Source: Bacteriovoracaceae bacterium
GTDB lineage: Bacteria > Bdellovibrionota > Bacteriovoracia > Bacteriovoracales > Bacteriovoracaceae
Assembly (NCBI GenBank): GCA_965224385.1
Contig: CBDCYX010000012.1
Span: 246,426-310,425, forward strand
Direction of reading: 5' to 3'
Length of the DNA stretch: 64,000 nucleotides
In this document: in pieces, positions 1 through 64,000 of the stretch
Numbering within the stretch: the stretch's first letter is position 1
How the letters are laid out: the number at the start of each line of letters is the position of its first letter
Translations under genes and position numbers: made by a program
The notes under the pieces: generated by a model
The model's input: only the letters and a program-made list of their open reading frames with translations
Told to the model about the DNA's origin: nothing
Database searches by the model: none

Positions 1-104
1 GGCGGTATTTACAAACCAAAATTCATATGATGCTGAAGATGATAAACGCTATGTGCTGATTTTATAACTTCCCCTGTAGGGATATACCGCCCCCGGGTTC
101 ATTC
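1..104 (-). repeat. Possible outer end of another diverged copy of the 'type-2' IS leader, cut by the window edge
   Basis: TGTAGGGA...CGGGTTCATTC (76-104) resembles the outer terminus of the transposase-leader copies at 8819-8838 and, reversed, 52988-53005. A GC hairpin CCACGGCC-AA-GGCCGTGG follows at 107-124. Confidence 0.25.
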
Positions 105-217
105 ACCCACGGCCAAGGCCGTGGTGCTCTGTTTCGTCCGGCCCACTGGGCCGCCCTCCACCACATAGACTCTAGCTCTTTCAAAATTTAAAAAGACTCA
201 AAAACAACACGTCTTGT

Positions 218-296
218 TATGGAAAAGGGTTTTTGGCCTGGAGGGCAACCGGGATCAAGTTAGGAAAATATAGGGGTGGGTTTATGGAACGCTTAC
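218..296 (+). repeat. 79-bp repeat; reverse-complement partner at 6105-6183
   Basis: Manual alignment: GGAAAAGGGTTTTTGGCCTGGAGGGCAACCGGGATCAAGTTAGGAAAATATAGGGGTGGGTTTATGGAACGCTTAC matches the reverse complement of 6105-6183 with a few substitutions or indels. Confidence 0.7.
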
Positions 297-763
297 GACT
301 ATTGACCTCATCCGGGTTATCGAAGGTATCCTTTTTACTCCATAAAGTGTGTGAAGATTACTCTTAAAATCTTGAAGGAAATTTGAGAGAAAAAACTGCA
401 TAGAGAGAACTAAAGGCATCTGCAAGGGTGATTGATTTGTTTGTGGAACGAGAATCGGGAATTCTTTTGAAGGAATCTAAAATACTTGCTACTTGAATTC
501 AGCTTATAACGAAAACACGGGAAAGACCTCTATCGGAAGGGAGTCATCCTAATAAATTTAACCTAACCCTGATAAATACACTCTTGATTCTCCGTGTTGT
601 TGCGAATAATTTTTTACCAAACTTAATTCTTTAGGGGGGGAAATTCAAACCGAGAATCCTTGGTTTCTAGGGAGGAAATTACACCATGCGGTGAAGCTTA
701 GCTACCGGTTCGAAAATTGGGGTCCACCTCAGACTTGAAGATTTCATAGGTTCGCATGTTCGT

Positions 764-1696
764 ATGTTTCAATATATTGGAGGAGTTCCTCAGTTCATTA
801 TCCCGGACAATTGTAAAACGGCGGTTGTGCAAACCAACAAGTACGATCCTGTAATAAATTCTACTTATCTAGATATGTGTAATCACTATGGCATAACGGT
901 AGATCCTGCAGATCCCGTAAGTCCCAAGCACAAACCTAACGTAGAAAGGGCCGTAGGAATAATCCAACGGGATTTTTTTCCAAGAATTAGGAGGAAGGTG
1001 TTTAGTTCCCTTGTATCACTGAATAGTGATTTACATTCATGGTTAGTTACGGCAAACAAGAAAGTTGTCAAGGGCCGAGGGCAGTCCCGATCATTTTTTA
1101 TGGAAAAAGAGCGTTGTAACTTCAAACCTCTGCCCTCGTATCCTTACGAACTCTTTTTTTTTAAAAAGGCCAAAGTTCATCACGATTGTCACTTTCACCA
1201 CAATAAGAATTATTATTCTGTTCCCTATCACTATGTAGGGAAAGAAATCGATGTGAAGTTCAATTCAAAGATGATTCATGTTTATTTCCAATGTGATCTA
1301 ATCACTTCCCATGTGGTTTGTAAGGGAACATATCATTACTCGACAAACAATGCTCATTATCCGGAAAAGAAGTATGTGGATACCAACTATTATCTTTCCC
1401 AAATAAGAATTAAGTCCCAACAACTTGGCCCCGATGTTTATGCCGTCATTGAACGGCCTATTGGAGAATCAAAACATCCCTTGAAAATACTCCGTAAGGG
1501 GCAAGGGATTATTAATCTTGAGAAAGAATTTTCGAGGAATGCCATAAACCATGCCTGTAAGATGGCACTGGAATTTAATTGTATGAACTACGACAACATT
1601 AAGAGGTTCGCAAAGAACTATAAAAACCCTCTAGAGGATATTCTTACAAAAACACCAAAACGTGAAATTCAATACACGTATTACCAAGGAGAATGA
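764..1696 (+). pseudogene. istA: IS21-family transposase IstA, C-terminal ~310 codons only
   Basis: The ORF begins mid-domain (..YIGGVPQFIIPDNCKTAV.. DDE-region style). Upstream, 640-735 encodes IstA-like GEIQTE.. residues in a different frame that ends in a stop. It is followed 4 nt later by istB. Confidence 0.7.
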
Positions 1697-1699
1697 ATA

Positions 1700-1911
1700 A
1701 TGAACGAATGTAATGAACTTTTAAACGAACTTAAATTTTTTGGAATGAAAGCATCTCTTGAACATAGGTTAGCAGAGGCACGAAGGTCTTCCTTAGACTG
1801 TAAAGAGTTTTTTTCTCTTATGCTAGAAGATGAAAAGCTTTACAGAATCAACAGAAAAAGTGAAATGCTAAGAAAGCGGGCAAAGTTCAATAACAGGACT
1901 TACTTAGAGGA
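1700..1911 (+). pseudogene. istB: IstB helper ATPase, N-terminal part (gene interrupted at 1912)
   Basis: The frame runs ..NNRTYLED and then enters the IS terminal repeat. It continues in frame at 3539. Confidence 0.8.
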
Positions 1912-3530
1912 CTTGAGAGTCCAAAGTTCTCATCGCTCTGAGTATTTGATATACTCTCCCCCTAGGAGTGCCTCCATTTGCTAAAAAGTCCCTATTTGAG
2001 AGGGAGAAGTGCCCCTATGCGGCCCTTTGTTCTCTAGGAGGCCCGGTACTCCATAGTTTTTTTGCAAACTTTTGCCAAGACTTGGTCTGAGGCAAAGTCC
2101 ATCGAAAATCCTGTAGCATACTTCTTAAGGCCCTTTGAGTAACCTGAACAGATGCGGCAACCCCAGGCCGTATGGTTCTCAACCAACTCCTGTGACATCT
2201 CCAGACTTCGTCGGAATGATAGAGAGATAAATATTGACAAAGTCCTTGAGCGATAATAGCGATTTGAATATAGAGATGGTAGGCCGACATTTTGATAGAA
2301 ATCTTATTTTTTAATCTCTTGGATTCTCGATGAATATAGCGGTCTCCTTCAGACCTTCTCGTCTTTCTCATTCCCTTAATCCGGAAACGATAAGAAAATG
2401 CACCGATAATATGTTTCAATTCCTTAAAAGAATATTCTATTTTAAAACGCTTTGAATAAGACACGACTATTTGTTCAGCGGTTAAATTTAAATCGGTTGT
2501 CATAAATATTACCTTTCCACGGGCAGGGTGATTGACAAGACAAAATCTCACAAGTCCACCGTATGACTTCCACAGTAAATCATAAATTCCGTAACTGACT
2601 ATGGTCTTCTCTTCTCCGTAAACAGATATTTCCATTGTTAAAGATAGTTTGGAGAACAAATCCCATAACTTCACTTTCGGCCCATAAAGTTTAGGTCTTC
2701 CCCTGCCTTGGTAGACCGTTACCGGAAAATAGGCCACGGCATTCTTTCTTACTCTCGTGATTAGTTCGATACCCTCTGTCTTGAGGTTGCGGGCCAATCT
2801 CCCTCCGCAATAATAGCTATCGGCCAAAAGATATGCTCCCAACTTTTGAAAATTAATTCCAAGAGACATCATCATTGTCAAAAATTTATCCATTAAGGTT
2901 TTTTTTTCACGGCCACCCGTACGAATACCCTCATGTATCCGGCAAGTGAGAGGAACCGACACTTCCGTATTTCCGTTACAGGCCAAAATAGAAACTTCTT
3001 GCAAGGAATGTCCCATTATCCACTCCGGTTTGGAATTGCTCTCTGAAGACTGGCGGAGGAGTTTTACAGACGGCATACACCGACCCTCTTTGGAAATCTT
3101 CAAACCATCGCCGAGCAAAACGATTTTACCGTTGAGGAGATAGAGCTTGGATAAAAAACAGTCGAGAACCAAAGAACACCAATGCTGTGTTAAGAGTTTA
3201 AAGTCTATTGCTCCGGATTGGAAGAAGTGCAATATCTTGGTATAGAATTTTGGATTTACACTGATAGAGCGAATAATACTTGATACTCCTCCATCCATAT
3301 CTTCCCGAACAGCTATCCCGGCAAGTGCCGTGACAAACCATTGAAATGTTCGTATTCGTTTAAATGCCGGACGGAGTTTGAAAACGATTGCCATCCAATT
3401 TGCCCACATAGAAATCTCCTTTTTTGTGGTGAAATAAAGAGATTCTATAATAGGGATAAGGCACTTGTCTCCGGACGGCACTATACCTTACTGAAACACT
3501 TTATTAAATGGAGAACTTTGGACTCTCAAG
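1912..3530 (-). mobile_element. Intact 1619-bp IS (IS4-superfamily-like) nested inside istB
   Basis: Perfect 20-bp terminal inverted repeats CTTGAGAGTCCAAAGTTCTC (1912-1931; reverse complement at 3511-3530). 8-bp direct target duplication TTAGAGGA (1904-1911 and 3531-3538). A single transposase ORF fills the element. Confidence 0.9.
2015..3481 (-). CDS. DDE transposase of the nested IS
   Basis: 488-aa ORF with DDE-type motifs LLGDGLK, LLADSYY and RFKIEYSFKELK. The true start may be an internal Met (MWANW..). Confidence 0.8.
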   Translation of the reverse strand: MPSGDKCLIPIIESLYFTTKKEISMWANWMAIVFKLRPAFKRIRTFQWFVTALAGIAVREDMDGGVSSIIRSISVNPKFYTKILHFFQSGAIDFKLLTQHWCSLVLDCFLSKLYLLNGKIVLLGDGLKISKEGRCMPSVKLLRQSSESNSKPEWIMGHSLQEVSILACNGNTEVSVPLTCRIHEGIRTGGREKKTLMDKFLTMMMSLGINFQKLGAYLLADSYYCGGRLARNLKTEGIELITRVRKNAVAYFPVTVYQGRGRPKLYGPKVKLWDLFSKLSLTMEISVYGEEKTIVSYGIYDLLWKSYGGLVRFCLVNHPARGKVIFMTTDLNLTAEQIVVSYSKRFKIEYSFKELKHIIGAFSYRFRIKGMRKTRRSEGDRYIHRESKRLKNKISIKMSAYHLYIQIAIIAQGLCQYLSLYHSDEVWRCHRSWLRTIRPGVAASVQVTQRALRSMLQDFRWTLPQTKSWQKFAKKLWSTGPPREQRAA

Positions 3531-3538
3531 TTAGAGGA

Positions 3539-4085
3539 GTTTAGCACTGAAAACAACAGGGGAATTACAAAATCTATGATCAAACATTTTAAATCCTTAT
3601 ATTTTATTGACACCTTTGAGCATCTCATCTTTGTGGGAGCTACGGGAACAGGAAAGAGTTTTCTTGCTCAAGCAATAGGACATGAAGCATGTGCTTCCGG
3701 ATATGAAGTTCTCTTCATATCAATGAACCGTCTCTTTAAAGAAATAGAGCTTGCTGATGCCCAAGGGATTTATCTCTCCTATTTGAACAGACTGAAAAAC
3801 AGGGTGAAAATTCTCATCCTCGATGATTTTGGACTGAGAAATTACTCCCATCGTGAAGCAACTATTTTGTATGAAATACTTGAAGATCGGTATAGAAAAA
3901 ATTCACTTATTGTCACCTCTCAAATGGATCCGAGAGGGTGGAAAAGCTTGATTGAAGACAAGGTGATTGCTGAAGCTATACTCGATCGACTTGTGGCCGC
4001 TGCTGATGTTATTCATATTAAAGGTTCATCTTTTAGGCGAAATCATAAGAAAAAAAGGGTTGAAAAAGGTGTAAAACGGACATAA
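3539..4085 (+). pseudogene. istB: IstB helper ATPase, C-terminal part
   Basis: Walker A GATGTGKS and Walker B ILILDDFG. Joining 1911 to 3539 (removing the IS plus one duplication copy) restores one uninterrupted 252-codon frame. Confidence 0.85.
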
Positions 4086-4127
4086 TATTTTTTGATAAAG
4101 AGGTCTTCTGGGCATAAGGCCAAATGG

Positions 4128-4181
4128 TCCTTTTTGACTGGCCGCACTTCACCTTTACTCGACATGGGGCATTATACCTTT
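4128..4181 (+). repeat. Right terminal segment of IS21 copy 1
   Basis: CTTTTTGACTGGCCGCACTTCACCTTTACTCGACATGGGGCATTATACCTTT recurs with 3 substitutions at 58879-58931. Confidence 0.7.
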
Positions 4182-4186
4182 ATTCT

Positions 4187-4642
4187 ACACCGAGTCCTCA
4201 TGTAATCCTATTACGATTGAAGGAGGGGCAACCGCTAGTTGGATACGGGGTGCCGCCGCAACGGCAGACGTTTGCCTCTTTTCCTGTAGTGCCGGTTTCG
4301 TGAAAAGCGGGAGGGCGTGTAATATCCCCGATACGGGAAATTATGCGGATGGGGCAGGGGCGATGCAAAGTTGCAGTACCCCTACAGGTGGGTTTAACAC
4401 CTTTTTACCCAATTCTTACAAAAGAGGGCATCGCCCGTAAGATCGTTTCTGAAGTTAGCGACGTAAACTGGGCGGGTAAACAGTACATGGATTTACCTTA
4501 CACGACGACAATACTCGATGGTTCAAGCGATGCCGGCGATGACTGCCCCGCCAACGATTTTTGTGTCGCCTTCTGGCGTGTGTTCAAAGGAACAGAAGGA
4601 AATTATGGAATCCCCTTCGGGGATCGGGACTACTCACATTAA
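4187..4642 (+). pseudogene. Dead fragment of the Cys-repeat/RCC1 lipoprotein family: 5'-truncated, internally deleted and out of frame
   Basis: 4187-4420 encodes ..TESSCNPITIEGGATASWIRGAAATADVCLFSCSAGFVKSGRACNIPDTG.., which are Cys repeats like 34633-38295. It is joined out of frame near 4420 to the last ~75 codons (LTKEGIARKIVSEVSDVNWAGKQY..FGDRDYSH*), which differ at 6 of ~228 nt from the 3' end of 55097-58249. Confidence 0.85.
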
Positions 4643-4887
4643 AAGAACATTAAAAAAATTTGCGACTTATAATAAAAGGCCCTTGCTCTTGAGTCAAACC
4701 GTTTCTTCGTATCATAAACATCTCCTTGCCGAAAACGGGAGTGTGGAACAACGGGTAAACCCGTCATAAAAACTTTCAATTTAATGGCGTAGAAAGGAGA
4801 TGTGAATAATCGATATTATTCACAGTCGTTTGTTGACACGGTGAGTTAAATTAAAAAATATCCACACAGACTACGAGTCCAGACTTC

Positions 4888-4922
4888 GGCCGAGATCGCT
4901 CGGCCCTAAAATCTAGTTTTAG
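4888..4922. terminator. Two adjacent hairpins between convergent genes (possible terminator region)
   Basis: GGCCGAG-ATCG-CTCGGCC (4888-4905) then CTAAAA-TCTAG-TTTTAG (4906-4922), immediately after the stop of 4923..5963. There is no clean T-run. Confidence 0.35.
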
Positions 4923-5963
4923 CTATCTTTTCTTACCGAGTTCTTTTTCAATCATTTTTATATCTTCTTCAGAAAGTTCCGTACTCTCTTTGATAATTTC
5001 AAAATCAACCCCTCCTTGCAGCAATTTTAAGGCAACTTTTTTCTTCTCTTCTTGCTTCCCTTCTTGTTTCCCTTCTTGTCTCCCTTCTTGTCTCCCTTCT
5101 TGTCTCCCTTCTTGTCTCCCTTCTTGTCTCCCTTCTTGTCTCCCTTCTTGTCTCCCTTTTTGGATTCCTTTTTGCATTCCTTTTTCTACGGCCTCATCCA
5201 AAGTACTTTTAAATAACTGCATAATTCTCTCCTCCTTATCTTCAACGGTTTTTTGTTCTATTAATTCTATTCTCTTCCAAGTAAATTTTGGGTCAAATCT
5301 TTTAATATAATCCACGGCCTTGACCATTTGATCTTTTTTTTCCTCTAAATTCAGTGGCCCACTTATCGTAAAAAGTTCCGAAACCGTCTTTTCATCGAGA
5401 TGCCAAATCCTCTGTAAAACAAAAAGAATCGGTGCCAATGTTTGAGTTTTTGATTGTTTTTTGACATCAAGGTCATGGACGTTTAGCAAAATCGGTTCGA
5501 AATTTAGAATGTGTTTTGCAAACTCCTTTCTAACCGAGGGTAAAAATCCCTCAAGAGCATCATGGAATTTTAAAGATTTTTGAAAAGTCTTTATTTTCCC
5601 GTGATAGAAAACAACGGGGATTATAGGAACAGGTAGCTTTTTATACATTACTGCTTGATATTCTAAAAGTTGAAACAAGAGGTTATTATCCTTGTAGGAC
5701 TTATGCTCAATAAGAAAGATAATCTTTGCTTTTTGTCCTTTGCGTCCGCCTTTGAAATTAACGGAAAAGATAAGGTCTGTTCTCTTCTCAGACCCTTCAG
5801 GGGTAAAAAATGTTTCCATCTCCGATCTGAGAGTGTCCCAATTAAAAAGGTTGAATTGAGAAGGACGAAGAACAAGTTTTAGAAATTCAACTCCATAGCG
5901 TTTTGTCGAGAAGAACTCTTTAAAAAAGTTGTTGTGGACATTGTCTTGTTGCTTGCTTGTCAT
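4923..5963 (-). CDS. Rpn/YhgA-like PD-(D/E)XK 'recombination-promoting nuclease / putative transposase' family protein
   Basis: N-terminal ..NNFFKEFFSTKRYGVEFLK.., nuclease-core-like TDLIF ... IIFLIEHKS, a (GRQE)n/(GKQE)n low-complexity linker and a C-terminal ..ALKLLQGGVDFEIIKESTELSEEDI.. helix-turn-helix-like tail. Confidence 0.75.
   Translation of the reverse strand: MTSKQQDNVHNNFFKEFFSTKRYGVEFLKLVLRPSQFNLFNWDTLRSEMETFFTPEGSEKRTDLIFSVNFKGGRKGQKAKIIFLIEHKSYKDNNLLFQLLEYQAVMYKKLPVPIIPVVFYHGKIKTFQKSLKFHDALEGFLPSVRKEFAKHILNFEPILLNVHDLDVKKQSKTQTLAPILFVLQRIWHLDEKTVSELFTISGPLNLEEKKDQMVKAVDYIKRFDPKFTWKRIELIEQKTVEDKEERIMQLFKSTLDEAVEKGMQKGIQKGRQEGRQEGRQEGRQEGRQEGRQEGRQEGKQEGKQEEKKKVALKLLQGGVDFEIIKESTELSEEDIKMIEKELGKKR
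5052..5159 (-). repeat. 12-bp tandem repeat x9 inside the Rpn-like gene (encodes GRQE x7 + GKQE x2)
   Basis: Units TTGTCTCCCTTC (plus strand) counted directly. The first two and the last unit are slightly variant. Confidence 0.95.
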
Positions 5964-6104
5964 AAATTTTTAATGCTGTTTTATTGTTCTACTTGCTATC
6001 ATCCTGCAACGCTATAGTCAAAAAGTTTAAATCCAACTTTCAAGAATAGCGCATTGCGAAATCTATTTTTCTAATTTTTTAGACCATACCCCTGTTGTTT
6101 AACT

Positions 6105-6183
6105 GTAAGCGTTCCATAAACCCACCCCTATATTTCCCTAACTTGATCCGGGTTGCCCTCCAGGCCAAAAAACCTTTCACATA
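6105..6183 (-). repeat. 79-bp repeat, inverted partner of 218-296
   Basis: See 218-296. It ends 28 bp before the left end of IS21 copy 2. Confidence 0.7.
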
Positions 6184-6313
6184 CCGTAAAAAAAACATTC
6201 CTCCTCCCCCTGTTACGTCCCAGCATAACGTTACCAGTTTTAGGGTATAAATTCCCACCCTAGGTTACCACCTAAGAAAGCATCCATAATGGAATATTAA
6301 GTTCAACTATTCC

Positions 6314-6874
6314 ATGGAGGTAATTATGGATCGTTTCAACAAGAGGTGTTTGATGGATCGCAAAATTGTTCAATTGCTCATAAACGGGAAAAGCTTTAAT
6401 AGAATCGCTCGGGATCATCATGTGAGCAAAATTCGTATTAGAAAGGTAAAAGAGAAGGCCCTAAAAGCAGGTTATTTTGACGGACGAGAGATTCCGCCAA
6501 CTCCTGAGGCACTTTATCTTAAAAAGGCCGTTGAGATAGGGCCTTATGCGGAATTAATGATAAAGACGATTTTGCTTTTCGGTAGAGGTTTTGTAGATAC
6601 CAGACAAGTCTGGGGTATTTTACATTTAGTTAAGGATTATCCAAAATCTCAAGTAGAGAATGCCTGTAAAAATGCTTATGAATGTGAGCAGATAAGTTAT
6701 CGATCTGTATTGTCGTTTTTAAACCTTCTACCTGTTCAAGAAAATATTAAACCGATGGGTGAAAATAAGTTCATCAGAAAGACAAAAGAATATTTTAACG
6801 GCCATACCGAGTGTAACCATCAAGAAGTAGGGGCCACACCTGTATGTCCGTTAACAACTAAGGAGAAATTATGA
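6314..6874 (+). pseudogene. istA: IstA-like ORF retaining the N-terminal HTH and C-terminal tail but missing the DDE core
   Basis: Only 186 aa. It has HTH-like LINGKSFNRIARDHHVSKIRIRKV and then a C-terminal-type segment (..VWGILHLVKDYPKSQVENACKNA..). No DDE region is visible. Its stop overlaps the istB start. Confidence 0.6.
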
Positions 6875-7653
6875 GTACAAAGACATTACAAACATTGCTG
6901 CGTTCCTTGAGACTAACAACGGCGGCAGAAGAATTAGAGGAAGTTTTAAGAGAATTTCGAGGGGCCTCTCTCAATCCTTTTATTAATCTTTTACAAAGGG
7001 AACAAGATGCTCGTAGGGAAAGACAATTAGAAACAAGGATTAAAAGGTCTAATCTTCCAGAGTTAAAGAGTCTAGAAGATTTTAATTGGAATTTTAATGA
7101 GACTATCGACCGTAAGAAGATTGAGTCGTTGGCAACATTGGATTTTATCAAAGAGCAAGATTCAGTATTGTTTTTAGGGCAACCGGGAACAGGAAAAAGT
7201 CATCTTGCTGCCGCCATAGGGTTGAAGGTTATTTTGGAGGGAGGGAACATCTATTGGAGCAACATAAAAACTCTATCGGAAAATATCATGAAGGCAAAAG
7301 CAAAAAACGAACTCGGGAAGCTCTTCAGAAAGGTCTTAACGAGCAATTTATGGATTTTAGATGACTGGGCAGTGATTGGCCTAGGAAGAGAAGTTTCTGA
7401 AGAAATCTTCGACTTATTAGACAAGAGGAAGTACAGCACGGCCCTTCTCTTAACTTCCAATAGAGATATTAATGAATGGCCTCAAGTATTCAGTGATCCT
7501 GTCCTAGCGAGTGCCGCAATAGATCGAATATTTGACCGACCTAGAATGACAATCTTCACAGGAAGAAGCTACAGGGCCGAAGGGAAAAAAGACAAAAAGG
7601 TGGAAAAAAAAATGCTTTTAGGAGTTGAAAAAACAAAGGGGATCGGGGTATAA
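6871..7653 (+). CDS. istB: IstB helper ATPase (apparently intact)
   Basis: 260 aa, Walker A GQPGTGKS, Walker B LWILDDW, ATGA start/stop overlap with the upstream ORF. Confidence 0.85.
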   Translation: MSTKTLQTLLRSLRLTTAAEELEEVLREFRGASLNPFINLLQREQDARRERQLETRIKRSNLPELKSLEDFNWNFNETIDRKKIESLATLDFIKEQDSVLFLGQPGTGKSHLAAAIGLKVILEGGNIYWSNIKTLSENIMKAKAKNELGKLFRKVLTSNLWILDDWAVIGLGREVSEEIFDLLDKRKYSTALLLTSNRDINEWPQVFSDPVLASAAIDRIFDRPRMTIFTGRSYRAEGKKDKKVEKKMLLGVEKTKGIGV

Positions 7654-7767
7654 AATATTTAGGTGGTAACGGGGCGTGGGAATAAAGTGGTAACCGTTAC
7701 CTGGGATTTGACAACCCCCTAGGTATATTTCTTGACCCTCTCTTTTCTCGCAGATTCTATTTTCCAC

Positions 7768-7936
7768 TCAAACTTGAAGAAATTCATTTAAGAGAAAACA
7801 AAATTTGAAGGTTGAAATGATGTTTTCTTGCGAAATAGCTTTTTTCAGAGGGAAAATAAATTTTTTTTCAAATTTGAATAAAGTAAAATTGTAACGATTA
7901 TCTTATTGTTAACTATGAGAACTCCTGACTCTCCAG
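7768..7936 (+). repeat. IS-end-associated repeat ending in the terminal repeat GAGAACTCCTGACTCTCCAG
   Basis: 7768-7848 matches the reverse complement of 58751-58833. The 20-bp end (7917-7936) matches the reverse complement of 58729-58748. This copy has ~65 extra bp between the two parts. Confidence 0.65.
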
Positions 7937-8433
7937 TTATTTTAGGTATATGCTTAGTGAACGAACATGTCATCCGCCTATTGCATAAATAGCGCACGAT
8001 GGGTGGGAAGAGGGGGGAGGTCGAGTAATTGGTCTCTCTACCTGACAGATAGGGAGTAAGATTTTTAAAACGGCCGTTAAATCTTGTAAGAGAAAGAAAT
8101 ATTTTTGGCATGATTTGAAGTTTTTTTATCAATTTTTTCATTTTAAAGATTGGGATTCGTTTCTAGAATTTATTATAGAGAAGCATACGCCCTTCCTTGA
8201 TACATCTTAAAAATTTAACTATTTTCTGCCAAAAATATAACTTTTTTTGGACTGCTAAGTTCAGGGGGTGTTTCTTTGTTAGAACCTCTCCTGAAATCTA
8301 TTTTTTTCAAAAGAAACCTGAAATTCGGCAAAAAAGGTTGTTTTAAGCTATTCTCAAAGGGTTGCCGCCCTTTAGTTCCCCTGAGGGAAGGATTTTTTGT
8401 GACCTTGTGCATAAAGCGAGAAAAACTGCTTCT

Positions 8434-8838
8434 TTACGCCCAAATTCAAAAGTGCATCTTCTTGAGCAATGCTTTTATTGCTGTATCTCTTATCTGGTAT
8501 TTTCTGAAATTCTTTAAAAATACCGGAAAACAATTTCTCATGAAGTCCCGTTATTGTCCTCATCAATAACAATAAGAACAGAAAAATTATTCTTTGAACA
8601 GGCCTAAAGCAGCGCAAATCTCTATTTACTTTTCCATGGAGCAGTGCGTTTCATGCGAAATATCAGTTCGAAAAAGATTTCTTCACTACAGGCAAAAATG
8701 TCAAAACGGGAATAACTGTAGTTATTGCAATATTCCCTGAGCAATAAATGCAAACTGAACATAGATTTCATATCCTAGGAGTTTTTTGAAATATCTCTTT
8801 CGATACCTATTTGATTTTTTGTAGGGACGGGTTCATTC
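8434..8838 (-). pseudogene. Remnant of a 'type-2' IS: ~275-bp leader plus the first ~43 codons of its transposase
   Basis: MRTITGLHEKLFSGIFKEFQKIPDKRYSNKSIAQEDALLNLG aligns with the N-terminus of 11976..13391. The leader matches 52988-53185 (reversed). Confidence 0.7.
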
Positions 8839-8998
8839 CATTACTCCAATTGGAGGGCCCTCATAAGCAAAGAAGGGATGGAAAAGTTTTCCTTGACACC
8901 TACTTCAACATCTTCTATCTAATAAGCTTAAAAAGTGTCCAGTTTTTTTGGGGAACTCCATAGTCACTGAATTAAATTTAATCGGAGGATTATATTAA

Positions 8999-9937
8999 AT
9001 GTTGTCAATATCACAAAAAATAAAAAAAGAATTATTAAAGGGGAGGAATTCTAACATTATTGATATAGAAGCAATTCAAGCAGGAGCTTCTCTTGCAAAA
9101 GAAGTTTTAACATACTCCTCAAAGAATAAAAAAACATCCGGATCCATTGACCCTCTTAATAAACTATATATTGATATTACAAATTACCTTGGAGGCATAG
9201 TTGAAACTTTTAATGGGCTTAATGCTTTTAGAAAAGTAGCAAATAAAATGCTAAAAGATCGAGATGATTATATGCCAAGCTATCCTCCTATGAGTCCTAT
9301 AAGTAAGTCTTATTACATTGCATGGGAACTCTATGATATGCAACTTGGAATAGAAAAAGAAACTCTTGCTAGTATAATTCTTGATACTCTAAGTTTACAC
9401 AAAGATGTTGTAGATGCAGAATTAATAAAAATAATAAAACATATTACTCAAACAAAAATGGGTATTTTTGAAGTATGTGAAAAAAACAAAAAGCTTATTT
9501 TATTAAAGGAATTAATTTCAGAAGAGGAGTTTTGGGCCATATCTAGTTCCGGGTACGAAGGAGCTGTTGGCCAATTGTGGTATGCCAGACGAATGCCAAC
9601 AATTTTGGGCCCTTATGATTATTCTGTGATAGTTACTACCCCTTATGTTTTGCTAAACGATAAAAAAGATTGGATTGATTTTTTTAATAAGCGTGGAGTT
9701 TTTAAAAGAAACTTATACAACTTTATGAAATTTGGTCCTAAGAAAAATTTTTGGAATGAATTTATATTTTATGGTTATTATAATTTTATCGATCAAGCTA
9801 TATTTTTAAGTGGGTTACCTGAACATAACGAAATACTTCCATGCTCTAGTTCATTTCAGGGAAACAGAAGCGAAGTTATGTCACGATTAATGTTTGAATT
9901 TCACAGAGCTTCTTCTAATTCTCTTGTGAGTCCGTAG
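8999..9937 (+). CDS. Hypothetical protein (312 aa), very A+T-rich gene
   Basis: Long ORF with GGAGGA 7 nt upstream of the ATG. I recognise no motif. Confidence 0.55.
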   Translation: MLSISQKIKKELLKGRNSNIIDIEAIQAGASLAKEVLTYSSKNKKTSGSIDPLNKLYIDITNYLGGIVETFNGLNAFRKVANKMLKDRDDYMPSYPPMSPISKSYYIAWELYDMQLGIEKETLASIILDTLSLHKDVVDAELIKIIKHITQTKMGIFEVCEKNKKLILLKELISEEEFWAISSSGYEGAVGQLWYARRMPTILGPYDYSVIVTTPYVLLNDKKDWIDFFNKRGVFKRNLYNFMKFGPKKNFWNEFIFYGYYNFIDQAIFLSGLPEHNEILPCSSSFQGNRSEVMSRLMFEFHRASSNSLVSP

Positions 9938-10054
9938 TTCTCGCTTAAAATTTGTAGATTTTTTACGCAACGCATATTGGCCTTTTCTTAATCCTCCGGT
10001 AAAATTTTCAAAAAAAAACAAATTCAAATTTCACAAAGGAGAAAAGGCCAATGG

Positions 10055-11735
10055 GTGCGCCAAGTAAAGCGCAAATAATCCGGTTGGTGAAAATCCAACC
10101 AAGAGAAAGAGAGGTCATCACTCTTGAAGAGACCCTCGCATTTATGGAGGCGACAAAATAAATGAGGCCGAGGGAATCAATGCACCAGGCCGTAACGAAA
10201 GTGAACGTGTTTGGCCCCGTAATTTTCATCGTGACAAAGGTCGACGCTTCCCATTGCAGCGGAAGACAGCATAATTTCTCACGACAACGACAAGAGAGAG
10301 ATAACTTTGTCGGGGTTTTAAGCGATGGCATGGTTCAAGATGGATTATTTGTGAACTTGGGATATCTGCATAGTTCTGCCAGAGAAGGAAGGCGGTATGT
10401 CGGAACAAGTCTGAAAGGACGAGGACTGACAAAAGACGATGCAGAAGTCGGATCGGGAGGTAGTACTTGGAGCGAGATAAGGACTCGCACATGGGGAAGC
10501 ACCCGACAGCTAGATGGCAATTTTAACACCGGTACTCGTAACCCACCGAGGTTAACAGAATGAGGACGCTTGGTAAGTTAAAGTTGATAGCGGAAAAGGC
10601 AAAGAGGGATAAAGGGTTTAAGTTTACATCACTTGCCCACCTTATTAACGAGGAGTCCCTTTGTATGTGCTACGGTGAACTTAAAAGAAGTAAGGCACCT
10701 GGCATTGATGGAGTAACGGTCGAAGACTACGGAGAAAATCTAGAGGAGAACCTGAAGTCCCTCGTGGAACGGATGAAGACGAAGAGATATCGACCTCAAC
10801 CGGTAAAGCGAGTTCACATTCCGAAACCGGGAAAGAGAGAAAAGCGGAAGCTGGGAATCCCAACGGTAGAAGATAAGTTGGTTCAACTAATGATGAAGAA
10901 AATTTTGGAGTCAATTTTTGAACAAGATTTTTCTGACATCTCCTATGGTTTTAGACCACAAAGGAACTGTCATCAGGCAGTGAATCGTCTTGATAAGACG
11001 GTAATGAGAACATCGGTTAACTATGTAGTGGATGTAGATATTGAAAAGTTTTTCGATAATGTATCCCATTACTGGTTACTGAGATGTTTGGAGGAAAGGA
11101 TCAACGATCCTAACTTTCTCCTACCGGTGAGAAGATTCTTGAAAGCAGGCATATGGGAGGAAGGAATCCTTCACTCAAGCAAAGTAGGGACTCCTCAAGG
11201 AGGAGTGATTACTCCGATATTAGCGAACATTTATCTTCATTATGTATTAGATATCTGGTTTGAACGACGATTCAGACGAGAGTCGAAAGGTAAGGTAGAA
11301 ATGATTCGTTACTGTGACGACTTTGTAGTCTGCTGTGAGAGCAAGAAGGATGCAGAAAACTTTGTAGAGGACTTGGGAAAGAGATTTTCAAAATTCAACT
11401 TGAATATTTCCCAAGAAAAGACCTCTATTGTTAAGTTTGGTAGAAATGCTTGGAAGACCTATGAAAAGGGTGGCAAGCGAGTAGCAACCTTTAACTTTTT
11501 AGGATTCACCCACTATTGTACAAAAAGTCGCAGAGGTAAGTTTATTATGGGGCATAAGACTCAGAAGAATAAACTATCCAAGGCGGTAAGAGAGCTTAAT
11601 ACCTGGTTAAAGAAGATCAGAAACATGCTCCCATTGCGAGAATGGTGGAAAATCCTAAGAGCAAAACTTGTAGGACATTACAATTACTTTGGGATTAGCG
11701 GGAATATGAGATGCCTAAGGCAATTTTATATTATT
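10055..11735 (+). mobile_element. Group II intron, 3'-truncated (domains V/VI not found)
   Basis: Starts with the canonical GTGCG (10055-10059). ~500 nt of structured non-coding RNA precede the intron-encoded RT ORF. RT homology stops near ..LRQFYII, and no domain V-like hairpin is visible in 11735-11975. Confidence 0.7.
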
Positions 11736-11810
11736 GCCAGATTTTCCCGTTTTAAGGGCAGTTTTTTTCAGCTTTGTTTAAAACCTATGGCATCAACTCT
11801 TTGCTTGTAA
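10560..11810 (+). CDS. Group II intron reverse transcriptase/maturase (C-terminus replaced by unrelated sequence)
   Basis: RT motifs PGIDG, GIPTVEDKLVQ, GFRPQRNCHQA, TPQGGVITPILANIYL and YCDDFVV. Maturase-X motif LVGHYNYFGISGN. No endonuclease domain is present. Confidence 0.85.
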   Translation: MRTLGKLKLIAEKAKRDKGFKFTSLAHLINEESLCMCYGELKRSKAPGIDGVTVEDYGENLEENLKSLVERMKTKRYRPQPVKRVHIPKPGKREKRKLGIPTVEDKLVQLMMKKILESIFEQDFSDISYGFRPQRNCHQAVNRLDKTVMRTSVNYVVDVDIEKFFDNVSHYWLLRCLEERINDPNFLLPVRRFLKAGIWEEGILHSSKVGTPQGGVITPILANIYLHYVLDIWFERRFRRESKGKVEMIRYCDDFVVCCESKKDAENFVEDLGKRFSKFNLNISQEKTSIVKFGRNAWKTYEKGGKRVATFNFLGFTHYCTKSRRGKFIMGHKTQKNKLSKAVRELNTWLKKIRNMLPLREWWKILRAKLVGHYNYFGISGNMRCLRQFYIIARFSRFKGSFFQLCLKPMASTLCL

Positions 11811-11975
11811 TTTTTTTGTCAAATATGCGAACTTTCGATGAATTGAAGAGAATTTACTCTGTATTTTTGGGAACGGAACGGTCGAGTAGCAATACTAAGG
11901 CGTACAAAGACAATATTATCTTGTTAATGCCTCTAGCACTCTTCCCTTTATGGTGATATCGGTAACAGCAAAACG

Positions 11976-13391
11976 CTATGAAGTATCAGGTGAACGTCTT
12001 TTAATCAAAAGTTCCAAAAGATGTTGCCAACCTTCCAATGGTATAAGCTCGTAGGCCGTTCGAATAACATCATAAAGATGGGACTTATATTTATAAACGG
12101 CCAAGGCCTTTTGAAAAATAATGTCTTTGAGCTGAACCGTTTGATCTATAAGAAATTGCAACATCATTAAGAGAACAACTACATAAGAAAGATTTTTCTT
12201 CCCATGCCCAAAATTGTGTTTAAAATGATATCCCTCAACAGTCAATGTTCTAAAAGTATTATTCTCAATATGCCACCGCACTCTTCCTCCTTTCATAACT
12301 TCAAAAACATTCATAGAATGTCCTTTAATCTGAGAACGTTCGGGATTCATCAAAGTGATGTCCGTCACCCAAGAAAAATGCTTTTTAACGACTTCTAATC
12401 CTCGCTTCCCTTGCCACCGAATCGTTTCCTTGTAGTCCAAAAAATTACAGGTAAACTCTGCTGAAGATGCAGAATTGTCTAATCGAAGATCATTACTGTG
12501 TCGGAATCTTTGAGAAACTTCTTTCTTAACCTTCTCACCGATTTGTTCGTTACGTTCGTAAGAGATCACAGGTTCTTCATTTTCTTTTAGTCGATTATCT
12601 TTATCTCGACACGCTCGGTCTTCGACAAAGTTAAAAAGCTTTTTATGACCTTTAGGCCTAACATTAAGAATGTAAGACATCTTGTGTGCTTGAAGGTACC
12701 GAACAAGGTCTCCTCTAGCATACAAGGCATCTCCGCAGATAATCATGTTGAGTTGAGGATGATCTTTTCTCAAGCGTTTAATTAATCTCTTCGTTGCAGA
12801 ATATTCACAGTCATTCTTCTCGCTACCGTCACTTTTCATAATACCTTCAACCGCAAGTGGGATAACTTCTTTTTTTGAAGGGTGAACTATGACTGCAGAA
12901 ACAATTTGGTGGTAATACGTTTCCGTACCGTTCCTATGACGTTTAACCATGCAAGAATCGCAATGAATTTCTTTAGATGAAAAATATTGTGTCCCGTCGA
13001 TTGCTACAAGATAATAGGGTCGTTTGTTTTTTCGAGTAAACTCAAAATCAGTGAGACTCTTGTTCCGTTGAAGGTACTGAAAAAGAGATTTGAAGAGAGG
13101 ATATAAATATTCCGGGGAAATTTCGTCAAGAATTTTCCGTGTTTGTGTATCTGAAGGGATTTTCTTAAGTCCGAAGAGTGATGCAAAATTTCCGCCAGAC
13201 TCATCATTGGCACGGACTTCCTCAAGCTTTAGCAATGAAGGCAATTTTAAAGCGAAGATTCCTAACATACTCATGAGCGCATCCTCTAAGGGAATGCTTT
13301 TATTTGGGCCTCTAGCATCCGGTATCTTTTTAAATCCTTTGTAAATATGAGAAAACAATTTCTCATAAAGTCCGCTAATCCTTCTCATCAT
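11976..13391 (-). CDS. DDE transposase of the 'type-2' IS (IS4-superfamily-like), full length
   Basis: 471 aa with LVAIDGTQ, ICGDALYA and RWHIENNTFRTLT motifs. N-terminal fragments of the same family occur at 8434-8563 and 53186-53235. Confidence 0.8.
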   Translation of the reverse strand: MMRRISGLYEKLFSHIYKGFKKIPDARGPNKSIPLEDALMSMLGIFALKLPSLLKLEEVRANDESGGNFASLFGLKKIPSDTQTRKILDEISPEYLYPLFKSLFQYLQRNKSLTDFEFTRKNKRPYYLVAIDGTQYFSSKEIHCDSCMVKRHRNGTETYYHQIVSAVIVHPSKKEVIPLAVEGIMKSDGSEKNDCEYSATKRLIKRLRKDHPQLNMIICGDALYARGDLVRYLQAHKMSYILNVRPKGHKKLFNFVEDRACRDKDNRLKENEEPVISYERNEQIGEKVKKEVSQRFRHSNDLRLDNSASSAEFTCNFLDYKETIRWQGKRGLEVVKKHFSWVTDITLMNPERSQIKGHSMNVFEVMKGGRVRWHIENNTFRTLTVEGYHFKHNFGHGKKNLSYVVVLLMMLQFLIDQTVQLKDIIFQKALAVYKYKSHLYDVIRTAYELIPLEGWQHLLELLIKRRSPDTS

Positions 13392-13459
13392 AAATATTAA
13401 AGCAAAAAAATTATTCCTTGAACAGGCCTAATGCAGCGCAAATGCTTATTTATTTTTAT

Positions 13460-13705
13460 CTCAAGTGTGGCCCTAAAACCTCTTTCTTCAGGGAGAGGAT
13501 GTGAGGCCACGCCCTTCGGCGAGAAAAAAAAATATTGTCTTTTGAAGAATATCATAATATATTGGATTTGTCGGAACAAAAACCGACCTACCGTAGGGAC
13601 TACGGGATGTGAAGCTCGTGGAGACGGTGTAAGACCTAGGAACTCGTGTTCTAGGCGTTTGTCGGTGAAGCAAGAATCTCCTCACTTTAGTGAGGGGTAG
13701 TTCAA
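13460..13705 (+). mobile_element. Non-autonomous IS200/IS605 mini-element (LE + linker + RE/omega-RNA-like scaffold), copy A
   Basis: The first ~72 bp match the LE of the full IS (reverse complement of 25720-25791). The last ~130 bp align with the tnpB 3' end/RE (reverse complement of 24058-24200). It is preceded by TTTAT and ends in TTCAA. It sits in the leader of the type-2 IS. Confidence 0.85.
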
Positions 13706-14012
13706 GGAATACAAGTAGGCCAGAAATCTTATGTAAGAGAAAATTTAAGCTAAAATTGTCTAGAATGGCGGTATGGAGATTTCTTCGTAAGTTTGACCAC
13801 TCGTTCAAAAAAGTTCAGAAAGAATACTGTGAGACGAATAAAACGAACCAGACAAAATGGAAAAAATATATTCTACCAAAAATCAAAAAAACGGTTAAAC
13901 CCCATAGCGCCTACTTTATAAGAAAAATTATGCCAAAAGACCTTGAATTCTTTCAAATATACCGTATTATTCAGTCTAGTGATGCGCTTGTGATGTGAAT
14001 TCAGGCAAAATA

Positions 14013-15473
14013 ATGAGAAACCCTCTTTTTCACTTTATTTCCATGATGTCTTTTTTTCTTATGGATTATCCTCTTGTAGAGGCAAGTCAGAAAAATCTAA
14101 AACAAGAACAAAAAACGGTATCTCTTTTTAGAGGAGTACTTAACAAAAATGGATATAATTGTCTCCCCTATAATAATGGGAAAAACTGTCTTGCTATGTT
14201 TGTCGATTTTTCCATAGAAAAAGTTTTTTTAAAAAAATGTGAACAAATAGAAGAGCAAAGAAATAACGGTAGCTATCAATGTGAAGAGGAAAGAGTTTTG
14301 GATTTTGATGAAATTTACATATTTACAGAAAGCTCTTATTGTAAAATGGAAACAAATCAGAAGTACTGCAGAGTTTTTAAAGAATTTAGAAAAACATATT
14401 ATCCATGGATTGGAAAAAGATTTGTAGGAGGAATAGAAAATATTCTTTCTAGTGCAGCGATAGGTCTTATGCTTTTTGGTGCTGTAGCACTTATGGGATT
14501 TATTGGTCATGGAATAGGTATCGGAAGTAAATATTTTTTTGAAACTGCAAAAAACAGTGTGCTTATTGGAACCTACATTGGAATAGTTTTTGGAGGTATC
14601 TTTGCTGCCGGTTATGGCATTCGTTTTTCTTTAATAGGCGGAATTTTTGGTTTTCATATAATATTGGGTGGGTTTCTTGGTGCTATCATGGGGGGCGTTT
14701 TAACAGCTATTTTTTTAGGTCGAATTCCTCACGTTTTAGGTGCTATTGCCATTGGAGGTATGATCGGAACCGTCTTTGGAAGCATTTCCGGTGGTTCTTT
14801 TTTAGAAAAGTTTAGAAGATCTGAAATGGTTTCTGAGTTACAGCATTATTATAATCAATACAATTTTAGTAAAGAAGAAATAAACCTTATGATCAATAAT
14901 CTAGACCCGGTTTCAAATCTACCTCATGACAATAATGAGAGAAAACGATTGTCATATGAATTTAAAGACATTCTCTTAAAGTTGTGTAAAAACCCCTGTA
15001 AATTAAAACCAAAAGTAGGGAAACCTTTTAATATAGAATGGTTTGAGAAAGAAAATAACAAAAAAGAAATACCTCACAAAAGCTTTATCGAGATAAGATT
15101 AAATGGTAAATATTTTGATTTATTTGAAGCATTGCCGGAGAGAGAAACTCCTTTACCTTTTGCTCAAAAGCTGTTTTTTAGTGACCATCGTTATCAAATA
15201 TATTCATTTACTGTATCTGTTGCTTCTACAACAGGATATGATTACTATTTTAGAAGAATTGGCGATGAGTTTTACCTCTTAAACCCTGATCCGATCCCCA
15301 TGCTTAATTATGATTACAATGCAAAAGGAAAAGATAATAATGAAAATTTTTTTAGTATTGGAAGTTTCAGAGGCCGTCATTTCGATAAAAATGGTAAGAA
15401 AGCTACCTTAGAATCTTTAAGAACAAATTATAAATTGGAGGATAATCGTCTTATTGTAACGGAGGCGGAATAA
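14013..15473 (+). CDS. Membrane protein with signal peptide and Gly-zipper transmembrane region
   Basis: The ORF opens at 13995 (GTG). The ATG at 14013 gives MRNPLFHFISMMSFFLMDYPLVEA. The central region is GxxxG-rich (..GGIFAAGYG..GGIFGFHIILGGFLGAIMGG..). Confidence 0.6.
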   Translation: MRNPLFHFISMMSFFLMDYPLVEASQKNLKQEQKTVSLFRGVLNKNGYNCLPYNNGKNCLAMFVDFSIEKVFLKKCEQIEEQRNNGSYQCEEERVLDFDEIYIFTESSYCKMETNQKYCRVFKEFRKTYYPWIGKRFVGGIENILSSAAIGLMLFGAVALMGFIGHGIGIGSKYFFETAKNSVLIGTYIGIVFGGIFAAGYGIRFSLIGGIFGFHIILGGFLGAIMGGVLTAIFLGRIPHVLGAIAIGGMIGTVFGSISGGSFLEKFRRSEMVSELQHYYNQYNFSKEEINLMINNLDPVSNLPHDNNERKRLSYEFKDILLKLCKNPCKLKPKVGKPFNIEWFEKENNKKEIPHKSFIEIRLNGKYFDLFEALPERETPLPFAQKLFFSDHRYQIYSFTVSVASTTGYDYYFRRIGDEFYLLNPDPIPMLNYDYNAKGKDNNENFFSIGSFRGRHFDKNGKKATLESLRTNYKLEDNRLIVTEAE

Positions 15474-15482
15474 TATGCAATA

Positions 15483-15560
15483 GGCCTTAATGCTTTCAAA
15501 CATGGGGCCTTTGAGAAGATCAATATTTTCATGGGCCGTACAAGAGATGGGAAGAATTTT
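15483..15560 (-). pseudogene. obg: obg (GTPase) remnant, C-terminal piece
   Basis: Translates as KKILPISCTAHENIDLLKGPMFESIKAY, matching the Obg pattern P.ISA.T.EGID.L. Confidence 0.45.
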
Positions 15561-15565
15561 TTTAT

Positions 15566-15811
15566 CTCAAGTGTGGCCCTAAAACCTCTTCCTTCAGGGA
15601 GAGGATGTGAGGCCACGCCCTTCGGCGAGAAAAAAAAATATTGTCTTTTGAAGAATATCATAATATATTGGATTTGTCGGAACAAAAACCGACCTACCGT
15701 AGGGACTACGGGATGTGAAGCTCGTGGAGACGATGTAAGACCTAGAAACTTGTGTTCTAGGCGATTGTCGGTGAAGCAAGAATCTTCTCACTTTAGTGAG
15801 GGGTAGTTCAA
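15566..15811 (+). mobile_element. Non-autonomous IS200/IS605 mini-element, copy B
   Basis: 246 bp, near-identical to copies A and C. Preceded by TTTAT (15561-15565) and ends in TTCAA (15807-15811). It separates the two obg remnants. Confidence 0.85.
15641..15669 (+). promoter_or_regulatory. Putative sigma70-type promoter in the mini-element linker, reading into the omega-RNA-like scaffold
   Basis: TTGTCT-17 nt-TATATT. The same motif is at 13535-13563 (copy A) and 52033-52061 (copy C). A diverged version, TTGACA-17 nt-TTAAAT, is at 39001-39029 (copy D). Confidence 0.4.
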
Positions 15812-16010
15812 TGAGTGCTTTTTCAAAAAAGTTTTGAAATTTTTTTGTCTCCTTTTGGGAAGAGCATCAATTTTTGCAAGGCAAACGATTTCTGTTTTCT
15901 TTAACAACTCCGGATTATATTTTTCAAGCTCGATCTTAACCGTCGTATAAGCATTGTAGGCCTCATAGACGTCAAGGCACCACGAAATATCAACTATATG
16001 GACAAAGGCC
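15812..16010 (-). pseudogene. obg: obg (GTPase) remnant, central piece
   Basis: Translates as AFVHIVDISWCLDVYEAYNAYTTVKIELEKYNPELLKKTEIVCLAKIDALPK. This matches the Obg pattern HV.D.S...D...Y..I..EL..Y...L..K..IV..NK.D, with the NKxD Asn replaced by Ala. The N-terminal two thirds are absent. Confidence 0.55.
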
Positions 16011-16032
16011 CTTGTGATGTGAATTCAGGAAG

Positions 16033-16716
16033 TCAAGTTGTTTTTTGTAACTTTCTTATGTTTTCGGCAATTATTGGTGTTTTTCCGAGAAAGTGGAAAA
16101 ATTTTTTCACTTCGGCCTTCCGATTTAAACAGGCCAGATAGGAGTAAGACAGGGCACTTAGGCCGCAGGGAGACAGTGATTCAAGGGCCGTGAAGTCTAG
16201 GGGTAAAGGCCCTATATTTAAGGCCAGGCCATGATTGGTAATAAAACGGTTGATACCGACACCGATACTCGCATATTTTTTTCCGTCCTTCCAAAGCCCT
16301 AGAGGATTTTTTTTGGCCTCTAGATCAATACGAAGATGTTCCCAAACTAGGGCCGTCGTAAAATTTTGAATCCAACGAAGATAAGATTTAAATCCAAAAC
16401 TTTTCGTCAGTTTGGTAATAAGATAGATGACTAATTGGTTTGGCCCATGAAATGTCACTCCTCCTCCACGATTGACGGAAATAACCTCCCATCCGACAGG
16501 AGGATGAATAATTTTCGGCCCTTGATTTTGCCTCTCTCCTCGGCCTTGGGTAAGGACACAGGGATGGCCGCATAAAATGAGATGTTTTGCAGAAGAGGAC
16601 TTTCTGACTTGCTCCGTTAACTCTTCTTGAAAGGCAAGAAACTTTCTATAGGGAAAATTGGGGATAATGTGAACGGCCGTATCTCGAAAATTAAACGAAT
16701 TCACGACGGGTTTCAA
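16033..16716 (-). CDS. lipB: Octanoyltransferase LipB
   Basis: 227 aa with ..ILCGHPCVLTQGRG.., ..NRGGGVTFHGPNQLV.Y.. and ..ASIGVG.. motifs. It overlaps the lipA stop. Confidence 0.85.
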   Translation of the reverse strand: MKPVVNSFNFRDTAVHIIPNFPYRKFLAFQEELTEQVRKSSSAKHLILCGHPCVLTQGRGERQNQGPKIIHPPVGWEVISVNRGGGVTFHGPNQLVIYLITKLTKSFGFKSYLRWIQNFTTALVWEHLRIDLEAKKNPLGLWKDGKKYASIGVGINRFITNHGLALNIGPLPLDFTALESLSPCGLSALSYSYLACLNRKAEVKKFFHFLGKTPIIAENIRKLQKTT

Positions 16717-17584
16717 GAAAATCTAAATACTCTGCGGCCCTATAACTGGAGCGTACCATAGGCCCTGAGGCCACGAAGGAAAAACCAAGATTCAAGGCCA
16801 CATCTCTGAGATGGTGAAACTCTTCAGGCCTATAGTAACGGTCGATTTTGAGATGGCGTGAACTAGGTCTAAGATATTGGCCTATTGTTAAGATAGTTAC
16901 CCCGGCATTGAGAAGCTCTTCAAACGCTTCTATTAGTTCATCTTCCGTTTCTCCCAATCCAACCATCAGAGAGGATTTTCTAGGAATGTAAGGGTAGTGT
17001 TTAGTGTAAAACTTCAAGGCCTTAAGGGTTTTTTCATGGCCGGCCCTGCGGTCTCGAACAGGGTGGGTAAGACGCTTAACGGTTTCTAAATTTTGTGCAA
17101 TAACAAAGGGGGAACTTTGAGCTAATGTGTGCATATGTTGTTCGACACAATTAAAATCGGGAATGAGAACTTCAATTTTTGTCTTGGGGTGATGATCGGC
17201 AATATTCCTGACCACCGCTGCAAAGTGGGAGGCCCCGTAATCTTCTAAGTCATCGCGATCAACGGAAGTAATAACGATATAGCGAAGGCCCATGACTTCT
17301 ACCATACGAGAGGCACCTATAATTTCATCCTTATTAACGACGCCCCCAGGATTTCCCGTCTTTACATGGCAAAACCGACAGGCCCGCGTACATGTATCAC
17401 CGAGAATCATCATGGTGGCCGTCTTTTGAGACCAGCATTCTCCGATATTTGGACACTTTGCTTCTTGGCAAACGGTATAAATTCCACTTGCTTTGAGTTT
17501 TCTCTCTAAGAACCGATATCCTCCCCCTTTCGGAAGAGGAGTTGCGATCCAGGGAGGTTTTCTCCTTTGCTTTATTACATCCAT
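16691..17584 (-). CDS. lipA: Lipoyl synthase LipA
   Basis: CPNIGECW and radical-SAM CTRACRFC motifs. Start chosen at MDVIKQRRKPPW (the ORF opens at 17620). Confidence 0.9.
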   Translation of the reverse strand: MDVIKQRRKPPWIATPLPKGGGYRFLERKLKASGIYTVCQEAKCPNIGECWSQKTATMMILGDTCTRACRFCHVKTGNPGGVVNKDEIIGASRMVEVMGLRYIVITSVDRDDLEDYGASHFAAVVRNIADHHPKTKIEVLIPDFNCVEQHMHTLAQSSPFVIAQNLETVKRLTHPVRDRRAGHEKTLKALKFYTKHYPYIPRKSSLMVGLGETEDELIEAFEELLNAGVTILTIGQYLRPSSRHLKIDRYYRPEEFHHLRDVALNLGFSFVASGPMVRSSYRAAEYLDFLETRREFV

Positions 17585-17646
17585 AGAAGAACCATATGAT
17601 AACAGAAGGCCTATTTTCAAGGATAATTTTACCTTGACATTCCAAA

Positions 17647-18252
17647 ATGGAATTTGATAGGATTTTGTTCGTGTTTATTGTAAGATTTTTCATTTTATTT
17701 CTGCTTTTCTCCGAGGCCGTTTGCGATCCTCCAAGAACGATAGATATTCTTCTTTCAGATAAGGCCCGTTTTAATTTTTTCAAAGTTCTCGGTCTCTCCA
17801 CAAATCATACTATTATGAGGAACCATCAAAGACGATGGATGTTGATGCTTAATCATTGGCCGCAAAAATCCGAAGACTTTATTGATGCTCTTAAAAATAT
17901 CAATGTTAAGGGGGGAAGAGATCGAGGTCTTAAACAAGAAGTTATTGCTCTTTTAAAAAGAGATGCGGTCTCCCTATTACTAGGGGAGTTAATAACTATA
18001 TACTGGGGATTATCGGGATTAACTCAAAAAAATGTTTCCCAAGTTGCTAAAAAACGGCCACTTCCCGATACGGCCTCTGATCTCGATCTTCATATTCTTT
18101 CCGAGGAATGGGAGGAGAGTCGTCCTGATCATTTTTATACAAATGATGATATGCCCTGGGTAGACTTTGGAATTGATGAGAATGGCACAGATAGTATTGA
18201 TGTTGCCTTCAAAAATTGTGAGGGCCTTAACAATATCTTAAAAGGCCGCTAA
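17647..18252 (+). CDS. Hypothetical secreted/membrane-anchored protein
   Basis: 201-aa ORF with a hydrophobic N-terminus (ILFVFIVRFFILFLLFSEAVC). No catalytic motif recognised. Confidence 0.5.
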   Translation: MEFDRILFVFIVRFFILFLLFSEAVCDPPRTIDILLSDKARFNFFKVLGLSTNHTIMRNHQRRWMLMLNHWPQKSEDFIDALKNINVKGGRDRGLKQEVIALLKRDAVSLLLGELITIYWGLSGLTQKNVSQVAKKRPLPDTASDLDLHILSEEWEESRPDHFYTNDDMPWVDFGIDENGTDSIDVAFKNCEGLNNILKGR

Positions 18253-18260
18253 GCATTTTC

Positions 18261-19559
18261 GTGGGTATTTTTAACCTCGCTTATTTGTCTCATTATGTTC
18301 GCACTTTTCTCCTCGACATGAAATCCTTACCCTGCCCCCATGAAGATATCGTCGTTGCACTTTCCGGAGGGCGAGACTCCGTTCTCTTACTCAATGTTAT
18401 GGCCTATTTTAAACGAAAAAAATGGATAAACAATCTATCGGCCGTACACATTGACTATCTGTCTTGGGGAGAGAGGAGGTTGGAACTTCGAAAAGATATG
18501 AATAAGTTGTGTCGCAAAGAAGGAATCGATCTTAAAGTTTTTGAGAGAAAACTCGATAAACAATCATCCAATTTTGAAATGAAGGCCCGAGAAATACGAT
18601 TCAAAGAATTTGAAACATTTATTGACGAAAAAACTTGGATCGTTCTCGGCCATCACATCACCGATTCTCTGGAATGGTCTCTTATGCAACAAATAAAGAC
18701 ATCTTCTCCTCGGTCCATGCTGGGTATTCCTCTAAAACGGGGTCGTTACTTAAGGCCGTTTATGTGCCTCACCCGGGATCATATAACCACTTTTTGTCGC
18801 TTGAATCGCATTGCCTATCGGGATGATCCCAGTGATGACAATTACCGATTTGAACGAAATTGGATCAGAGGAAAGATTGTCGGGCCTTTAAAGAAGGCCT
18901 ACCCCAAAATTGAAAAGCATTATGTTTTAAGACACAATCAATTGGCCCTTCAGTACGGGTTGCATCCAAAATCTCAAAAATCCCCAAGTGATAACGGTCT
19001 ATTAATTAAAAAAATCTACGATGGTATCGTTATGATTGATCACAGAAAACATTATTTTCTCGGAAGAAACGACGCTATTATAACGGCCGTTAAATCCCTC
19101 TCTCCGGAAAGACGGGGTAAACAGGGGAAAGAAGTGGCAAAAGTTTCCAAGGCCCTACAAAATGGAAGGCAAGGCCCCTTCGTTTTAAGCGGAGGAGTTC
19201 ATCTCTATCTTGCGTTTCATCGACTTCTTCTCGTCAAGAATCCTTTCGATTGGTTTAGAAAACTTGATAGAACAATGACAGCGGCACTTAACTTGCCTTC
19301 ATCTCTTTTATCTCTAAAGGAGGTTACCGATAAAAAAATATCTCGGGAAAACATCTTTACTCAATATATTGTTCTCAAACCCTTTTCTTCTAAATCGATA
19401 CAAACAGCACTTCTTTCACAGGCCCATGTCCGGCTCAAAAGTTTTAATGCCGTCATAAAACGTAAAGGACTTGTCGTTGCAGATTGTTCAAAACTCTTGC
19501 GTTTGTGCCAAAAATATCCTTTAATATCCGATGCTAAAATAGTATGTTTTTATAAATGA
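18261..19559 (+). CDS. tilS: tRNA(Ile)-lysidine synthase TilS
   Basis: PP-loop [10 protein letters not shown]. Length and downstream motifs (..GHH..D..E..) fit. GTG start at 18261, or ATG at 18321. Confidence 0.8.
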
Positions 19560-20503
19560 AAGATAAAGAGTTAAAAAAACAACTTACATCCCTACAGTAC
19601 AAGGTAACTCAAGAGGCCGGTACGGAAGAGGCATTTCACAACGCCTATTGGGATAATAAAATGGAGGGGATCTATGTCGATATCGTCTCCGGAGAACCTC
19701 TTTTTAGCTCTCAAGATAAATACGATTCAAAAACAGGATGGCCAAGTTTTACAAAACCCCTTATGTCCGGCAACGTTGTGACAAAAGCTGACCACAAAAT
19801 TTCTTTTTCGGAGAGGAAGGAAGTGCGATCTCGAAAGGCCGATAGTCATTTGGGCCACGTCTTTGATGACGGCCCTCTTCCAACGGGAATGCGCTACTGT
19901 ATCAATTCTGCGGCCCTGCGTTTCGTTGCCGTAGAGGATTTGGAAAAAGAGGGTTATAAGAATTGGAGTTTTCTTTTTTCTCAAGCAAAAGAAACGGCCG
20001 TTGTTGCAGGAGGATGCTTTTGGGGTGTACAACATTTTTTTTCAAAACTAAAAGGTGTCTACAAGGCCGCTAGTGGTTATACGGGAGGCCGTATAAAAAA
20101 TCCTACCTATGAAATCGTCTCTACGGGAACATCGGGGCATGCCGAGGCCGTGGAAATTGTTTTTAATCCTGAAAAAATTAATTATGAGGATATTTTAAAA
20201 TACTTCTTTCGCCTCCATGACCCTACTACAATAAACAGGCAAGGTGCCGATAGTGGGCCCCAATATCGTTCGAGCATCTTTTACCTTTCGCCTTCCCAAA
20301 AGTCCGTGGCAGAGAAGGTTATAAAGCTTGTTGGGCAGTTGAATTTTTGGAAGAACCAGATTGTTACCGAGTTAAAAAAGGCCGATTTTTTTACAAAGGC
20401 CGAAGATTACCACCAAGATTACTATGTAAAAAAGTATGGGGAAACCAAAGAGGGGCCTCTATGTCATAGATTGATGGAAGATTATTTTAAAGACCCAACT
20501 TAA
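19556..20503 (+). CDS. msrAB: Fused peptide methionine sulfoxide reductase MsrB-MsrA
   Basis: N-terminal MsrB motifs ([14 protein letters not shown]). C-terminal MsrA motif GGCFWG plus ..HDPTT.NRQG.D.G.QYRS... Confidence 0.9.
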
Positions 20504-21396
20504 CCGCCATTCATTCTCTTGGCCAATTGGAGCACCCTCATTTTTATGGGGGATGAGTTGTTCACTCTACGTACGCCTATTCTTCCAAGTAGCAAGAGTC
20601 TTTCCTCTTCTTCCTTAGTACAGTCGTTGCATATACTTGCGGCATAAAGAAGAAACAGGCCTCTCGACCCGTAAGGCCCAGAGAAGTTATCGTCACAGTT
20701 CATGTTTAGGTCTCTATAAAGGTTGATATTGCAAGAGACGTGTGTGAATTCTCCATTATGGCGAGATTCGTGAATAAGCGTAGAAATCCTCAAGATACTA
20801 TTGGGTACGGCACCAAAATTTTGCAAGTTGGGAAAAGTTGCATCCATAAAGAAGCTTCTTGATAACTGAATGATTCCCGGTACTGTCGGTTTATTAATTT
20901 GAAGTATTTTCTTTTTTCCACTTCCTGCAAAGTATTCAAAGAAGACTTCATGGGTTGAATTCAGGAGTTTATAAAGGGTTTGACTTAGATGGACCGCGTA
21001 TACATCTTTTTGATTGTTAAAAAATTCTTCAGCTCTTTCTGCTAGATCAATGTCTCTTATTATTCTTCCGTAAGTTCTGTGGAAGAAGAGGAGGTTGTCT
21101 GCGTCAATACCCCTTGTGATCAATTGGATTCTACTTTCAAGATACTCTCTCAATCGAGTACAGTTGACCTCTTCGATTTCAAAGATCTCCTTCATTATAG
21201 CTTCCATCTCTTCCCTCCCTTCGAGTTTTGCATTAAAATCGAGAAGGCAGAGATTTTCCAAGTCATGTTCAATGATTTGTAGTTCCCGAGCACCTAAAGA
21301 ATAATCCCACTGTGCTTCTATTGGGTATAGGGAAAAAACTGTAAAAGATACGATCAACAATAATCTTGTTAACATTAAGCTTCTCCTTCCCCCCAT
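20500..21396 (-). CDS. Secreted protein with HExxH motif (putative zinc metallopeptidase)
   Basis: Signal-like [26 protein letters not shown] motif within [13 protein letters not shown]. Confidence 0.5.
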
Positions 21397-21541
21397 TATC
21401 TATATCACAATCTTTGACTCAAGTCAAAGGAGAGTAAGGGCGCGAGAATTTAAAAGTAACTTCGGAGATTCCTTCATCTCTAAAATCTTTTAAAGATATT
21501 TCAAAAAAAGTCGATATCCTATAAAATAAGGAGTCTTTATT

Positions 21542-24061
21542 GTGAAAATAATAACATTAATGTTTTTTCTTTATTCTTGCACGAAATTATCCCTTAACGT
21601 TATCTCGGACAACAAGTACAAAACCTCTTGTGATGAGGGAAATCTGTGGGGATGTTTCAAACAAGGAGTTTTGGAAGATAGAAAGGGAAATACCGCCGAT
21701 GCCATGGGTTTTTATAAAAAGTCCTGTGAAGGAGGAAATGCTTTGGCCTGTCACAATTTAAAATTATTACGGCTAGAGAGTAAAAAAATATCTAACTTTT
21801 CTAAAAAAATTTCTCGAGTTGATGCAGTTTTTGAAAATGAAAAAATAGAAAAACGAAATGAATATTCAATGAAAAATATGGAAAAAGAAAGCATTTCCAA
21901 TGAAAAGTTGTTATTTCAAAAGGCCTGTGACGAAGGGGATGAATCTGCATGTTTTAATCTCGGAGTTATAGAGATAGAACAAAGAGATATCGCCACGTCA
22001 AAAAAAGATTATAGAAGAAATTGTAAGACCGGGAAGATGCCGGCATGTTTTTATCTTGGGCTTATAGAAGATCAACAAAAAAACAAGGCCTCGGCGAAAA
22101 AATATTACAAAAAGGCCTGTGATGGTGGGCATATACCCGCGTGTTTCAATTTTGGAATCGAAGAGGAAGAGAAAAGAAAATTTACCAACGCAAAAAAATA
22201 CTATAAAAAGGCCTGTGACGGTGGACATATGCCGGCATGTTTCAATCTTGGAGTTGCAGAAGAAAAGAAAAGACAATTTTTTAATGCAAAAAAACACTAT
22301 GGAAAGTCCTGTGTCGGTGGAGCTATGCCCGGTTGTTTTAATCTTGGACTTATAGAGGATAAACAAGGAAATATTGTTAGGGCCAAAGAATTATATGAAA
22401 AGAGCTGTAATACGGGAAATATGCCAGGATGTTTTAATCTTGCAATGATAGAGATAAAACGAGGAAATAAGTTCAATGCTACAAAGTATTATAAAAAATC
22501 CTGCGATGGCGGGTATATGCCCGGATGTTCTAATCTGGGCATTATGGAAAATAAAAAAGGCAATATTGCCAATGCCAAAAAATTTTACAAAAAGGCCTGT
22601 AACGGCAAGAATATGTCGGGATGTTTTAATCTTGGGGTTGTAACAACAAACCAAGGACATACTGATCAGGCCAAAAAATATTATAAAAAATCCTGTGATA
22701 AAGGATTTTTACCCGGATGTTCTAATCTTGGTATTATAGAAATTAATCAAAAAAATCTATCCGATGCCAAAAAATATTATAACAAGGCCTGTAAAGGTGG
22801 GAATATGTCGGGATGCTTTCATCTTGGAGTTATGGAGGATAAGCAAAAAAAGATATCCGATTCAAAAAAATATTATCAAAAGGCCTGTAACGGTAGGTAT
22901 ATGGCAGGATGTTTTAACCTTGGAGTTGTGAACGATAAACAAAAAAATACGGCCTTGGCCAAAAAGTATTACAGCAAGGCCTGTCAAGGTAAATATGTTT
23001 TGGGATGTTTTAATCTTGGAGTTGAAACGGAAAGAAAAGGAAATCTAATCAGCGCAAAAAAATACTATAAAAAAGTCTGTATCGGTGGGAATATGCAAGG
23101 ATGCTCTAACCTTGGAGTTATAGAAGGTAAGCAGGGGAATCGCCCTCTAGCAAAAAAATACTACAAAAAGGCCTGTCTAAGAGGCAATATGAAAGGATGT
23201 TCTAATTTAGGTGTTATAGAAGATCAACAGGGAAATGAGGACTTGGCAAAAAAATACTATGAAAAATCTTGTGACGGTGGACATACCGTTGGATGTTTTA
23301 ATCTTGGAACCGGAGAGAAACAAAAACAAAATATTGCCAATGCCAGAAAATATTACAAAAAGGCCTGTAACGGCGGATTTACTAACGGATGTAAAATGAT
23401 AGAGAGAATGAATGATTTACAACAATCAAGAATTGCAGGGTCCGGATCCGGTGTTTTTGTTTCAAACGAAGGCCGTATTATCACAAATCAACATGTCGTT
23501 AAACAATGTCGTAGTGTAAGTATCGGCAAAAGTATGAAAGAGCAAAAAACGGCCAAAATCGTCAAAATGGACCCGTCTATTGATTTGGCCGTTCTCACAT
23601 CAGAAAATAAATCGATGGGAGGCAATCTCTCTTCTAAAGAGGCCGCATTTGGAGAGAAGATTATAGTTGCCGGCCATTCCTACCGTTTTCCTCTTAAAGA
23701 TTCTATTCAAGTTACCGAAGGAATAGTAAGTTCTATTGATGTTTCCCGAAAAAATATTAAGGAAAAGTTTCAAATGTCTGCGGCCGTTCTGCCGGGAAAC
23801 AGCGGAGGCCCAATCTACGATAAAAAAGGAAACATCATCGGCATCTCCCTCTTTCCGCTCGATAAGGCCGCCGTAGCAAAAAAGACGAAAAGTATTCTTG
23901 AAAAAAACGTCAATGTCGGTATCAAATCCTCGGCAGTTAGACGGTTTTTGGCCGGTTCGGGAGTGCCCTATAACTCCTCCTACAGGAAAAAAACTTTATC
24001 CGATAGAAAACTTGCAAGTATCGCTAAAGAGCAGGCCGTTATTGTCCTCTGTTATCATTGA
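21542..24061 (+). CDS. Sel1-like-repeat protein fused to a C-terminal trypsin-like (S1-type) serine protease domain; probable lipoprotein
   Basis: Roughly 17 tandem ~36-aa units (AKKYYKKACDGG.M.GCFNLG.). The C-terminal triad context is ITNQHVV / DLAVL / GNSGGP. N-terminal MKIITLMFFLYSC (lipobox-like). The stop codon lies inside the IS605 right end. Confidence 0.8.
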   Translation: MKIITLMFFLYSCTKLSLNVISDNKYKTSCDEGNLWGCFKQGVLEDRKGNTADAMGFYKKSCEGGNALACHNLKLLRLESKKISNFSKKISRVDAVFENEKIEKRNEYSMKNMEKESISNEKLLFQKACDEGDESACFNLGVIEIEQRDIATSKKDYRRNCKTGKMPACFYLGLIEDQQKNKASAKKYYKKACDGGHIPACFNFGIEEEEKRKFTNAKKYYKKACDGGHMPACFNLGVAEEKKRQFFNAKKHYGKSCVGGAMPGCFNLGLIEDKQGNIVRAKELYEKSCNTGNMPGCFNLAMIEIKRGNKFNATKYYKKSCDGGYMPGCSNLGIMENKKGNIANAKKFYKKACNGKNMSGCFNLGVVTTNQGHTDQAKKYYKKSCDKGFLPGCSNLGIIEINQKNLSDAKKYYNKACKGGNMSGCFHLGVMEDKQKKISDSKKYYQKACNGRYMAGCFNLGVVNDKQKNTALAKKYYSKACQGKYVLGCFNLGVETERKGNLISAKKYYKKVCIGGNMQGCSNLGVIEGKQGNRPLAKKYYKKACLRGNMKGCSNLGVIEDQQGNEDLAKKYYEKSCDGGHTVGCFNLGTGEKQKQNIANARKYYKKACNGGFTNGCKMIERMNDLQQSRIAGSGSGVFVSNEGRIITNQHVVKQCRSVSIGKSMKEQKTAKIVKMDPSIDLAVLTSENKSMGGNLSSKEAAFGEKIIVAGHSYRFPLKDSIQVTEGIVSSIDVSRKNIKEKFQMSAAVLPGNSGGPIYDKKGNIIGISLFPLDKAAVAKKTKSILEKNVNVGIKSSAVRRFLAGSGVPYNSSYRKKTLSDRKLASIAKEQAVIVLCYH

Positions 24062-24220
24062 ACTACCCCTGCCTAAAGGGAGGAGATTCTTGCTTCCCCG
24101 ACAACTGCCTTAGGCACAAGTACCTTTGGTCTTACACTGTCTCCACAAGCTGTCACGGTAGTCCCTACCGCCAAAACATTCTTTGCCGCATTGATGTCTC
24201 GGTCGTGAGTACTCCCACAA
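24058..24220 (-). ncRNA. Predicted omega RNA (reRNA) scaffold of TnpB, overlapping the tnpB 3' end and RE
   Basis: The position is canonical for TnpB guide RNAs. The region is conserved in the coding-free mini-elements, with compensatory stem changes. The 5' boundary is uncertain. Confidence 0.55.
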
Positions 24221-25245
24221 CTTGGACAATCCCAACGACGCATACTTAATTGCAATTCTTTGTTTCTATATCCACAATGTGAGCAATCTTGGGACGTGAA
24301 TTTTGGGGAAACTTTTTTCAATTCCCTACCGTACCAATCACATTTATACTCAAGGAAATTTACAAGACTTCCCCAAGAACTGTCACTTATGGACTTAGAA
24401 AGTTTTCTATTCCTAACCATTCCTTTTGTGTTCAAGTCCTCGATATAGACCACTTGGTTCTTGCGAACTATATCCGTACTTAACTTATGGAGGAAGTCCT
24501 TCCTGGAATTTCTTATCTTTGAGTGGACTCGTGCCACAAGGTTTCTCTGTTTTTCTCTATTCTTTGAACCCTTCTTTTTACGAGACAGGGACTTTTGTTC
24601 CATTCTTAGTTTGCTCTCTTGAATGTAAGTATACTTCGGATTGCCCGATTGAAAACCGTCGCTACCAACTGCTACATCCTTGATTCCCATATCTAGGCCG
24701 ATTGTTTTTCTTACAAGCGCCAAGGGGCGCATCTTCTCTTCTACCAGTATCGAAACAAAGTAACTTCCGTCACAATCTTTGGATATTGTTAACGATGAGG
24801 GCGTTCCTGCGGTGGAACCGCAAAATTTTCTCGACCATACAGGTTGTATCCCTCCCAATTTCGCAACCTTTAAAATGCCGTCTCGAAAAGTGAATCCATT
24901 CTTCATGTAGTTGGCCGATTGTTTCCCGGCCCTATTCTTGAAACGTGGATATTTTGCCAATCTCTTAAAAAAGTTAGAATACGCCCTATCTAAATGCCTC
25001 AAAGATTGCTGAAGCGTCACACTTGAAACATCAGACAACCACTCCTTTTCAAACTTTAGTTCTTTTAGTCTTTTGGACGTTTCATTGTAACCGAGACCTT
25101 TACCGGTTTTTTCATACGCCGTCTTCCTATCTTGAAGGCCCCAATTATAGACAAAACGAACACAACCAAAGGTTTGGGCCAACATCTTCTTTTGGGTCTT
25201 ATTCGGATAGAATCGGTATTTGTATGCTCGCTTGACTACCTTCAT
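24073..25245 (-). CDS. tnpB: TnpB RNA-guided endonuclease (IS605 OrfB family), catalytic residues present
   Basis: MKVVKRAYKYRFYPNKTQ start. RuvC motifs IGLDMGIKD, VYIEDL and HDRDINAAKN. Zinc finger CSHCG...CPSCG. Confidence 0.9.
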   Translation of the reverse strand: MKVVKRAYKYRFYPNKTQKKMLAQTFGCVRFVYNWGLQDRKTAYEKTGKGLGYNETSKRLKELKFEKEWLSDVSSVTLQQSLRHLDRAYSNFFKRLAKYPRFKNRAGKQSANYMKNGFTFRDGILKVAKLGGIQPVWSRKFCGSTAGTPSSLTISKDCDGSYFVSILVEEKMRPLALVRKTIGLDMGIKDVAVGSDGFQSGNPKYTYIQESKLRMEQKSLSRKKKGSKNREKQRNLVARVHSKIRNSRKDFLHKLSTDIVRKNQVVYIEDLNTKGMVRNRKLSKSISDSSWGSLVNFLEYKCDWYGRELKKVSPKFTSQDCSHCGYRNKELQLSMRRWDCPSCGSTHDRDINAAKNVLAVGTTVTACGDSVRPKVLVPKAVVGEARISSL

Positions 25246-25269
25246 CATCTCAACTATACTTGGTCTCAT

Positions 25270-25695
25270 TTGAAAAGGCAAACAAGCAATGACAGGATTC
25301 GTAAGGGAAGGCATTGTGTCTTTGCTTTAACCGTGCATTTGGTCTTTGTGCCAAAATATCGGCGAAAAGTATTCTCAAAAGAATTACTTGATATTGTACA
25401 AAGCTATTTTGAGAAGGTTTTGGACGATTTTGAAGCAACTTTAGTGGAATTTAACGGAGAATCCGATCATGTGCATCTTCTCATCGAATATCCACCAAAA
25501 CACTCTATCTCAAGAATGGCAAATTCTTTAAAAGGCGTTTCAAGTAGATATTTGAGGCAATATCATTGGAAAAAAGTTTCTCCTTTTCTTTGGGGAAAGG
25601 CATTTTGGAGTCCAAGCTATTTCGCAGGAAGTGCCGGAGGTGCAACTATTGAAAAACTTAAGCAATACATCGAAGAACAAAATACTCCATCTTAA
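25270..25695 (+). CDS. tnpA: IS200-type Y1 (HUH) transposase TnpA
   Basis: HLVFVPKYRRKVF, HUH motif DHVHLLI and catalytic-Tyr context WSPSYFAGSAGG. No ATG is at the right distance, so a TTG at 25270 is proposed. Confidence 0.8.
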   Translation: MKRQTSNDRIRKGRHCVFALTVHLVFVPKYRRKVFSKELLDIVQSYFEKVLDDFEATLVEFNGESDHVHLLIEYPPKHSISRMANSLKGVSSRYLRQYHWKKVSPFLWGKAFWSPSYFAGSAGGATIEKLKQYIEEQNTPS

Positions 25696-25845
25696 GAAAA
25701 ATCTATTTGTTCAGGCCACAAATCATTCTCGCCGAAGGGCGTGGCCTCACATCCTCTCCCTGAAGGAAGAGGTTTTAGGGCCACACTTGAGATAAATAAA
25801 GGGTACTCAAAAAAGACATTGCTATTCTTACCTTCTTGTGCTAAA

Positions 25846-26934
25846 ATGCGCATCATTATGATGCGTATAAAAGTGATGCGGTTCTTATTGGCCACGGCCC
25901 TTCTCTCGGGGAGCGACGTTCTAGGCAATGAGTGCCTCGATCGGACAAACGCCGTTTTGAAATCTCAACTCTGGGCGAGAATGGGGCGCTACTGGTCTGG
26001 GGATCAACCCGCTACAATTAAAACGATCATGTTAGATAATAACACCGTCTCTCAAGAGGCCCGCAATGCGAAAGCGGCACTGGAGGCCGCAGGTGGTAGC
26101 GGTCGTTACGAATCGGTTCAATATAGAGAGTACAGTGCAAAAGAGTTCGTACGGGTTGTTTCACCTCCACAAAACCATCTGTACGGAAAGGCCTTCACGG
26201 AGATTTTTAGAGAACTTAATGTCCACCATATTCCGGTCTTTATCGACCCCCATATGGAGGCCAGACTACTAGGATATGTAATGATAGATAGTTACGGATC
26301 AACCGATTCCCGAGCGGAATTTTTTCTAAAACAAAAAACCAATGATTTTGTCAATAGACATGAATTGAGGCACATACGGGATTATCTCACCGAAACCGAA
26401 GACTTCAAACAAATACTGCCCGATATTCCCGACTCCATCGTCCGTCTGCTGGAGAAGAAAGAGGCCGGAGAGACATTGACGTGGTGGAATGAGCAGAGGT
26501 TTCGTGCAACAGTCGGTATTCCTAGATCGTTGGGTGAGATCAGAGCATACGGGGAATCTTTACCGGACATCTTTACGATAAATACACTCCGAAAGATATT
26601 CTCTAGAGAAATTGGGTTGGTAGACATTAGTATTGAATTAATTGAGACCTTTTCCGGGGTTATGCTTTACAATGACATCCTATTAATAGAATTGGTCATC
26701 ATGAATCCAATCAACTCCCATATGCCTGTCGTCGCCTTCAAAGCATTGATTTTAACGACAATCGGCGCATTTATTATAATATATCCCACGATCTCGCTCA
26801 TGAAATTAATTTTAGAGAAAACAAAAATAATTCTAGAGCAAATAGGATCTGACCGAAGGCAAGTAAGTCCCGAGAGAAAACAAAAGAATCGTAAAAAAAT
26901 GATCTCTAGACCCGGAGCAACTTCAGATGTTTGA
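25846..26934 (+). CDS. Secreted protein with HExxH motif and a hydrophobic C-terminal region
   Basis: Signal-like MRIIMMRIKVMRFLLATALLSGS. HELRH within FVNRHELRHIRDY. The track ORF start at 25741 lies inside the IS LE and is rejected. Confidence 0.55.
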   Translation: MRIIMMRIKVMRFLLATALLSGSDVLGNECLDRTNAVLKSQLWARMGRYWSGDQPATIKTIMLDNNTVSQEARNAKAALEAAGGSGRYESVQYREYSAKEFVRVVSPPQNHLYGKAFTEIFRELNVHHIPVFIDPHMEARLLGYVMIDSYGSTDSRAEFFLKQKTNDFVNRHELRHIRDYLTETEDFKQILPDIPDSIVRLLEKKEAGETLTWWNEQRFRATVGIPRSLGEIRAYGESLPDIFTINTLRKIFSREIGLVDISIELIETFSGVMLYNDILLIELVIMNPINSHMPVVAFKALILTTIGAFIIIYPTISLMKLILEKTKIILEQIGSDRRQVSPERKQKNRKKMISRPGATSDV

Positions 26935-27757
26935 GAATATCTTGAGGGCCTATGCTGTGAAATTCTTTTGAAATGATAAAGACTCCTTTTCCTAGAAGAG
27001 ATATTCTATCGGAACTCTTATCCCCAATGAGGGCCGATCGACCGAGATCAATAGGGAAGTGGCGAAAATTTTTTAACACCATCCCGGGGTTTGGCTTTCT
27101 TGTAGGAGAATCTCTCCTATAAAACTCGCTGTCGGCCTCTTTGTGAAAAGGACAAAAATGCCAGTAATCAATGTGGCACTCTCTTTTATTTAATATTTTT
27201 TCTATCCAATCTTTACATGCATAAAAGGATTTCTCCGAAAAAAATCCTCTTCCGATACCGCTTTGATTGGTAATCACAATGACGGGAGCACCTCTTGAGT
27301 TGGCATATCTGATAACGGGTACAATAGAATCAATAAAAATAAGTTTGTCGGGGTTGTGGGGATGGCCCGTATCTTCAATAATGACACCGTCACGGTCAAG
27401 AAAAAGGCATTTTTTTGGAAGGCCTTCATGAATGATATCACAGGATAGGGAACACAAGAGAGAGCGTAAGGAAAATTTATCCGGAGTTGAAAAAAAAATA
27501 TCCTCATCACGGATACTATCGTCCGCCTCCCTGTAGGAGGAGATTTTCGTATTTTGATTCTCTCTCATAAGAGAAAGAGGATCAAAGAGAATTTTTGCAT
27601 TGGATTCAATGAGGAATCCTCTAGATGAAGGAGGTGTATCGGAAACGACAACCTCTCCGTAACAGGAAAGATTTTTTTTGTAAAAGTCTTTTGTCGTCTC
27701 TTTAAGGCCCCCGGAAAAATACAGGGAGATTTTTTGCATTGTGATTAAGAACCACAC
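26906..27757 (-). CDS. HAD-IIIA phosphatase domain protein (GmhB/histidinol-phosphatase-like) with an unknown N-terminal extension
   Basis: FLDRDGVII (DxDxV), ..[11 protein letters not shown].. and ..RKPNPGM..IGDK.SD.. motifs in the C-terminal ~170 aa. Confidence 0.7.
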
Positions 27758-30111
27758 ATAAAGCAGTCATCGGGATTCTCCAGAGAGCAGGACACACTCT
27801 CATCAACGTATTCTCTCGTTTGTTTTTTTTGAACTATGCTCTTTTTACTTTTCACCGTAAATTGAACGGCATTAACGGGTGCTCGGGTTCTCAAATAGTA
27901 CATTCCCGTCTTAAGTCCGGCCTTCCAAGCGTAAAAGTGCATGGAGGAAAGCTTACCAAAATTTGGTTCTTGAAGATGAATATTGAGAGATTGCCCTTGA
28001 CAAATATAAGGGGCCCTTGCGAGGGCATGATCGATAACGGACTTTTGTTTTATCTCCCAAACGGTTTTATACAATTCTTTTAGAAACGCCGGAATACAAT
28101 CAATGGATTGAATAGAACCGTTGTGGGCCATAATTTCGTTCCTAAGATTCTCATTCCAAAGATCAAATTTTATAAGGTCTTTTACAAGATATTTATTGAC
28201 AACGGTAAATTCTCCGGACAGGACGCGGCGAACATAGATATTTGATGTAATCGGTTCAAAACATTCGTTATTTCCCAAAATTTGAGATGTGGATGCCGTG
28301 GGCATCGGGGCAATAAGAAGCGAGTTTCTTACACCGTATTTTTTTACTTCTTCTTTTAATTTTCCCCAATTCCACCTTTCATTTTTGGGAACCCTCCCCC
28401 AAAGATCAAATTGAAACAACCCTTGGGAAACAGGAGAGCCTTTATAGGTTTCATAAGGGCCTTGTTCTTTGGCCAAATCTTTTGAGGCCGTCATGGCGGC
28501 AAAATACATTGTTTCAAAAATGTCTTCATCAAGTTTCAAAGCATCTTCCGATTCAAAAGGAAACTTCATAAGAAAAAACGTATCGGCCAACCCCTGAACT
28601 CCTAATCCTATAGGACGATGGCGCAGATTTGATCTTTCGGCCTCAGGAATAGGGTAGTAGCTAATATCAATGATGCGATTGAGATTTAATGCGGCCCTGT
28701 AGACAACTTTATAAAGAGACTTGTGGTTGTACTGCCCGTTCTTTGTGTCTACAAATTTGTTCAAGGCCACACTTGCAAGATTGCAAACGGCAACCTCATC
28801 TGCAGAGGTGTATTCCATAATCTCCGTGCAAAGATTTGAAGATTTTATCGTTCCTAAATTTTTCTGGTTGGATTTTTCGTTGATAGAATCCTTATAGAGC
28901 ATATAAGGAGAACCTGATTCTATTTGGGCCTCAAGAATAGCAAACCAAAGGTCTTGGGCCTTGATAATTTTTCTGGCCCTCTCTTCTTTTTCATAATGAA
29001 GGTAGAGTTTTTCAAATTCAACACCGTAAACTTCCGATAACCCGGGGCATTCATGGGGACAAAAAAGAGACCATGTAGCGTTATTTTCAACGCGTTTCAT
29101 AAAGAGATCAGGTGTCCATAAAGCATAAAAAAGGTCTCGCGCTCTCTGCTCCTCTTTACCCGTATTTTTTTTCATTTCGAGAAAGTCAAAAATATCGGCA
29201 TGCCAAGGTTCCAAATAAACGGCAAAGGCCCCTTTTCTTTTTCCTCCACCTTGATCCACATAGCGGGCCGTATCGTTAAAGACTTTGAGCATGGGAATAA
29301 TGCCGTTAGACGTCCCGTTGGTTCCTCTGATAAAGGATCCCTTGGCCCTTACATTGTGAATAGAAAGTCCGACACCTCCTGCGCTCTGAGAGATAAGTGC
29401 CGTTTGTTTAAGCGTATTGTAAATGCCCTCAATGCTATCGCTTTGCATTGTGAGAAGAAAACAACTGGAAAGCTGAGGTTTGTTTGTTCCGGCATTAAAA
29501 AGCGTCGGTGAAGCGTGTGTAAAGAATTTTTTACTCATAAGATAATAAGTTTCAATGGCCGCATCAATGTCATGTAAATAAATGCCCAGGGAAACTCTGA
29601 GAAGCATTTGCCCAGGCCTTTCTACAATTTTCCCATCTAGTTTTAAAAGATAGGACCTCTCTAAAGTTTTAAAACCAAAAAAATCATAGTCAAAATCTCT
29701 TTTGTCCACAATGGACTTATCAAGTTTTTCAGCGTGTCTCATCACCGTCTCGTAGAGTTCTTTAGATACGAGAGGAGAATGCTCTTGAGTTTTTAGGTTC
29801 ACATAATTGTACATCATTTTGATGTTTTCGGAAAAACACCCTTTGGTTTCCTTGTGAAGATTGGAAACGGCAATCCTTCCGGCCAAAATACTGTAGTCGG
29901 GGTGTTTTGTCGATAGATAGGCCGCTGTTTCGGCCGTAAGTTGATCGAGTTCACGGGTGGAAATACCGTCGTAAACTCCCTCTATGGCCTTTTTTGTTAT
30001 TATACTGGGATCAACCCCTTTAGATAGAGTGCCCGCAAGAAGCTGAATTCTGTTGGTGATTTTATCGAATTTAACCGGTTCTCTTTCGCCGCTTCTGGTG
30101 ATGACGTACAT
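27745..30111 (-). CDS. nrdA: Ribonucleotide reductase large subunit (class I)
   Basis: 788 aa with an N-terminal ATP-cone ([20 protein letters not shown]), active-site SNLCTEI and a C-terminal CxxC (CFMCGS). Confidence 0.95.
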
Positions 30112-30237
30112 CTAAATCGATCCTACAAGGTTTTCTTTATTAACCATTAACTACAATGACTTCTATTGTTTTAAAAACGGATGATCTTGTCAAGGCCAAT
30201 CGGCAAATAGAATCTTTCTTGTCGACTAATTGTTCCA

Positions 30238-31218
30238 CTAAAAATCTGCATCAAGGGTAAAACTTTGTCTTTTAGGGCCTTTGTCTATAATGCCCGGTCT
30301 TTGATACTCGGAAACACGTTTTTCAAAAAAGTTTGTCTTGCCCTCTAGGGAGATAAGCTCCATCCAGTCAAAAGGATTTTCAGTGCCGTAATGCTTGGGA
30401 CACCCGAGTTGTTCCAGCCAGTGATCGGCCACAAATTCAATATATTGACTCATAAGCTTAGCATTCATTCCAATAAGAGAGATGGGCAAAGCGTTAATAA
30501 TAAATTCTTTTTCGATCTCCACGGCCTCAGTAATAATCGCCGTAATATCGCTTTTTGGGGCCTGATTTTCTTGTTGAAGTAAAGAGTGAATAAGACAAGC
30601 AAATTCACAGTGGAGTCCCTCATCGCGACTAATAAATTCATTTGACGTGCAAAGACCGGGCATCAATCCTCTCTTTTTAAGCCAAAAAATTGCACAAAAA
30701 GAACCGGAAAAAAAGATACCTTCCACTGCAGTAAAAGCAATAAGACGTTGGGCAAAATTCGCTTGTGACCCAATCCATTTTACGGCCCAATTTGCTTTCC
30801 TTCTTACCGGAGGTAGGAGTTGTGCGGCCTTAAAAAGTCGATCTTTTTCTTTCTTATCTCTAATATAGGTATCTATAAGAAGGCCGTAAGTTTCATTGTG
30901 GATATTTTCCATAGCAATCTGAAATCCGTAGAAACATCTTGCCTCGGGAATTTGCACATCGTTATAGAAGCGAAGAACCAAATTTTCATTGACGATTCCA
31001 TCACTTGCAGCAAAGAATGCGAGGACGTGAGAGATAAAATGTTTCTCTTGAGGAGTTAAGGTTTCCCAATCCACAAGATCGGGAGTTAAATCAATTTCTT
31101 CTGCCGTCCAAAAAACGGCCACATGCTTTTTATACATTTCCCAAACAGAGTGATACTTTAGCGGAAAGAGAACAAATCTATCTTCGTTAGGAGAGATAAT
31201 AGGATCCAATGTCAGCAT
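30238..31218 (-). CDS. nrdB: Ribonucleotide reductase small subunit (class I)
   Basis: Di-iron ligand contexts ..[10 protein letters not shown].., ..[11 protein letters not shown].. and ..RDEGLH... Confidence 0.95.
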
Positions 31219-31429
31219 TCCTCAACTTTAATTACCCTAGCAAAAGGATATCGAATTTCAATAAACATTTGGGTAAGGAAATCTATTCTATAGAAAAAGG
31301 AATAAGAAATGAAGATTTTTTTTACGACTGTGTACGGCAATTTGTGTTACCTGAGAATTTGCCTCAACTGTTTTCCTAAATTCTAGAATTCTTGACAATC
31401 TGAAGTAAATATATTTACAGTTCTCCTCA

Positions 31430-32173
31430 ATGATCAGGTTAGAACATGTCTCTTTGTCCTTTAACGAACACAAGATTCTTCGAGACATTTCCCTCAATCT
31501 TGAGGCCGAAAAAACCCATGTTCTCCTAGGGCCGAGTGGACACGGCAAATCAACTCTTCTCAAAGTTATGCTGGGAATCCACATTCCGACAAAGGGCCGA
31601 GTATTTCTAAATAATGAGCATCTCCACAAGAAAAATCAACGACAAATGGCAAAAAAAATCGGCCATAGTATTCAAGACGGAGGACTTTTTCCCCATCTTA
31701 CGGCCAGAGAAAATATCCTGCTTGCCTCCAAACTAAGGAAAATAGATTCAGGGAAATCTCAGGAGAGATTAAATCAACTTAGAGAACTTGTTCACGTCGA
31801 AGATGCAACTCTTGATCTTTACCCTGTCGATCTTAGCGGCGGAGAAAAACAGCGGGTCGCCCTAATGCGAGCATTGCATTGTAATCCCGATATTCTCCTT
31901 ATGGATGAACCTCTAACATCACTAGACCCCATTAGAAGAAACACTCTTAAGGAGGAACTCCATAACATTTTTTCGGCCCTAAAAAAGACGGTTGTTTTTG
32001 TTACACACGATATTTTTGAAGCATCTTATCTTAGTGACAATGTCATTCTTATTTTTAAAGGTAAAATCATTCAAACAGGTTCATTTAAAAAACTTATTGA
32101 TAAACCTGCCAATAAATTTGTCGTAGACTTCATTCAAGCACAACAGAAGGCCACACAAACACAAGATTTTTAA
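31430..32173 (+). CDS. ABC transporter ATP-binding protein (osmoprotectant/quaternary-amine type)
   Basis: Walker A GPSGHGKST, signature LSGGEKQRV, Walker B LLMDEP. Confidence 0.85.
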   Translation: MIRLEHVSLSFNEHKILRDISLNLEAEKTHVLLGPSGHGKSTLLKVMLGIHIPTKGRVFLNNEHLHKKNQRQMAKKIGHSIQDGGLFPHLTARENILLASKLRKIDSGKSQERLNQLRELVHVEDATLDLYPVDLSGGEKQRVALMRALHCNPDILLMDEPLTSLDPIRRNTLKEELHNIFSALKKTVVFVTHDIFEASYLSDNVILIFKGKIIQTGSFKKLIDKPANKFVVDFIQAQQKATQTQDF

Positions 32174-32191
32174 GCTAAAAAAGGTGAAACA

Positions 32192-33688
32192 ATGCCATCT
32201 AAAAAGAATTTAATATACATAATACTTTCTTTTTTTGCTTTTTCTGTCTTTTCTTCTCAATCAAAAAGAAAAATTGTTATCGGCTCTAAGGCCTTTACGG
32301 AAAGTTACATTTTGGCCGAACTTATTGCTCAAAAACTAGAACATAAAGGGATTTCCGTAGAAAGACGTTTTGGTATGGGAGGCACAGGAATTCTCTTCCA
32401 GGCCCTTATGTCCGAAATGATCGATGTCTATCCCGAATATACGGGAACTATTGCAAGATCACTTTTGAAGATACCGTACACGGGAAACGATCATGATACT
32501 CTTTACAAAGGACTCTCTAAAATAGGCCTTGATATGACAAAGAGTATTGGGCCGAATAATACCTACGCATTAGGCATGGCCCAAGAACAAGCAAAAGAGC
32601 TAAAGATTTCTACTATATCTGATTTAAAAAACTATCCCAATCTCAATGTGGCCTTTAGTCATGAATTTTATAATAGGTCCGATGGATATAAAGGTCTTCA
32701 GCGTTTCTATGGACTAGCGTTTGAAAACATAAAAAGTATTGAGCATGCCTTGGCCTATGAGGCCTTAGAGTCCAAGCAAATTGATCTTACGGACATCTAT
32801 TCTACAGATGCAAAAATTCAGTCTTTGGGACTAAGGGTTCTTGAAGATGACCGCCGTTTTTTTCCCGAGTATCTTCCTGTGGCCCTCGTAAGGAAAGGGT
32901 TTCAAAAAGATTTCCCCAAAGCATGGACTTACATCAAAGAGCTTGAAGGTACAATCTCAACATCTAAAATGATAGAACTTAACTCTAAAGTCGATATAGA
33001 AAAGGTTTCCTACGAGACCACTGTCTTTGAGTTTTTTCAATCTTCTTCAGATATCTTTCAAGAAAGTTCTCTATCTTCAAGAGTATCTCAAAGGCTTAAG
33101 GAACACATTCTTCTCGTCTTAATGGCGTTTCTTATTTCTTTCGGGCTTGGTTTTCCCTTAGGGATTTTGGCCTCGGAGAATCAATTTCTCGGCCGTGTTA
33201 TCCTCAACCTTACAGGTGTTGTCCAAGCGATTCCCTCTTTGGCCCTTTTGTGTTTTTTAATTCCTTTTTTCGGCATAGGAGAAATGTCCGCCTTAGTGGC
33301 CTTAAGTCTTTATGGATTATTACCTATTGTCATCAACACGTTTACCGGACTTACGTCTATTGATAAAAAATACCATGAAATTTCTCTTGCGTTAGGTCTT
33401 TCGAAATGGGAATCTCTTTTATACACGAGAATTCCCATGGCCTCACGAAGCATCTTTGCAGGTATAAAAACTTCAATAATTATTGGCATTGGAACGGCAA
33501 CCTTGTCGGCCCTTATCGGTGCCGGAGGCCATGGAGTACCTATCATGAGAGGATTGGCCTTAAATGACACAGCAACTATTCTTGAAGGGGCCATCCCTGC
33601 GGCCCTACTATCCCTTTTGGCAACCGTGGCCCTCGATAGAATTGGTCAAACATTTGCTTCATTTGAAACTCGAAAAATATCAATGTAA
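32192..33688 (+). CDS. Fused substrate-binding domain + permease of the ABC transporter (glycine-betaine/choline type)
   Basis: Signal peptide, ~280-aa periplasmic-binding-like N-terminal half (IGSKAFTESYILAE..) and a C-terminal half with multiple TM helices. Confidence 0.75.
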   Translation: MPSKKNLIYIILSFFAFSVFSSQSKRKIVIGSKAFTESYILAELIAQKLEHKGISVERRFGMGGTGILFQALMSEMIDVYPEYTGTIARSLLKIPYTGNDHDTLYKGLSKIGLDMTKSIGPNNTYALGMAQEQAKELKISTISDLKNYPNLNVAFSHEFYNRSDGYKGLQRFYGLAFENIKSIEHALAYEALESKQIDLTDIYSTDAKIQSLGLRVLEDDRRFFPEYLPVALVRKGFQKDFPKAWTYIKELEGTISTSKMIELNSKVDIEKVSYETTVFEFFQSSSDIFQESSLSSRVSQRLKEHILLVLMAFLISFGLGFPLGILASENQFLGRVILNLTGVVQAIPSLALLCFLIPFFGIGEMSALVALSLYGLLPIVINTFTGLTSIDKKYHEISLALGLSKWESLLYTRIPMASRSIFAGIKTSIIIGIGTATLSALIGAGGHGVPIMRGLALNDTATILEGAIPAALLSLLATVALDRIGQTFASFETRKISM

Positions 33689-33800
33689 AAATTATAACTC
33701 CCTCACCTTAGCGGTCGTCTTAAAAGTCTCTGTTTTTTAGAAAACTGCTGATGGGCGATGATCTTGAAAATCACTTATTTGACAGAACAGGCAAGACACC

Positions 33801-34623
33801 ATGTTTTTCGTTTGTTATGACTATAGCATCTCCACAGTTATCCATCCTAAGCAATGGGAGGTTTCGTTTAGAGGGAGGAAGAAGTTTATCCTTGATTTGA
33901 GAGTTGACTTTAAGAGAAGTGATGCCAAAGCAAATGATAAATCTGAGGTCGCCCATGTTGAAATCCAGACTACGCCCGAAACTCATTTTGCCGATCGCCT
34001 TTTAGCATATTCAAGTAGACTTTATTCGGAACAGTTAAGATCGGGAGAAACTTATAAATTTCTGGCACCGGTTTACTCATTAGTCTTCATGACGGCAAAC
34101 CTGAAAGAATTTGAGTCCCTTGAAGATGAGTATTACCACGTTTGCAATATTAGGCGAACAACTAAACCTGATTTGATACTGACTCGGGGAATGTGTTTTG
34201 TGATTGTTGAACTGACTAAATTTAAGAGAAAAAAAGTTAAGGATGTACACGGGCAACGTGAGGCCTGGTCTTATCTCCTGAAAAATTCTGGCAAGATGGA
34301 TCGGGGTAGAATATAAAAAACTACAAGAGAAGGGAGAAGTTATGGCAGAGGCCGTAAAGCGTTTATGGGATATTTCACAAAATGAAGGATTAAGAGAATT
34401 GCTTAGAGTCCAAGAGCGAGAGAGAATGGATAGGGCCAGCAGAGAAGAGACGGTTCGCATGGAGGGGTTGGAGAAGGGACTGGAGAAAGGGCGAGAAGAA
34501 GGGGTGAAGGAAACGGCCTTGAAGATGCTCGCTAAAGGTCTTGATTTCAAAGATATTTGCGAGTTTACAGGTCTTTCAAAAAAAGAAATTGAAAATCTCA
34601 AAAATGCTTTTAAAAATTCTTAA
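33801..34623 (+). pseudogene. PD-(D/E)XK Rpn-like nuclease/putative transposase, N-terminally degraded and frameshifted
   Basis: ..KKFILDLRVDF..VAHVEIQTT.. core in ORF 33801..34316. The C-terminal ..ALKMLAKGLDFKDICEFTGLSKKEIENL.. tail is in a second ORF (34342..34623). Confidence 0.65.
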
Positions 34624-34632
34624 AAGGGGAAG

Positions 34633-37600
34633 TTATGGCAAGTGTGAGTAGTCGGAATCTCCAAAGGGAATACCGTAATTTCCTTCCGTCCCTTTGAACA
34701 CACGATCGAAAACAACACAAAAGGCGGAGTCGGGGCAGTCGTCATTAGGATCGGTTGAACCGTCGAGTTTTGTCGCCGTATAAGGTAAATCCACGTTCTG
34801 CTTACCCGCCCAACTTGCGTCGTCGTTAACTTTCGCTACGATCTTATCGGCAATCTCCTCTTTTGTAAGATTGGAATTTCCAAGGCCGGTGTGTACGCTA
34901 TCGAGGTTGACGGTTTTATCTCCGGTTCCCGTATAGTCCTCCGAGATAACCCATAGTCCTTCTGCTCCGGCAGCGCCGCTTCCTCCAGTGAGGGGGATAT
35001 TGATCTCTACGCGAGTTCTTGTGCAGTTTCCGCCGTCATCGTCGTGGTAGATAGTTAAATTCAATCCGTTAAAGACGGCGGAGTTAACGGTTGCCTCTAT
35101 TTTGTCATTGCCTTTTTTAGCTAACGTCACATTGGTTCCCGCCATGTTCACGGGGGAACCGATCTTTGCAATCAGACTATCTATAACATTGGTAATCATT
35201 GTGCTGCCTCCAGTATTGTACGTTAGCGGTGTCGAATACTCCTTAAGAATCCAAGAACCGCCAAGGGTTCGGCCGGTAAATGCTAGAGCACAAATCTTCC
35301 CGCCTGCATCTGCTTCCAGTGCCGTCGCCGTTGGTGTAGAAACTGCCGTAAGCGTTGCCGTTTCTCCCGTACTCGTTCCCGTTCCGTCGGAACCGCCTGT
35401 CATCGCAACTTCTCCTACGATCTTTCCATAAAAGCCGGTCTCGGCGGCATCAAAATTTTTTCCCCAACACTTAACGGAATTGCCCGATTCCATAATAGCG
35501 CAAGTGTGGTCGTAACTTGCCGCAATTTGAATAGCGGTTTGTCCAACCAAGGGGTCGCCCGCCGTGCCTCTTAAAACCCGATCGGGACCGGAAGTACCGC
35601 CTCCTATCTCACCGTTGTCATTAACCCCCCAACACTTGACGGTCTTATCGCTTAAGAGAACACAACCGTGCTGTGCCCCCAACGTAATCTTTGTGGCGGT
35701 TTTGCCCACGCCTAAGACGGGGAAGCCGAGGTATCCCCAGCACACAACGCTAGCATCGTTGAGGGTGGCGCAAGAACTTGTGCCACCAATTGCAATCTTG
35801 GTGGCGGTTTTGCCGCTACCTAAACTCGGAGTCCCACCGCCTGTTTGCCTGAGGTGATTATACCCCCAGCACTTAACGGAGTTATCCGTTGTTAAGATGG
35901 CACAGGTGTGGAACTCTCCTGCCGCTATATGACTAGCGGTTCCGCTGCCTAAGGGGCTGCCTGACGTACCGCTTTTTGTTTTGTTGGCACCGGCAGTTCC
36001 GCCTCCGCTCTGCCCCCTGTTATTGCGCCCCCAACACTTGACGGTATCGTCGTTTAAAATAGCACAGGTATGCTCTCTTCCTACCGCCACGGACTTGACC
36101 GTGTTAGGGTTGCCGTCTCCATCGTTTCCTACGGCGGTAACAGCTGTCGGGGTGCTTCTAGGGCTAGTATCGCCAACTCCCAGTTGTCTGTTGGAGTTTT
36201 GCCCCCAACACATTAAACGCCCGTGGTTTAAGTTTCCGTTTTTTAAAATAATGCATTGGTGGTTGCGCCCCGACACAAGAGCTTGGGACGTATGGCCCCC
36301 TAAATCCTCCTTGATATGACTTCTCCAAGGGAAGGCACTAACTTTCCCCCATGATTCCACCTCACCGTTATCAAAAAGGACGCGACTGGTGTCTTTTCCA
36401 AGGGCGAGCGTTTGGGGTCTCGCTTTATTGCACATTCTTCCCGATATTGTATAACCCGAGGCACAGGAAAAGGGGCAGGAATCGGCATCGGTGGCAGCTC
36501 CCGATACCCAAGCACCAAAGTTCGGAGTACCCGAAATGTCCGTGCAGGAGACCTCGGCACCCAATGAGTCCACGTAAGTTCCTTGTGTCGGATACTTACA
36601 CCCCCCGGCAGAAGTATCCTTCACATAACCGGCAGTACAGGAAAATGGGCAAGCGGTGTCCGTTGAGGCGGCACCCACTATCCAAGTAGCGACTGCCGTT
36701 CCTTCAGTCGTAATAGCAGTACAGGGGGACTCGGTATTTCCGGCGTTGACGTATTTTCCCTTCGTTGGATAGTTACACTCCCGAGCAGAGGAATCCTTCA
36801 CAAAACCTGCATTACAGGAAAAATCGCAACCGTCAGCAGAATCAACTGCTCCGGTATTTTGCAAAAAGACGTCAAACCCGCTTGCGGCACCTGTGGGGTT
36901 ATCGCAACTTTGCTCGTTTCCTGAACTATCCGCATACTTTCCCGTATCTGGGGTAGCGCACGTTCTACCCACCGTTTTTTTCACAAATCCGGCATTGCAG
37001 GAAAAACCGCAATCGGTAGCAGAATCAACCGCTCCCGTGTTTAGCAAAAAGGTGTTAAACCCACCCGTGGGGTTGTTGCAACTTTGCTCGTCGCCTGAAC
37101 TATCCGCATACTTCCCAAGACCGGGAATATTACACGCCCTACCGGTTTTCACGAAACCCGGACTACAGGAAAAGGGGCAAGCGTCTGCCGTTGCGGCGGC
37201 ACCCCGTATCCAAGTGGCGGTCGCCCCTCCTTGAAGCGTAGTAATAGGATTGCATGATACCTCGGTACCACTCGCATTGACATATGTTCCTTTTGAAGGA
37301 ACGTCACAAGTACTACTTGCCGTGTTTTTTAAATAACCGCCGTCGCAGGTGTAACAGCCGTCCGCAGAGGAAAGTTCCGTTGTTGTCGTAGCAGAAGAAT
37401 GGGGAGGAGTCGGACAAGCTGTCCGAGCTTTGTCGTTTGCAGGAGAATAGAACCCCGATGCGGTTTGTTGGCATTGGGCAGTGTCTACATCATTATCATA
37501 TCCTGCATCGCAAGTCTCCACGGTACAAGTCGTGCTAAAATCGTCTGTGTTTGTATCCCAGAGGTTGAGTCCCCCTCCGTTGGGGACGGGATTAACGGGA

Positions 37601-38295
37601 TTAACGGGACAAGAGCGGGACTTGTTACAGGAAAAAAGAGATTCGCTCTTTGTAAATCCACTGTTACAGGAAAACTCACACTTATCGTTACTTGCCACGG
37701 GAGCAGTGTTGTTTTCCCAGTGAGAAAACCCTCCCGACGGAGTCTCGCCGACATCATTGCAACTCTGTAGATTTCCTTGGGCGTCGTAGTACTTCCCCTT
37801 ACCGGGAAGCGTACATTTTTTGTTGCTTGTATTCTTTAAAGACCCCGCCTTACAGTTCCAGCAGTCGGTTTCCGATTTAGTCCCCGTGGCGGTGTTCCTA
37901 AGAGAATGAGGGGGAAACGTTGTCAGGCATTTTTTCCTAGTCTTGTCCTTTGCGAGAGAGTAGTACCCTGCCTGAGTTTTTCCACATTGTGCTGGATTTG
38001 CAACATTATCATATCCCGCATTACAAGAGACGACTTTGCATGTTGTGCTATATTTTTTGGTTTTGGTATTCCAAGGAAGTTCTCCCTTCCCGTTGGGAAT
38101 AGGAGTCGTACACACTTTAGCAGCTTTAGCTTTTTTACTCGAAGAGGTCGAATCGCCGCCACCACCACTGCTCCCACCACAGCCCGACAGTAAGAGAAGA
38201 GAGAGAAACGTGTGATAAAGGCAGAGCTTCATGTGACCGATCCAAATAGTCGGGAAGGGGTGGGGTAGCATGAGAATATTTTTAAAAGGTTTCAT
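34633..38295 (-). CDS. Large surface lipoprotein: Cys-rich ~50-aa repeats + 7 RCC1-like blades + conserved C-terminal module (family member P1)
   Basis: AAGGAG 6 nt upstream of the ATG at 38295. Lipobox LLLSGC. Repeats of type C.F.C..G..K....C..P..G.Y. Seven (C/S)WG motifs. C-terminus ..DDCPDSAFCVVFDRVFKGTEGNYGIPFGDSDYSHLP. The alternative start at 38232 is also possible. Confidence 0.85.
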   Translation of the reverse strand: MKPFKNILMLPHPFPTIWIGHMKLCLYHTFLSLLLLSGCGGSSGGGGDSTSSSKKAKAAKVCTTPIPNGKGELPWNTKTKKYSTTCKVVSCNAGYDNVANPAQCGKTQAGYYSLAKDKTRKKCLTTFPPHSLRNTATGTKSETDCWNCKAGSLKNTSNKKCTLPGKGKYYDAQGNLQSCNDVGETPSGGFSHWENNTAPVASNDKCEFSCNSGFTKSESLFSCNKSRSCPVNPVNPVPNGGGLNLWDTNTDDFSTTCTVETCDAGYDNDVDTAQCQQTASGFYSPANDKARTACPTPPHSSATTTTELSSADGCYTCDGGYLKNTASSTCDVPSKGTYVNASGTEVSCNPITTLQGGATATWIRGAAATADACPFSCSPGFVKTGRACNIPGLGKYADSSGDEQSCNNPTGGFNTFLLNTGAVDSATDCGFSCNAGFVKKTVGRTCATPDTGKYADSSGNEQSCDNPTGAASGFDVFLQNTGAVDSADGCDFSCNAGFVKDSSARECNYPTKGKYVNAGNTESPCTAITTEGTAVATWIVGAASTDTACPFSCTAGYVKDTSAGGCKYPTQGTYVDSLGAEVSCTDISGTPNFGAWVSGAATDADSCPFSCASGYTISGRMCNKARPQTLALGKDTSRVLFDNGEVESWGKVSAFPWRSHIKEDLGGHTSQALVSGRNHQCIILKNGNLNHGRLMCWGQNSNRQLGVGDTSPRSTPTAVTAVGNDGDGNPNTVKSVAVGREHTCAILNDDTVKCWGRNNRGQSGGGTAGANKTKSGTSGSPLGSGTASHIAAGEFHTCAILTTDNSVKCWGYNHLRQTGGGTPSLGSGKTATKIAIGGTSSCATLNDASVVCWGYLGFPVLGVGKTATKITLGAQHGCVLLSDKTVKCWGVNDNGEIGGGTSGPDRVLRGTAGDPLVGQTAIQIAASYDHTCAIMESGNSVKCWGKNFDAAETGFYGKIVGEVAMTGGSDGTGTSTGETATLTAVSTPTATALEADAGGKICALAFTGRTLGGSWILKEYSTPLTYNTGGSTMITNVIDSLIAKIGSPVNMAGTNVTLAKKGNDKIEATVNSAVFNGLNLTIYHDDDGGNCTRTRVEINIPLTGGSGAAGAEGLWVISEDYTGTGDKTVNLDSVHTGLGNSNLTKEEIADKIVAKVNDDASWAGKQNVDLPYTATKLDGSTDPNDDCPDSAFCVVFDRVFKGTEGNYGIPFGDSDYSHLP

Positions 38296-38408
38296 AAAGC
38301 TCTCCTTGCTTTTAAATGTGGTTAAAAAATAATAGTCCTCCTTTATAATAAATTTTGAACACCGAAAACGCAAAAGATTTTTATATTACCGATTAAAATG
38401 GTTCATTA

Positions 38409-38938
38409 ATGGTACCGGAGAGTTCCGGACTCTCCGGTATGAACAGAAAAAATCTTCATCCGGATTATCTTTATTCGCTTGTACGAGACTGTTTTTGTCA
38501 GATAAGAGGCCATAGAAAATCTCTTGGAGATGCCTTGATGTCGGGTCTGGCGGTGTTTTCATTGGAGAGAGTTTACGAAATCTTTTTTCGATAAAACTTC
38601 CCCATTTCTTTGAAGAGTATAAGGAGTCCTTTTAGAAAATTTTTTTCTGAACTGCAACGTAGCAATGCTCTCAAAGAGTTTTCTACCGAACGAGTGATCG
38701 GGCAAAGAATTAAAACGGTAAAAAAAATTTATGTACGATATTTGGAATGTTGGCAATGCCGGCATTTTTAATAGACCAAGCACAGGAGATTGCATGTCCA
38801 TTGTTTAGAAAGGCCTTAGTGGGTAGGGCGAAGGGAAGCAACAGAACGCTGTGGGAGTTGTTCAAAAGTGCAGTGGAATGGTTTGTTTTGGATTCGCGGG
38901 AAATGCTTTTAAAAGGGAGGATTTACGAAGCTAATTAG
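38409..38938 (+). pseudogene. Internally deleted IS4-superfamily-like transposase remnant
   Basis: N-terminal-type MNRKNLHPDYLYSLVRDCFCQIRGHRKSLGDALMSGLAVFSL and C-terminal-type ..AFLIDQAQEIACPLFRKAL.. pieces with nothing between them. It is preceded by the palindromic IS-end-like CCGGAGAGTTCCGGACTCTCCGG. Confidence 0.55.
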
Positions 38939-39000
38939 TACAGATTAAGTGCGTTGAACCAAAAACGGCCGGAAAAACGCCGGGAACTTTTGAAATTTTA

Positions 39001-39029
39001 TTGACACTTTGTGGACAATAGTATTAAAT
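39001..39029 (+). promoter_or_regulatory. Putative sigma70 promoter upstream of the 4082-aa gene
   Basis: TTGACA (39001-39006), 17 nt, TTAAAT (39024-39029), with an A/T-rich upstream flank. No other obvious promoter lies between it and the ATG at 39216. Confidence 0.4.
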
Positions 39030-39178
39030 CTACTTGTAGGTGTGAGAATTAAGCACCAACCTCCCGTAAGAGACTATGGGATGTGAAGTTCGTGGAAACG
39101 ATGTAAGACCAAAAACACTTGTTTTAGGCGATTGTCGGTGAAGTAAGAATCTCCTCCCTTTAGGGAGGGGTAGTTCAA
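39001..39178 (+). mobile_element. Diverged partial IS200/IS605 mini-element (linker promoter + omega-RNA-like scaffold + RE), copy D; no recognisable LE
   Basis: 39053-39178 aligns with the RE half of copies A-C and ends ..GGGGTAGTTCAA. 39001-39052 aligns positionally with the linker (-35/-10 boxes). Confidence 0.7.
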
Positions 39179-39215
39179 TATTGGAAAGTAAATTTAGTAT
39201 AGGGAGGTATCTATC

Positions 39216-42200
39216 ATGAACGGACGTTTTGGCATCTCTGTTGTTTATATTTGTCTTATTTTACTGGTATCTTGTGGAGATAATAGTAGCGGAGGAAAGA
39301 AAAGCACCACATCTAAAGACATACAAACCCTCGATTGTTCAAATGAAATTATTAACGGAACCGGACATAAAAAATGGAATACAAAAACGAAGTCTTATAG
39401 GAATGTATGTGAAATCTCCGGTTGCTACGGAGGGTTTGATACTTTAGAAGACTCGGCCATCTGCTTAGAGACACTAATAGGATACTATTCCCCTCCTGAA
39501 AGTAAACTTCGAGAGGAATGCCCCGGGACTCCCCCTCAAAATGCATCTCTTGTAACGGACACGTCGGGAATTTCCACCCGTCATGAGTGTTGGATCTGCA
39601 ATGACGGTTTTATTAAGGATGAACAAGGCAATTGTGTTCCTCCTGCTAAAGGAAAATATGTCGATGCGGAAGGAAGGGAGAGTGCTTGTTCTCCTATTAT
39701 GGGAAACGGTTTTAAGGAATTTAGAGGCCATGGAGGAACATCTCCCGAGGGTTGCAACTTTTCCTGTAAAAGCTCCCATACAAAAAATACGCAAACAAAA
39801 ACTTGTGACGAAAGAAACAAAGCATCTCAATATTGCCAGGTTGGTAACGGAGAAGGAATACGCATAGGGGGAGGATCGACCTGCTACATTACTTCCTGTG
39901 ATGACGGGTACGACAATATTAAGGATAGAACAAAGTGTGAAGAAACTCCATCGGGGTTTTACTCTTTTTTAGGACGAAAAATAACGTGTCCGAATCCTTT
40001 CAATTCTATTCCCACTGACAGAACCGGTCTTTCGTCTCCTTACAACTGTTATAGCTGTGAACCGGGTTATAAAAAGAGGGAAAGAGGAAGCGGATTGTGC
40101 ATCCTTCCCTTTCGGGGGAAGTACGTCGATACTACCGGCATCGAACAAAGTTGTACCGAGATACAAGGAGAGGGATTTAAGTCCTTTATAAAAAATACGG
40201 AAGGAGTCATGTCCGCCGATGAATGTGATTTTGTCTGTAGAAAGGGTTTTAAGAAAAATATCGTCGGACGAACGTGTGATAATATAGCTCTCGCAAACAT
40301 CCCCGGCGCAACTCCGGACGCAACGCCTGGAGAAACTCCCAATGTCGTACCCGAAGTAACTTCAGAATATTGTTCGATTGAAAACGGCATGGGCCAAAAA
40401 TTTTGTCAAGGCGGCCAATGTGGATCGTGCGAGGTTCAACGCTGTAATAAAAGTTATAAACCCAACACGAAAAACTCGACGAATCATCTTTGTACTGCCG
40501 CCGTCAAAAATTGTTCCCAGGAAATTGCAAACGGAAAGGGAAGGCGGCGTTGGCATGCGTCGACAAATGCTTATGGTGCCTGCAAAGTTGTTCAATGTTC
40601 TATCGGTTATGTGGACAAGAAAACTTCTTGTGCGATTCCTGATTCCGGCAAGTATGCTGATAAAAACGGTAAAGAAAAATCTTGTGAAAGTCTAGGGGGT
40701 ACGGGAAGTGGGCGTTTCCCAGACAACACAAAGGGAGTGAGAAGACCGGAAGATTGCAACTTTGAATGTGATGCCGGTTTTGTTAAAGACGTACCCGGTT
40801 ATGCCTGTAATATTCCGCCCACAGGATGGTATGCGAATAATAGAGGTGAAAAAAACCGTTGTGATAATATGGCCGGGTCCGGAATGGGTCGACATTTGCG
40901 CAATACAGAAGGTGTCACAACAGCGCAAGGCTGTGCCTTTACTTGTGATTTAGGTTATGTCAAAGACATGTCAAGTTATTCCTGTAATATTCCGAACCTT
41001 GGGAAATATGTCGGGGGGGGGGTCGTGAAAAACTGTGGCATTGTGGTGCACGGTCAACGTACGCTCAATACAGGGGCCGTCACAACGGCGACGGGCTGTA
41101 ACTTTGCCTGTGATGCCGGTTATATCAAAGATATGCGGAATTATTCTTGTAATATTCCTACTCTCGGACAATATTCAGGACCTTTGAGAACAGAGAGACC
41201 TTGTCAAGTGATAATCAACGGTCGGCATACGGCCAATGCCGGGGCGGTGGCAAACCCAACGAGTTGTAACTTTGCCTGTGATGCCGGTTACGTCAAAGAT
41301 CAGGACAACTATACCTGTAATGTTCCGAACCTCGGAAAGTATGTCGATAATGCCAATAACGAACTTCCTTGTACCAACATTACAAATATTCCCGATTTTA
41401 ACTCTTGGGAATCCGGCCCGGCCACCGATGACGATAGTTGCCCCTTTTCCTGTCAACCAAATTTTGTTGTAAACGGGAGAACTTGCAAGAAGGAGGTACC
41501 CAAAGTCACGGCCTTGGCCTTAGAGCAACATAAAAGTTATGCTCTCTTTAACAATGGTAAAGTCGAGAGATGGGGGGGGAGTTTGGGTGTTCCCCGTAAA
41601 GTCAATTTAGGCAGCGATAAGGCCCAAGCCGTTTTTTCAGGCCAAAACCACACCTGTGTTATTTTAAAAAACGCTAGTCTTGACCACGGACGGGTTCTGT
41701 GTTGGGGAGAAAACAATTACGGGCAACTGGGTGTGGGCGATATGATCGACAAGAGTGTGCCGACGGCCGTGACGTTTTTAGGTTCAAAAACGGCCAAGGC
41801 CTTAGGACTAGGATATGAGCACACTTGCGCCCTTTTAAACGACGATACCGTGAGCTGTTGGGGGAGAGGAGTCGAAGGCCAAATCGGAGGAAGGGGTAGC
41901 TTGCCGGGTATAAAAATCGAAAGCGGTTCCACAAACAATCCTCTAAGCGGAGGGACGGCCGTTCAGATAGCGGCAGGGTATTACCACACCTGTGCCATCT
42001 TAAACAATGGTTCAATCAAATGCTGGGGATTGGCAACGTCGGCCCAAACAGGTGGCGGGACTCCGAGTTTGGGAAATAATAAGACGGCCAAGCATCTTGC
42101 CTTGGCAGACCTGCACTCCTGTGCCGTTTTAAACGATGATTCTGTCTACTGTTGGGGGGCAGGAGTCAGCGGTAACCCCATCTACATCGGACAGGGAGGA

Positions 42201-43298
42201 GTTCCGGATTTAGGACACAATAAAACGGCCGCTTTCATTTCGGCAGGACATGACAACACCTGTGTTATCTTAAACGATAAAACTGTCAAGTGTTGGGGTA
42301 ACAATGATAATAATGAACTGGGCGGCGGTGTGCCCGATTATACCAAAAACAATAACATCTACACTTATCGGTCTTCCAAGGTTCTAAGGGGGATCAAGTA
42401 CAATCCTTTGGGGGGAGAAAAGGCCCTTTTTATTGCCGTGGGCAGAAACCACGCCTGTGCCGTCGTAGAGACGGGAAATACCGTTAAGTGCTGGGGGGAT
42501 AATGCTTACGGGCAGGCCGTAGGTGCTGTGAAAATGGAAGGGGGAAGCGACGGGACGGGTACGAGTTCCGGAGAGACGGCCGTGCTTACGGTCTCTTCGA
42601 CCCCCACACCGACGGCCTTGGAAGCGGACGCCGGCGGAAAAATCTGCAGGATTTCTCTTTCAGGCGGAGGACTCGGTAGAACTTGGGATATCGTGAACAA
42701 TGTCAATCTTGCCAATCTCCCAACTTATAATAGTTCAAACAATACATCTATTTCAAATGCTATCGACAATCTCGTTAATACCATCGGTACACTTCACTTC
42801 GTTGGGGCCGAGATAACCCTATCCCGAAGCAATAACGACAAAATCGAAGCATCCGTTAATAATGCCGTTTTTGACGGTATGACTCTTAATATCGCCCACG
42901 ACGATAACAGTGGTAATTGTAGTGGCCTGGTGACGACATCTTTTATGTTAAACGGTGGAAGCGGGGCCAATCAGGCCGAAGGAGTTTTGATCGTCAAAGA
43001 CGACTTTAAAGGGTTCGGCGACGGTATGGTCAATATCGACGGTACGGATATTTATTTGAAGGATGTTTTTCCCGCCCATGCAATACAGGAGATCGTAGAT
43101 AAAATCATTGGCGGACTTTCTTCTTTTAACTGGCCGGGAAAACAGTTCGCATCTCTACCCTATAGTGCGGCCAAACTCAATGGCGATACCGATAATAACG
43201 ACGATTGCCCGAGTGGCAATTTTTGTGTCGTCTTCACCCGGATGTTTGCCGGTACGGCCGGGAATGAGGTTATTCCCAAGGCCGATTTCGACTACGAC
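39216..43298 (+). repeat. Unit 1 of the giant ORF (1361 aa, includes the signal peptide and the longest Cys-repeat region)
   Basis: Ends ..NFCVVFTRMFAGTAGNEVIPKADFDYD. Confidence 0.75.
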
Positions 43299-46200
43299 GT
43301 TCCCTCTACCTCCGTTCTTGCAACAACGGCAAACTGCGGGGGCGGCCTTGTGAAAAATTTTCAAGGAAGCGGGAGTTGCGACACTCCCACTTCGGGAAAA
43401 TATGCAAATACTTTCGGAACGCCGATTGATTGTGACCCCGTCGGTGGGGTCGGTTTTAACACTTTTACCGCAAATACGGGAGCGGTCACAACCTCAAAAG
43501 GTTGTGCCTTTTCCTGTCGGGCCGGTTATAAAAAGAACGGTTATACCTGTGCCGTTCCCACGGGGGGGATGTGGGTAGATAACAACGGAGTCGAACAGAC
43601 CTGTACTGCTATTACCCTCGCTCGGGGAGCGAGTCGCATTTGGAAAAGCGGTCCGACAAGCGATGCCGATTCTTGCCTCTTTTCTTGTAGTGCCGGCCAT
43701 GTCCTCAATACTGCCGATAGGAGTTGTGATTTTCCTCCTCAAGGGTCTTTTGTAGACGCAAACGGCCTCCTTAAAGGCATTTGCGACCCCATTGCGCTCG
43801 CTATCGGAGCAACGTCTTCGTGGGTGTCGGGAGCGGCCGACTCAAAGACAGCTTGTTCTTTTTCCTGTAGAAGCGGTTATCTAAAAGATGAAACATTAAG
43901 GGCGTGTAACCATCCGCCTCAAGGACAATATGTCGATAATAACGGAGAAAATCCGATGGTCTGTAGGGTTCCTAGAGATGCCAACTATAAACAATTTGAA
44001 AATGGGCCGGCCGACTCTGCCAACTCCTGCCCTTTTTCATGTAATCAGGGTTATATAGTCAATCTGGGCGATAGGAGTTGTGATATTCCCTCTCCCGGAA
44101 GGTATGCAGACAATAGTGGAAACGAGGCCGATTGTACCGATAATATAGGAGGCATAAACGGAGCTTCCCGTTGGATCCAAAGTCAGGCCCCCGTCTCTTT
44201 CCAGGCGGCCTGCCCATTTACCTGTCTTTCCGGATTTTTAAAGAATTCCCTTTCTAGGAAGTGTAATTATCCTTCGTTGGGAGAATATACTGCCGATGGG
44301 ACAAACACCCTCTCTTGCGGTCCTATTTCCCTTGCCCGGGGGGCCGTTGCCTCTTGGGAGGGGGGCCCAGCGGATGCTGCCGATGCTTGTCCATTTACCT
44401 GTAATGCGGGGTATTTTCCCGACAAGAGAACCTGTCGAAAAATCAACATCAAACCCGTGGCCTTGGCCCTTGGGGCGGAAAGCAGTTACGTTCTTTTAGA
44501 CAACGGTACGATAGAAGGCCAAGGCAACACTTCCGATCCTTCAAAAATTCCTCTCAAAATAGACTTGGGGACTGATACGGCCCAAGCAATTTCGGCCGGA
44601 GACGGACACCGGTGTGCAATTTTGAAAAACGGCAATTTAAAATACGGCCGGCTTATGTGCTGGGGGCGCAACGGAAGCTACCAGCTTGGCCTGAGTGATA
44701 GCAACGACAAAACTACCCCGACGGCCGTTACCCATCTGGGAAGTACCTCTGTGGGTTCTTTGATGGTAAAGAGTGTGGCCGCAGGAGGAGAGCATACCTG
44801 TGCCCTCTTGCAAAACGATACCGTGCGGTGCTGGGGGTCCAACGATTACACTCAGATTGGCGGAAGAAGCGGTTATTATGTAAATAATAGAAAGATAAGA
44901 GGCAGTTACACCGATCCCTTACTCGGAGGAAAGGCCCTCAAAATTGCCGCAGGAGGAAAGCATTCCTGTGCTATTTTAAACAACGGCAGCTTGGTGTGTT
45001 GGGGATCCGACCGTTACAACCAGTCTAGTAATTTGAATTTAGGTGCCGGACGAACGGCCGTCGAGGTTTCGACGGGACTCATTCACACCTGCGCTATTTT
45101 AAATAACGGAGACCTCAAATGTTGGGGAGGGTACGGCCCCGTGAACAACACGTCGTCGGCCGTTCGTATCGCTATGAGTGTCCCGGATTTCGGAGGCAAG
45201 GCCGTCACGCAGGTGGCGGGGTACGATCACACCTGTGCCCTCTTGAACGACAAAACCGTCAAGTGCTGGGGGGGTAACGGCGAGGGGCAGATAGGCGGCG
45301 GCATTGCCGGGGTCAACCGCCTTCTCAGCGGTACTGTAGGCAACCCCTTGAGCGACAGGAAGGCCTTCTTAATTGCGGCCGGTGCGGGCCGTAGTTGTAC
45401 GATCTTGGAGTCTTCAGATTCCGTGAAGTGCTGGGGTAAAGACGACGAAAAACAACTTATTGGTAGTTTGGGCCTTGTAGGGGGTGTCAACGGAATGGGG
45501 ACGAGTGCGGGAGTAAGTGCGCAGTTGACCGCCGCTTCCTCACCGTCAACCACGGCCTTGGGTTCCGATATGAGTGCCATGTTTTGCAAGATAACCCTTT
45601 CCGGCGGAACCCTCACTTCTACCCAAGTCGTCAAGGAAGACCTCAATCTCACTTATAACAGTTCAAACGGAACGAGCATTTCAGATGCCATAACTAATTT
45701 GGTTGCGGCCGTAGGGCCTACCGTCACTTTTGCGGGAGCAATCATTACCCTGTCTAAAAACGGTAGCGACAAAATAGAAGCGACCGTTGACTATCCTTTC
45801 TTTGACGGTATGGATCTTAAAATTCATCACGGCCAGACAAGTTGCAATTCACCCGTCAACACGACGATTTCCCTGAGCGGAGGGGGAGGGGCCGCCCCTG
45901 CAAAAGCTTTGTGGGCCGTCAAAGACGACTTTAACGGACTCGACGACCACACTATCCTCCTAGATACTGTGGAGATCGACCTTGGCAGTAGCGTCCTCAC
46001 GAAAGAACAGATCGTCAATAAAGTTGTACAAGAAATCGGTGGGGGCAGTTGGACGGGCGAGCAATACATAACCCTTCCTTACACAGCGGTCAAACTCGAC
46101 GGGACGACTTCCACCTCCGACGATTGCCCCAGCGGCGATTTTTGTGTGGAGTTTACTCGGGTGTTTGCAGGTAAGGCCGGCAATAACGGCATCCGTTTTC

Positions 46201-49200
46201 CGGATTCCGACTATGAAGTCCTTTCGTTATCTGCGGCCCAATTGGCCTGTGTAAGCGGTGAAGTGAAAAATCTTAAAGGGGCCGGGAGTTGCGATATTCC
46301 CGCTTCCGGAAAATATGTAAATAACGGACAAGAGGTCGATTGCGACCCTGTCGGAGGAGTGTCTAATGCTAGCTCCTTTGAGGTCAACACCGGAGCGGTG
46401 TCTTCAAAGACGGGCTGTGCCTTTTCCTGTCAGGCCGGTTATAAAAAAGATGCCTATGCCTGTAATATTCCCGACGATGGAAGTTATGCCGATGCAAACG
46501 GAAACGAAGTTTCCTGTACGGATATTTCAAACACGCCCCATTTCAGCGCTTGGAAAAGCGGGACGGCCGCCGATGCCAATAGCTGTCCCTTTTCCTGTCA
46601 GACCGGGTATCTGGCCAATCGGCCCCAAGGTACCTGTGATATTCCCGACCCGGGAACCTTTGTGGACGCTTCGGGAGTAGAGCAGAATTGTAACCCCGTC
46701 GGAGGCGTGGCCGGGGTCTCTAAGTGGCCTAGCAATACGGGGCCTGTCAACTTGGTAAATTGTCCTTTCGATTGTGTTAGCGGTTTTCTCAAAGATAGCG
46801 TAACTAGAGAGTGTAACTATCCTCTCTTGGGAGAATACACCGCCGACGGAATAAGCTCGTTGTCCTGTGGTCCAATTATCAAAGATGACGGTGGATTCAA
46901 CGATTGGAAACAGGGGGCCGCCTTCGATGCCGACGGTTGCCCCTTTACCTGTAACCCAACCTATAGTGCCGAAGGCCGTGCCTGTCGAAAAATACAGCGT
47001 AGGCCAGTGGCCCTCTCTTTGGGGTACAAAACAAGCTATGCTCTCTTAGACACAGGTAAAGTTGAGGGTTGGGGTGAGACTATCGATCCCTTGAGTGTCC
47101 CCCACAAGATAAATGTTGGGGCGGATACGCCCCAACAACTTTCCGTCGGCGGCAAACACCGATGTATTATTTTAAAAAATGGAGGTCTTGATCACGGGCC
47201 TGTTAAATGTTGGGGAGAAAACGGCAAGCAACAGCTAGGAATCTCTAATGATAATTACCAAACTCAGCCGACGCTTGTGGCCACAAGTACTCTTTCGACC
47301 ACGGCAAAGTCCGTTTCGGTCGGTGGTAGGCACACCTGTGTCCTCACAAAGAACGATAAGGTCAGATGCTGGGGGGACGTCGGCCAACTCCAAACGGGCG
47401 GAGACCCCTTTAATATCACTCATCAGGGAAATTTCGTAGAAAAAGGTAACTGGTCTTTCCCTTTATGGAAAGGAAGTCAGAACCAAAATGCAAACGCTGT
47501 TTCAGCCGGTTACGAACATACTTGCGCCATCTTGAGAGGGGTTAAAACCGTTACATGTTGGGGGCAAGATGCCCACGGCCAGTCGGCCGGAGGTTCGCCG
47601 AATTTAGGTGTCAACCGAATGGCCAACGGGATTGAGGCGGGAACGAGACACACCTGTGCCCTCTTGGATAACGATAGCGTTAAGTGTTGGGGGAGTTACG
47701 GTAATCAAACGATTTCTTCATCGACAACCTTGGCCTTAAACGGCGGCATCACCAATATTACAAACGGTATTGTCGATTTAGGTAGCAAAACGGCCGTTAA
47801 ACTTACAGGGGCCGGACACACCTGCGCCCTTTTAAACGATGAGACCGTGAAGTGTTGGGGCATTAATGACGAAGGACAGATAGGCGGCGGTGTAGCGAGT
47901 ACCGGCCGTGTCCTCCGCAGTAGCGTAGGAGACCCGGTAAGCGGCCTGGCCGTCCTTGATATAGCAGCAGGATGGGATCATACCTGTGCCATCTTGAAGA
48001 CGACAAACGAAGTAAAATGTTGGGGGAACAATTCCGAAGGACAACTCATCGGTAGCGTTACCATGAAGAACGGCCAAGACGGGGTCGGAACAAGCACGGG
48101 GAAAACCGTCGCACTTTCCGTGAGTACTACTCCAAGTTCAAGTACCCTGGGAAAAAAGTTGAGTGCGAGGCTGTGCGGGATAACCCTTTCCGGCAGGGAC
48201 TTGCAGTCTCCTTGGACTCTTCAAGAATACGATTTTACCTATAACAATAGAAACAACGTCAATCTTAGAGATGCCATTGATAATGTGTTGAAGAAGATTG
48301 GAAGTGCCGACAACGCAGAATACTCTTTTTTGACTCGTGAAACAGTCCTTGAATTTAGAGGGGCGGCAGATGTCTCCGATCCTCTCAATAAAATCACATT
48401 TTCCGTGAAGGGAGGGGGGAGTAAACTGGCAGCGTCCGTAGATACTCCCATCTTTTCCGGTATGAGCTTGAATATTCTGCTCGCTAACGGGGACTGTCAT
48501 TCTTCCTCGGCCCTATCTATTCCCTTAAGCGGAGGAAGTGATACGGCCCAAGCATCGGGACTTTGGGTTGTGGGTCATGACTTTATCGGTTCGGGTGATA
48601 CAAGCGTGCAATTTGATGGGGTGGATATTGATCTTGGAAGTTCGGCCCTGACAAAAAAGGAAATTGCGGATAATCTCGTTGTTAAAATAGGGAGCGCTTC
48701 TTGGGGCGGTAAACAGTATGAAAAATGGCTTTATACGGCAAAAACGGTAGACAGTGCCTTAAACAGCGATTGCCCATCGGGAGACTTCTGTGTACAGTTC
48801 ACCCGTATTTTTCCCGGGATGTTGGGAAACAGCGGTATTCCCTTTGCCGACTCCGATTATGAGATACCCTCCGCTAATGCCCTTGCTTTAGTCTGCAATA
48901 CCGGTCTTGTAAAAAACCTTTTGGATGTAACTTGTGATAATCCTCCTGCGGGAAAATATGCAAATAGCGGACAAGAGATGGATTGCGACCCCGTGGGGGG
49001 AGATGGTTTTAACGTTTTTGAGACCAACACGGGAGCGGTAACGTCTGCTCAAGGTTGTGCTTTTTCCTGCAATGCCGGTTATAAAAAAGCTACCTACTCC
49101 TGTAACGTGCCTGTCGACGGAACGTATGTGGACGGTACAAATACGCCGAAAAATTGCGACCCCGTTACGCTTGCCTTGGGAGCGACGTCTTCTTGGATAT

Positions 49201-51464
49201 CGGGTGCGGCCGACTCTAAACAGGCCTGTCCCTTTTCCTGTTCGTCCGGTTATATTGTCAATAGGGGCGGATGGACTTGTGACCTTCCCGCTCCCGGAAC
49301 TTATGGTCTCGCCAACGGAAGCGAGACCGACTGTAACACTATAGGGGGTGCTCCGAACAGCTTTCAGTGGACGCAAAGTCCCGGTGCCGTCACATCGCCC
49401 TCGACTTGTCCTTATGAATGCCGTGCCGGTTATGTGAGCACTTCGGGCGATAGAACATGCAATTACCCGGGAAGGGGAAGATACGTGAACACCGACGGGA
49501 CAACCCAAGTGGATTGCGACAACCTTACCATGATACCGGGGTTTGAAGATTGGGCCGAAGGATTTGCTACGGCCCGTGATAATTGCCCCTTTAATTGCCT
49601 TCCCGGATATATTAGAGACGGGCGGAGTTGCGAGCAACTTGCGTCGATTAAACCCGTAGGTTTGGCGCTTGATAATATTCACAGTTACGTTCTTTTAAAC
49701 TCCGGTGAAGTGGAGGGTTGGGGGGCCTCTACCGAACTTTTCAAGGTGCCTTTTAAAATAGATTTGGGAGTGACAAACGGTGTAAGGAATACTGCCCAAA
49801 AGATTTTTGCGGGAGTTCATCACACATGTATTGTTTTAACAAACGCAAAGCTGGATCACGGGCCGCTTAAGTGCTGGGGGAGTAATGATCTGGAACAACT
49901 CGGAGTGGGGGATAGGATTGAAAGAACCGTTCCCACCGATGTAACCGCCTTGGGTTTGGATGCAAGCAATAATCCGTATACGGCAAAGATTGTGGCGATG
50001 GGTTCGTATCATACCTGTGCTATCTTAAACGACGATACCGTCAAGTGTTGGGGAGGAAACCACGTCTACGGACAGATAGGCGGTACGGCAAGAAATTCTT
50101 TCGGCAATAATACGATTGTAGAGAGCGGTAGCAGGGGTGATCCTTTAAGTGGAGCAAAGGTTGCGGGGTTGGCCACCGGAGGCGCAAGTTGTGCCATTTT
50201 AAAATCAGATAATTCCGTTAAGTGTTGGGGGTTGGATGACTCAGGCCAGGCCGCCGGCGGTGTGCCGAATTTGGGTACCAACAGAACTGCTGTTCAAGTT
50301 GCGGCAGGGTACTACCATGCCTGCGCTCTCCTAGACGATAAGGGCCTTAAATGTTGGGGGGCCGATAACAACGTTACCATTATCGGAACGGGAGGGGTTC
50401 CCGATTTGGGAGGTCAAACGGCCGATTTCGTTACCTCAGGCCTACATGCCGGGTACATCTGTGCCATCTTGAGCGACGACACCGTCAAGTGTTGGGGCGA
50501 TAATAGAGAAGGCCAGATAGGGGGTACCGCTACGACACCTACATCATCCTATGTACAAATACAAAGGGGGACGGCCGGTGGCCCCTTAGGTACGACCTCG
50601 GCCGCTCAGATTGCCGTGGCACAAGGACACGGCTGTGCTATTATGACGGACGACACCGTCAAGTGTTGGGGGGGAAACAGTAGCGGACAGATTGTGGGCG
50701 CCGTTAGAATGAAAGGTGGAACCGACGGGAGCGGGTCGAGTTGGGGAAAAACCGGCCAGTTAACTACGGATTCCACACCGAGTTCTCTTGCCTTGGATAA
50801 AGATAAAAGCGGTAAGATTTGTAAGATAACCTTGTTGGGCGGAATGCCTAGCAGGACTTGGACGCTGAAGTCCTATCAGACGCCAAAACTCTACAATACA
50901 TCAAGAAATACATCTATTTTCAATGCCATTGACAATATGATCGGCAAAATTGGAACGTTTCAATTTATGGGTGCGTCCGTCTCCTTTTCCAGAAAAGGTA
51001 AAAAGATCAAGGCATCGGTGGATAGTTCTATTTTTGACGGCATGACTCTTGGAATCGTCCATGCCGATAGTTCCGGGGACTGTTCAAGTCCGGTGACGAC
51101 CTCCCTTGTTCTTAGTGCCGGAACCGTTGGGGCCAAGGCGACGGGACTTTGGGTTATAGGGGATTCTTTTTCAGGAAAGAGCGACGATACAACCGTTCAT
51201 CTCGACGGTGCGACCGTTGACTTGGGTACCTCCTCCCTTACCAAAGAACAGATTGCCAATAACATCATAGGGAGAGTTATCGACGCCGGTTGGATGGGAA
51301 AACAGTACAAAACGCTACCTTATATGGCCGAAAAAATCGACGGAGCGACCGATTCCGCCGACGATTGCCCAAACAATGACTTCTGTGTTCTCTTCACCCG
51401 TATTTTCCCGGGGACGACCGGAAACGAGGGTATTCCCTTTCCCGACTCGGATTATGCCAAGTAG
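39216..51464 (+). CDS. Giant (4082-aa) surface lipoprotein made of four tandem Cys-repeat/RCC1/C-terminal-module units (family member P2)
   Basis: GGGAGG 8 nt upstream of the ATG. Lipobox ILLVSC. Uninterrupted ORF. The ..DDCP..FCV.FTR.F.G..GN..I.F.DSDY motif occurs four times. Confidence 0.85.
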   Translation: MNGRFGISVVYICLILLVSCGDNSSGGKKSTTSKDIQTLDCSNEIINGTGHKKWNTKTKSYRNVCEISGCYGGFDTLEDSAICLETLIGYYSPPESKLREECPGTPPQNASLVTDTSGISTRHECWICNDGFIKDEQGNCVPPAKGKYVDAEGRESACSPIMGNGFKEFRGHGGTSPEGCNFSCKSSHTKNTQTKTCDERNKASQYCQVGNGEGIRIGGGSTCYITSCDDGYDNIKDRTKCEETPSGFYSFLGRKITCPNPFNSIPTDRTGLSSPYNCYSCEPGYKKRERGSGLCILPFRGKYVDTTGIEQSCTEIQGEGFKSFIKNTEGVMSADECDFVCRKGFKKNIVGRTCDNIALANIPGATPDATPGETPNVVPEVTSEYCSIENGMGQKFCQGGQCGSCEVQRCNKSYKPNTKNSTNHLCTAAVKNCSQEIANGKGRRRWHASTNAYGACKVVQCSIGYVDKKTSCAIPDSGKYADKNGKEKSCESLGGTGSGRFPDNTKGVRRPEDCNFECDAGFVKDVPGYACNIPPTGWYANNRGEKNRCDNMAGSGMGRHLRNTEGVTTAQGCAFTCDLGYVKDMSSYSCNIPNLGKYVGGGVVKNCGIVVHGQRTLNTGAVTTATGCNFACDAGYIKDMRNYSCNIPTLGQYSGPLRTERPCQVIINGRHTANAGAVANPTSCNFACDAGYVKDQDNYTCNVPNLGKYVDNANNELPCTNITNIPDFNSWESGPATDDDSCPFSCQPNFVVNGRTCKKEVPKVTALALEQHKSYALFNNGKVERWGGSLGVPRKVNLGSDKAQAVFSGQNHTCVILKNASLDHGRVLCWGENNYGQLGVGDMIDKSVPTAVTFLGSKTAKALGLGYEHTCALLNDDTVSCWGRGVEGQIGGRGSLPGIKIESGSTNNPLSGGTAVQIAAGYYHTCAILNNGSIKCWGLATSAQTGGGTPSLGNNKTAKHLALADLHSCAVLNDDSVYCWGAGVSGNPIYIGQGGVPDLGHNKTAAFISAGHDNTCVILNDKTVKCWGNNDNNELGGGVPDYTKNNNIYTYRSSKVLRGIKYNPLGGEKALFIAVGRNHACAVVETGNTVKCWGDNAYGQAVGAVKMEGGSDGTGTSSGETAVLTVSSTPTPTALEADAGGKICRISLSGGGLGRTWDIVNNVNLANLPTYNSSNNTSISNAIDNLVNTIGTLHFVGAEITLSRSNNDKIEASVNNAVFDGMTLNIAHDDNSGNCSGLVTTSFMLNGGSGANQAEGVLIVKDDFKGFGDGMVNIDGTDIYLKDVFPAHAIQEIVDKIIGGLSSFNWPGKQFASLPYSAAKLNGDTDNNDDCPSGNFCVVFTRMFAGTAGNEVIPKADFDYDVPSTSVLATTANCGGGLVKNFQGSGSCDTPTSGKYANTFGTPIDCDPVGGVGFNTFTANTGAVTTSKGCAFSCRAGYKKNGYTCAVPTGGMWVDNNGVEQTCTAITLARGASRIWKSGPTSDADSCLFSCSAGHVLNTADRSCDFPPQGSFVDANGLLKGICDPIALAIGATSSWVSGAADSKTACSFSCRSGYLKDETLRACNHPPQGQYVDNNGENPMVCRVPRDANYKQFENGPADSANSCPFSCNQGYIVNLGDRSCDIPSPGRYADNSGNEADCTDNIGGINGASRWIQSQAPVSFQAACPFTCLSGFLKNSLSRKCNYPSLGEYTADGTNTLSCGPISLARGAVASWEGGPADAADACPFTCNAGYFPDKRTCRKINIKPVALALGAESSYVLLDNGTIEGQGNTSDPSKIPLKIDLGTDTAQAISAGDGHRCAILKNGNLKYGRLMCWGRNGSYQLGLSDSNDKTTPTAVTHLGSTSVGSLMVKSVAAGGEHTCALLQNDTVRCWGSNDYTQIGGRSGYYVNNRKIRGSYTDPLLGGKALKIAAGGKHSCAILNNGSLVCWGSDRYNQSSNLNLGAGRTAVEVSTGLIHTCAILNNGDLKCWGGYGPVNNTSSAVRIAMSVPDFGGKAVTQVAGYDHTCALLNDKTVKCWGGNGEGQIGGGIAGVNRLLSGTVGNPLSDRKAFLIAAGAGRSCTILESSDSVKCWGKDDEKQLIGSLGLVGGVNGMGTSAGVSAQLTAASSPSTTALGSDMSAMFCKITLSGGTLTSTQVVKEDLNLTYNSSNGTSISDAITNLVAAVGPTVTFAGAIITLSKNGSDKIEATVDYPFFDGMDLKIHHGQTSCNSPVNTTISLSGGGGAAPAKALWAVKDDFNGLDDHTILLDTVEIDLGSSVLTKEQIVNKVVQEIGGGSWTGEQYITLPYTAVKLDGTTSTSDDCPSGDFCVEFTRVFAGKAGNNGIRFPDSDYEVLSLSAAQLACVSGEVKNLKGAGSCDIPASGKYVNNGQEVDCDPVGGVSNASSFEVNTGAVSSKTGCAFSCQAGYKKDAYACNIPDDGSYADANGNEVSCTDISNTPHFSAWKSGTAADANSCPFSCQTGYLANRPQGTCDIPDPGTFVDASGVEQNCNPVGGVAGVSKWPSNTGPVNLVNCPFDCVSGFLKDSVTRECNYPLLGEYTADGISSLSCGPIIKDDGGFNDWKQGAAFDADGCPFTCNPTYSAEGRACRKIQRRPVALSLGYKTSYALLDTGKVEGWGETIDPLSVPHKINVGADTPQQLSVGGKHRCIILKNGGLDHGPVKCWGENGKQQLGISNDNYQTQPTLVATSTLSTTAKSVSVGGRHTCVLTKNDKVRCWGDVGQLQTGGDPFNITHQGNFVEKGNWSFPLWKGSQNQNANAVSAGYEHTCAILRGVKTVTCWGQDAHGQSAGGSPNLGVNRMANGIEAGTRHTCALLDNDSVKCWGSYGNQTISSSTTLALNGGITNITNGIVDLGSKTAVKLTGAGHTCALLNDETVKCWGINDEGQIGGGVASTGRVLRSSVGDPVSGLAVLDIAAGWDHTCAILKTTNEVKCWGNNSEGQLIGSVTMKNGQDGVGTSTGKTVALSVSTTPSSSTLGKKLSARLCGITLSGRDLQSPWTLQEYDFTYNNRNNVNLRDAIDNVLKKIGSADNAEYSFLTRETVLEFRGAADVSDPLNKITFSVKGGGSKLAASVDTPIFSGMSLNILLANGDCHSSSALSIPLSGGSDTAQASGLWVVGHDFIGSGDTSVQFDGVDIDLGSSALTKKEIADNLVVKIGSASWGGKQYEKWLYTAKTVDSALNSDCPSGDFCVQFTRIFPGMLGNSGIPFADSDYEIPSANALALVCNTGLVKNLLDVTCDNPPAGKYANSGQEMDCDPVGGDGFNVFETNTGAVTSAQGCAFSCNAGYKKATYSCNVPVDGTYVDGTNTPKNCDPVTLALGATSSWISGAADSKQACPFSCSSGYIVNRGGWTCDLPAPGTYGLANGSETDCNTIGGAPNSFQWTQSPGAVTSPSTCPYECRAGYVSTSGDRTCNYPGRGRYVNTDGTTQVDCDNLTMIPGFEDWAEGFATARDNCPFNCLPGYIRDGRSCEQLASIKPVGLALDNIHSYVLLNSGEVEGWGASTELFKVPFKIDLGVTNGVRNTAQKIFAGVHHTCIVLTNAKLDHGPLKCWGSNDLEQLGVGDRIERTVPTDVTALGLDASNNPYTAKIVAMGSYHTCAILNDDTVKCWGGNHVYGQIGGTARNSFGNNTIVESGSRGDPLSGAKVAGLATGGASCAILKSDNSVKCWGLDDSGQAAGGVPNLGTNRTAVQVAAGYYHACALLDDKGLKCWGADNNVTIIGTGGVPDLGGQTADFVTSGLHAGYICAILSDDTVKCWGDNREGQIGGTATTPTSSYVQIQRGTAGGPLGTTSAAQIAVAQGHGCAIMTDDTVKCWGGNSSGQIVGAVRMKGGTDGSGSSWGKTGQLTTDSTPSSLALDKDKSGKICKITLLGGMPSRTWTLKSYQTPKLYNTSRNTSIFNAIDNMIGKIGTFQFMGASVSFSRKGKKIKASVDSSIFDGMTLGIVHADSSGDCSSPVTTSLVLSAGTVGAKATGLWVIGDSFSGKSDDTTVHLDGATVDLGTSSLTKEQIANNIIGRVIDAGWMGKQYKTLPYMAEKIDGATDSADDCPNNDFCVLFTRIFPGTTGNEGIPFPDSDYAK
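43299..46217 (+). repeat. Unit 2 of the giant ORF (973 aa)
   Basis: Starts ..CGGGLVKNFQGSGSCDTPTSGKY and ends ..GDFCVEFTRVFAGKAGNNGIRFPDSDYE. Confidence 0.75.
46218..48863 (+). repeat. Unit 3 of the giant ORF (882 aa)
   Basis: Starts ..ACVSGEVKNLKGAGSCDIPASGKY and ends ..GDFCVQFTRIFPGMLGNSGIPFADSDYE. Confidence 0.75.
48864..51461 (+). repeat. Unit 4 of the giant ORF (866 aa)
   Basis: Starts ..VCNTGLVKNLLDVTCDNPPAGKY and ends ..NDFCVLFTRIFPGTTGNEGIPFPDSDYAK. Confidence 0.75.
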
Positions 51465-51639
51465 TTGCCATGAATATAAACATAACTTACGGTACCCCGA
51501 TGCCAGCGTGGTCTCGTCCGATTTCATGATACTTTTTGCTAACCCAAATCTCTTTACATGTCCTATTAACGGTTCTACTCCGGAAAATACTGCTCAAAAA
51601 TCATAAATTTTAACTTGTTTTGCGACAGCGACTAATTAA

Positions 51640-51731
51640 GACAGTGTCATTAGGAAAATGTTTCGCCTTTGCTTTGGGGAAATGCTTTTTGGAGTCCAAG
51701 TTATTTTGCAGGAAGTGCCGGAGGTGCAACT
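51640..51731 (+). pseudogene. tnpA: IS200-type tnpA remnant (C-terminal ~30 codons)
   Basis: ..LLWGNAFWSPSYFAGSAGGAT matches tnpA 25585-25660 at both nucleotide and protein level. Confidence 0.7.
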
Positions 51732-51957
51732 AATAAAGACCAAATCAGAGAAAGTTGTACAAAAAAATTTCAGGAGATAGCAAATCATTATGGTCTGAAC
51801 ATCGTAAATAAGGAACACTGTCTCTCTTTAGCAAGGAATCCCGCCTGTTTAGGGCAATAATATCGACGGCCGCAATTCCTTCTCAATTCTCTTGAGATTG
51901 TGGGGCCGTTTCGACTCATCTGGCGGCCGATCTCTCGTTGACTCAACCCGCTTTTAT

Positions 51958-52202
51958 CTCAAGTGTGGCCCTAAAACCTCTTCCTTCAGGGAGAGGATGT
52001 GAGGCCACGCCCTTCGGCGAGAAAAAAAAATATTGTCTTTTGAAGAATATCATAATATATTGGATTTGTCGGAACAAAAACCGACCTACCGTAGGGACTA
52101 CGGGATGTGAAGCTCGTGGAGACGATGTAAGACCAAAAACACTTGTTTTAGGCAATTGTCGGTGAAGCAAGAATCTTCTCACTTTAGTGAGGGGTAGTTC
52201 AA
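51958..52202 (+). mobile_element. Non-autonomous IS200/IS605 mini-element, copy C
   Basis: 245 bp. Preceded by TTTAT (51953-51957) and ends in TTCAA (52198-52202). Confidence 0.85.
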
Positions 52203-52291
52203 CAAAGCAATAGTGTAGACTGTCCGGCCTAACCCGACTTGACGCAATGGGTGATGCACTTCTTAGTTGAATTCAGGTAATATAAGAACTT

Positions 52292-52951
52292 ATGTATGGT
52301 TTTAATTCTATTCTTTTAATTTTTTTTCTGACTTTTCAGAACAGTTGCAGCTTATCAAGTCGGCCTACATTGAAAAAATCTCTTCAAAAAGAAAGAATGA
52401 TCATTAAAAAACTCAAACCGAAACTCATTCCAATGCTTTTATTCACAAATGAAGAATTGAAAACTACAAAAGAGGATTTTAAAGATTACTACAATGAATC
52501 TATAAAAGTTCGCATTGAAAATATGGAAAAGTTTATTTCTGATGCTGCTATTCATTGGGTTGATGCAGATTCTGATTCTGATATAGACGAACCTGGTTCT
52601 AAAAAAGAACTTATTTTTTGGACTGAAGGTTTGGCCCAATCTTATTGGGGAGGAAAGGAATTTTTATTTATTATTTCTTTCTCCAAAGATGAAGAACCTT
52701 CACTTATGTTATCTCATCAATTAAAGAATGTTTCTCGAGATAACGAATCCTATCGTTATCGACGTTTTTGGTTACAACCAAATAAGAAAAAGGGATTTAA
52801 TAATCATGTGAGGGCCGTGCTTAGTTATGCGCAATTTGGAGCATCAGGTTCTACCTTCTATACTCTTGAGATTAAATATAGTAGATACACAGATAAGATA
52901 GTTGTTGATACAGTAACTACAGCGACCCCATTTAGCATTGAGATTCCTTAG
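52292..52951 (+). CDS. Hypothetical exported protein/lipoprotein (219 aa)
   Basis: Hydrophobic N-terminus ILLIFFLTFQNSC. No recognised motif. Confidence 0.5.
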   Translation: MYGFNSILLIFFLTFQNSCSLSSRPTLKKSLQKERMIIKKLKPKLIPMLLFTNEELKTTKEDFKDYYNESIKVRIENMEKFISDAAIHWVDADSDSDIDEPGSKKELIFWTEGLAQSYWGGKEFLFIISFSKDEEPSLMLSHQLKNVSRDNESYRYRRFWLQPNKKKGFNNHVRAVLSYAQFGASGSTFYTLEIKYSRYTDKIVVDTVTTATPFSIEIP

Positions 52952-52987
52952 TCTTCGGTAACTGAAAGACATTTTAAGAAGCTAATC

Positions 52988-53235
52988 GAATGAACCCGTC
53001 CCTTTATAAAAGGCATCAAAAAGTGCATCACTGGCAGAGGTTCCCGTTTTGAACCTTTTGCCTGTAAGTGAAGAAATCTTTTTCGCACTGACACTCAGCA
53101 CGAACCGCGCTGCTCCAAGAAAAAAGAAATAAAGATTTGTATTGCATTAGGCCTGTTCAAAGAAGTATTTTTCTGCTTTCATATTATGATGAGAACGATT
53201 AGCGGACTTTATGAGAAATTGTTTTCTCATATTTA
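52988..53235 (+). pseudogene. Remnant of the type-2 IS: leader plus the first 16 transposase codons, cut by another IS end
   Basis: The leader matches the reverse of 8564-8838. MMRTISGLYEKLFSHI (from 53186) matches the N-terminus of 11976..13391. It ends at the IS terminal repeat at 53236. Confidence 0.7.
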
Positions 53236-53305
53236 CTGGAGAGTCCGGAGTTCTTCCATGGAATTACACAAAGCATTCACCTAGGTATATTGCTTGACTC
53301 TCCAG
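53236..53305. repeat. Mini remnant bounded by IS terminal-repeat sequences
   Basis: CTGGAGAGTCCGGAGTTCT (53236-53254) and a partial inverse copy GACTCTCCAG (53296-53305). Confidence 0.5.
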
Positions 53306-53480
53306 TTGTTAAAAACAATTAAATTCTCTTTTAAGGAGAATATAAAAAAAATGTAAATTGCAAAAGATTTTTTTGTAAATTTTTACATTACCGAACCGAT
53401 TAAAACGGTTTATCAATGGTACCGAAGAGTTCCGGACTCTCCTGTTACATAGACGGTCGGGTTTAGTCTCGCAAAAGAAA

Positions 53481-53511
53481 AGAGGATGCGCTTCTAAAAC
53501 TCGCATCCTCT
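53481..53511. terminator. Rho-independent terminator (bidirectional) downstream of 53532..54155
   Basis: AGAGGATGCG-11 nt loop-CGCATCCTCT, flanked by an A-rich tract on the left and TTTTCTT on the right. Confidence 0.7.
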
Positions 53512-53531
53512 TTTCTTGTTCTTTAGGAACT

Positions 53532-54155
53532 TTAAAATGTTTTCGGTTTAAATTCTTTTCCGTTGACGAAGGTACTTATTTTAGCGTCACTCTTGGGAGA
53601 TTGAATCAAGAAAAGTCCCTGCTCATCAATATATTCTTTTATCTCTTCTTCCGTATGGCCTTTGTCATCAATAGTGAGATAGGCAACTCCTCCGTAAACG
53701 GTGCGACTTTCAACAAGGCCCGAGCAGTTTGCTTTAAAATCTTTGAGTTGTCCTAAAAACTTTGTGACATTGTCCTTGATAAGCGTCGTCTTGACCTCAA
53801 ACGCCACGCCCTCCGCTCCATTCACGGCCACAAGGTCGTACTCCGCAACCTGTTTACCTCCCCTAAATCCCTTTACCCTCTTGTGTAAATCGTCAACCTT
53901 GATGCCCCTGTCTTGAAGAAGAGAAATAAGATTACCTCCAACAAGGTTCTCCATAAAACGACCCCACTTGTTGTTAAAATTACCGTTCGCCTTATCTATG
54001 TTGTCGCCAAGTTTTTTTAAATATTCTTGGGTTTCTTGCAGGGCCTTCTCTGTTTTTTGCTGGGCCAATTCTGTTTTTTGTTGGGTTTCCACTAGGCCCT
54101 CAATGGCCCCCCAAGCATCTTCTAAACTTGATTTTCTTTTGGTCGTTGTGGACAT
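53532..54155 (-). CDS. PD-(D/E)XK-type nuclease-fold protein with an N-terminal coiled coil
   Basis: Coiled N-terminus (TELAQQKTEKALQETQEYLKKL). Core EYDLVAVNGAEGVAFEVKT (D...E.K). A truncated paralog lies at 58394-58684. Confidence 0.55.
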   Translation of the reverse strand: MSTTTKRKSSLEDAWGAIEGLVETQQKTELAQQKTEKALQETQEYLKKLGDNIDKANGNFNNKWGRFMENLVGGNLISLLQDRGIKVDDLHKRVKGFRGGKQVAEYDLVAVNGAEGVAFEVKTTLIKDNVTKFLGQLKDFKANCSGLVESRTVYGGVAYLTIDDKGHTEEEIKEYIDEQGLFLIQSPKSDAKISTFVNGKEFKPKTF

Positions 54156-54212
54156 AATCGCTCCTCTGTGGCCTATACGGCCTTTATAACACTTTTTTAA
54201 AATTAGTCAAGT

Positions 54213-54533
54213 TTAAGGGGACTCTCTTTTGGTTTTCTGTCTCTTTCCACTCTTGCGATTTTTCCGATTGTTGAGGTACATATTGTCGACCCCGTAAATC
54301 AACTCAGACCTTTGCCCCGTCAATTTATTACTAAAGGACTCAAGGGAATGCTTTTTAGCATTTTTTGGATTCATCGGGTCTAGTCGATAGAGTGACTCGA
54401 AGGCATAACGGCGAATTTTAGCTATCAATTTATCGGCCGGTGCCCACCCGATCGGCGGAAACAGCATCATACAAATCATCAAAATGACCCACCTAGCGTA
54501 CCTAAAAATAAATTTCTCGACCAAATACTGCAT
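54213..54533 (-). CDS. Hypothetical small membrane protein
   Basis: 106-aa ORF with one hydrophobic segment (WVILMICMMLFPPIGW) and a basic C-terminus. Confidence 0.35.
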   Translation of the reverse strand: MQYLVEKFIFRYARWVILMICMMLFPPIGWAPADKLIAKIRRYAFESLYRLDPMNPKNAKKHSLESFSNKLTGQRSELIYGVDNMYLNNRKNRKSGKRQKTKRESP

Positions 54534-54742
54534 ATTTCCTCCTCGATTTTTTTAGTCCTACAAAAAATAGAAACTCGAAAACTCCCTCAAGTCTAGTCTA
54601 TTTGGACTTTTTTTTGTCTTCGCTTCTGGATTTTGAGAAATCTACGAAGCATGAAAAACACCTATCACCTGTTCAACGGTTCGGCCGAGATCGCACGGAA
54701 AAAAACCCGTGATATGATATAATGGAACTTATGCGCATGAGT

Positions 54743-54777
54743 GGATTCTAGGGCCGGGAAGGGCCTAGAATCCTTTT
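54743..54777 (+). terminator. Strong hairpin + T-run with no annotated plus-strand gene upstream
   Basis: GGATTCTAGG(G)CC-GGGAA-GG(G)CCTAGAATCC followed by TTTT. Confidence 0.45.
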
Positions 54778-55096
54778 AAGGCACTTAGGACGATTGGAAA
54801 AGGCCTTTAAATGTAAAATATGATCCTTACTAGGATAGAAGGGTTTGAACGCTTAAAAAGGCGATTTTGCTCTTTTTTTTTAAAGTTAGTTAAAAATGAA
54901 TAAAAAAAAGCTAGGGGGGTTTGCTTAAATGTTTACCGTCTCGGAGTTCCGAAGGCAAGTAGTAGAAAGTGGGCCCCTACCCTCGAAATTCACCGTTCTC
55001 AATAACAACACAAGGAGATGTTTATGATACGGAGAAACGGGTTGACTCAAGAGCAAGGGCCTTTTATTATAAGTCGCAATTTTTTTTAATGTTCTT

Positions 55097-58000
55097 TTAA
55101 TGTGAGTAGTCCCGATCCCCGAAGGGGATCCCGTAATTTCCTTCCGTTCCTTTGAACACACGCCAGAAGGCGACACAAAAGTCGTTGGCGGGGCAGTCAT
55201 CGCCGGCATCGCTTGAACCATCGAGTATTGTCGTCGTGTAAGGTAAATCCACGTACTGTTTACCCGCCCAGTTTACGTCGCTAACTTCAGAAACGATCTT
55301 ACTGGCGATGCCCTCTTTTGTAAGAGAGGAAGTTCCAAGGTCAATATGTACGCTATCGAGGTTGACGGTTTTATCTCCCGATCCGCTAAAGTCGTTCGAG
55401 ATAACCCATAGTCCTTCGGCCTCAGCGGCCCCGCTTCCTCCGGTAAGGGGGATAGCGGTTGTTACTACAGTACCTGTTGTGCAATCTCCGCCGTTATCGT
55501 CGTGGTAGATAGTTAAAGTCATTCCATCAAGGATGGCGTTGTTAACGGTCGCCTCTATTTTGTCATTGTCTTTTTTAGCTAACGTCACGTTAATTGTTCC
55601 CGCTACGTTCACGGTGGAACCGATCGCCGCAATCAGGTTATCTATAGCATCGGTAATCGCCGTACTGCCTCCCCCATTATACGTTAGCGGTGTTGTATAC
55701 TCTTTAGCAACCCAAGAACCAAGGGTTCCGCTAAGGGTTCCGCCGGAAAGTTCTATCTTACAAATCTGCCCGTCTTCATCCGAGTCCAAGGCGGTTGCCG
55801 TCGGTGTAGCAACTGCCGTAAGTACTTGGGACTCTCCCGTACTCGTTCCCGTTCCATCGGTTCCGCCTGCCATCGCAACTTCTCCTACGATCTGTCCGTA
55901 AAAGCCGGAGTCGTTTTCATCAATATTACTTCCCCAACACTTAACGGAGTGATCCGACTCCATAATGGCGCAATTGTGTTCGTAACCTGTCGCAATTTCA
56001 ATAGCAGTTTGTCCACCCAAGGGGTCGCCCTCCGTCGTGCCTCTTAAAACACGACTGGAAGCATCAACCCCGCTTCCTAGCTGACCGACAGGGTTCCTCC
56101 CCCAGCAGTATACAGTCTTATCGGTTAAGAGAGCACAAGCGTGATTTCCCCCCACCGTAACCCTAGTGGCAGTTTTGTTAACCCCCAAGGAGGGGGAAGG
56201 GATTCTCTTGTTTCCCCAGCACTTAACGCTAGCGTCGTTGAGAATGGCGCAAGAAGAGATGTCTCCCACTGCAATCTCGGTGGCGGTTTTGTTAACCCCT
56301 AAATTCGGTGTCCCGCCGCTGGTTTGCCCCCAGGCATTGGTCCCCCAGCATTGAACGGTGCTATCTGTCAAGACGGCACAGGTGTGCCATCTTCCCGCCG
56401 ATATGCGATTAGCGGTTGTGCTACCTAAGGGGCCACCTACCGTGCCGCTTATTGTGTTCTTGGCACCGGAGCCGCCTCCTATCTGCCCGTTGCTGTTCTG
56501 CCCCCAGCACTTGACGGTATCGTCGTTTAAGAGTGCGCAGGTATGCTCGTCTCCCGCCGCCACGGACTTGACCGTCTTGGGGGTCGCCCCGTCTCCGGTG
56601 TCTCCCAAGACGGCAACGCTAACATCTGTCGGAGTGCTTCTCGGGTTAGTATCGCCAACTCCCAGTTGTTCGCCGCCGTTTTGCCCCCAACACATTAAAC
56701 GCCCGTGGTTTAAGCTTCCGTTTTTTAAAATAATGCATTGGTGGTTGTACCCCGACTCAAGAGCTTGAGGCGTATTATTACCTAAGTTCTCCTTGATATG
56801 AGTTTTGAAAGGGGAGGTACTAACACTCCCCCATGCTTCCACCTCACCGTTATCAAAAAGGACGTGACTGGAGCTTCTCCCAAGGGCGAGGGTTTGGGGT
56901 CTCGCTTTATTGCACGTTCTTCCCGATATTGTATAACCCGAGGCACAGGAAAAGGGGCAGGAATCGGCATCGGTGGCAGCTCCATCTAACCAAGAACCAA
57001 AGCCCGTCATACCCGTAATGTTCGTGCAACCGACCTCGGTACCCGATGCGTTGACGTAATTCCCGAGTGTTGGATACTTACACTCCCGAGCAGAGGAATC
57101 CTTCAAATAACCGGCACTACAGGAAAAGGGACAGGTGGCGGCCGTTGCGGCGGCACCCGCTATCCAAGTAGCGGTTGCCGTTCCTTCAGTCGTAATAGGA
57201 TTAGAATCACAGGATGCCTCGGTATTTCCGGTGTTGACGTAATTTCCTGTGGAAGGAAAGTTACAAGACCTTCCGCTTTTCACGAAACCTGTACTACAGG
57301 AAAACCCGCAACCGTCGGCGGCAGACACCGCTCCCGTATTGGCGACAAAGTCATCAAACCCTCCTGTGTCTTCCGTGATAGGAGAGCAAGATTTCTCTAC
57401 TCCGTTATCCGCATAATGTCCCTTACGGGGAATATTACACGCCCTCCCGCTTTTCACAAAACCTGTACTACAGGAAAAGGGACAGGCGTCTGCCGTTGCG
57501 GCGGCACCCGCTATCCAAGTAGCGGTTGCCCCTCTTTGAAGCGTAATAGGACTGCATGATACCTCGGTACCACTCGCATTGACATGTTTTCCTTTTGAAG
57601 GAACGCCACAAGTATTTTCTCCCGTGTTTTTTAAATAACCGCCGTCGCAGGTGTAACAGCCATCCGCAGAGGAAAGCTCCGTCGTTGTCGCAGGAGAGGA
57701 GTTGCTAGGCGTAGGGCAAGCTGTTCGGGCATTATTGTTTGCAGGCGAGTAAAAGTTCGCCGCCGTCTGTTGGCATTTTGTCGGGTCTTGGGTGTTGTCG
57801 TATCCTCCAGCACAGGTAAAACAAGCGTCTGCGGAAGAGCGCCCTGTCGTTGTCGTAGGAGAGGAGTTGTTAGGCGTAGAACAAGCGATTCGGGCATTAT
57901 TGTTTGTAGGCGAATAGTAGGTCGCCGCCGTCGGTTGGCATTCTGTTTTATCCACGACGTTGTCGTAACCTGCATCGCAAGCAGTTATTGTGCAAGTCTC

Positions 58001-58249
58001 GCTATGCTTTTTTGTCGTTTTATTCCAAACTTTTTGACCGCTACCGTTGTCGGTAGTGCAAGCTTTTGGTTTCGTGCTAGAGCTTGCCCCCGACGAATCC
58101 CCGCCGCCGCCGCCACTGTCACTGTCACTACCGCAGCTCGACAGTAAGAGAAGAGTAGCTACGAGAAAGTGGGGTCTCATTAATTCCACACCAAGAAGAG
58201 TGAGGTACCGTAAAAAAGTAAAGGTGTTTTTTGTGAGGATTGTTTTCAT
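55097..58249 (-). CDS. Large surface lipoprotein of the Cys-repeat/RCC1 family (member P3)
   Basis: AAGGAG 8 nt upstream of the ATG at 58249. Lipobox LLLSSC at the same distance (39 aa) as in P1. Seven (C/A)WG motifs. C-terminus ..DDCPANDFCVAFWRVFKGTEGNYGIPFGDRDYSH. Confidence 0.85.
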   Translation of the reverse strand: MKTILTKNTFTFLRYLTLLGVELMRPHFLVATLLLLSSCGSDSDSGGGGGDSSGASSSTKPKACTTDNGSGQKVWNKTTKKHSETCTITACDAGYDNVVDKTECQPTAATYYSPTNNNARIACSTPNNSSPTTTTGRSSADACFTCAGGYDNTQDPTKCQQTAANFYSPANNNARTACPTPSNSSPATTTELSSADGCYTCDGGYLKNTGENTCGVPSKGKHVNASGTEVSCSPITLQRGATATWIAGAAATADACPFSCSTGFVKSGRACNIPRKGHYADNGVEKSCSPITEDTGGFDDFVANTGAVSAADGCGFSCSTGFVKSGRSCNFPSTGNYVNTGNTEASCDSNPITTEGTATATWIAGAAATAATCPFSCSAGYLKDSSARECKYPTLGNYVNASGTEVGCTNITGMTGFGSWLDGAATDADSCPFSCASGYTISGRTCNKARPQTLALGRSSSHVLFDNGEVEAWGSVSTSPFKTHIKENLGNNTPQALESGYNHQCIILKNGSLNHGRLMCWGQNGGEQLGVGDTNPRSTPTDVSVAVLGDTGDGATPKTVKSVAAGDEHTCALLNDDTVKCWGQNSNGQIGGGSGAKNTISGTVGGPLGSTTANRISAGRWHTCAVLTDSTVQCWGTNAWGQTSGGTPNLGVNKTATEIAVGDISSCAILNDASVKCWGNKRIPSPSLGVNKTATRVTVGGNHACALLTDKTVYCWGRNPVGQLGSGVDASSRVLRGTTEGDPLGGQTAIEIATGYEHNCAIMESDHSVKCWGSNIDENDSGFYGQIVGEVAMAGGTDGTGTSTGESQVLTAVATPTATALDSDEDGQICKIELSGGTLSGTLGSWVAKEYTTPLTYNGGGSTAITDAIDNLIAAIGSTVNVAGTINVTLAKKDNDKIEATVNNAILDGMTLTIYHDDNGGDCTTGTVVTTAIPLTGGSGAAEAEGLWVISNDFSGSGDKTVNLDSVHIDLGTSSLTKEGIASKIVSEVSDVNWAGKQYVDLPYTTTILDGSSDAGDDCPANDFCVAFWRVFKGTEGNYGIPFGDRDYSH

Positions 58250-58393
58250 GAAGATATCTCCTTATATCTAATGGATTAAAAATAATCTTATGTCGTTTTT
58301 AAATTATACTTTTTCTATATTTATTTTACAAAGTATTTATACCTTACAAATTAAAACGGTCGGGATTTAAATATCGAATTAAAAAATAGGAGA

Positions 58394-58684
58394 TTAAAAT
58401 GTTTTAGGTTTGAAGTCGTTTTTATTTGTAATGCTTGCGCTGTCTCCAGTTGCTTTAATCACAAAAAGTCCCTGCTTTTCTGAATATATTGTCGCATGAA
58501 CATCATATCGAAGATAACCAACGGCACCGTAAACTTGTTTTGAAGAATACTCGGGGAATATTTCTTTAAAAATCGCTAACTTTTTTAAAAAGTACTTCGT
58601 ATCGTCAATTCTTAAAGTAGTTTTCACCTCAACAACAATGACTTCATCTCCATTCACCGCAAGAATATCAAATTCATAATTCAT
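58394..58684 (-). pseudogene. 5'-truncated paralog of the PD-(D/E)XK protein at 53532..54155
   Basis: MNYEFDILAVNGDEVIVVEVKT...FKPKTF aligns with the C-terminal half of the 207-aa paralog. The first 22 codons of the track ORF derive from the IS terminal repeat at 58729-58748. Confidence 0.6.
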
Positions 58685-58878
58685 TTTTTCTTCTTTATGA
58701 GGACGAACTCTTGTCATTGTCTTATCTACTGGAGAGTCAGGAGTTCTCATTCTGAAAAAAAGCTATTTCGCAAGAAACCATCATCTCAACCTTCAAATTT
58801 TGTTTTTTCTTAAATGAATTTCTTCAAGTTTGACAGGAGTTCTTGACCCCTCTATGGAATCTACGAAGTTTAAAAGAC

Positions 58879-58931
58879 CCTTTTTGACCGGCCGCACTTC
58901 ACCTTTGCTCGACATGGGGCATTGTACCTTT
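58879..58931 (+). repeat. Solo right end of IS21 copy-1 type
   Basis: Matches 4128-4181. No istA or istB is adjacent. Confidence 0.7.
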
Positions 58932-58955
58932 GGGGATTCCGATTACTCATATTAG
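58929..58955 (+). pseudogene. Last 8 codons plus stop of another family member (FGDSDYSY*), all that remains after truncation at the IS21 end
   Basis: TTTGGGGATTCCGATTACTCATATTAG compares with the ..IPFGDSDYSH termini of the intact paralogs. Confidence 0.6.
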
Positions 58956-59013
58956 TAAAGATGTAATCTACGCTTGACAGCAAAACTACATCATGTCATG
59001 ATTACTCCTCAAT

Positions 59014-60000
59014 ATGAAGATTTCAAAACGCTTTATTCACGACATTTTTTTTAAAGAAATCTACGCCGATAAAAGGTATTCCCTAGATATTTTTAAACTT
59101 GTTTTAACGAAGACCGAGTACTCCCTTTTCGATTGGAAGACGCTTAAAAGTGAGCTGACGAGTTTTGTCGATACCGAACAACGGGAAAAACGCATGGATT
59201 TAACGTTTTCGGTAAAACTGAAACGAGGAAAGCAAACGGCGAGGATACTCTTTCTTCTTGAACACAAGAGCTACCGTAACGATGATTTGCTCGTTCAAAT
59301 GCTCGAATATCAAACGGGCATTTATCGCCGAACCCGAACCCCGGTTATCCCCATTCTCGTCTACCACGGGAAAGAAAAGAAATGGCGAGGCGTTCTCAAT
59401 TTTCAGGACTCCCTAAAGGGATTAACTCCGACGGTTAGGCGAAAGTTTCAAAAGAATATTTTAAACTTCACCTGTAAACTGCTCAACATTAGGGAACTGA
59501 ACATTCGAGGTTCGGCAAAAAAGCTCGTTACGGCGCCGGTTCTTCTTATTTTGCAACAAATTTGGAAACTCGATGCAAACAATGTTGAAGAGTTCTTTTT
59601 GCTATCTCAGCATTTACCTGACAAAGAACGAAGAGACCTGATAATGAAGGCGAGCAACTACATAAGAAAAAACGATCCCGGTTTTCATTGGCATCGTTTA
59701 ATTGAAATAGAGGAAAAAGTTATAACAGAGAAAGGAGAGAGAATTATGTTTTCATTAAAAGACACTCTTGACGAAGTGAAGGAAGAGGGACGACAGGAAG
59801 GAATTGAAAAAGGAATTGAAAAGGGAATTGAAAAGGGAATTGAAAAGGGACTCTTAAAAGGACGACAAGAAGGAATTCAAAAAGGAAAGCAAGAAGTTGC
59901 GTTAAAACTTGTAAAGAAAGGTTTTGACCTTGAAGACGTCGCCGAGAGTACGGGGGTTCCTAAAGACGACCTTGAAAAACTGCGCGGGTCTTTAAAATAA
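59014..60000 (+). CDS. Rpn/YhgA-like PD-(D/E)XK family protein
   Basis: ..FFKEIYADKRYSLDIFKLVL.., MDLTF...ILFLLEHKS, a (GIEK)4 linker and a ..ALKLVKKGFDLEDVAESTGVPKDDL.. tail. Confidence 0.75.
   Translation: MKISKRFIHDIFFKEIYADKRYSLDIFKLVLTKTEYSLFDWKTLKSELTSFVDTEQREKRMDLTFSVKLKRGKQTARILFLLEHKSYRNDDLLVQMLEYQTGIYRRTRTPVIPILVYHGKEKKWRGVLNFQDSLKGLTPTVRRKFQKNILNFTCKLLNIRELNIRGSAKKLVTAPVLLILQQIWKLDANNVEEFFLLSQHLPDKERRDLIMKASNYIRKNDPGFHWHRLIEIEEKVITEKGERIMFSLKDTLDEVKEEGRQEGIEKGIEKGIEKGIEKGLLKGRQEGIQKGKQEVALKLVKKGFDLEDVAESTGVPKDDLEKLRGSLK
59800..59847 (+). repeat. 12-bp tandem repeat x4 (GGAATTGAAAAG; encodes GIEK x4)
   Basis: Counted directly. Confidence 0.9.
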
Positions 60001-60238
60001 ACTTTTATGTCGGCACCCCCTACACAAAATTTCTTAAAGTCTCGCTAAACCCAACATCAAAGCATCTCTAAGTGGTCTAACCATTTAATTTTCTCCCTAG
60101 TAATATCTTTGCTCGTGAGTCAGGGATTCTCGCCTTAATTTATAGGCCTCTTTTAGAGGGAGAGCTTCATCCCATTGGCCTCTAAGTTTTTCTTACCGGA
60201 GAACTCCAGACTCTCCAGTTATTAAGAGAAACTCTATA

Positions 60239-60526
60239 TTGTCGGGTAAGGAATTGAAGTTTTTAAGAAAATATTTGGGGTACTCAGGTGCCGTATTTTC
60301 AAGGCCGATTGGCCATGAGGCAGAGCATTTATCTAGACTTGAACACGGTAAGGCCAGTATACAAGAAGTTTTTGATAGATTAGTACGACTATTAGTAGGC
60401 CAAAGAATACCTGAGCGAGATTATGACCTCCAAGATTTATTTTTAGACAATAAGTTGATGAAAACTACTTGGTTAGAATTTTCGATTTCCCCTAAAAAAG
60501 GTTGGGTTTTTAAAAAGGCCTCATAA
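60239..60526 (+). CDS. XRE-like HTH domain protein, probably 5'-truncated (antitoxin-like C-terminal domain)
   Basis: ..GKELKFLRKYLGYSGAVFSRPIG..HLSRLEHGK.. fits the HTH_XRE pattern. It starts at a TTG 20 nt after an IS terminal repeat (60198-60218). Confidence 0.4.
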   Translation: MSGKELKFLRKYLGYSGAVFSRPIGHEAEHLSRLEHGKASIQEVFDRLVRLLVGQRIPERDYDLQDLFLDNKLMKTTWLEFSISPKKGWVFKKAS

Positions 60527-60701
60527 AACATGGGCCGCCAATTAATGGGCAAATTAGAGGTATTTTAAAATGTGGTCATTGCCTGAGAATTAGAAAAATA
60601 GATTTTGCAATACATCATGCTTAAAAGTTGGACTTAAACTTTTTGACTATTGCGTTGCAAAATGACAGCAAATAAAGCAATTAAAGTAGCATTAAAAAAT
60701 T

Positions 60702-61321
60702 ATGAAAAATAAGCAACAAGACAATGTCCACAATAACTTTTTTAAGGACTTTTTCTCGACAAAACGTTATGGAGTCGAATTCCTAAAACTTGTCCTTCGT
60801 CCTTCACAATTCAATCTCTTTAATTGGGACACTCTCAGATCGGAGATGGAAACTTTTATTACTCGCGAAGGCCTAGAGAAGAGAACCAACCTTATCTTTT
60901 CCGTTAATTTCAAAGGTGGACGAAAGGGGCAGAAAGCAAAGATTATCTTTCTTATTGAACACAAGGCATACAAAGACAAAAAGCTCTTGTTTCAACTTTT
61001 GGAATATCAAGCAGTCTTGTATAAAAAGGAACCCGTCCCCATCATCCCCGTTGTTTTCTACCATGGAAAAACAAAAACCTTTAAACACTCTTTAAATTTT
61101 CATGATTCTTTAGAGGGACTTCTACCTTCGGTTAGAAGAAAGTTTGCAAAACACATTCCCAATTTTGAACCGATTTTGTTAAAGGAAGGCAAGAAGGAAG
61201 GAGAGAGGTTGCCTTAAAACTTCTTCAAGAAGGGGTCGATTTTAAAGTCATCAAAAAAACTACGGAACTTTCTGAAGAAGAAATAAAAGTCATAGAAAAA
61301 GAAATTCTTAAGGAAGGATAG
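60702..61321 (+). pseudogene. Rpn/YhgA-like gene with an internal out-of-frame deletion
   Basis: The first ~160 codons are near-identical in protein to 4923..5963. The frame breaks at ..EPILLKEGKKEGE... The C-terminal ALKLLQEGVDFKVIKKTTELSEEEI.. continues in another frame to 61321. Confidence 0.75.
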
Positions 61322-61514
61322 TTAAAAAGAGATTTTGCCTGTGTGTGGGGAGACTTTAAAAAAGTTTGTGTATGAGTGAGGCCTTCTTTATCTCAGTATC
61401 CAAAATAATGGAGAATGCTCTCTGGCGATTTTTTGTTTTTTTTGGGCAGCAGTGTTATTTTGGTAATTCTTTGTGAATTTTTTAAGGAATGTAAACAGGC
61501 CCTAGTAATAATTT

Positions 61515-62624
61515 CTAAAAAACTAAAGAGACCTGTACTCCACTCATTTCTGAGAGTTTTATATTGTTAACGTATTTTTTTCTGGGTTTTTTATGAGTAA
61601 CACTGATTTCCAAAGGCCAAAATTTAACCCTGTTGGAAAACGTTGTATACTCGGCATCCAATTGCCATGCTAGATTCATCTGTAGTCTGTCTTTAAAAAA
61701 GATAAAACTTCCAATCCCTCCTCCATAATAACCGTCTTTGATCTCGTAATCCTTTCTCTTGTGAACGCCGATAAAAGGTAGTATTTGGAAGGCACCGATT
61801 CTGTGTTTATACTTTATGTCGTATCTCAAAACAGGGGTGGCATTATAAATAATTTTTCCGGCCTTCTCTTTATTGTCCGATAGCTTCACCACGGGAATCT
61901 CTTCGATACCCATGCTGATTTGAAGGTTTTTCCTTGTATATGTTGTGGTATAATCAAGATTTAAAAATGTTGTATTATTATTCTCTTCTTTAGAACTTCT
62001 ACGTTTTGTGATAGATTTCTTATCCTTGGACAGCTCTTTCGCATCGGCCTGCGTGTGGGAGTCGGTTCTACTAAGTTTGTAAAGATTAATCGCCCCTCCC
62101 CACCGCTTTCTCTCACCGACTTTATAATCGGTGAACAATCCCACCTTTGTTTCAAGATTTATATAGTTGATTACATGGTCGTCACTTGTATCAATATAGG
62201 GAGGAAGATTAGGGGTATCTTTTTTTACCATCGTTACAAGTCCTCCGCCGGAGAACATAAATCTTATGTTTGGTTCAAATTGAATGCGTCTGATATTAAA
62301 AGAAAACAAAGAGATACCGATTTCGGTAAACGCTTTTGCAAAAAACTCGGAGTTAATGTATTTGTCGATAAAACCCAGAGCATTTTTCAATTTTTTGTCG
62401 TCCGAAGTCTTCTCTTCGGATAGTTTTTTACTTTCATCGATAAGATCTAAAATATCACTCATACTTAAAGAAAGGGTAAGAAAATGGTTGTCTGCAGTGA
62501 CGGGGTGTAAATATCGAGTGTAGGTTTGATATCGATCATCAAGAATTTGATACCTCTTAACGAGAACATTGCCCTGAATATTCCAAGCAGAAAAAGAGAA
62601 TAGGCCTAAGAGAAAAACTTTCAT
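61515..62624 (-). CDS. Putative outer-membrane beta-barrel protein
   Basis: Start chosen at MKVFLLGLFSFSAWN (signal-like). Alternating-polarity strands and a C-terminal ..VQVSLVF (terminal Phe). Confidence 0.5.
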   Translation of the reverse strand: MKVFLLGLFSFSAWNIQGNVLVKRYQILDDRYQTYTRYLHPVTADNHFLTLSLSMSDILDLIDESKKLSEEKTSDDKKLKNALGFIDKYINSEFFAKAFTEIGISLFSFNIRRIQFEPNIRFMFSGGGLVTMVKKDTPNLPPYIDTSDDHVINYINLETKVGLFTDYKVGERKRWGGAINLYKLSRTDSHTQADAKELSKDKKSITKRRSSKEENNNTTFLNLDYTTTYTRKNLQISMGIEEIPVVKLSDNKEKAGKIIYNATPVLRYDIKYKHRIGAFQILPFIGVHKRKDYEIKDGYYGGGIGSFIFFKDRLQMNLAWQLDAEYTTFSNRVKFWPLEISVTHKKPRKKYVNNIKLSEMSGVQVSLVF

Positions 62625-63020
62625 ATTAATATTATCTTTTGGATTCCCACTTATTGTCAATTGCGGCAAATTAGGCCATAGAGGTTTTTTTCCATTTTTT
62701 TTTTGATGGTTTTCTGGGATTTTAGGCCATAACAATCGAGAGTTATTATCAGTTTTAGACCTAAAAAAGACTCATCAGCTTCTTCATCACTCGTTGGAAA
62801 ATCAATTGAGAAATCTGTCCAACCTTGCCACCAAGTATCTTGGCCCCTCCCGGCAGGCCCAACAGCACCCATAGCTCCTTTAAAATTTTGCTAACCAAAT
62901 CGGATTTATCCTCTTAGCATTAGTTGACTTTACACAACTCGATACCGGGGCCGCTTTTGAAATTACGGTTTTTTTTAACTCCGATCGAAGGAATCATAAA
63001 AAAACACGGGTTTTACCGCT

Positions 63021-64000
63021 TTAGTGTTCGTAGTCCCGATCTCCGAAGGGGATTCCGTAATTTCCTTCCGTCCCTTTGAACACACGCCAGAAGGCGACAC
63101 AAAAGTCGTTGGCGGGGCAGTCATCGCCGGCATTGCTTGAACCGTTGAGTATTGTCGTCGTGTAAGGTAAATCCTTGTACTGCTTACCCGCCCAGTTTAC
63201 GTCGCTAACTTCAGAAACGATCTTACGGGCGATGCCCTCTTTTGTAAGAGAGGAAGTTCCAAGGTCAATGTGTACGCTATCGAGATTGATGGTTTTATCT
63301 CCCGATCCGGTAAAGTCGTTCGAGATAACCCAGAGTCCTTCTGCTCCGGCGGCACCGCTTCCTCCGGCAAGGGGGATAGCGCTCGTCACTACAGTACCTG
63401 TTGTGCAATCTCCGCCGTTATCGTCGTGGTAGATAGTTAAAGTCATTCCGTCAAAGACGGCGGAGTTAACGGTCGCCTCTATTTTGTTGCCTTGTTTAGA
63501 CAAAGTCACGTCGGTTGTCGCCAAATTTACGGGGGAACCGATCGTTGCAATCAGGTTATCTATAGCAGCGGAAATCGTCGTACTGCCTCTCCCATTATAC
63601 GTTAGCGGAGTTGTATAGTTTTTAACAACCCAAGGGTCGCTAAGGTTTCCCTCGGAAAGAGTTAGAGCACAAACCTTCCCTCTTGCATCTGCTTCCAGTG
63701 CCGTCGCCGTCGGTATAGAAGTTGCCGTAAGCGTTGCCGTTTCTCCCGTACTCGTTCCCATTCCGTCGGATCCGCCTGTCATCGGAACTTCTCCTACGAT
63801 CTGTCCGTAAAAACCATTGCCATTGTTATCAATATTACGTCCCCAACACTTAACGGAATTGTCCGACTCCATAATGGCGCAGGTGTGGTTGTAACCTGTT
63901 TCAACTTGAATAGCGGTTTGTCCGCCCAAGGGGTCACCCAATGTGCCTCTTAAAACCTGATGGGAACCGGCAGTTCCGCCTCCAATCTGAGCTTTGTCAT
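63021..64000 (-). CDS. Surface lipoprotein family member P4, 3' part only (continues beyond the window)
   Basis: The frame stays open to 64000 (..QIGGGTAGSHQVLRGTLGDPLGGQTAIQ..). The C-terminal module is highly similar to P3 and ends ..FGDRDYEH. Confidence 0.85.
   Translation of the reverse strand, partial: DKAQIGGGTAGSHQVLRGTLGDPLGGQTAIQVETGYNHTCAIMESDNSVKCWGRNIDNNGNGFYGQIVGEVPMTGGSDGMGTSTGETATLTATSIPTATALEADARGKVCALTLSEGNLSDPWVVKNYTTPLTYNGRGSTTISAAIDNLIATIGSPVNLATTDVTLSKQGNKIEATVNSAVFDGMTLTIYHDDNGGDCTTGTVVTSAIPLAGGSGAAGAEGLWVISNDFTGSGDKTINLDSVHIDLGTSSLTKEGIARKIVSEVSDVNWAGKQYKDLPYTTTILNGSSNAGDDCPANDFCVAFWRVFKGTEGNYGIPFGDRDYEH

Follow-up and report, generated by a model that had tools for sequence, protein, structure and literature searches.

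A left-end-less omega-RNA scaffold of an IS200/IS605 mini-element lineage upstream of a giant lipoprotein gene

The locus and its transposable elements

A 142-base transposon remnant lies directly 5′ of the gene for a giant surface protein in the window (the whole stretch of DNA that was analysed, 64 kb in length, with a GC content of 42%). The window stems from a Bacteriovoracales-like bacterium, whose NrdA shares ~76% identity with proteins of Halobacteriovorax and Bacteriovoracaceae. The main features of the locus are as follows.

38463–38938, plus strand: DDE (IS4-like) transposase pseudogene, internally deleted, located by tblastn with the 471-aa transposase of 11976–13391 (minus strand)
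39001–39029, plus strand: promoter-like TTGACA-17-TTAAAT, a 10/12 match to the consensus, ending 7 nt before the scaffold
39037–39178, plus strand: solo omega-RNA scaffold and right end (RE) of the resident IS608-like IS200/IS605 family, with the terminus GTAGTTCAA
39151–39170, plus strand: subterminal RE hairpin CTCCTCCC-TTTA-GGGAGGGG, of the TnpA-recognition type and the last stem of the scaffold
39179–39198, plus strand: flank directly 3′ of the RE, a putative guide segment, placed according to the layout of known TnpB omega RNAs
39193–39215, plus strand: leader native to the gene family, including the Shine-Dalgarno sequence (SD) GGGAGG at 39202–39207, assigned by homology to the leader of a paralogue
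39216–51464, plus strand: giant RCC1-repeat lipoprotein gene, 4082 aa, from the open reading frame list, with Pfam RCC1_2/RCC1 repeats

In the collection searched, the giant protein has no orthologue and is the only member of its cluster; a search with its N-terminal 450 residues against 5.8 billion proteins returned one match, at 34% identity. The intergenic region between the divergent RCC1 genes is 842 nt long and consists mostly of transposon debris. The DDE pseudogene is recognisable only in its N-terminal ~50 and C-terminal ~75 residues (transposase aa 10–49 align to 38463–38567 and aa 396–460 to 38714–38914), and no convincing terminal inverted repeats bounding this remnant were found. 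The stretch 38908–38930 (AAAGGGAGGATTT) was considered as a relic of a left-end (LE) hairpin; this assignment was rejected, since the stretch is explained by the remnant of the C-terminal transposase coding sequence. The same DDE IS family is represented elsewhere in the window by fragments at 373–489, 8441–8633 and 53121–53236, and by a full copy at ~11976–13457. DDE-IS fragments also adjoin both copies of a repeat of ~65 nt (38377–38438 and 53379–53445; 84% identical), which features a perfect palindrome, TACCGGAGAGT...ACTCTCCGGTA.

The IS200/IS605 family to which the remnant belongs is present at several other places in the window.

24058–25796, minus strand: reference full-length element, with tnpB, tnpA, an LE at 25726–25791 and a TTTAT target at 25792–25796
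24073–25314, minus strand: tnpB of the full element, with Pfam HTH_OrfB_IS605, OrfB_IS605 and Cas12f1-like TNB domains
inside the ORF 25132–25695, plus strand: tnpA (Y1 transposase), an NCBIfam IS200/IS605 transposase
51952–52202, plus strand: reference mini-element (PATE-like), with a TTTAT target, a 66-nt LE, a linker containing TTGTCT-17-TATATT, the scaffold and the RE
13454–13705 and 15560–15811: sister mini-elements, ~250 nt each

IS608 of Helicobacter pylori carries tnpA and tnpB, has subterminal hairpins at its ends and an RE that terminates in TCAA. The resident family, with the same two genes, subterminal hairpins and an RE ending in TCAA, is presumably of this type, although its host and target differ. 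The closest solved structure to the TnpB of the window is that of ISDra2 TnpB (8h1j, E 2e-81), and the GLDMG, IEDLN and DRDINAA motifs are kept in the alignment of the two proteins. The source assembly contains a TnpB cluster of 24 members, with at least 11 distinct sequences on two large contigs. In each of the three mini-elements, which are 95–97% identical to one another, a linker of ~60 nt joins the LE to the terminal ~125 nt of the element. TTTAT precedes, and GTAGTTCAA terminates, all six of the independent insertions that were examined, which points to TTTAT as the target/TAM.

Three side observations concern the surroundings of these copies. The mini-element at 13454–13705 begins at the last bases of a DDE IS end (...GCTTATTTATTTTTAT / CTCAAG, 13454–13460), and the AT-rich terminus of that IS apparently supplied its TTTAT target. 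The stop codon of an HtrA/TPR-like ORF (21542–24061) lies inside the RE of the full element (24058–24061), so that the insertion of this element took place at, or altered, the 3′ end of the ORF. A group II intron occupies 10090–11810, with Rfam RF02005 at 10090–10324 (98.6 bits) and a reverse-transcriptase ORF at 10560–11810.

Identity and fold of the copy at 39037–39178

A covariance model (R1) was built from ten other copies of the scaffold and RE (four in the window, six on related metagenome contigs), with 39037–39178 left out. The copy left out matches the full length of the model (positions 1–137) with a score of 99.4 bits and an E value of 4.5e-24; an R1 search of the 64-kb window found no copies besides those known. 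BLAST aligns 39055–39178 with the RE part of each of the three mini-elements, at 90%, 86.5% and 85.6% identity, and 39083–39179 with the tnpB 3′ end and RE of the full element (window 24057–24156), at 82%. The sequence-only reading had described an IS605 remnant consisting of scaffold and RE and ending at 39178, and these comparisons bear this out: judged by sequence, 39037–39178 is a real full-length copy of the resident family's omega-RNA scaffold and RE.

In full elements, scaffold and tnpB 3′ end overlap, and the stop codon falls in the loop of the terminal hairpin. This is also where TnpB omega RNAs are encoded, and 39037–39178 is homologous to exactly this part, the tnpB 3′ end and the RE, of a TnpB-encoding element. 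Its own right end is complete, with the subterminal hairpin, which is intact, followed by TAGTTCAA (39171–39178) and closing on the terminal cleavage motif GTAGTTCAA; over 39151–39178 it matches all ten reference copies. A 3-nt insert (GGGATGTGAAG) and the type of the 5′ hairpin are shared with the mini-elements only, indicating that the copy comes from the mini-element (PATE) lineage and that its left part has been lost.

The left part is indeed missing. No similarity to the LE was found in 38880–39054; a TTTAT is present at 38997–39001, with no LE hairpin after it. Without an LE the copy cannot move, and the earlier description of it as an immobile copy lacking this end was correct. Whereas a PATE has both ends, is non-coding and can be mobilised in trans, the RE half alone is found at 39037–39178. 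No TnpB-like ORF adjoins the copy, so it does not have a TldR-type arrangement. An Rfam scan of the window gave no family at the gathering threshold over the scaffold, its sole match being the group II intron at 10090–10324. A 21-nt core of the scaffold has five matches in a collection of genome contigs, none of which extends beyond the 21-mer; these are taken as chance matches for that reason.

The scaffold has a conserved fold. RNAalifold predicts 33 pairs from the ten copies, ten of them with compensatory changes. A pattern scan of metagenome contigs yielded 34 loci with 35 further scaffolds. Across 33 distinct metagenomic copies, 88.5% of the cells are paired, compared with 33–49% when the partners are slid, and 176 cells are doubly changed, compared with 54 in shuffles, although this alignment was fitted to R1 and therefore leans towards the structure. 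Covariation consistent with an omega-RNA structure is thus seen in both the ten-copy and the metagenomic alignments, and compensatory changes in the helix of the terminal hairpin are found family-wide.

The copy upstream of the giant gene forms 32 of the 33 consensus pairs, against 30–33 in active copies. It also carries seven changes that are absent from all nine other aligned copies, five of them transitions at columns that are invariant in these nine relatives: three C>T changes in G-C pairs (giving G.U), one pair-breaking G>A and one G>A in a loop. From the alignment, this looks like the pattern expected of unselected change, although the numbers are too small to speak for selection either way. 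The RE hairpin had been described as intact, with compensatory changes. It is intact, as described above, but the compensation does not hold: the C-G pair in question is also present in six of the nine other copies and in the mini-element of L013, a locus from a related organism. The A-T of the three window mini-elements at the same position is the minority state, and C-G, being the commoner family state, provides no evidence for compensation in 39037–39178.

The promoter-like site and the leader of the giant gene

The promoter-like site consists of TTGACA (39001–39006), a 17-nt spacer and TTAAAT (39024–39029). Both the motif itself and its placement just 5′ of the remnant agree with the original description. 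Sites matching at 10 of 12 positions number 15 per strand in the 64 kb, or ~0.23 per kb per strand. The site is missing from a stricter promoter scan because its −10 box has no A at position 2; in this region the stricter scan found two promoter-like sites, against 2.2 expected from shuffles, and in 39030–39215 it found no promoter-like (sigma-70-like) and no terminator-like site. The motif TTGACA-17-TTAAAT is a plausible promoter.

A position-for-position correspondence between this site and the linker of the mini-elements, which had been part of the same description, is not borne out. The ungapped register gives 23 identities in 46 positions, a value reached by 3% of all places and 9% of GC-matched places in the background within ±15 registers. 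Local alignment of 38980–39054 to the linker is at background level (550 of 2000 shuffles reach the score), and when 38880–39054 is aligned semi-globally to the LE plus linker, the score falls short of the background mean. Homology of 38880–39054 to the LE or the linker was rejected as not significant, and demonstrable homology to the family starts at ~39037–39055. The linker hexamers are themselves not conserved: the L013 mini-element of the related organism has TTGCCT and TACATT in their place.

Copies in other organisms show how such a module can be arranged. Among metagenomic scaffolds for which the upstream sequence is long enough, roughly one third are without tnpB. A promoter-like site lies directly upstream in 9 of 14 tnpB-less or remnant scaffolds and in 2 of 22 tnpB-linked ones, the copies not being independent; these layouts lend some support to the view that the module may have its own promoter. 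Examples are complete mini-elements of ~260 nt from a different lineage.

L023, 724–885, minus strand: scaffold
L038, 3717–3878, minus strand: scaffold
L047, 1163–1324: scaffold, the same locus as L038

L023 and L038 are 95% identical over 260 nt. Both have, in order, a TTTAT target, a short LE, a perfect TTGACA-17-TATAAT, the scaffold and an RE ending in GCTTCAA. A gene starts shortly after the RE in both cases: in L023 it is of the MnmA type, with its ATG 13 nt beyond the end of the RE, and in L038 it encodes a carboxylesterase, at a distance of 14 nt (both genes confirmed by Pfam). Since mobile mini-elements thus place promoter, scaffold and ribosome-binding site in the same order before unrelated genes, this layout is an ordinary outcome of insertion and is not in itself evidence of domestication. 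As a side observation, many RE ends across the family lie within 40 nt of the start of a same-strand ORF, with the reservation that the ORF calls are crude.

Upstream of the giant gene, the 3′ end of the remnant (39178) lies 23 nt before GGGAGG (39202–39207), and the ATG is at 39216. The paralogue at 55097–58249 (minus strand) has a leader homologous to the ~25 nt that immediately precede the ATG of the giant gene (TTAGTATAGGGAGGTATCTATCATG; none of 500 shuffles reaches the score). The region of the ribosome-binding site is therefore the gene's own, and the element lies ~15 nt upstream of it. Further upstream, 38940–39036 has no homology to the sequence that precedes the paralogue (282 of 500 shuffles score at least as high) or to the corresponding region of the L013 relative. 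As there is no promoter-like site and no room between the remnant and the ATG, the scaffold is most likely located inside the 5′ UTR of the giant gene, and would probably be transcribed there.

In the predicted fold of the leader the SD is not sequestered, and the stability is not unusual (z = −1.25). The 5′ arm of the RE hairpin (39153–39162, CCTCCCTTTA) is complementary to the SD region (39198–39207, TATAGGGAGG) at nine of ten positions, but the local hairpin wins over this pairing in the prediction and the SD stays free. No intrinsic terminator is predicted at the RE hairpin. A second match in the window to the putative guide segment 39179–39198 covers only its first 16 nt with three mismatches, which is within chance expectation. 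A 12-codon ORF (39181–39219, TTG...TGA) starts 12 nt after the SD-like GGGAGGGG of the RE hairpin, with its stop overlapping the start of the giant gene (ATGA); this arrangement may be a coincidence.

Origin and possible roles of the leader scaffold

We consider it likely that the remnant is a decaying, LE-less half of a mini-element, and that its presence in the 5′ UTR follows simply from where the element inserted. A mini-element would have inserted into the 5′ UTR of the giant gene, ~15 nt upstream of the native leader and ribosome-binding site. The region, in which a DDE-type IS has also been gutted, would later have lost the LE and most or all of the linker, leaving a non-excisable copy that appears to be drifting, with unique transitions at invariant positions and a fold that is still largely intact. 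Transcription of the giant gene would start upstream of the scaffold, plausibly from the TTGACA-17-TTAAAT at 39001–39029, so that the scaffold would be carried as a structured 5′ leader without being selected for a function.

Several observations fit this account less well. A 10/12 promoter-like site would not often arise by chance at a distance of 7 nt from the scaffold. The scaffold is 86–90% identical to its relatives while the sequence upstream is at random level, which could reflect selective retention of the scaffold and the two hexamers rather than a breakpoint. The fold is preserved as well as in active copies (32 of 33 pairs), and a subfamily of mini-elements may exist whose linker is the same as the sequence upstream of the remnant. 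On the account of a decaying half mini-element, the remnant is unexceptional in a genome with such a heavy load of IS200/IS605 elements, and its main use is in annotation: it accounts for the long structured leader and the repeat, and marks the proposed point of insertion.

The origin of the promoter-like site allows for a different possibility. It may not derive from the element at all, being instead the displaced promoter of the giant gene or an outward-facing end of the DDE-IS remnant, with the scaffold merely interposed between it and the ribosome-binding site. The lack of significant LE or linker similarity upstream of ~39037 fits with this, as do the end of the DDE pseudogene at 38938, ~60 nt upstream, and a TTGTAA-17-TATAAT in the paralogue 55097–58249 that ends 53 nt before its ATG (read by eye). 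A displaced promoter would be easier to accept if 38940–39036 resembled the region upstream of the paralogue, but 282 of 500 shuffles score as highly; an IS end is similarly difficult to reconcile with the failure to find a terminal inverted repeat of the DDE remnant, and the ungapped linker register is itself weakly suggestive of an element origin (p 0.03–0.09). We regard a promoter from outside the element as possible but somewhat unlikely.

The scaffold might also act as a stand-alone omega-RNA gene, with a promoter of its own and a transcript that is taken up in trans by the TnpB of other copies, read-through into the giant gene being incidental. PATEs carrying omega RNAs have been described, and often encode omega RNAs that are acted on in trans (Meers et al., bioRxiv 10.1101/2023.03.14.532601); the scaffold here is complete, and the promoter-like site directly upstream recalls the 9 of 14 tnpB-less or remnant copies mentioned above (2 of 22 for tnpB-linked copies, again not independent). 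Nevertheless, a copy with no LE is not excised, and no donor joint (TTTAT followed by TATTGGAAAGTAAATT) is then expected as a target for its guide. The other match to the guide in the window, with three mismatches, is at chance level, the scaffold has unique changes at invariant positions, and the linker hexamers are not kept in the L013 mini-element (TTGCCT, TACATT). A role in trans thus appears improbable.

We give still less credence to an exapted leader, in which promoter and scaffold have been kept to regulate the giant lipoprotein gene. Here TnpB would bind the scaffold in the mRNA and hold 39179–39198, and processing, stability or translation would be set through this “guide” segment, which ends 3 nt before the SD. 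The geometry is suitable, as the scaffold stops 23 nt short of the SD and the interval contains no promoter-like site; the scaffold is full-length with 32 of 33 pairs; there are many resident TnpB copies, and the TnpB of the window aligns to ISDra2 TnpB with GLDMG, IEDLN and DRDINAA; and the 5′ arm of the RE hairpin could pair with the SD region at nine of ten positions. Against this, the SD is free in the predicted fold of a leader of unremarkable stability (z = −1.25), the supposed compensation in the hairpin is the commoner family state, and the giant protein is an orphan. Domestication of the remnant, as suggested by the sequence-only reading, is not supported: the copy has five unique transitions at positions invariant in its relatives, and mobile PATEs produce the same layout before unrelated genes. 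A literature search for omega-RNA remnants serving as mRNA leaders returned nothing relevant.

The most far-reaching form of this idea, that the LE-less scaffold is a TnpB-responsive cis element tuning translation or stability of the giant mRNA and that the mini-elements of the family are mobile “promoter plus omega-RNA leader” cassettes, is very improbable. If it were true, such cassettes would couple the expression of downstream genes to transposon load, and a change in expression on binding of TnpB to a leader scaffold would be a new regulatory use, distinct from the repression of DNA targets by TldR. The metagenomic mini-elements with a consensus promoter, 13–14 nt before start codons, make the question testable in more than one system.

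Returning to the proposed decaying half mini-element, 39037–39178 belongs with the known PATE and omega-RNA derivatives. Like PATEs, it consists of scaffold and RE without tnpB, has a promoter-like site upstream and stems from the lineage of the three complete mini-elements of the window; unlike them, it has no left end and is a fragment rather than a transposable unit. The target motif of ISDra2 is TTGAT, in contrast with the proposed TTTAT here. In common with the ISDra2 TnpB-omega RNA (PDB 8h1j, 8bf8/8exa), there is a homologous resident TnpB, and the scaffold overlaps the tnpB 3′ end and extends to the RE, the flank beyond it supplying the guide, although no tnpB lies beside 39037–39178.

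Neisseria Correia elements are MITEs that supply promoters and structured 5′ leaders, with experimentally shown effects on expression. The remnant is similar in being a small non-coding transposon derivative between a putative promoter and a ribosome-binding site that ends up, by prediction, in an mRNA leader. It differs in coming from an unrelated element family. A TldR gene lies beside its guide RNA, and the guide targets a promoter in trans. In contrast, no tnpB adjoins 39037–39178, the resident TnpB keeps catalytic-type motifs and the “guide” is the local flank. TldR is described (PMC10705468) as a domesticated nuclease-dead TnpB acting as an RNA-guided repressor; an omega-type scaffold used for gene regulation rather than transposon maintenance, as in the TldR guide RNAs, is the kind of exaptation that the sequence-only reading envisaged.

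A relative in metagenome ERZ25072854 has TnpB sequences with up to 99.7% DNA identity to those here, its RCC1 genes being only ~80% identical; no counterpart of the 39037–39178 locus was found in the ~120 kb of this relative that were examined. Three further 21-kb loci of the related metagenome organism contain tnpB-linked scaffolds only, with no linker of the 39001–39036 type. The right flank of the mini-element 51952–52202 (52203–52261) is 87% identical to the element-free L013 19104–19165 (...CTCTTTT / CAAAGCAAATAG...), which from this alignment looks like an unoccupied site and would make the insertion of this mini-element a recent one. Two junction bases, AT, leave the TAM/LE boundary of 51952–52202 ambiguous. 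A near-identical IS605-family element at L013 8028–9783 (99.7% over tnpB) is interrupted by a different DDE IS, encoding a 475-aa transposase, that separates its tnpA from its tnpB.

Follow-up and report, generated by a model that had tools for sequence, protein, structure and literature searches.

The 4082-codon open reading frame at 39216-51464 of the window (the whole 64,000-nt stretch of DNA analysed here) is one real 12.2-kb gene, and its product strings together four copies, old and strongly diverged, of one three-part unit: a Cys-rich stalk, a seven-bladed RCC1 propeller and a C-terminal module (C-module) of ~255 aa. The joint explanation that we favour, with modest confidence, is an intact lipoprotein gene that grew by a single junction and subsequent duplication within the gene, and that encodes a multivalent binding protein. 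The giant combines a rare architecture with membership of a very rare family, yet its growth mode is an ordinary one for bacterial surface proteins. In annotation the 12-kb frame should stay one gene, neither split nor marked as an assembly error.

The gene and its four units

The frame starts with ATG and its single stop codon is the terminal one; each of the other five frames over 39216-51464 carries 89-288 stops. The giant's product is identical to P0003, a database protein from an independent protein collection (NCBI and ENA contig). The frame stays open through G10 and G8 homopolymers; at the G10 tract (41013-41022) a slip of -1 or +1 leads to a stop at aa 604 or 629. As for the idea of phase variation at this tract, shuffling the codon order of this Gly-rich gene 2000 times produced a G run of at least 10 in 95 cases. 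Scans of its surroundings for promoters and terminators found nothing above shuffle expectation. Bacterial lipoprotein signals combine a charged n-region, a hydrophobic h-region and a lipobox, [LVI][ASTVI][GAS]C, inside the first ~35 residues. The giant's N-terminus, MNGR-FGISVVYICLIL-LVS-C20-G, reads as a predicted signal peptide of this type, with an Arg in the n-region, a hydrophobic core and an L-V-S-C lipobox (read by eye from the translation). The features of the giant gene and of the family members in the window are as follows.

39202..39207, + strand, Shine-Dalgarno GGGAGG, 8 nt upstream of the ATG (read from the sequence)
39216..51464, + strand, giant gene, 4082 codons plus stop (ORF listing and translation)
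39216..39275, + strand, predicted signal peptide with lipobox, MNGRFGISVVYICLILLV-S-C20 (read from the translation)
39276..41495, + strand, unit 1 Cys-rich region: type-A modules and Pro/Thr linker (aa 21-470), five 57-aa repeats (aa 471-760)
41496..42527, + strand, unit 1 RCC1 propeller, seven blades (Pfam and blade motifs)
42528..43298, + strand, unit 1 C-module, signature at 43203-43295
43299..43334, + strand, junction 1 linker (VPSTSVLATTAN), preceding the half-hairpin CGGGLVKN..C
43335..46217, + strand, unit 2: six Cys repeats to 44447, RCC1 44448-45467, C-module 45468-46217, signature 46122-46214
46218..46247, + strand, junction 2 linker (VLSLSAAQLA)
46248..48863, + strand, unit 3: four Cys repeats to 46997, RCC1 46998-48059, C-module 48060-48863, signature 48768-48860
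48864..48893, + strand, junction 3 linker (IPSANALALV)
48894..51461, + strand, unit 4: four Cys repeats to 49646, RCC1 49647-50702, C-module 50703-51461, signature 51363-51455
aa 1330-1360, 2303-2333, 3185-3215 and 4050-4080 of the giant, + strand, the four end signatures (regular expression)
34633..38373, - strand, single-unit paralog, divergent from the giant, signature 4 residues before the stop
55097..58249, - strand, single-unit paralog (p55k), signature 2 residues before the stop
63021..64000, - strand, third single-unit paralog, only its 3' part in the window (RCC1 end and C-module), 77% aa identity to p55k aa 723-1050
4189..4639, + strand, remnant of a family gene: a single Cys repeat fused to the final 75 aa of a C-module (97% identical in aa to the tail of p55k)

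The original prediction was that a signature closing the single-unit paralogs recurs four times in frame in the giant, each time followed by a complete new unit. The expression DCP.{2,4}FCV.F.R.F.G..GN.{1,2}I..{1,3}D.DY indeed has exactly four in-frame matches. The last Tyr codons of these matches extend to nt 43295, 46214, 48860 and 51455, and the ends first given (43298, 46217, 48863 and 51461) are these positions plus one residue, or two for the last; in the two complete paralogs the signature likewise lies just before the stop. New Cys repeats, seven blades and a C-module follow each of the first three signatures, as motifs, Pfam and alignment agree, and the predicted unit lengths of 1361, 973, 882 and 866 aa for units 1-4 are correct. 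The description as a beta-propeller lipoprotein also stands, with a lipoprotein-like N-terminus and blades that Pfam assigns to RCC1.

The 57-aa Cys repeats of units 1-4 contain 7, 6, 4 and 4 CxFxCxxGY motifs, respectively, and every unit has seven [C/G/R][W/Q]G blade motifs (28 across the giant by motif count). The four C-modules (~250-268 aa) align over their full length with 46 invariant columns, have four conserved Cys and end in DCP..FCV.F.R.F.G..GN..I...D.DY; a C-module profile (alignment A1) recovers the giant with four stretches at 1496 bits. Cys makes up 4.5% of all residues, with an even count in every unit. RCC1 covers ~1390 of the 4082 aa, about one third of each unit, interleaved with the two other module types.

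Domains and family

The propeller is best read as RCC1-type with seven blades per unit. Pfam finds RCC1_2 in 20 stretches of the giant (E 7e-155) and WD40_RLD in eight, with scores above the curated cut-offs (given in brackets) for RCC1_2 (500 bits; 22), WD40_RLD (459.6; 150) and RCC1 (146; 21.7), and the solved structures closest to the unit 4 propeller are UVR8 (E 8e-14), SRM1/RCC1 (4e-8) and RPGR (3e-7). No enzyme domain was found in the giant by Pfam and NCBIfam, and NCBIfam gave zero matches on the units and paralogs.

The AlphaFold model of the unit 4 stalk (pLDDT 88) is a rod built of small beta-hairpin modules with disulfide staples. Foldseek matches it best to Cys-rich rods of extracellular proteins (mastigoneme Mst1, the EphA2 CRD and the TNFR family), all with E >= 1.2e-3 and TM <= 0.33, values at or below significance that do not imply membership. 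What the stalk shares with the TNFR/Eph-receptor CRD, EGF/Sushi modules and Chlamydomonas Mst1 is a build of short disulfide-stapled beta-hairpins with a C..P..G.Y-type motif. Pfam Sushi (cut-off 20.7) scores 21.6 bits on the unit 1 repeats, 16.3 on unit 2 and nothing on unit 4, and phmmer against PDB matched the Cys repeats to the CCP module 1e5g at E 0.016; in Foldseek, however, the CCP fold is not the best structural match of the stalk, the sole CCP protein, CD46, standing at rank 47 with probability 0.04. TNFR_ELAPOR1_6th reaches 13.4 bits on the Cys repeats, below its cut-off of 33.2, beside weak Sushi/cEGF scores. A bacterial Cys-rich stalk resembling eukaryotic TNFR/Eph-type rods is thereby brought to light.

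The C-module defines the family and is an undescribed, extremely rare domain. Its unit 4 model (pLDDT 68) is a two-lobed alpha/beta structure with an unstructured conserved tail (pLDDT <50); Foldseek against PDB returned only TCR/FliD noise as structural relatives (TM <= 0.29), and a PDB profile search returned nothing. A likeness to FliD/flagellin domains, suggested by an xIDGxxIxLG...QIA motif, was an impression that neither search supports. The tail motif, as ..FTR...G..GN......D..Y, also occurs in long tandem arrays of the unrelated proteins P0020-P0023, in which it closes a repeat domain of ~100 aa. We therefore rejected the tail as a C-terminal sorting signal, since both P0020-P0023 and the giant carry this motif at internal positions, in tandem.

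The C-module profile delimits a family of 39 proteins among 1.84 billion representatives and found no relatives in GTDB genomes or in JGI metagenomes. The family is modular and located among mobile elements, in a region rich in repeats and IS, and Rpn-like PD-(D/E)XK nucleases neighbour its genes. The single-unit paralogs (the three in the window; P0007, P0011, P0013 and P0015; and the plasmid-like contig L001) resemble the giant in their lipobox N-terminus, type-A modules, 57-aa repeats, seven-bladed RCC1 domain, C-module and terminal signature; they differ from it in having one unit per gene, and are 57-80% identical to one another but 44-52% identical to the giant's units. The nearest parallel is P0006, a 1901-aa lipoprotein that is probably encoded in the giant's own genome. 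Its units are also head to tail, it aligns collinearly across all three giant junctions, and its own junction lies at the same place (..DSDY, a 7-aa linker and CDPGYVKN..C); unlike the giant it has two units, and its first post-junction repeat is only 45-47% identical to the giant's.

Other members have duplicated parts of themselves. P0001, P0004 and P0005 each have two tandem C-modules, the tail of one running directly into the next; P0013 repeats an identical type-A module 12 times; and in P0009 the order is stalk-RCC1-stalk-RCC1-C-module. Together with P0006, these layouts point to intragenic duplication as a habit of this family. In P0010, RCC1 and a C-module are combined with a peptidase P-domain and Sel1 repeats, a layout in which the first two would serve for targeting. 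None of the other genomes and samples searched yielded a 4-unit ortholog, so that the architecture is seen in one assembly. A homolog search with the unit 4 C-module gave two fragments only, from one ENA sample (a weak negative, since the index does not hold the giant itself), and a search with a junction-spanning segment gave nothing (likewise weak, the index apparently being without the source genome). In no paper that we found are RCC1 proteins linked to Bdellovibrionota or is sample ERZ25072854 mentioned.

Junctions, origin and alternatives

The three internal junctions have the same breakpoints, each running from ...D.DY-[D/E] through a 10-12-aa linker to the second Cys of a CxxGxVKNx(4-6)C half-hairpin. 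The first repeats after them (G2r1, G3r1 and G4r1) are mutual best matches, at 60-68% versus a mean of 38% over all repeats; other positional matches are G2r6 with G3r4 (59%), G2r3 with G4r2 (53%) and G2r5 with G3r3 (49%). The best nucleotide alignments among units 2-4 fall at unit nt ~46-271, that is, in the junction-proximal repeat. Units 2-4 have no signal peptide, and also lack the entire N-terminal type-A Cys module of the single-unit genes. We considered the linkers (..LALVC.., ..AQLAC..) as relic lipoboxes and rejected this, since in the alignment their Cys falls on the second one of the type-A CxxC hairpin and not on that of a lipobox. A neighbour-joining tree of the RCC1 and C-module cores is star-like: it gives no support for a clade of units 2-4, and only units 2 and 3 group, at 54% bootstrap.

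Because the breakpoints are shared and the first repeats are mutual best matches, one junction with intragenic duplication of whole units is the more economical account of the four-unit state. In the origin that we infer from the junction anatomy, the extreme C-terminus of a C-module would have been joined in frame to the last type-A hairpin of a downstream copy, removing the stop, spacer, signal peptide and N-terminal module in one event. The block of junction, stalk, propeller and C-module would then have been duplicated twice within the giant, with later loss of different Cys repeats in units 3 and 4 (from six to four) and divergence of all units. Since the core tree is star-like, the junction anatomy and the first repeats are what carries the single-origin model, and its signal could also be produced by gene conversion or by structural constraints that keep domain boundaries in phase. 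In P0006 and P0009 the linkers begin at this half-hairpin too, but they cannot be aligned with the giant's, which could reflect recurrent, constrained junction formation. If the single-origin model holds, the giant is a clean natural case of a protein that grew by duplicating complete three-domain units instead of single domains, with copies diverged by >50%.

The original prediction had instead been of four complete paralogous genes in tandem, fused by three independent losses of stop codon, spacer and signal peptide. Its end state stands, in that units 2-4 are without all three, and the several paralogs in the same neighbourhood and the failure of the core tree to join units 2-4 are compatible with it. 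The three separate events do not stand so well: three deletions would have to share both breakpoints to the residue, the post-junction repeats are closest to one another, a head-to-tail array of complete genes is absent from the window and related loci, and domain-level tandem duplication is what relatives document. Loss of the signal peptides was moreover an incomplete description, the whole type-A Cys module having gone with them. We consider this tandem-gene route unlikely, and still less probable a polyprotein that would be exported and cut near the boundary between ...D.DY and [D/E][V/I][P/L]S into four units, the first alone lipid-anchored. It is true that each junction consists of a natural single-unit C-terminus and a short non-conserved linker, and that the conserved tail is modelled as unstructured; but Pfam and NCBIfam detected no protease, intein or autoprocessing motif, and the tail motif merely ends a tandem repeat domain in P0020-P0023 and passes straight into the next C-module in P0001, P0004 and P0005.

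Whether the fused frame is real at all can be judged from the divergence of its units, which are 37-49% identical in protein sequence and whose longest exact DNA matches are 16-18 nt, with at most ~74% identity over ~200 nt. These values make assembly collapse unlikely, and equally the present-day unequal recombination to which the gene had been thought prone. A false frame made of collapsed, expanded or chimerically joined paralogs might be expected in so repeat- and IS-rich a region, for an architecture seen in one assembly only, and related metagenome contigs do carry frameshift-split family genes at low coverage. However, there is nothing here to collapse on, random joins would not keep the frame three times at homologous positions, the giant sits on a 574,743-nt contig, and both homopolymers are crossed with the frame intact, so that an artefact, including the collapse or expansion first considered, is very improbable. 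Hardly more credible is a decaying read-through, in which unit 1 alone would matter and units 2-4 would be translated junk or nascent pseudogenes. They have no export signal of their own, and unit 3 is the most deviant, with 86 of the 99 family-invariant residues; nevertheless 2721 further codons are open despite >50% divergence, and every unit keeps 86-94 of the 99 (87-95%), all Cys-repeat cysteines and all seven blades, where the most divergent free-standing family members keep 88-89% of invariant positions. The same open frame and retention speak, at the level of sequence, against the possibility, named earlier as a refutation, that only unit 1 is expressed. With 86-94 invariant residues kept per unit, the whole length of the giant appears to be under purifying selection; and since the units have diverged so far within a conserved open frame, the fused state is probably old, held open and conserved by selection over its full length.

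A possible role in surface recognition

Under the single-origin reading of an intact lipoprotein gene, the product would be exported by Sec and lipidated at Cys20, and ~90 disulfides would form in the periplasm. The Gly at +2 suggests anchoring in the outer membrane, probably facing outward. Four different propeller heads with their C-modules, spaced on stiff stalks, could then serve adhesion or the recognition of partner surfaces. The giant would thus be a disulfide-rich, lipid-anchored, multivalent and possibly multispecific binding protein. Judged by one protein, the large subunit of RNR, which is 74-76% identical to those of Bacteriovoracaceae/Halobacteriovoraceae MAGs, the host looks like an uncultured relative of these families, so that prey or substrate recognition is a reasonable guess; if the host is a Bacteriovorax-like predator, the family proteins are candidates for cell-cell recognition.

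Seven-bladed RCC1-type propellers act as interaction platforms in RCC1, UVR8 and RPGR also. HERC1 and HERC2 are eukaryotic proteins with multiple RLDs, HERC2 having several in one ~4800-aa chain. The giant differs from such RLD proteins in that its propellers would be extracytoplasmic, lipid-anchored and set in disulfide-rich stalks, with no GEF, HECT or effector context. A secreted bacterial counterpart is BLIP-II of Streptomyces exfoliatus, a seven-bladed RCC1-like propeller whose sole job is tight protein binding; unlike the giant it consists of one small domain and lacks a stalk, a C-module and a lipid anchor. Legionella effectors with RCC1 repeats are known (cited in bioRxiv 10.1101/2023.11.21.568195), and Oscillospiraceae have RCC1-type giants with many propellers, predicted to be extracellular, in which RCC1 repeats span the full length and an anchor is absent (bioRxiv 10.1101/2023.11.21.568195). 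The present giant is not of that type, having RCC1 in about a third of its length, a three-part supra-domain repeat and a lipobox.

A wider joint reading, which we regard as speculative and unlikely to hold as a whole, is that the family is a fast-shuffling surface-recognition repertoire borne by mobile elements, with the giant as a four-in-one receptor binder for different prey or partner surfaces. The C-module would then have a new fold, with a second lobe that also occurs in tandem-repeat surface proteins of unrelated bacteria; the nearby nucleases could drive the shuffling, and the host would be an uncultured, Bacteriovoracia-like and possibly predatory bacterium. A reading of the giant as the target of a diversity-generating retroelement was rejected: no TR/VR-like repeat lies near the sole RT in the window (10560-11810), which is a group II intron RT/maturase (TIGR04416, 366 bits; Rfam RF02005 at 10090-10324).

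A predicted lipoprotein of four units in one open frame

The giant, a predicted lipoprotein gene, is a fusion that exists, is old and is under selection. A Shine-Dalgarno sequence (GGGAGG) lies 8 nt 5' of its ATG and, on translation, its sole stop is the terminal one; each of the five other frames has 89-288 stops over the same span. The end signature DCP..FCV.F.R.F.G..GN..I...D.DY has exactly four in-frame matches in the giant, and in two single-unit genes, 34633-38373 (-) and 55097-58249 (-), it lies 2-4 residues ahead of the stop.

39216-51464 (+), giant ORF, 4082 aa, ATG start, from the ORF list
giant aa 1330-1360, 2303-2333, 3185-3215 and 4050-4080 (+), end signature, by pattern match

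With four in-frame signatures and one terminal stop, the original prediction of four family units in one ORF holds, as do its coordinates and unit sizes (1361, 973, 882 and 866 aa). An identical product, P0003, comes from a separate protein collection and lies on a 574,743-nt contig (NCBI, ENA).

Collapse or expansion during assembly had been a worry. The unit-by-unit alignment proposed as a check gave four homologous units 37-49% identical at the protein level, that is, 37-44% pairwise over whole units and 44-49% over the cores of RCC1 propeller plus C-module (the family-defining C-terminal domain). Inter-unit DNA repeats are short and at most ~75-80% identical, and the longest exact DNA match for any unit pair is 16-18 nt. 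Because the copies are so diverged and share such short exact matches, an assembler would have had nothing to collapse or expand, and this divergence argues that the giant is not an assembly artefact. RecA-type crossing-over needs roughly at least 25 nt of identity; the 16-18 nt matches argue against efficient crossing-over of this type today, and with it against the expected proneness to unequal recombination.

Conservation was scored at the 99 alignment columns that do not vary among twelve other family cores, with a leave-one-out control. Units 1-4 keep 91, 90, 86 and 94 of these; in the control, retention is 88-89% for the most divergent of the free-standing members. Since the invariant residues are kept and the frame is open despite >50% divergence, this comparison shows purifying selection on the translated product over the entire giant. 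The same open frame and the 86-94 of 99 residues in every unit argue against expression of unit 1 only, an outcome that the original prediction had named as refuting it.

Anatomy and possible role of the units

The N-terminus, MNGRFGISVVYICLILLVSC20G as read from the translation, has Arg in its n-region, followed by a hydrophobic core and then the lipobox L-V-S-C; the lipobox rule for lipoprotein signals is well established. The stalk repeat is 57 aa with four Cys per period; its CxFxCxxGY motif occurs 7, 6, 4 and 4 times in units 1-4, and unit 1 has an extra ~450 aa of "type-A" Cys modules, also found in single-unit genes. Blade motifs ([C/G/R][W/Q]G) number seven per unit, 28 in total, with Pfam scores of 500 bits for RCC1_2, 460 for WD40_RLD and 146 for RCC1; the nearest solved structures are UVR8, RCC1/SRM1 and RPGR. 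The C-module (250-268 aa, four conserved Cys, 46 invariant columns in an alignment of eight copies) had no match in Pfam or NCBIfam, nor in structure and sequence searches of the PDB; its AlphaFold model is moderate (pLDDT 68), with two alpha/beta lobes and an unstructured conserved tail. The model of the unit 4 linker and stalk (pLDDT 88) has short beta strands only. Its best Foldseek matches (Chlamydomonas mastigoneme, EphA2 CRD, TNFR family, NELL EGF) are not significant (best E 1.2e-3), and all the top ones are extracellular Cys-rich rods; relaxed Pfam and PDB sequence searches gave only marginal Sushi, cEGF and TNFR-like scores.

The giant thus has an export and lipidation signal, and ~180 Cys in the mature protein; the number is even in all four units, as expected if all Cys are disulfide-bonded outside the cytoplasm. 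No enzyme domain was found in the giant, and it has four RCC1 propellers. We infer that it would be exported by Sec, lipidated at Cys20 and anchored in the outer membrane, and would form about 90 disulfides. Arranged as beads on rods, its four different heads of propeller plus C-module would serve for binding that is multivalent or multispecific. P0010, a relative on metagenome contig L085 (ENA sample ERZ25072854), combines a proprotein-convertase P-domain, Sel1 repeats, RCC1 and C-module and comes after an S8 peptidase gene that IS21 has split by inserting into it; the whole region is L085 4238-11261. It would be a protease-linked family member, and its layout fits a targeting role for RCC1 plus C-module. 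That the giant helps to recognise prey or a partner is a guess, and depends on a tentative taxonomy drawn from one gene: the large subunit of class I RNR shares 74-76% identity with Bacteriovoracaceae/Halobacteriovoraceae MAGs and ~67% with Bacteroidota.

Surface proteins commonly grow by tandem duplication, and HERC1 and HERC2 are known multi-propeller RCC1 proteins. Oscillospiraceae have giant proteins of RCC1 only (bioRxiv 10.1101/2023.11.21.568195), whereas the repeating element here is a three-part supra-domain unit including an undescribed domain. This is new, as are the unit's age, the lipoprotein setting and the family's extreme rarity.

Origin of the junctions

The three internal junctions share one layout: ...D.DY-[D/E], a poorly conserved 10-12-aa linker, then C-x-x-G-x-V-K-N-x(4-6)-C. 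In alignment to the single-unit genes the junction Cys falls on the second Cys of the CxxC hairpin closing a type-A module, so units 2-4 lack the signal peptide and the entire N-terminal type-A region. The same match rules out the linker as a relic lipobox.

The original prediction had three stop codons lost. One junction, then amplified, is probably the simpler history, judging from the common breakpoints and from the first Cys repeats of units 2, 3 and 4 (G2r1, G3r1, G4r1), which are mutual best matches at 60-68% against a mean of 38% over all repeats. Other repeats also match by position (G2r6 with G3r4, 59%; G2r3 with G4r2, 53%; G2r5 with G3r3, 49%), and the best nucleotide alignments of units 2-4 fall in the same junction-proximal stretch. 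A single in-frame junction would have formed, the whole block would have been duplicated twice within the giant, and units 3 and 4 would each have dropped different repeats. Gene conversion of the first repeats could also have made them alike, or junctions could have formed recurrently at the sole structurally permissible phase; both are possible because the neighbor-joining tree of unit cores is star-like, with units 2-4 forming no supported clade.

Predicted layouts of relatives show that the family duplicates modules freely. P0006, a lipoprotein of two units, can be aligned collinearly across the giant's junctions; P0009 reads stalk-RCC1-stalk-RCC1-C-module; P0001, P0004 and P0005 finish with a tandem pair of C-modules; and P0013 has twelve identical type-A repeats. 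In a family remnant at 4189-4639 (+), one Cys repeat runs straight into the final 75 aa of a C-module; this tail and the tail of the 55-kb paralog (55097-58249) share 97% identity, a sign that members of the family have recently undergone recombination or conversion with one another. A partial single-unit paralog at 63021-64000 (-), crossing the window end, shares 77% identity with the 55-kb paralog across 328 aa.

Distribution and mobile surroundings

The C-module profile matched 39 proteins among 1.84 billion representatives, only ~16 of them clear family members, and the giant alone with four stretches; it matched none in 185,579 GTDB species genomes and none in JGI metagenomes. The distant matches are small stand-alone C-module lipoproteins (P0024, P0025, P0037) and long proteins (P0020-P0023) with 3-10 tandem copies of the C-module second lobe, in which the end signature merely closes a repeat domain; this internal tandem place argues against a C-terminal sorting signal. 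Most relatives come from ERZ25072854. One of them is carried by a circular contig of 33.5 kb, which also has genes for TraC and ParA and is ~79% DNA-identical to the window's single-unit genes. An IS21-like element of this sample (L085 5035-6868) is 99% identical to window 731-1917 plus 3531-4191, so the sample contains either the window's organism or a very close relative. The window's copy shows nested insertion, with a DDE transposase gene (2015-3481) interrupting the IS21-like sequence.

The family genes (34633-38373, 39216-51464, 55097-58249) have GC 0.47-0.52 and GC3 0.44-0.52, against ~0.40 and 0.33-0.40 for the window's housekeeping genes (RNR, tilS, ABC transporter), which suggests foreign or plasmid-borne origin, or strong composition bias. 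Their neighbours include TnpB, DDE, IS21 and Rpn-like PD-(D/E)XK genes and a group II intron.

10090-11810 (+), group II intron (Rfam RF02005 at 10090-10324; RT/maturase ORF 10560-11810, TIGR04416 366 bits)
21542-24061 (+), 839-aa TPR/Sel1-repeat protein with C-terminal trypsin-like peptidase domain
24073-25314 (-), TnpB gene (OrfB_IS605 / Cas12f-like TNB), adjoining the 839-aa protein's gene
4923-5963, 33801-34316, 59014-60000, 60702-61217 and metagenome contig L001 12920-13855, Rpn/YhgA-like PD-(D/E)XK "transposase" genes (PDDEXK_2 / Transposase_31)
13453-13705, 15558-15811, 51952-52202, 39055-39178 and metagenome contig L083 8747-9036, 21219-21483, copies of a ~270-nt dispersed element
41013-41022, G10 homopolymer inside unit 1 of the giant
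41572-41579, G8 homopolymer inside unit 1 of the giant
53532-54615, with counterparts at L001 11405-12553 and metagenome contig L002 10904-11041, unannotated ORF region by the 55-kb paralog

Both in the window and on the plasmid-like contig, the Rpn/YhgA-like genes adjoin genes of the family or their remnants, and they may be connected with the shuffling of its modules. The ~270-nt element carries a 5' hairpin (GTGGCC...GGCCAC), and its 3' end (...GGGGTAGTTCAA) is sharp and nearly invariant; it had no match in Rfam. It resembles a MITE/PATE and may descend from an IS200/IS605-type element whose right end is structured. The giant lies between two copies in the same orientation, a 3' half-copy that stops 38 nt short of its ATG and a full one 490 nt past its stop; a second pair flanks ORF 13995-15473.

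Five of the window's six G/C runs of at least 7 nt are inside the giant, and a slip of -1 or +1 at G10 would give a stop at aa 604 or 629. The G10 and G8 runs may be a phase-variation tract, but the ORF is rich in Gly, and when its codon order was shuffled a G run of at least 10 turned up in 95 of 2000 cases.

Region 53532-54615 had no match in Pfam or NCBIfam. Its DNA is 86-94% identical to family-gene flanks on two metagenome contigs, and so more conserved than the family genes themselves (~79%).
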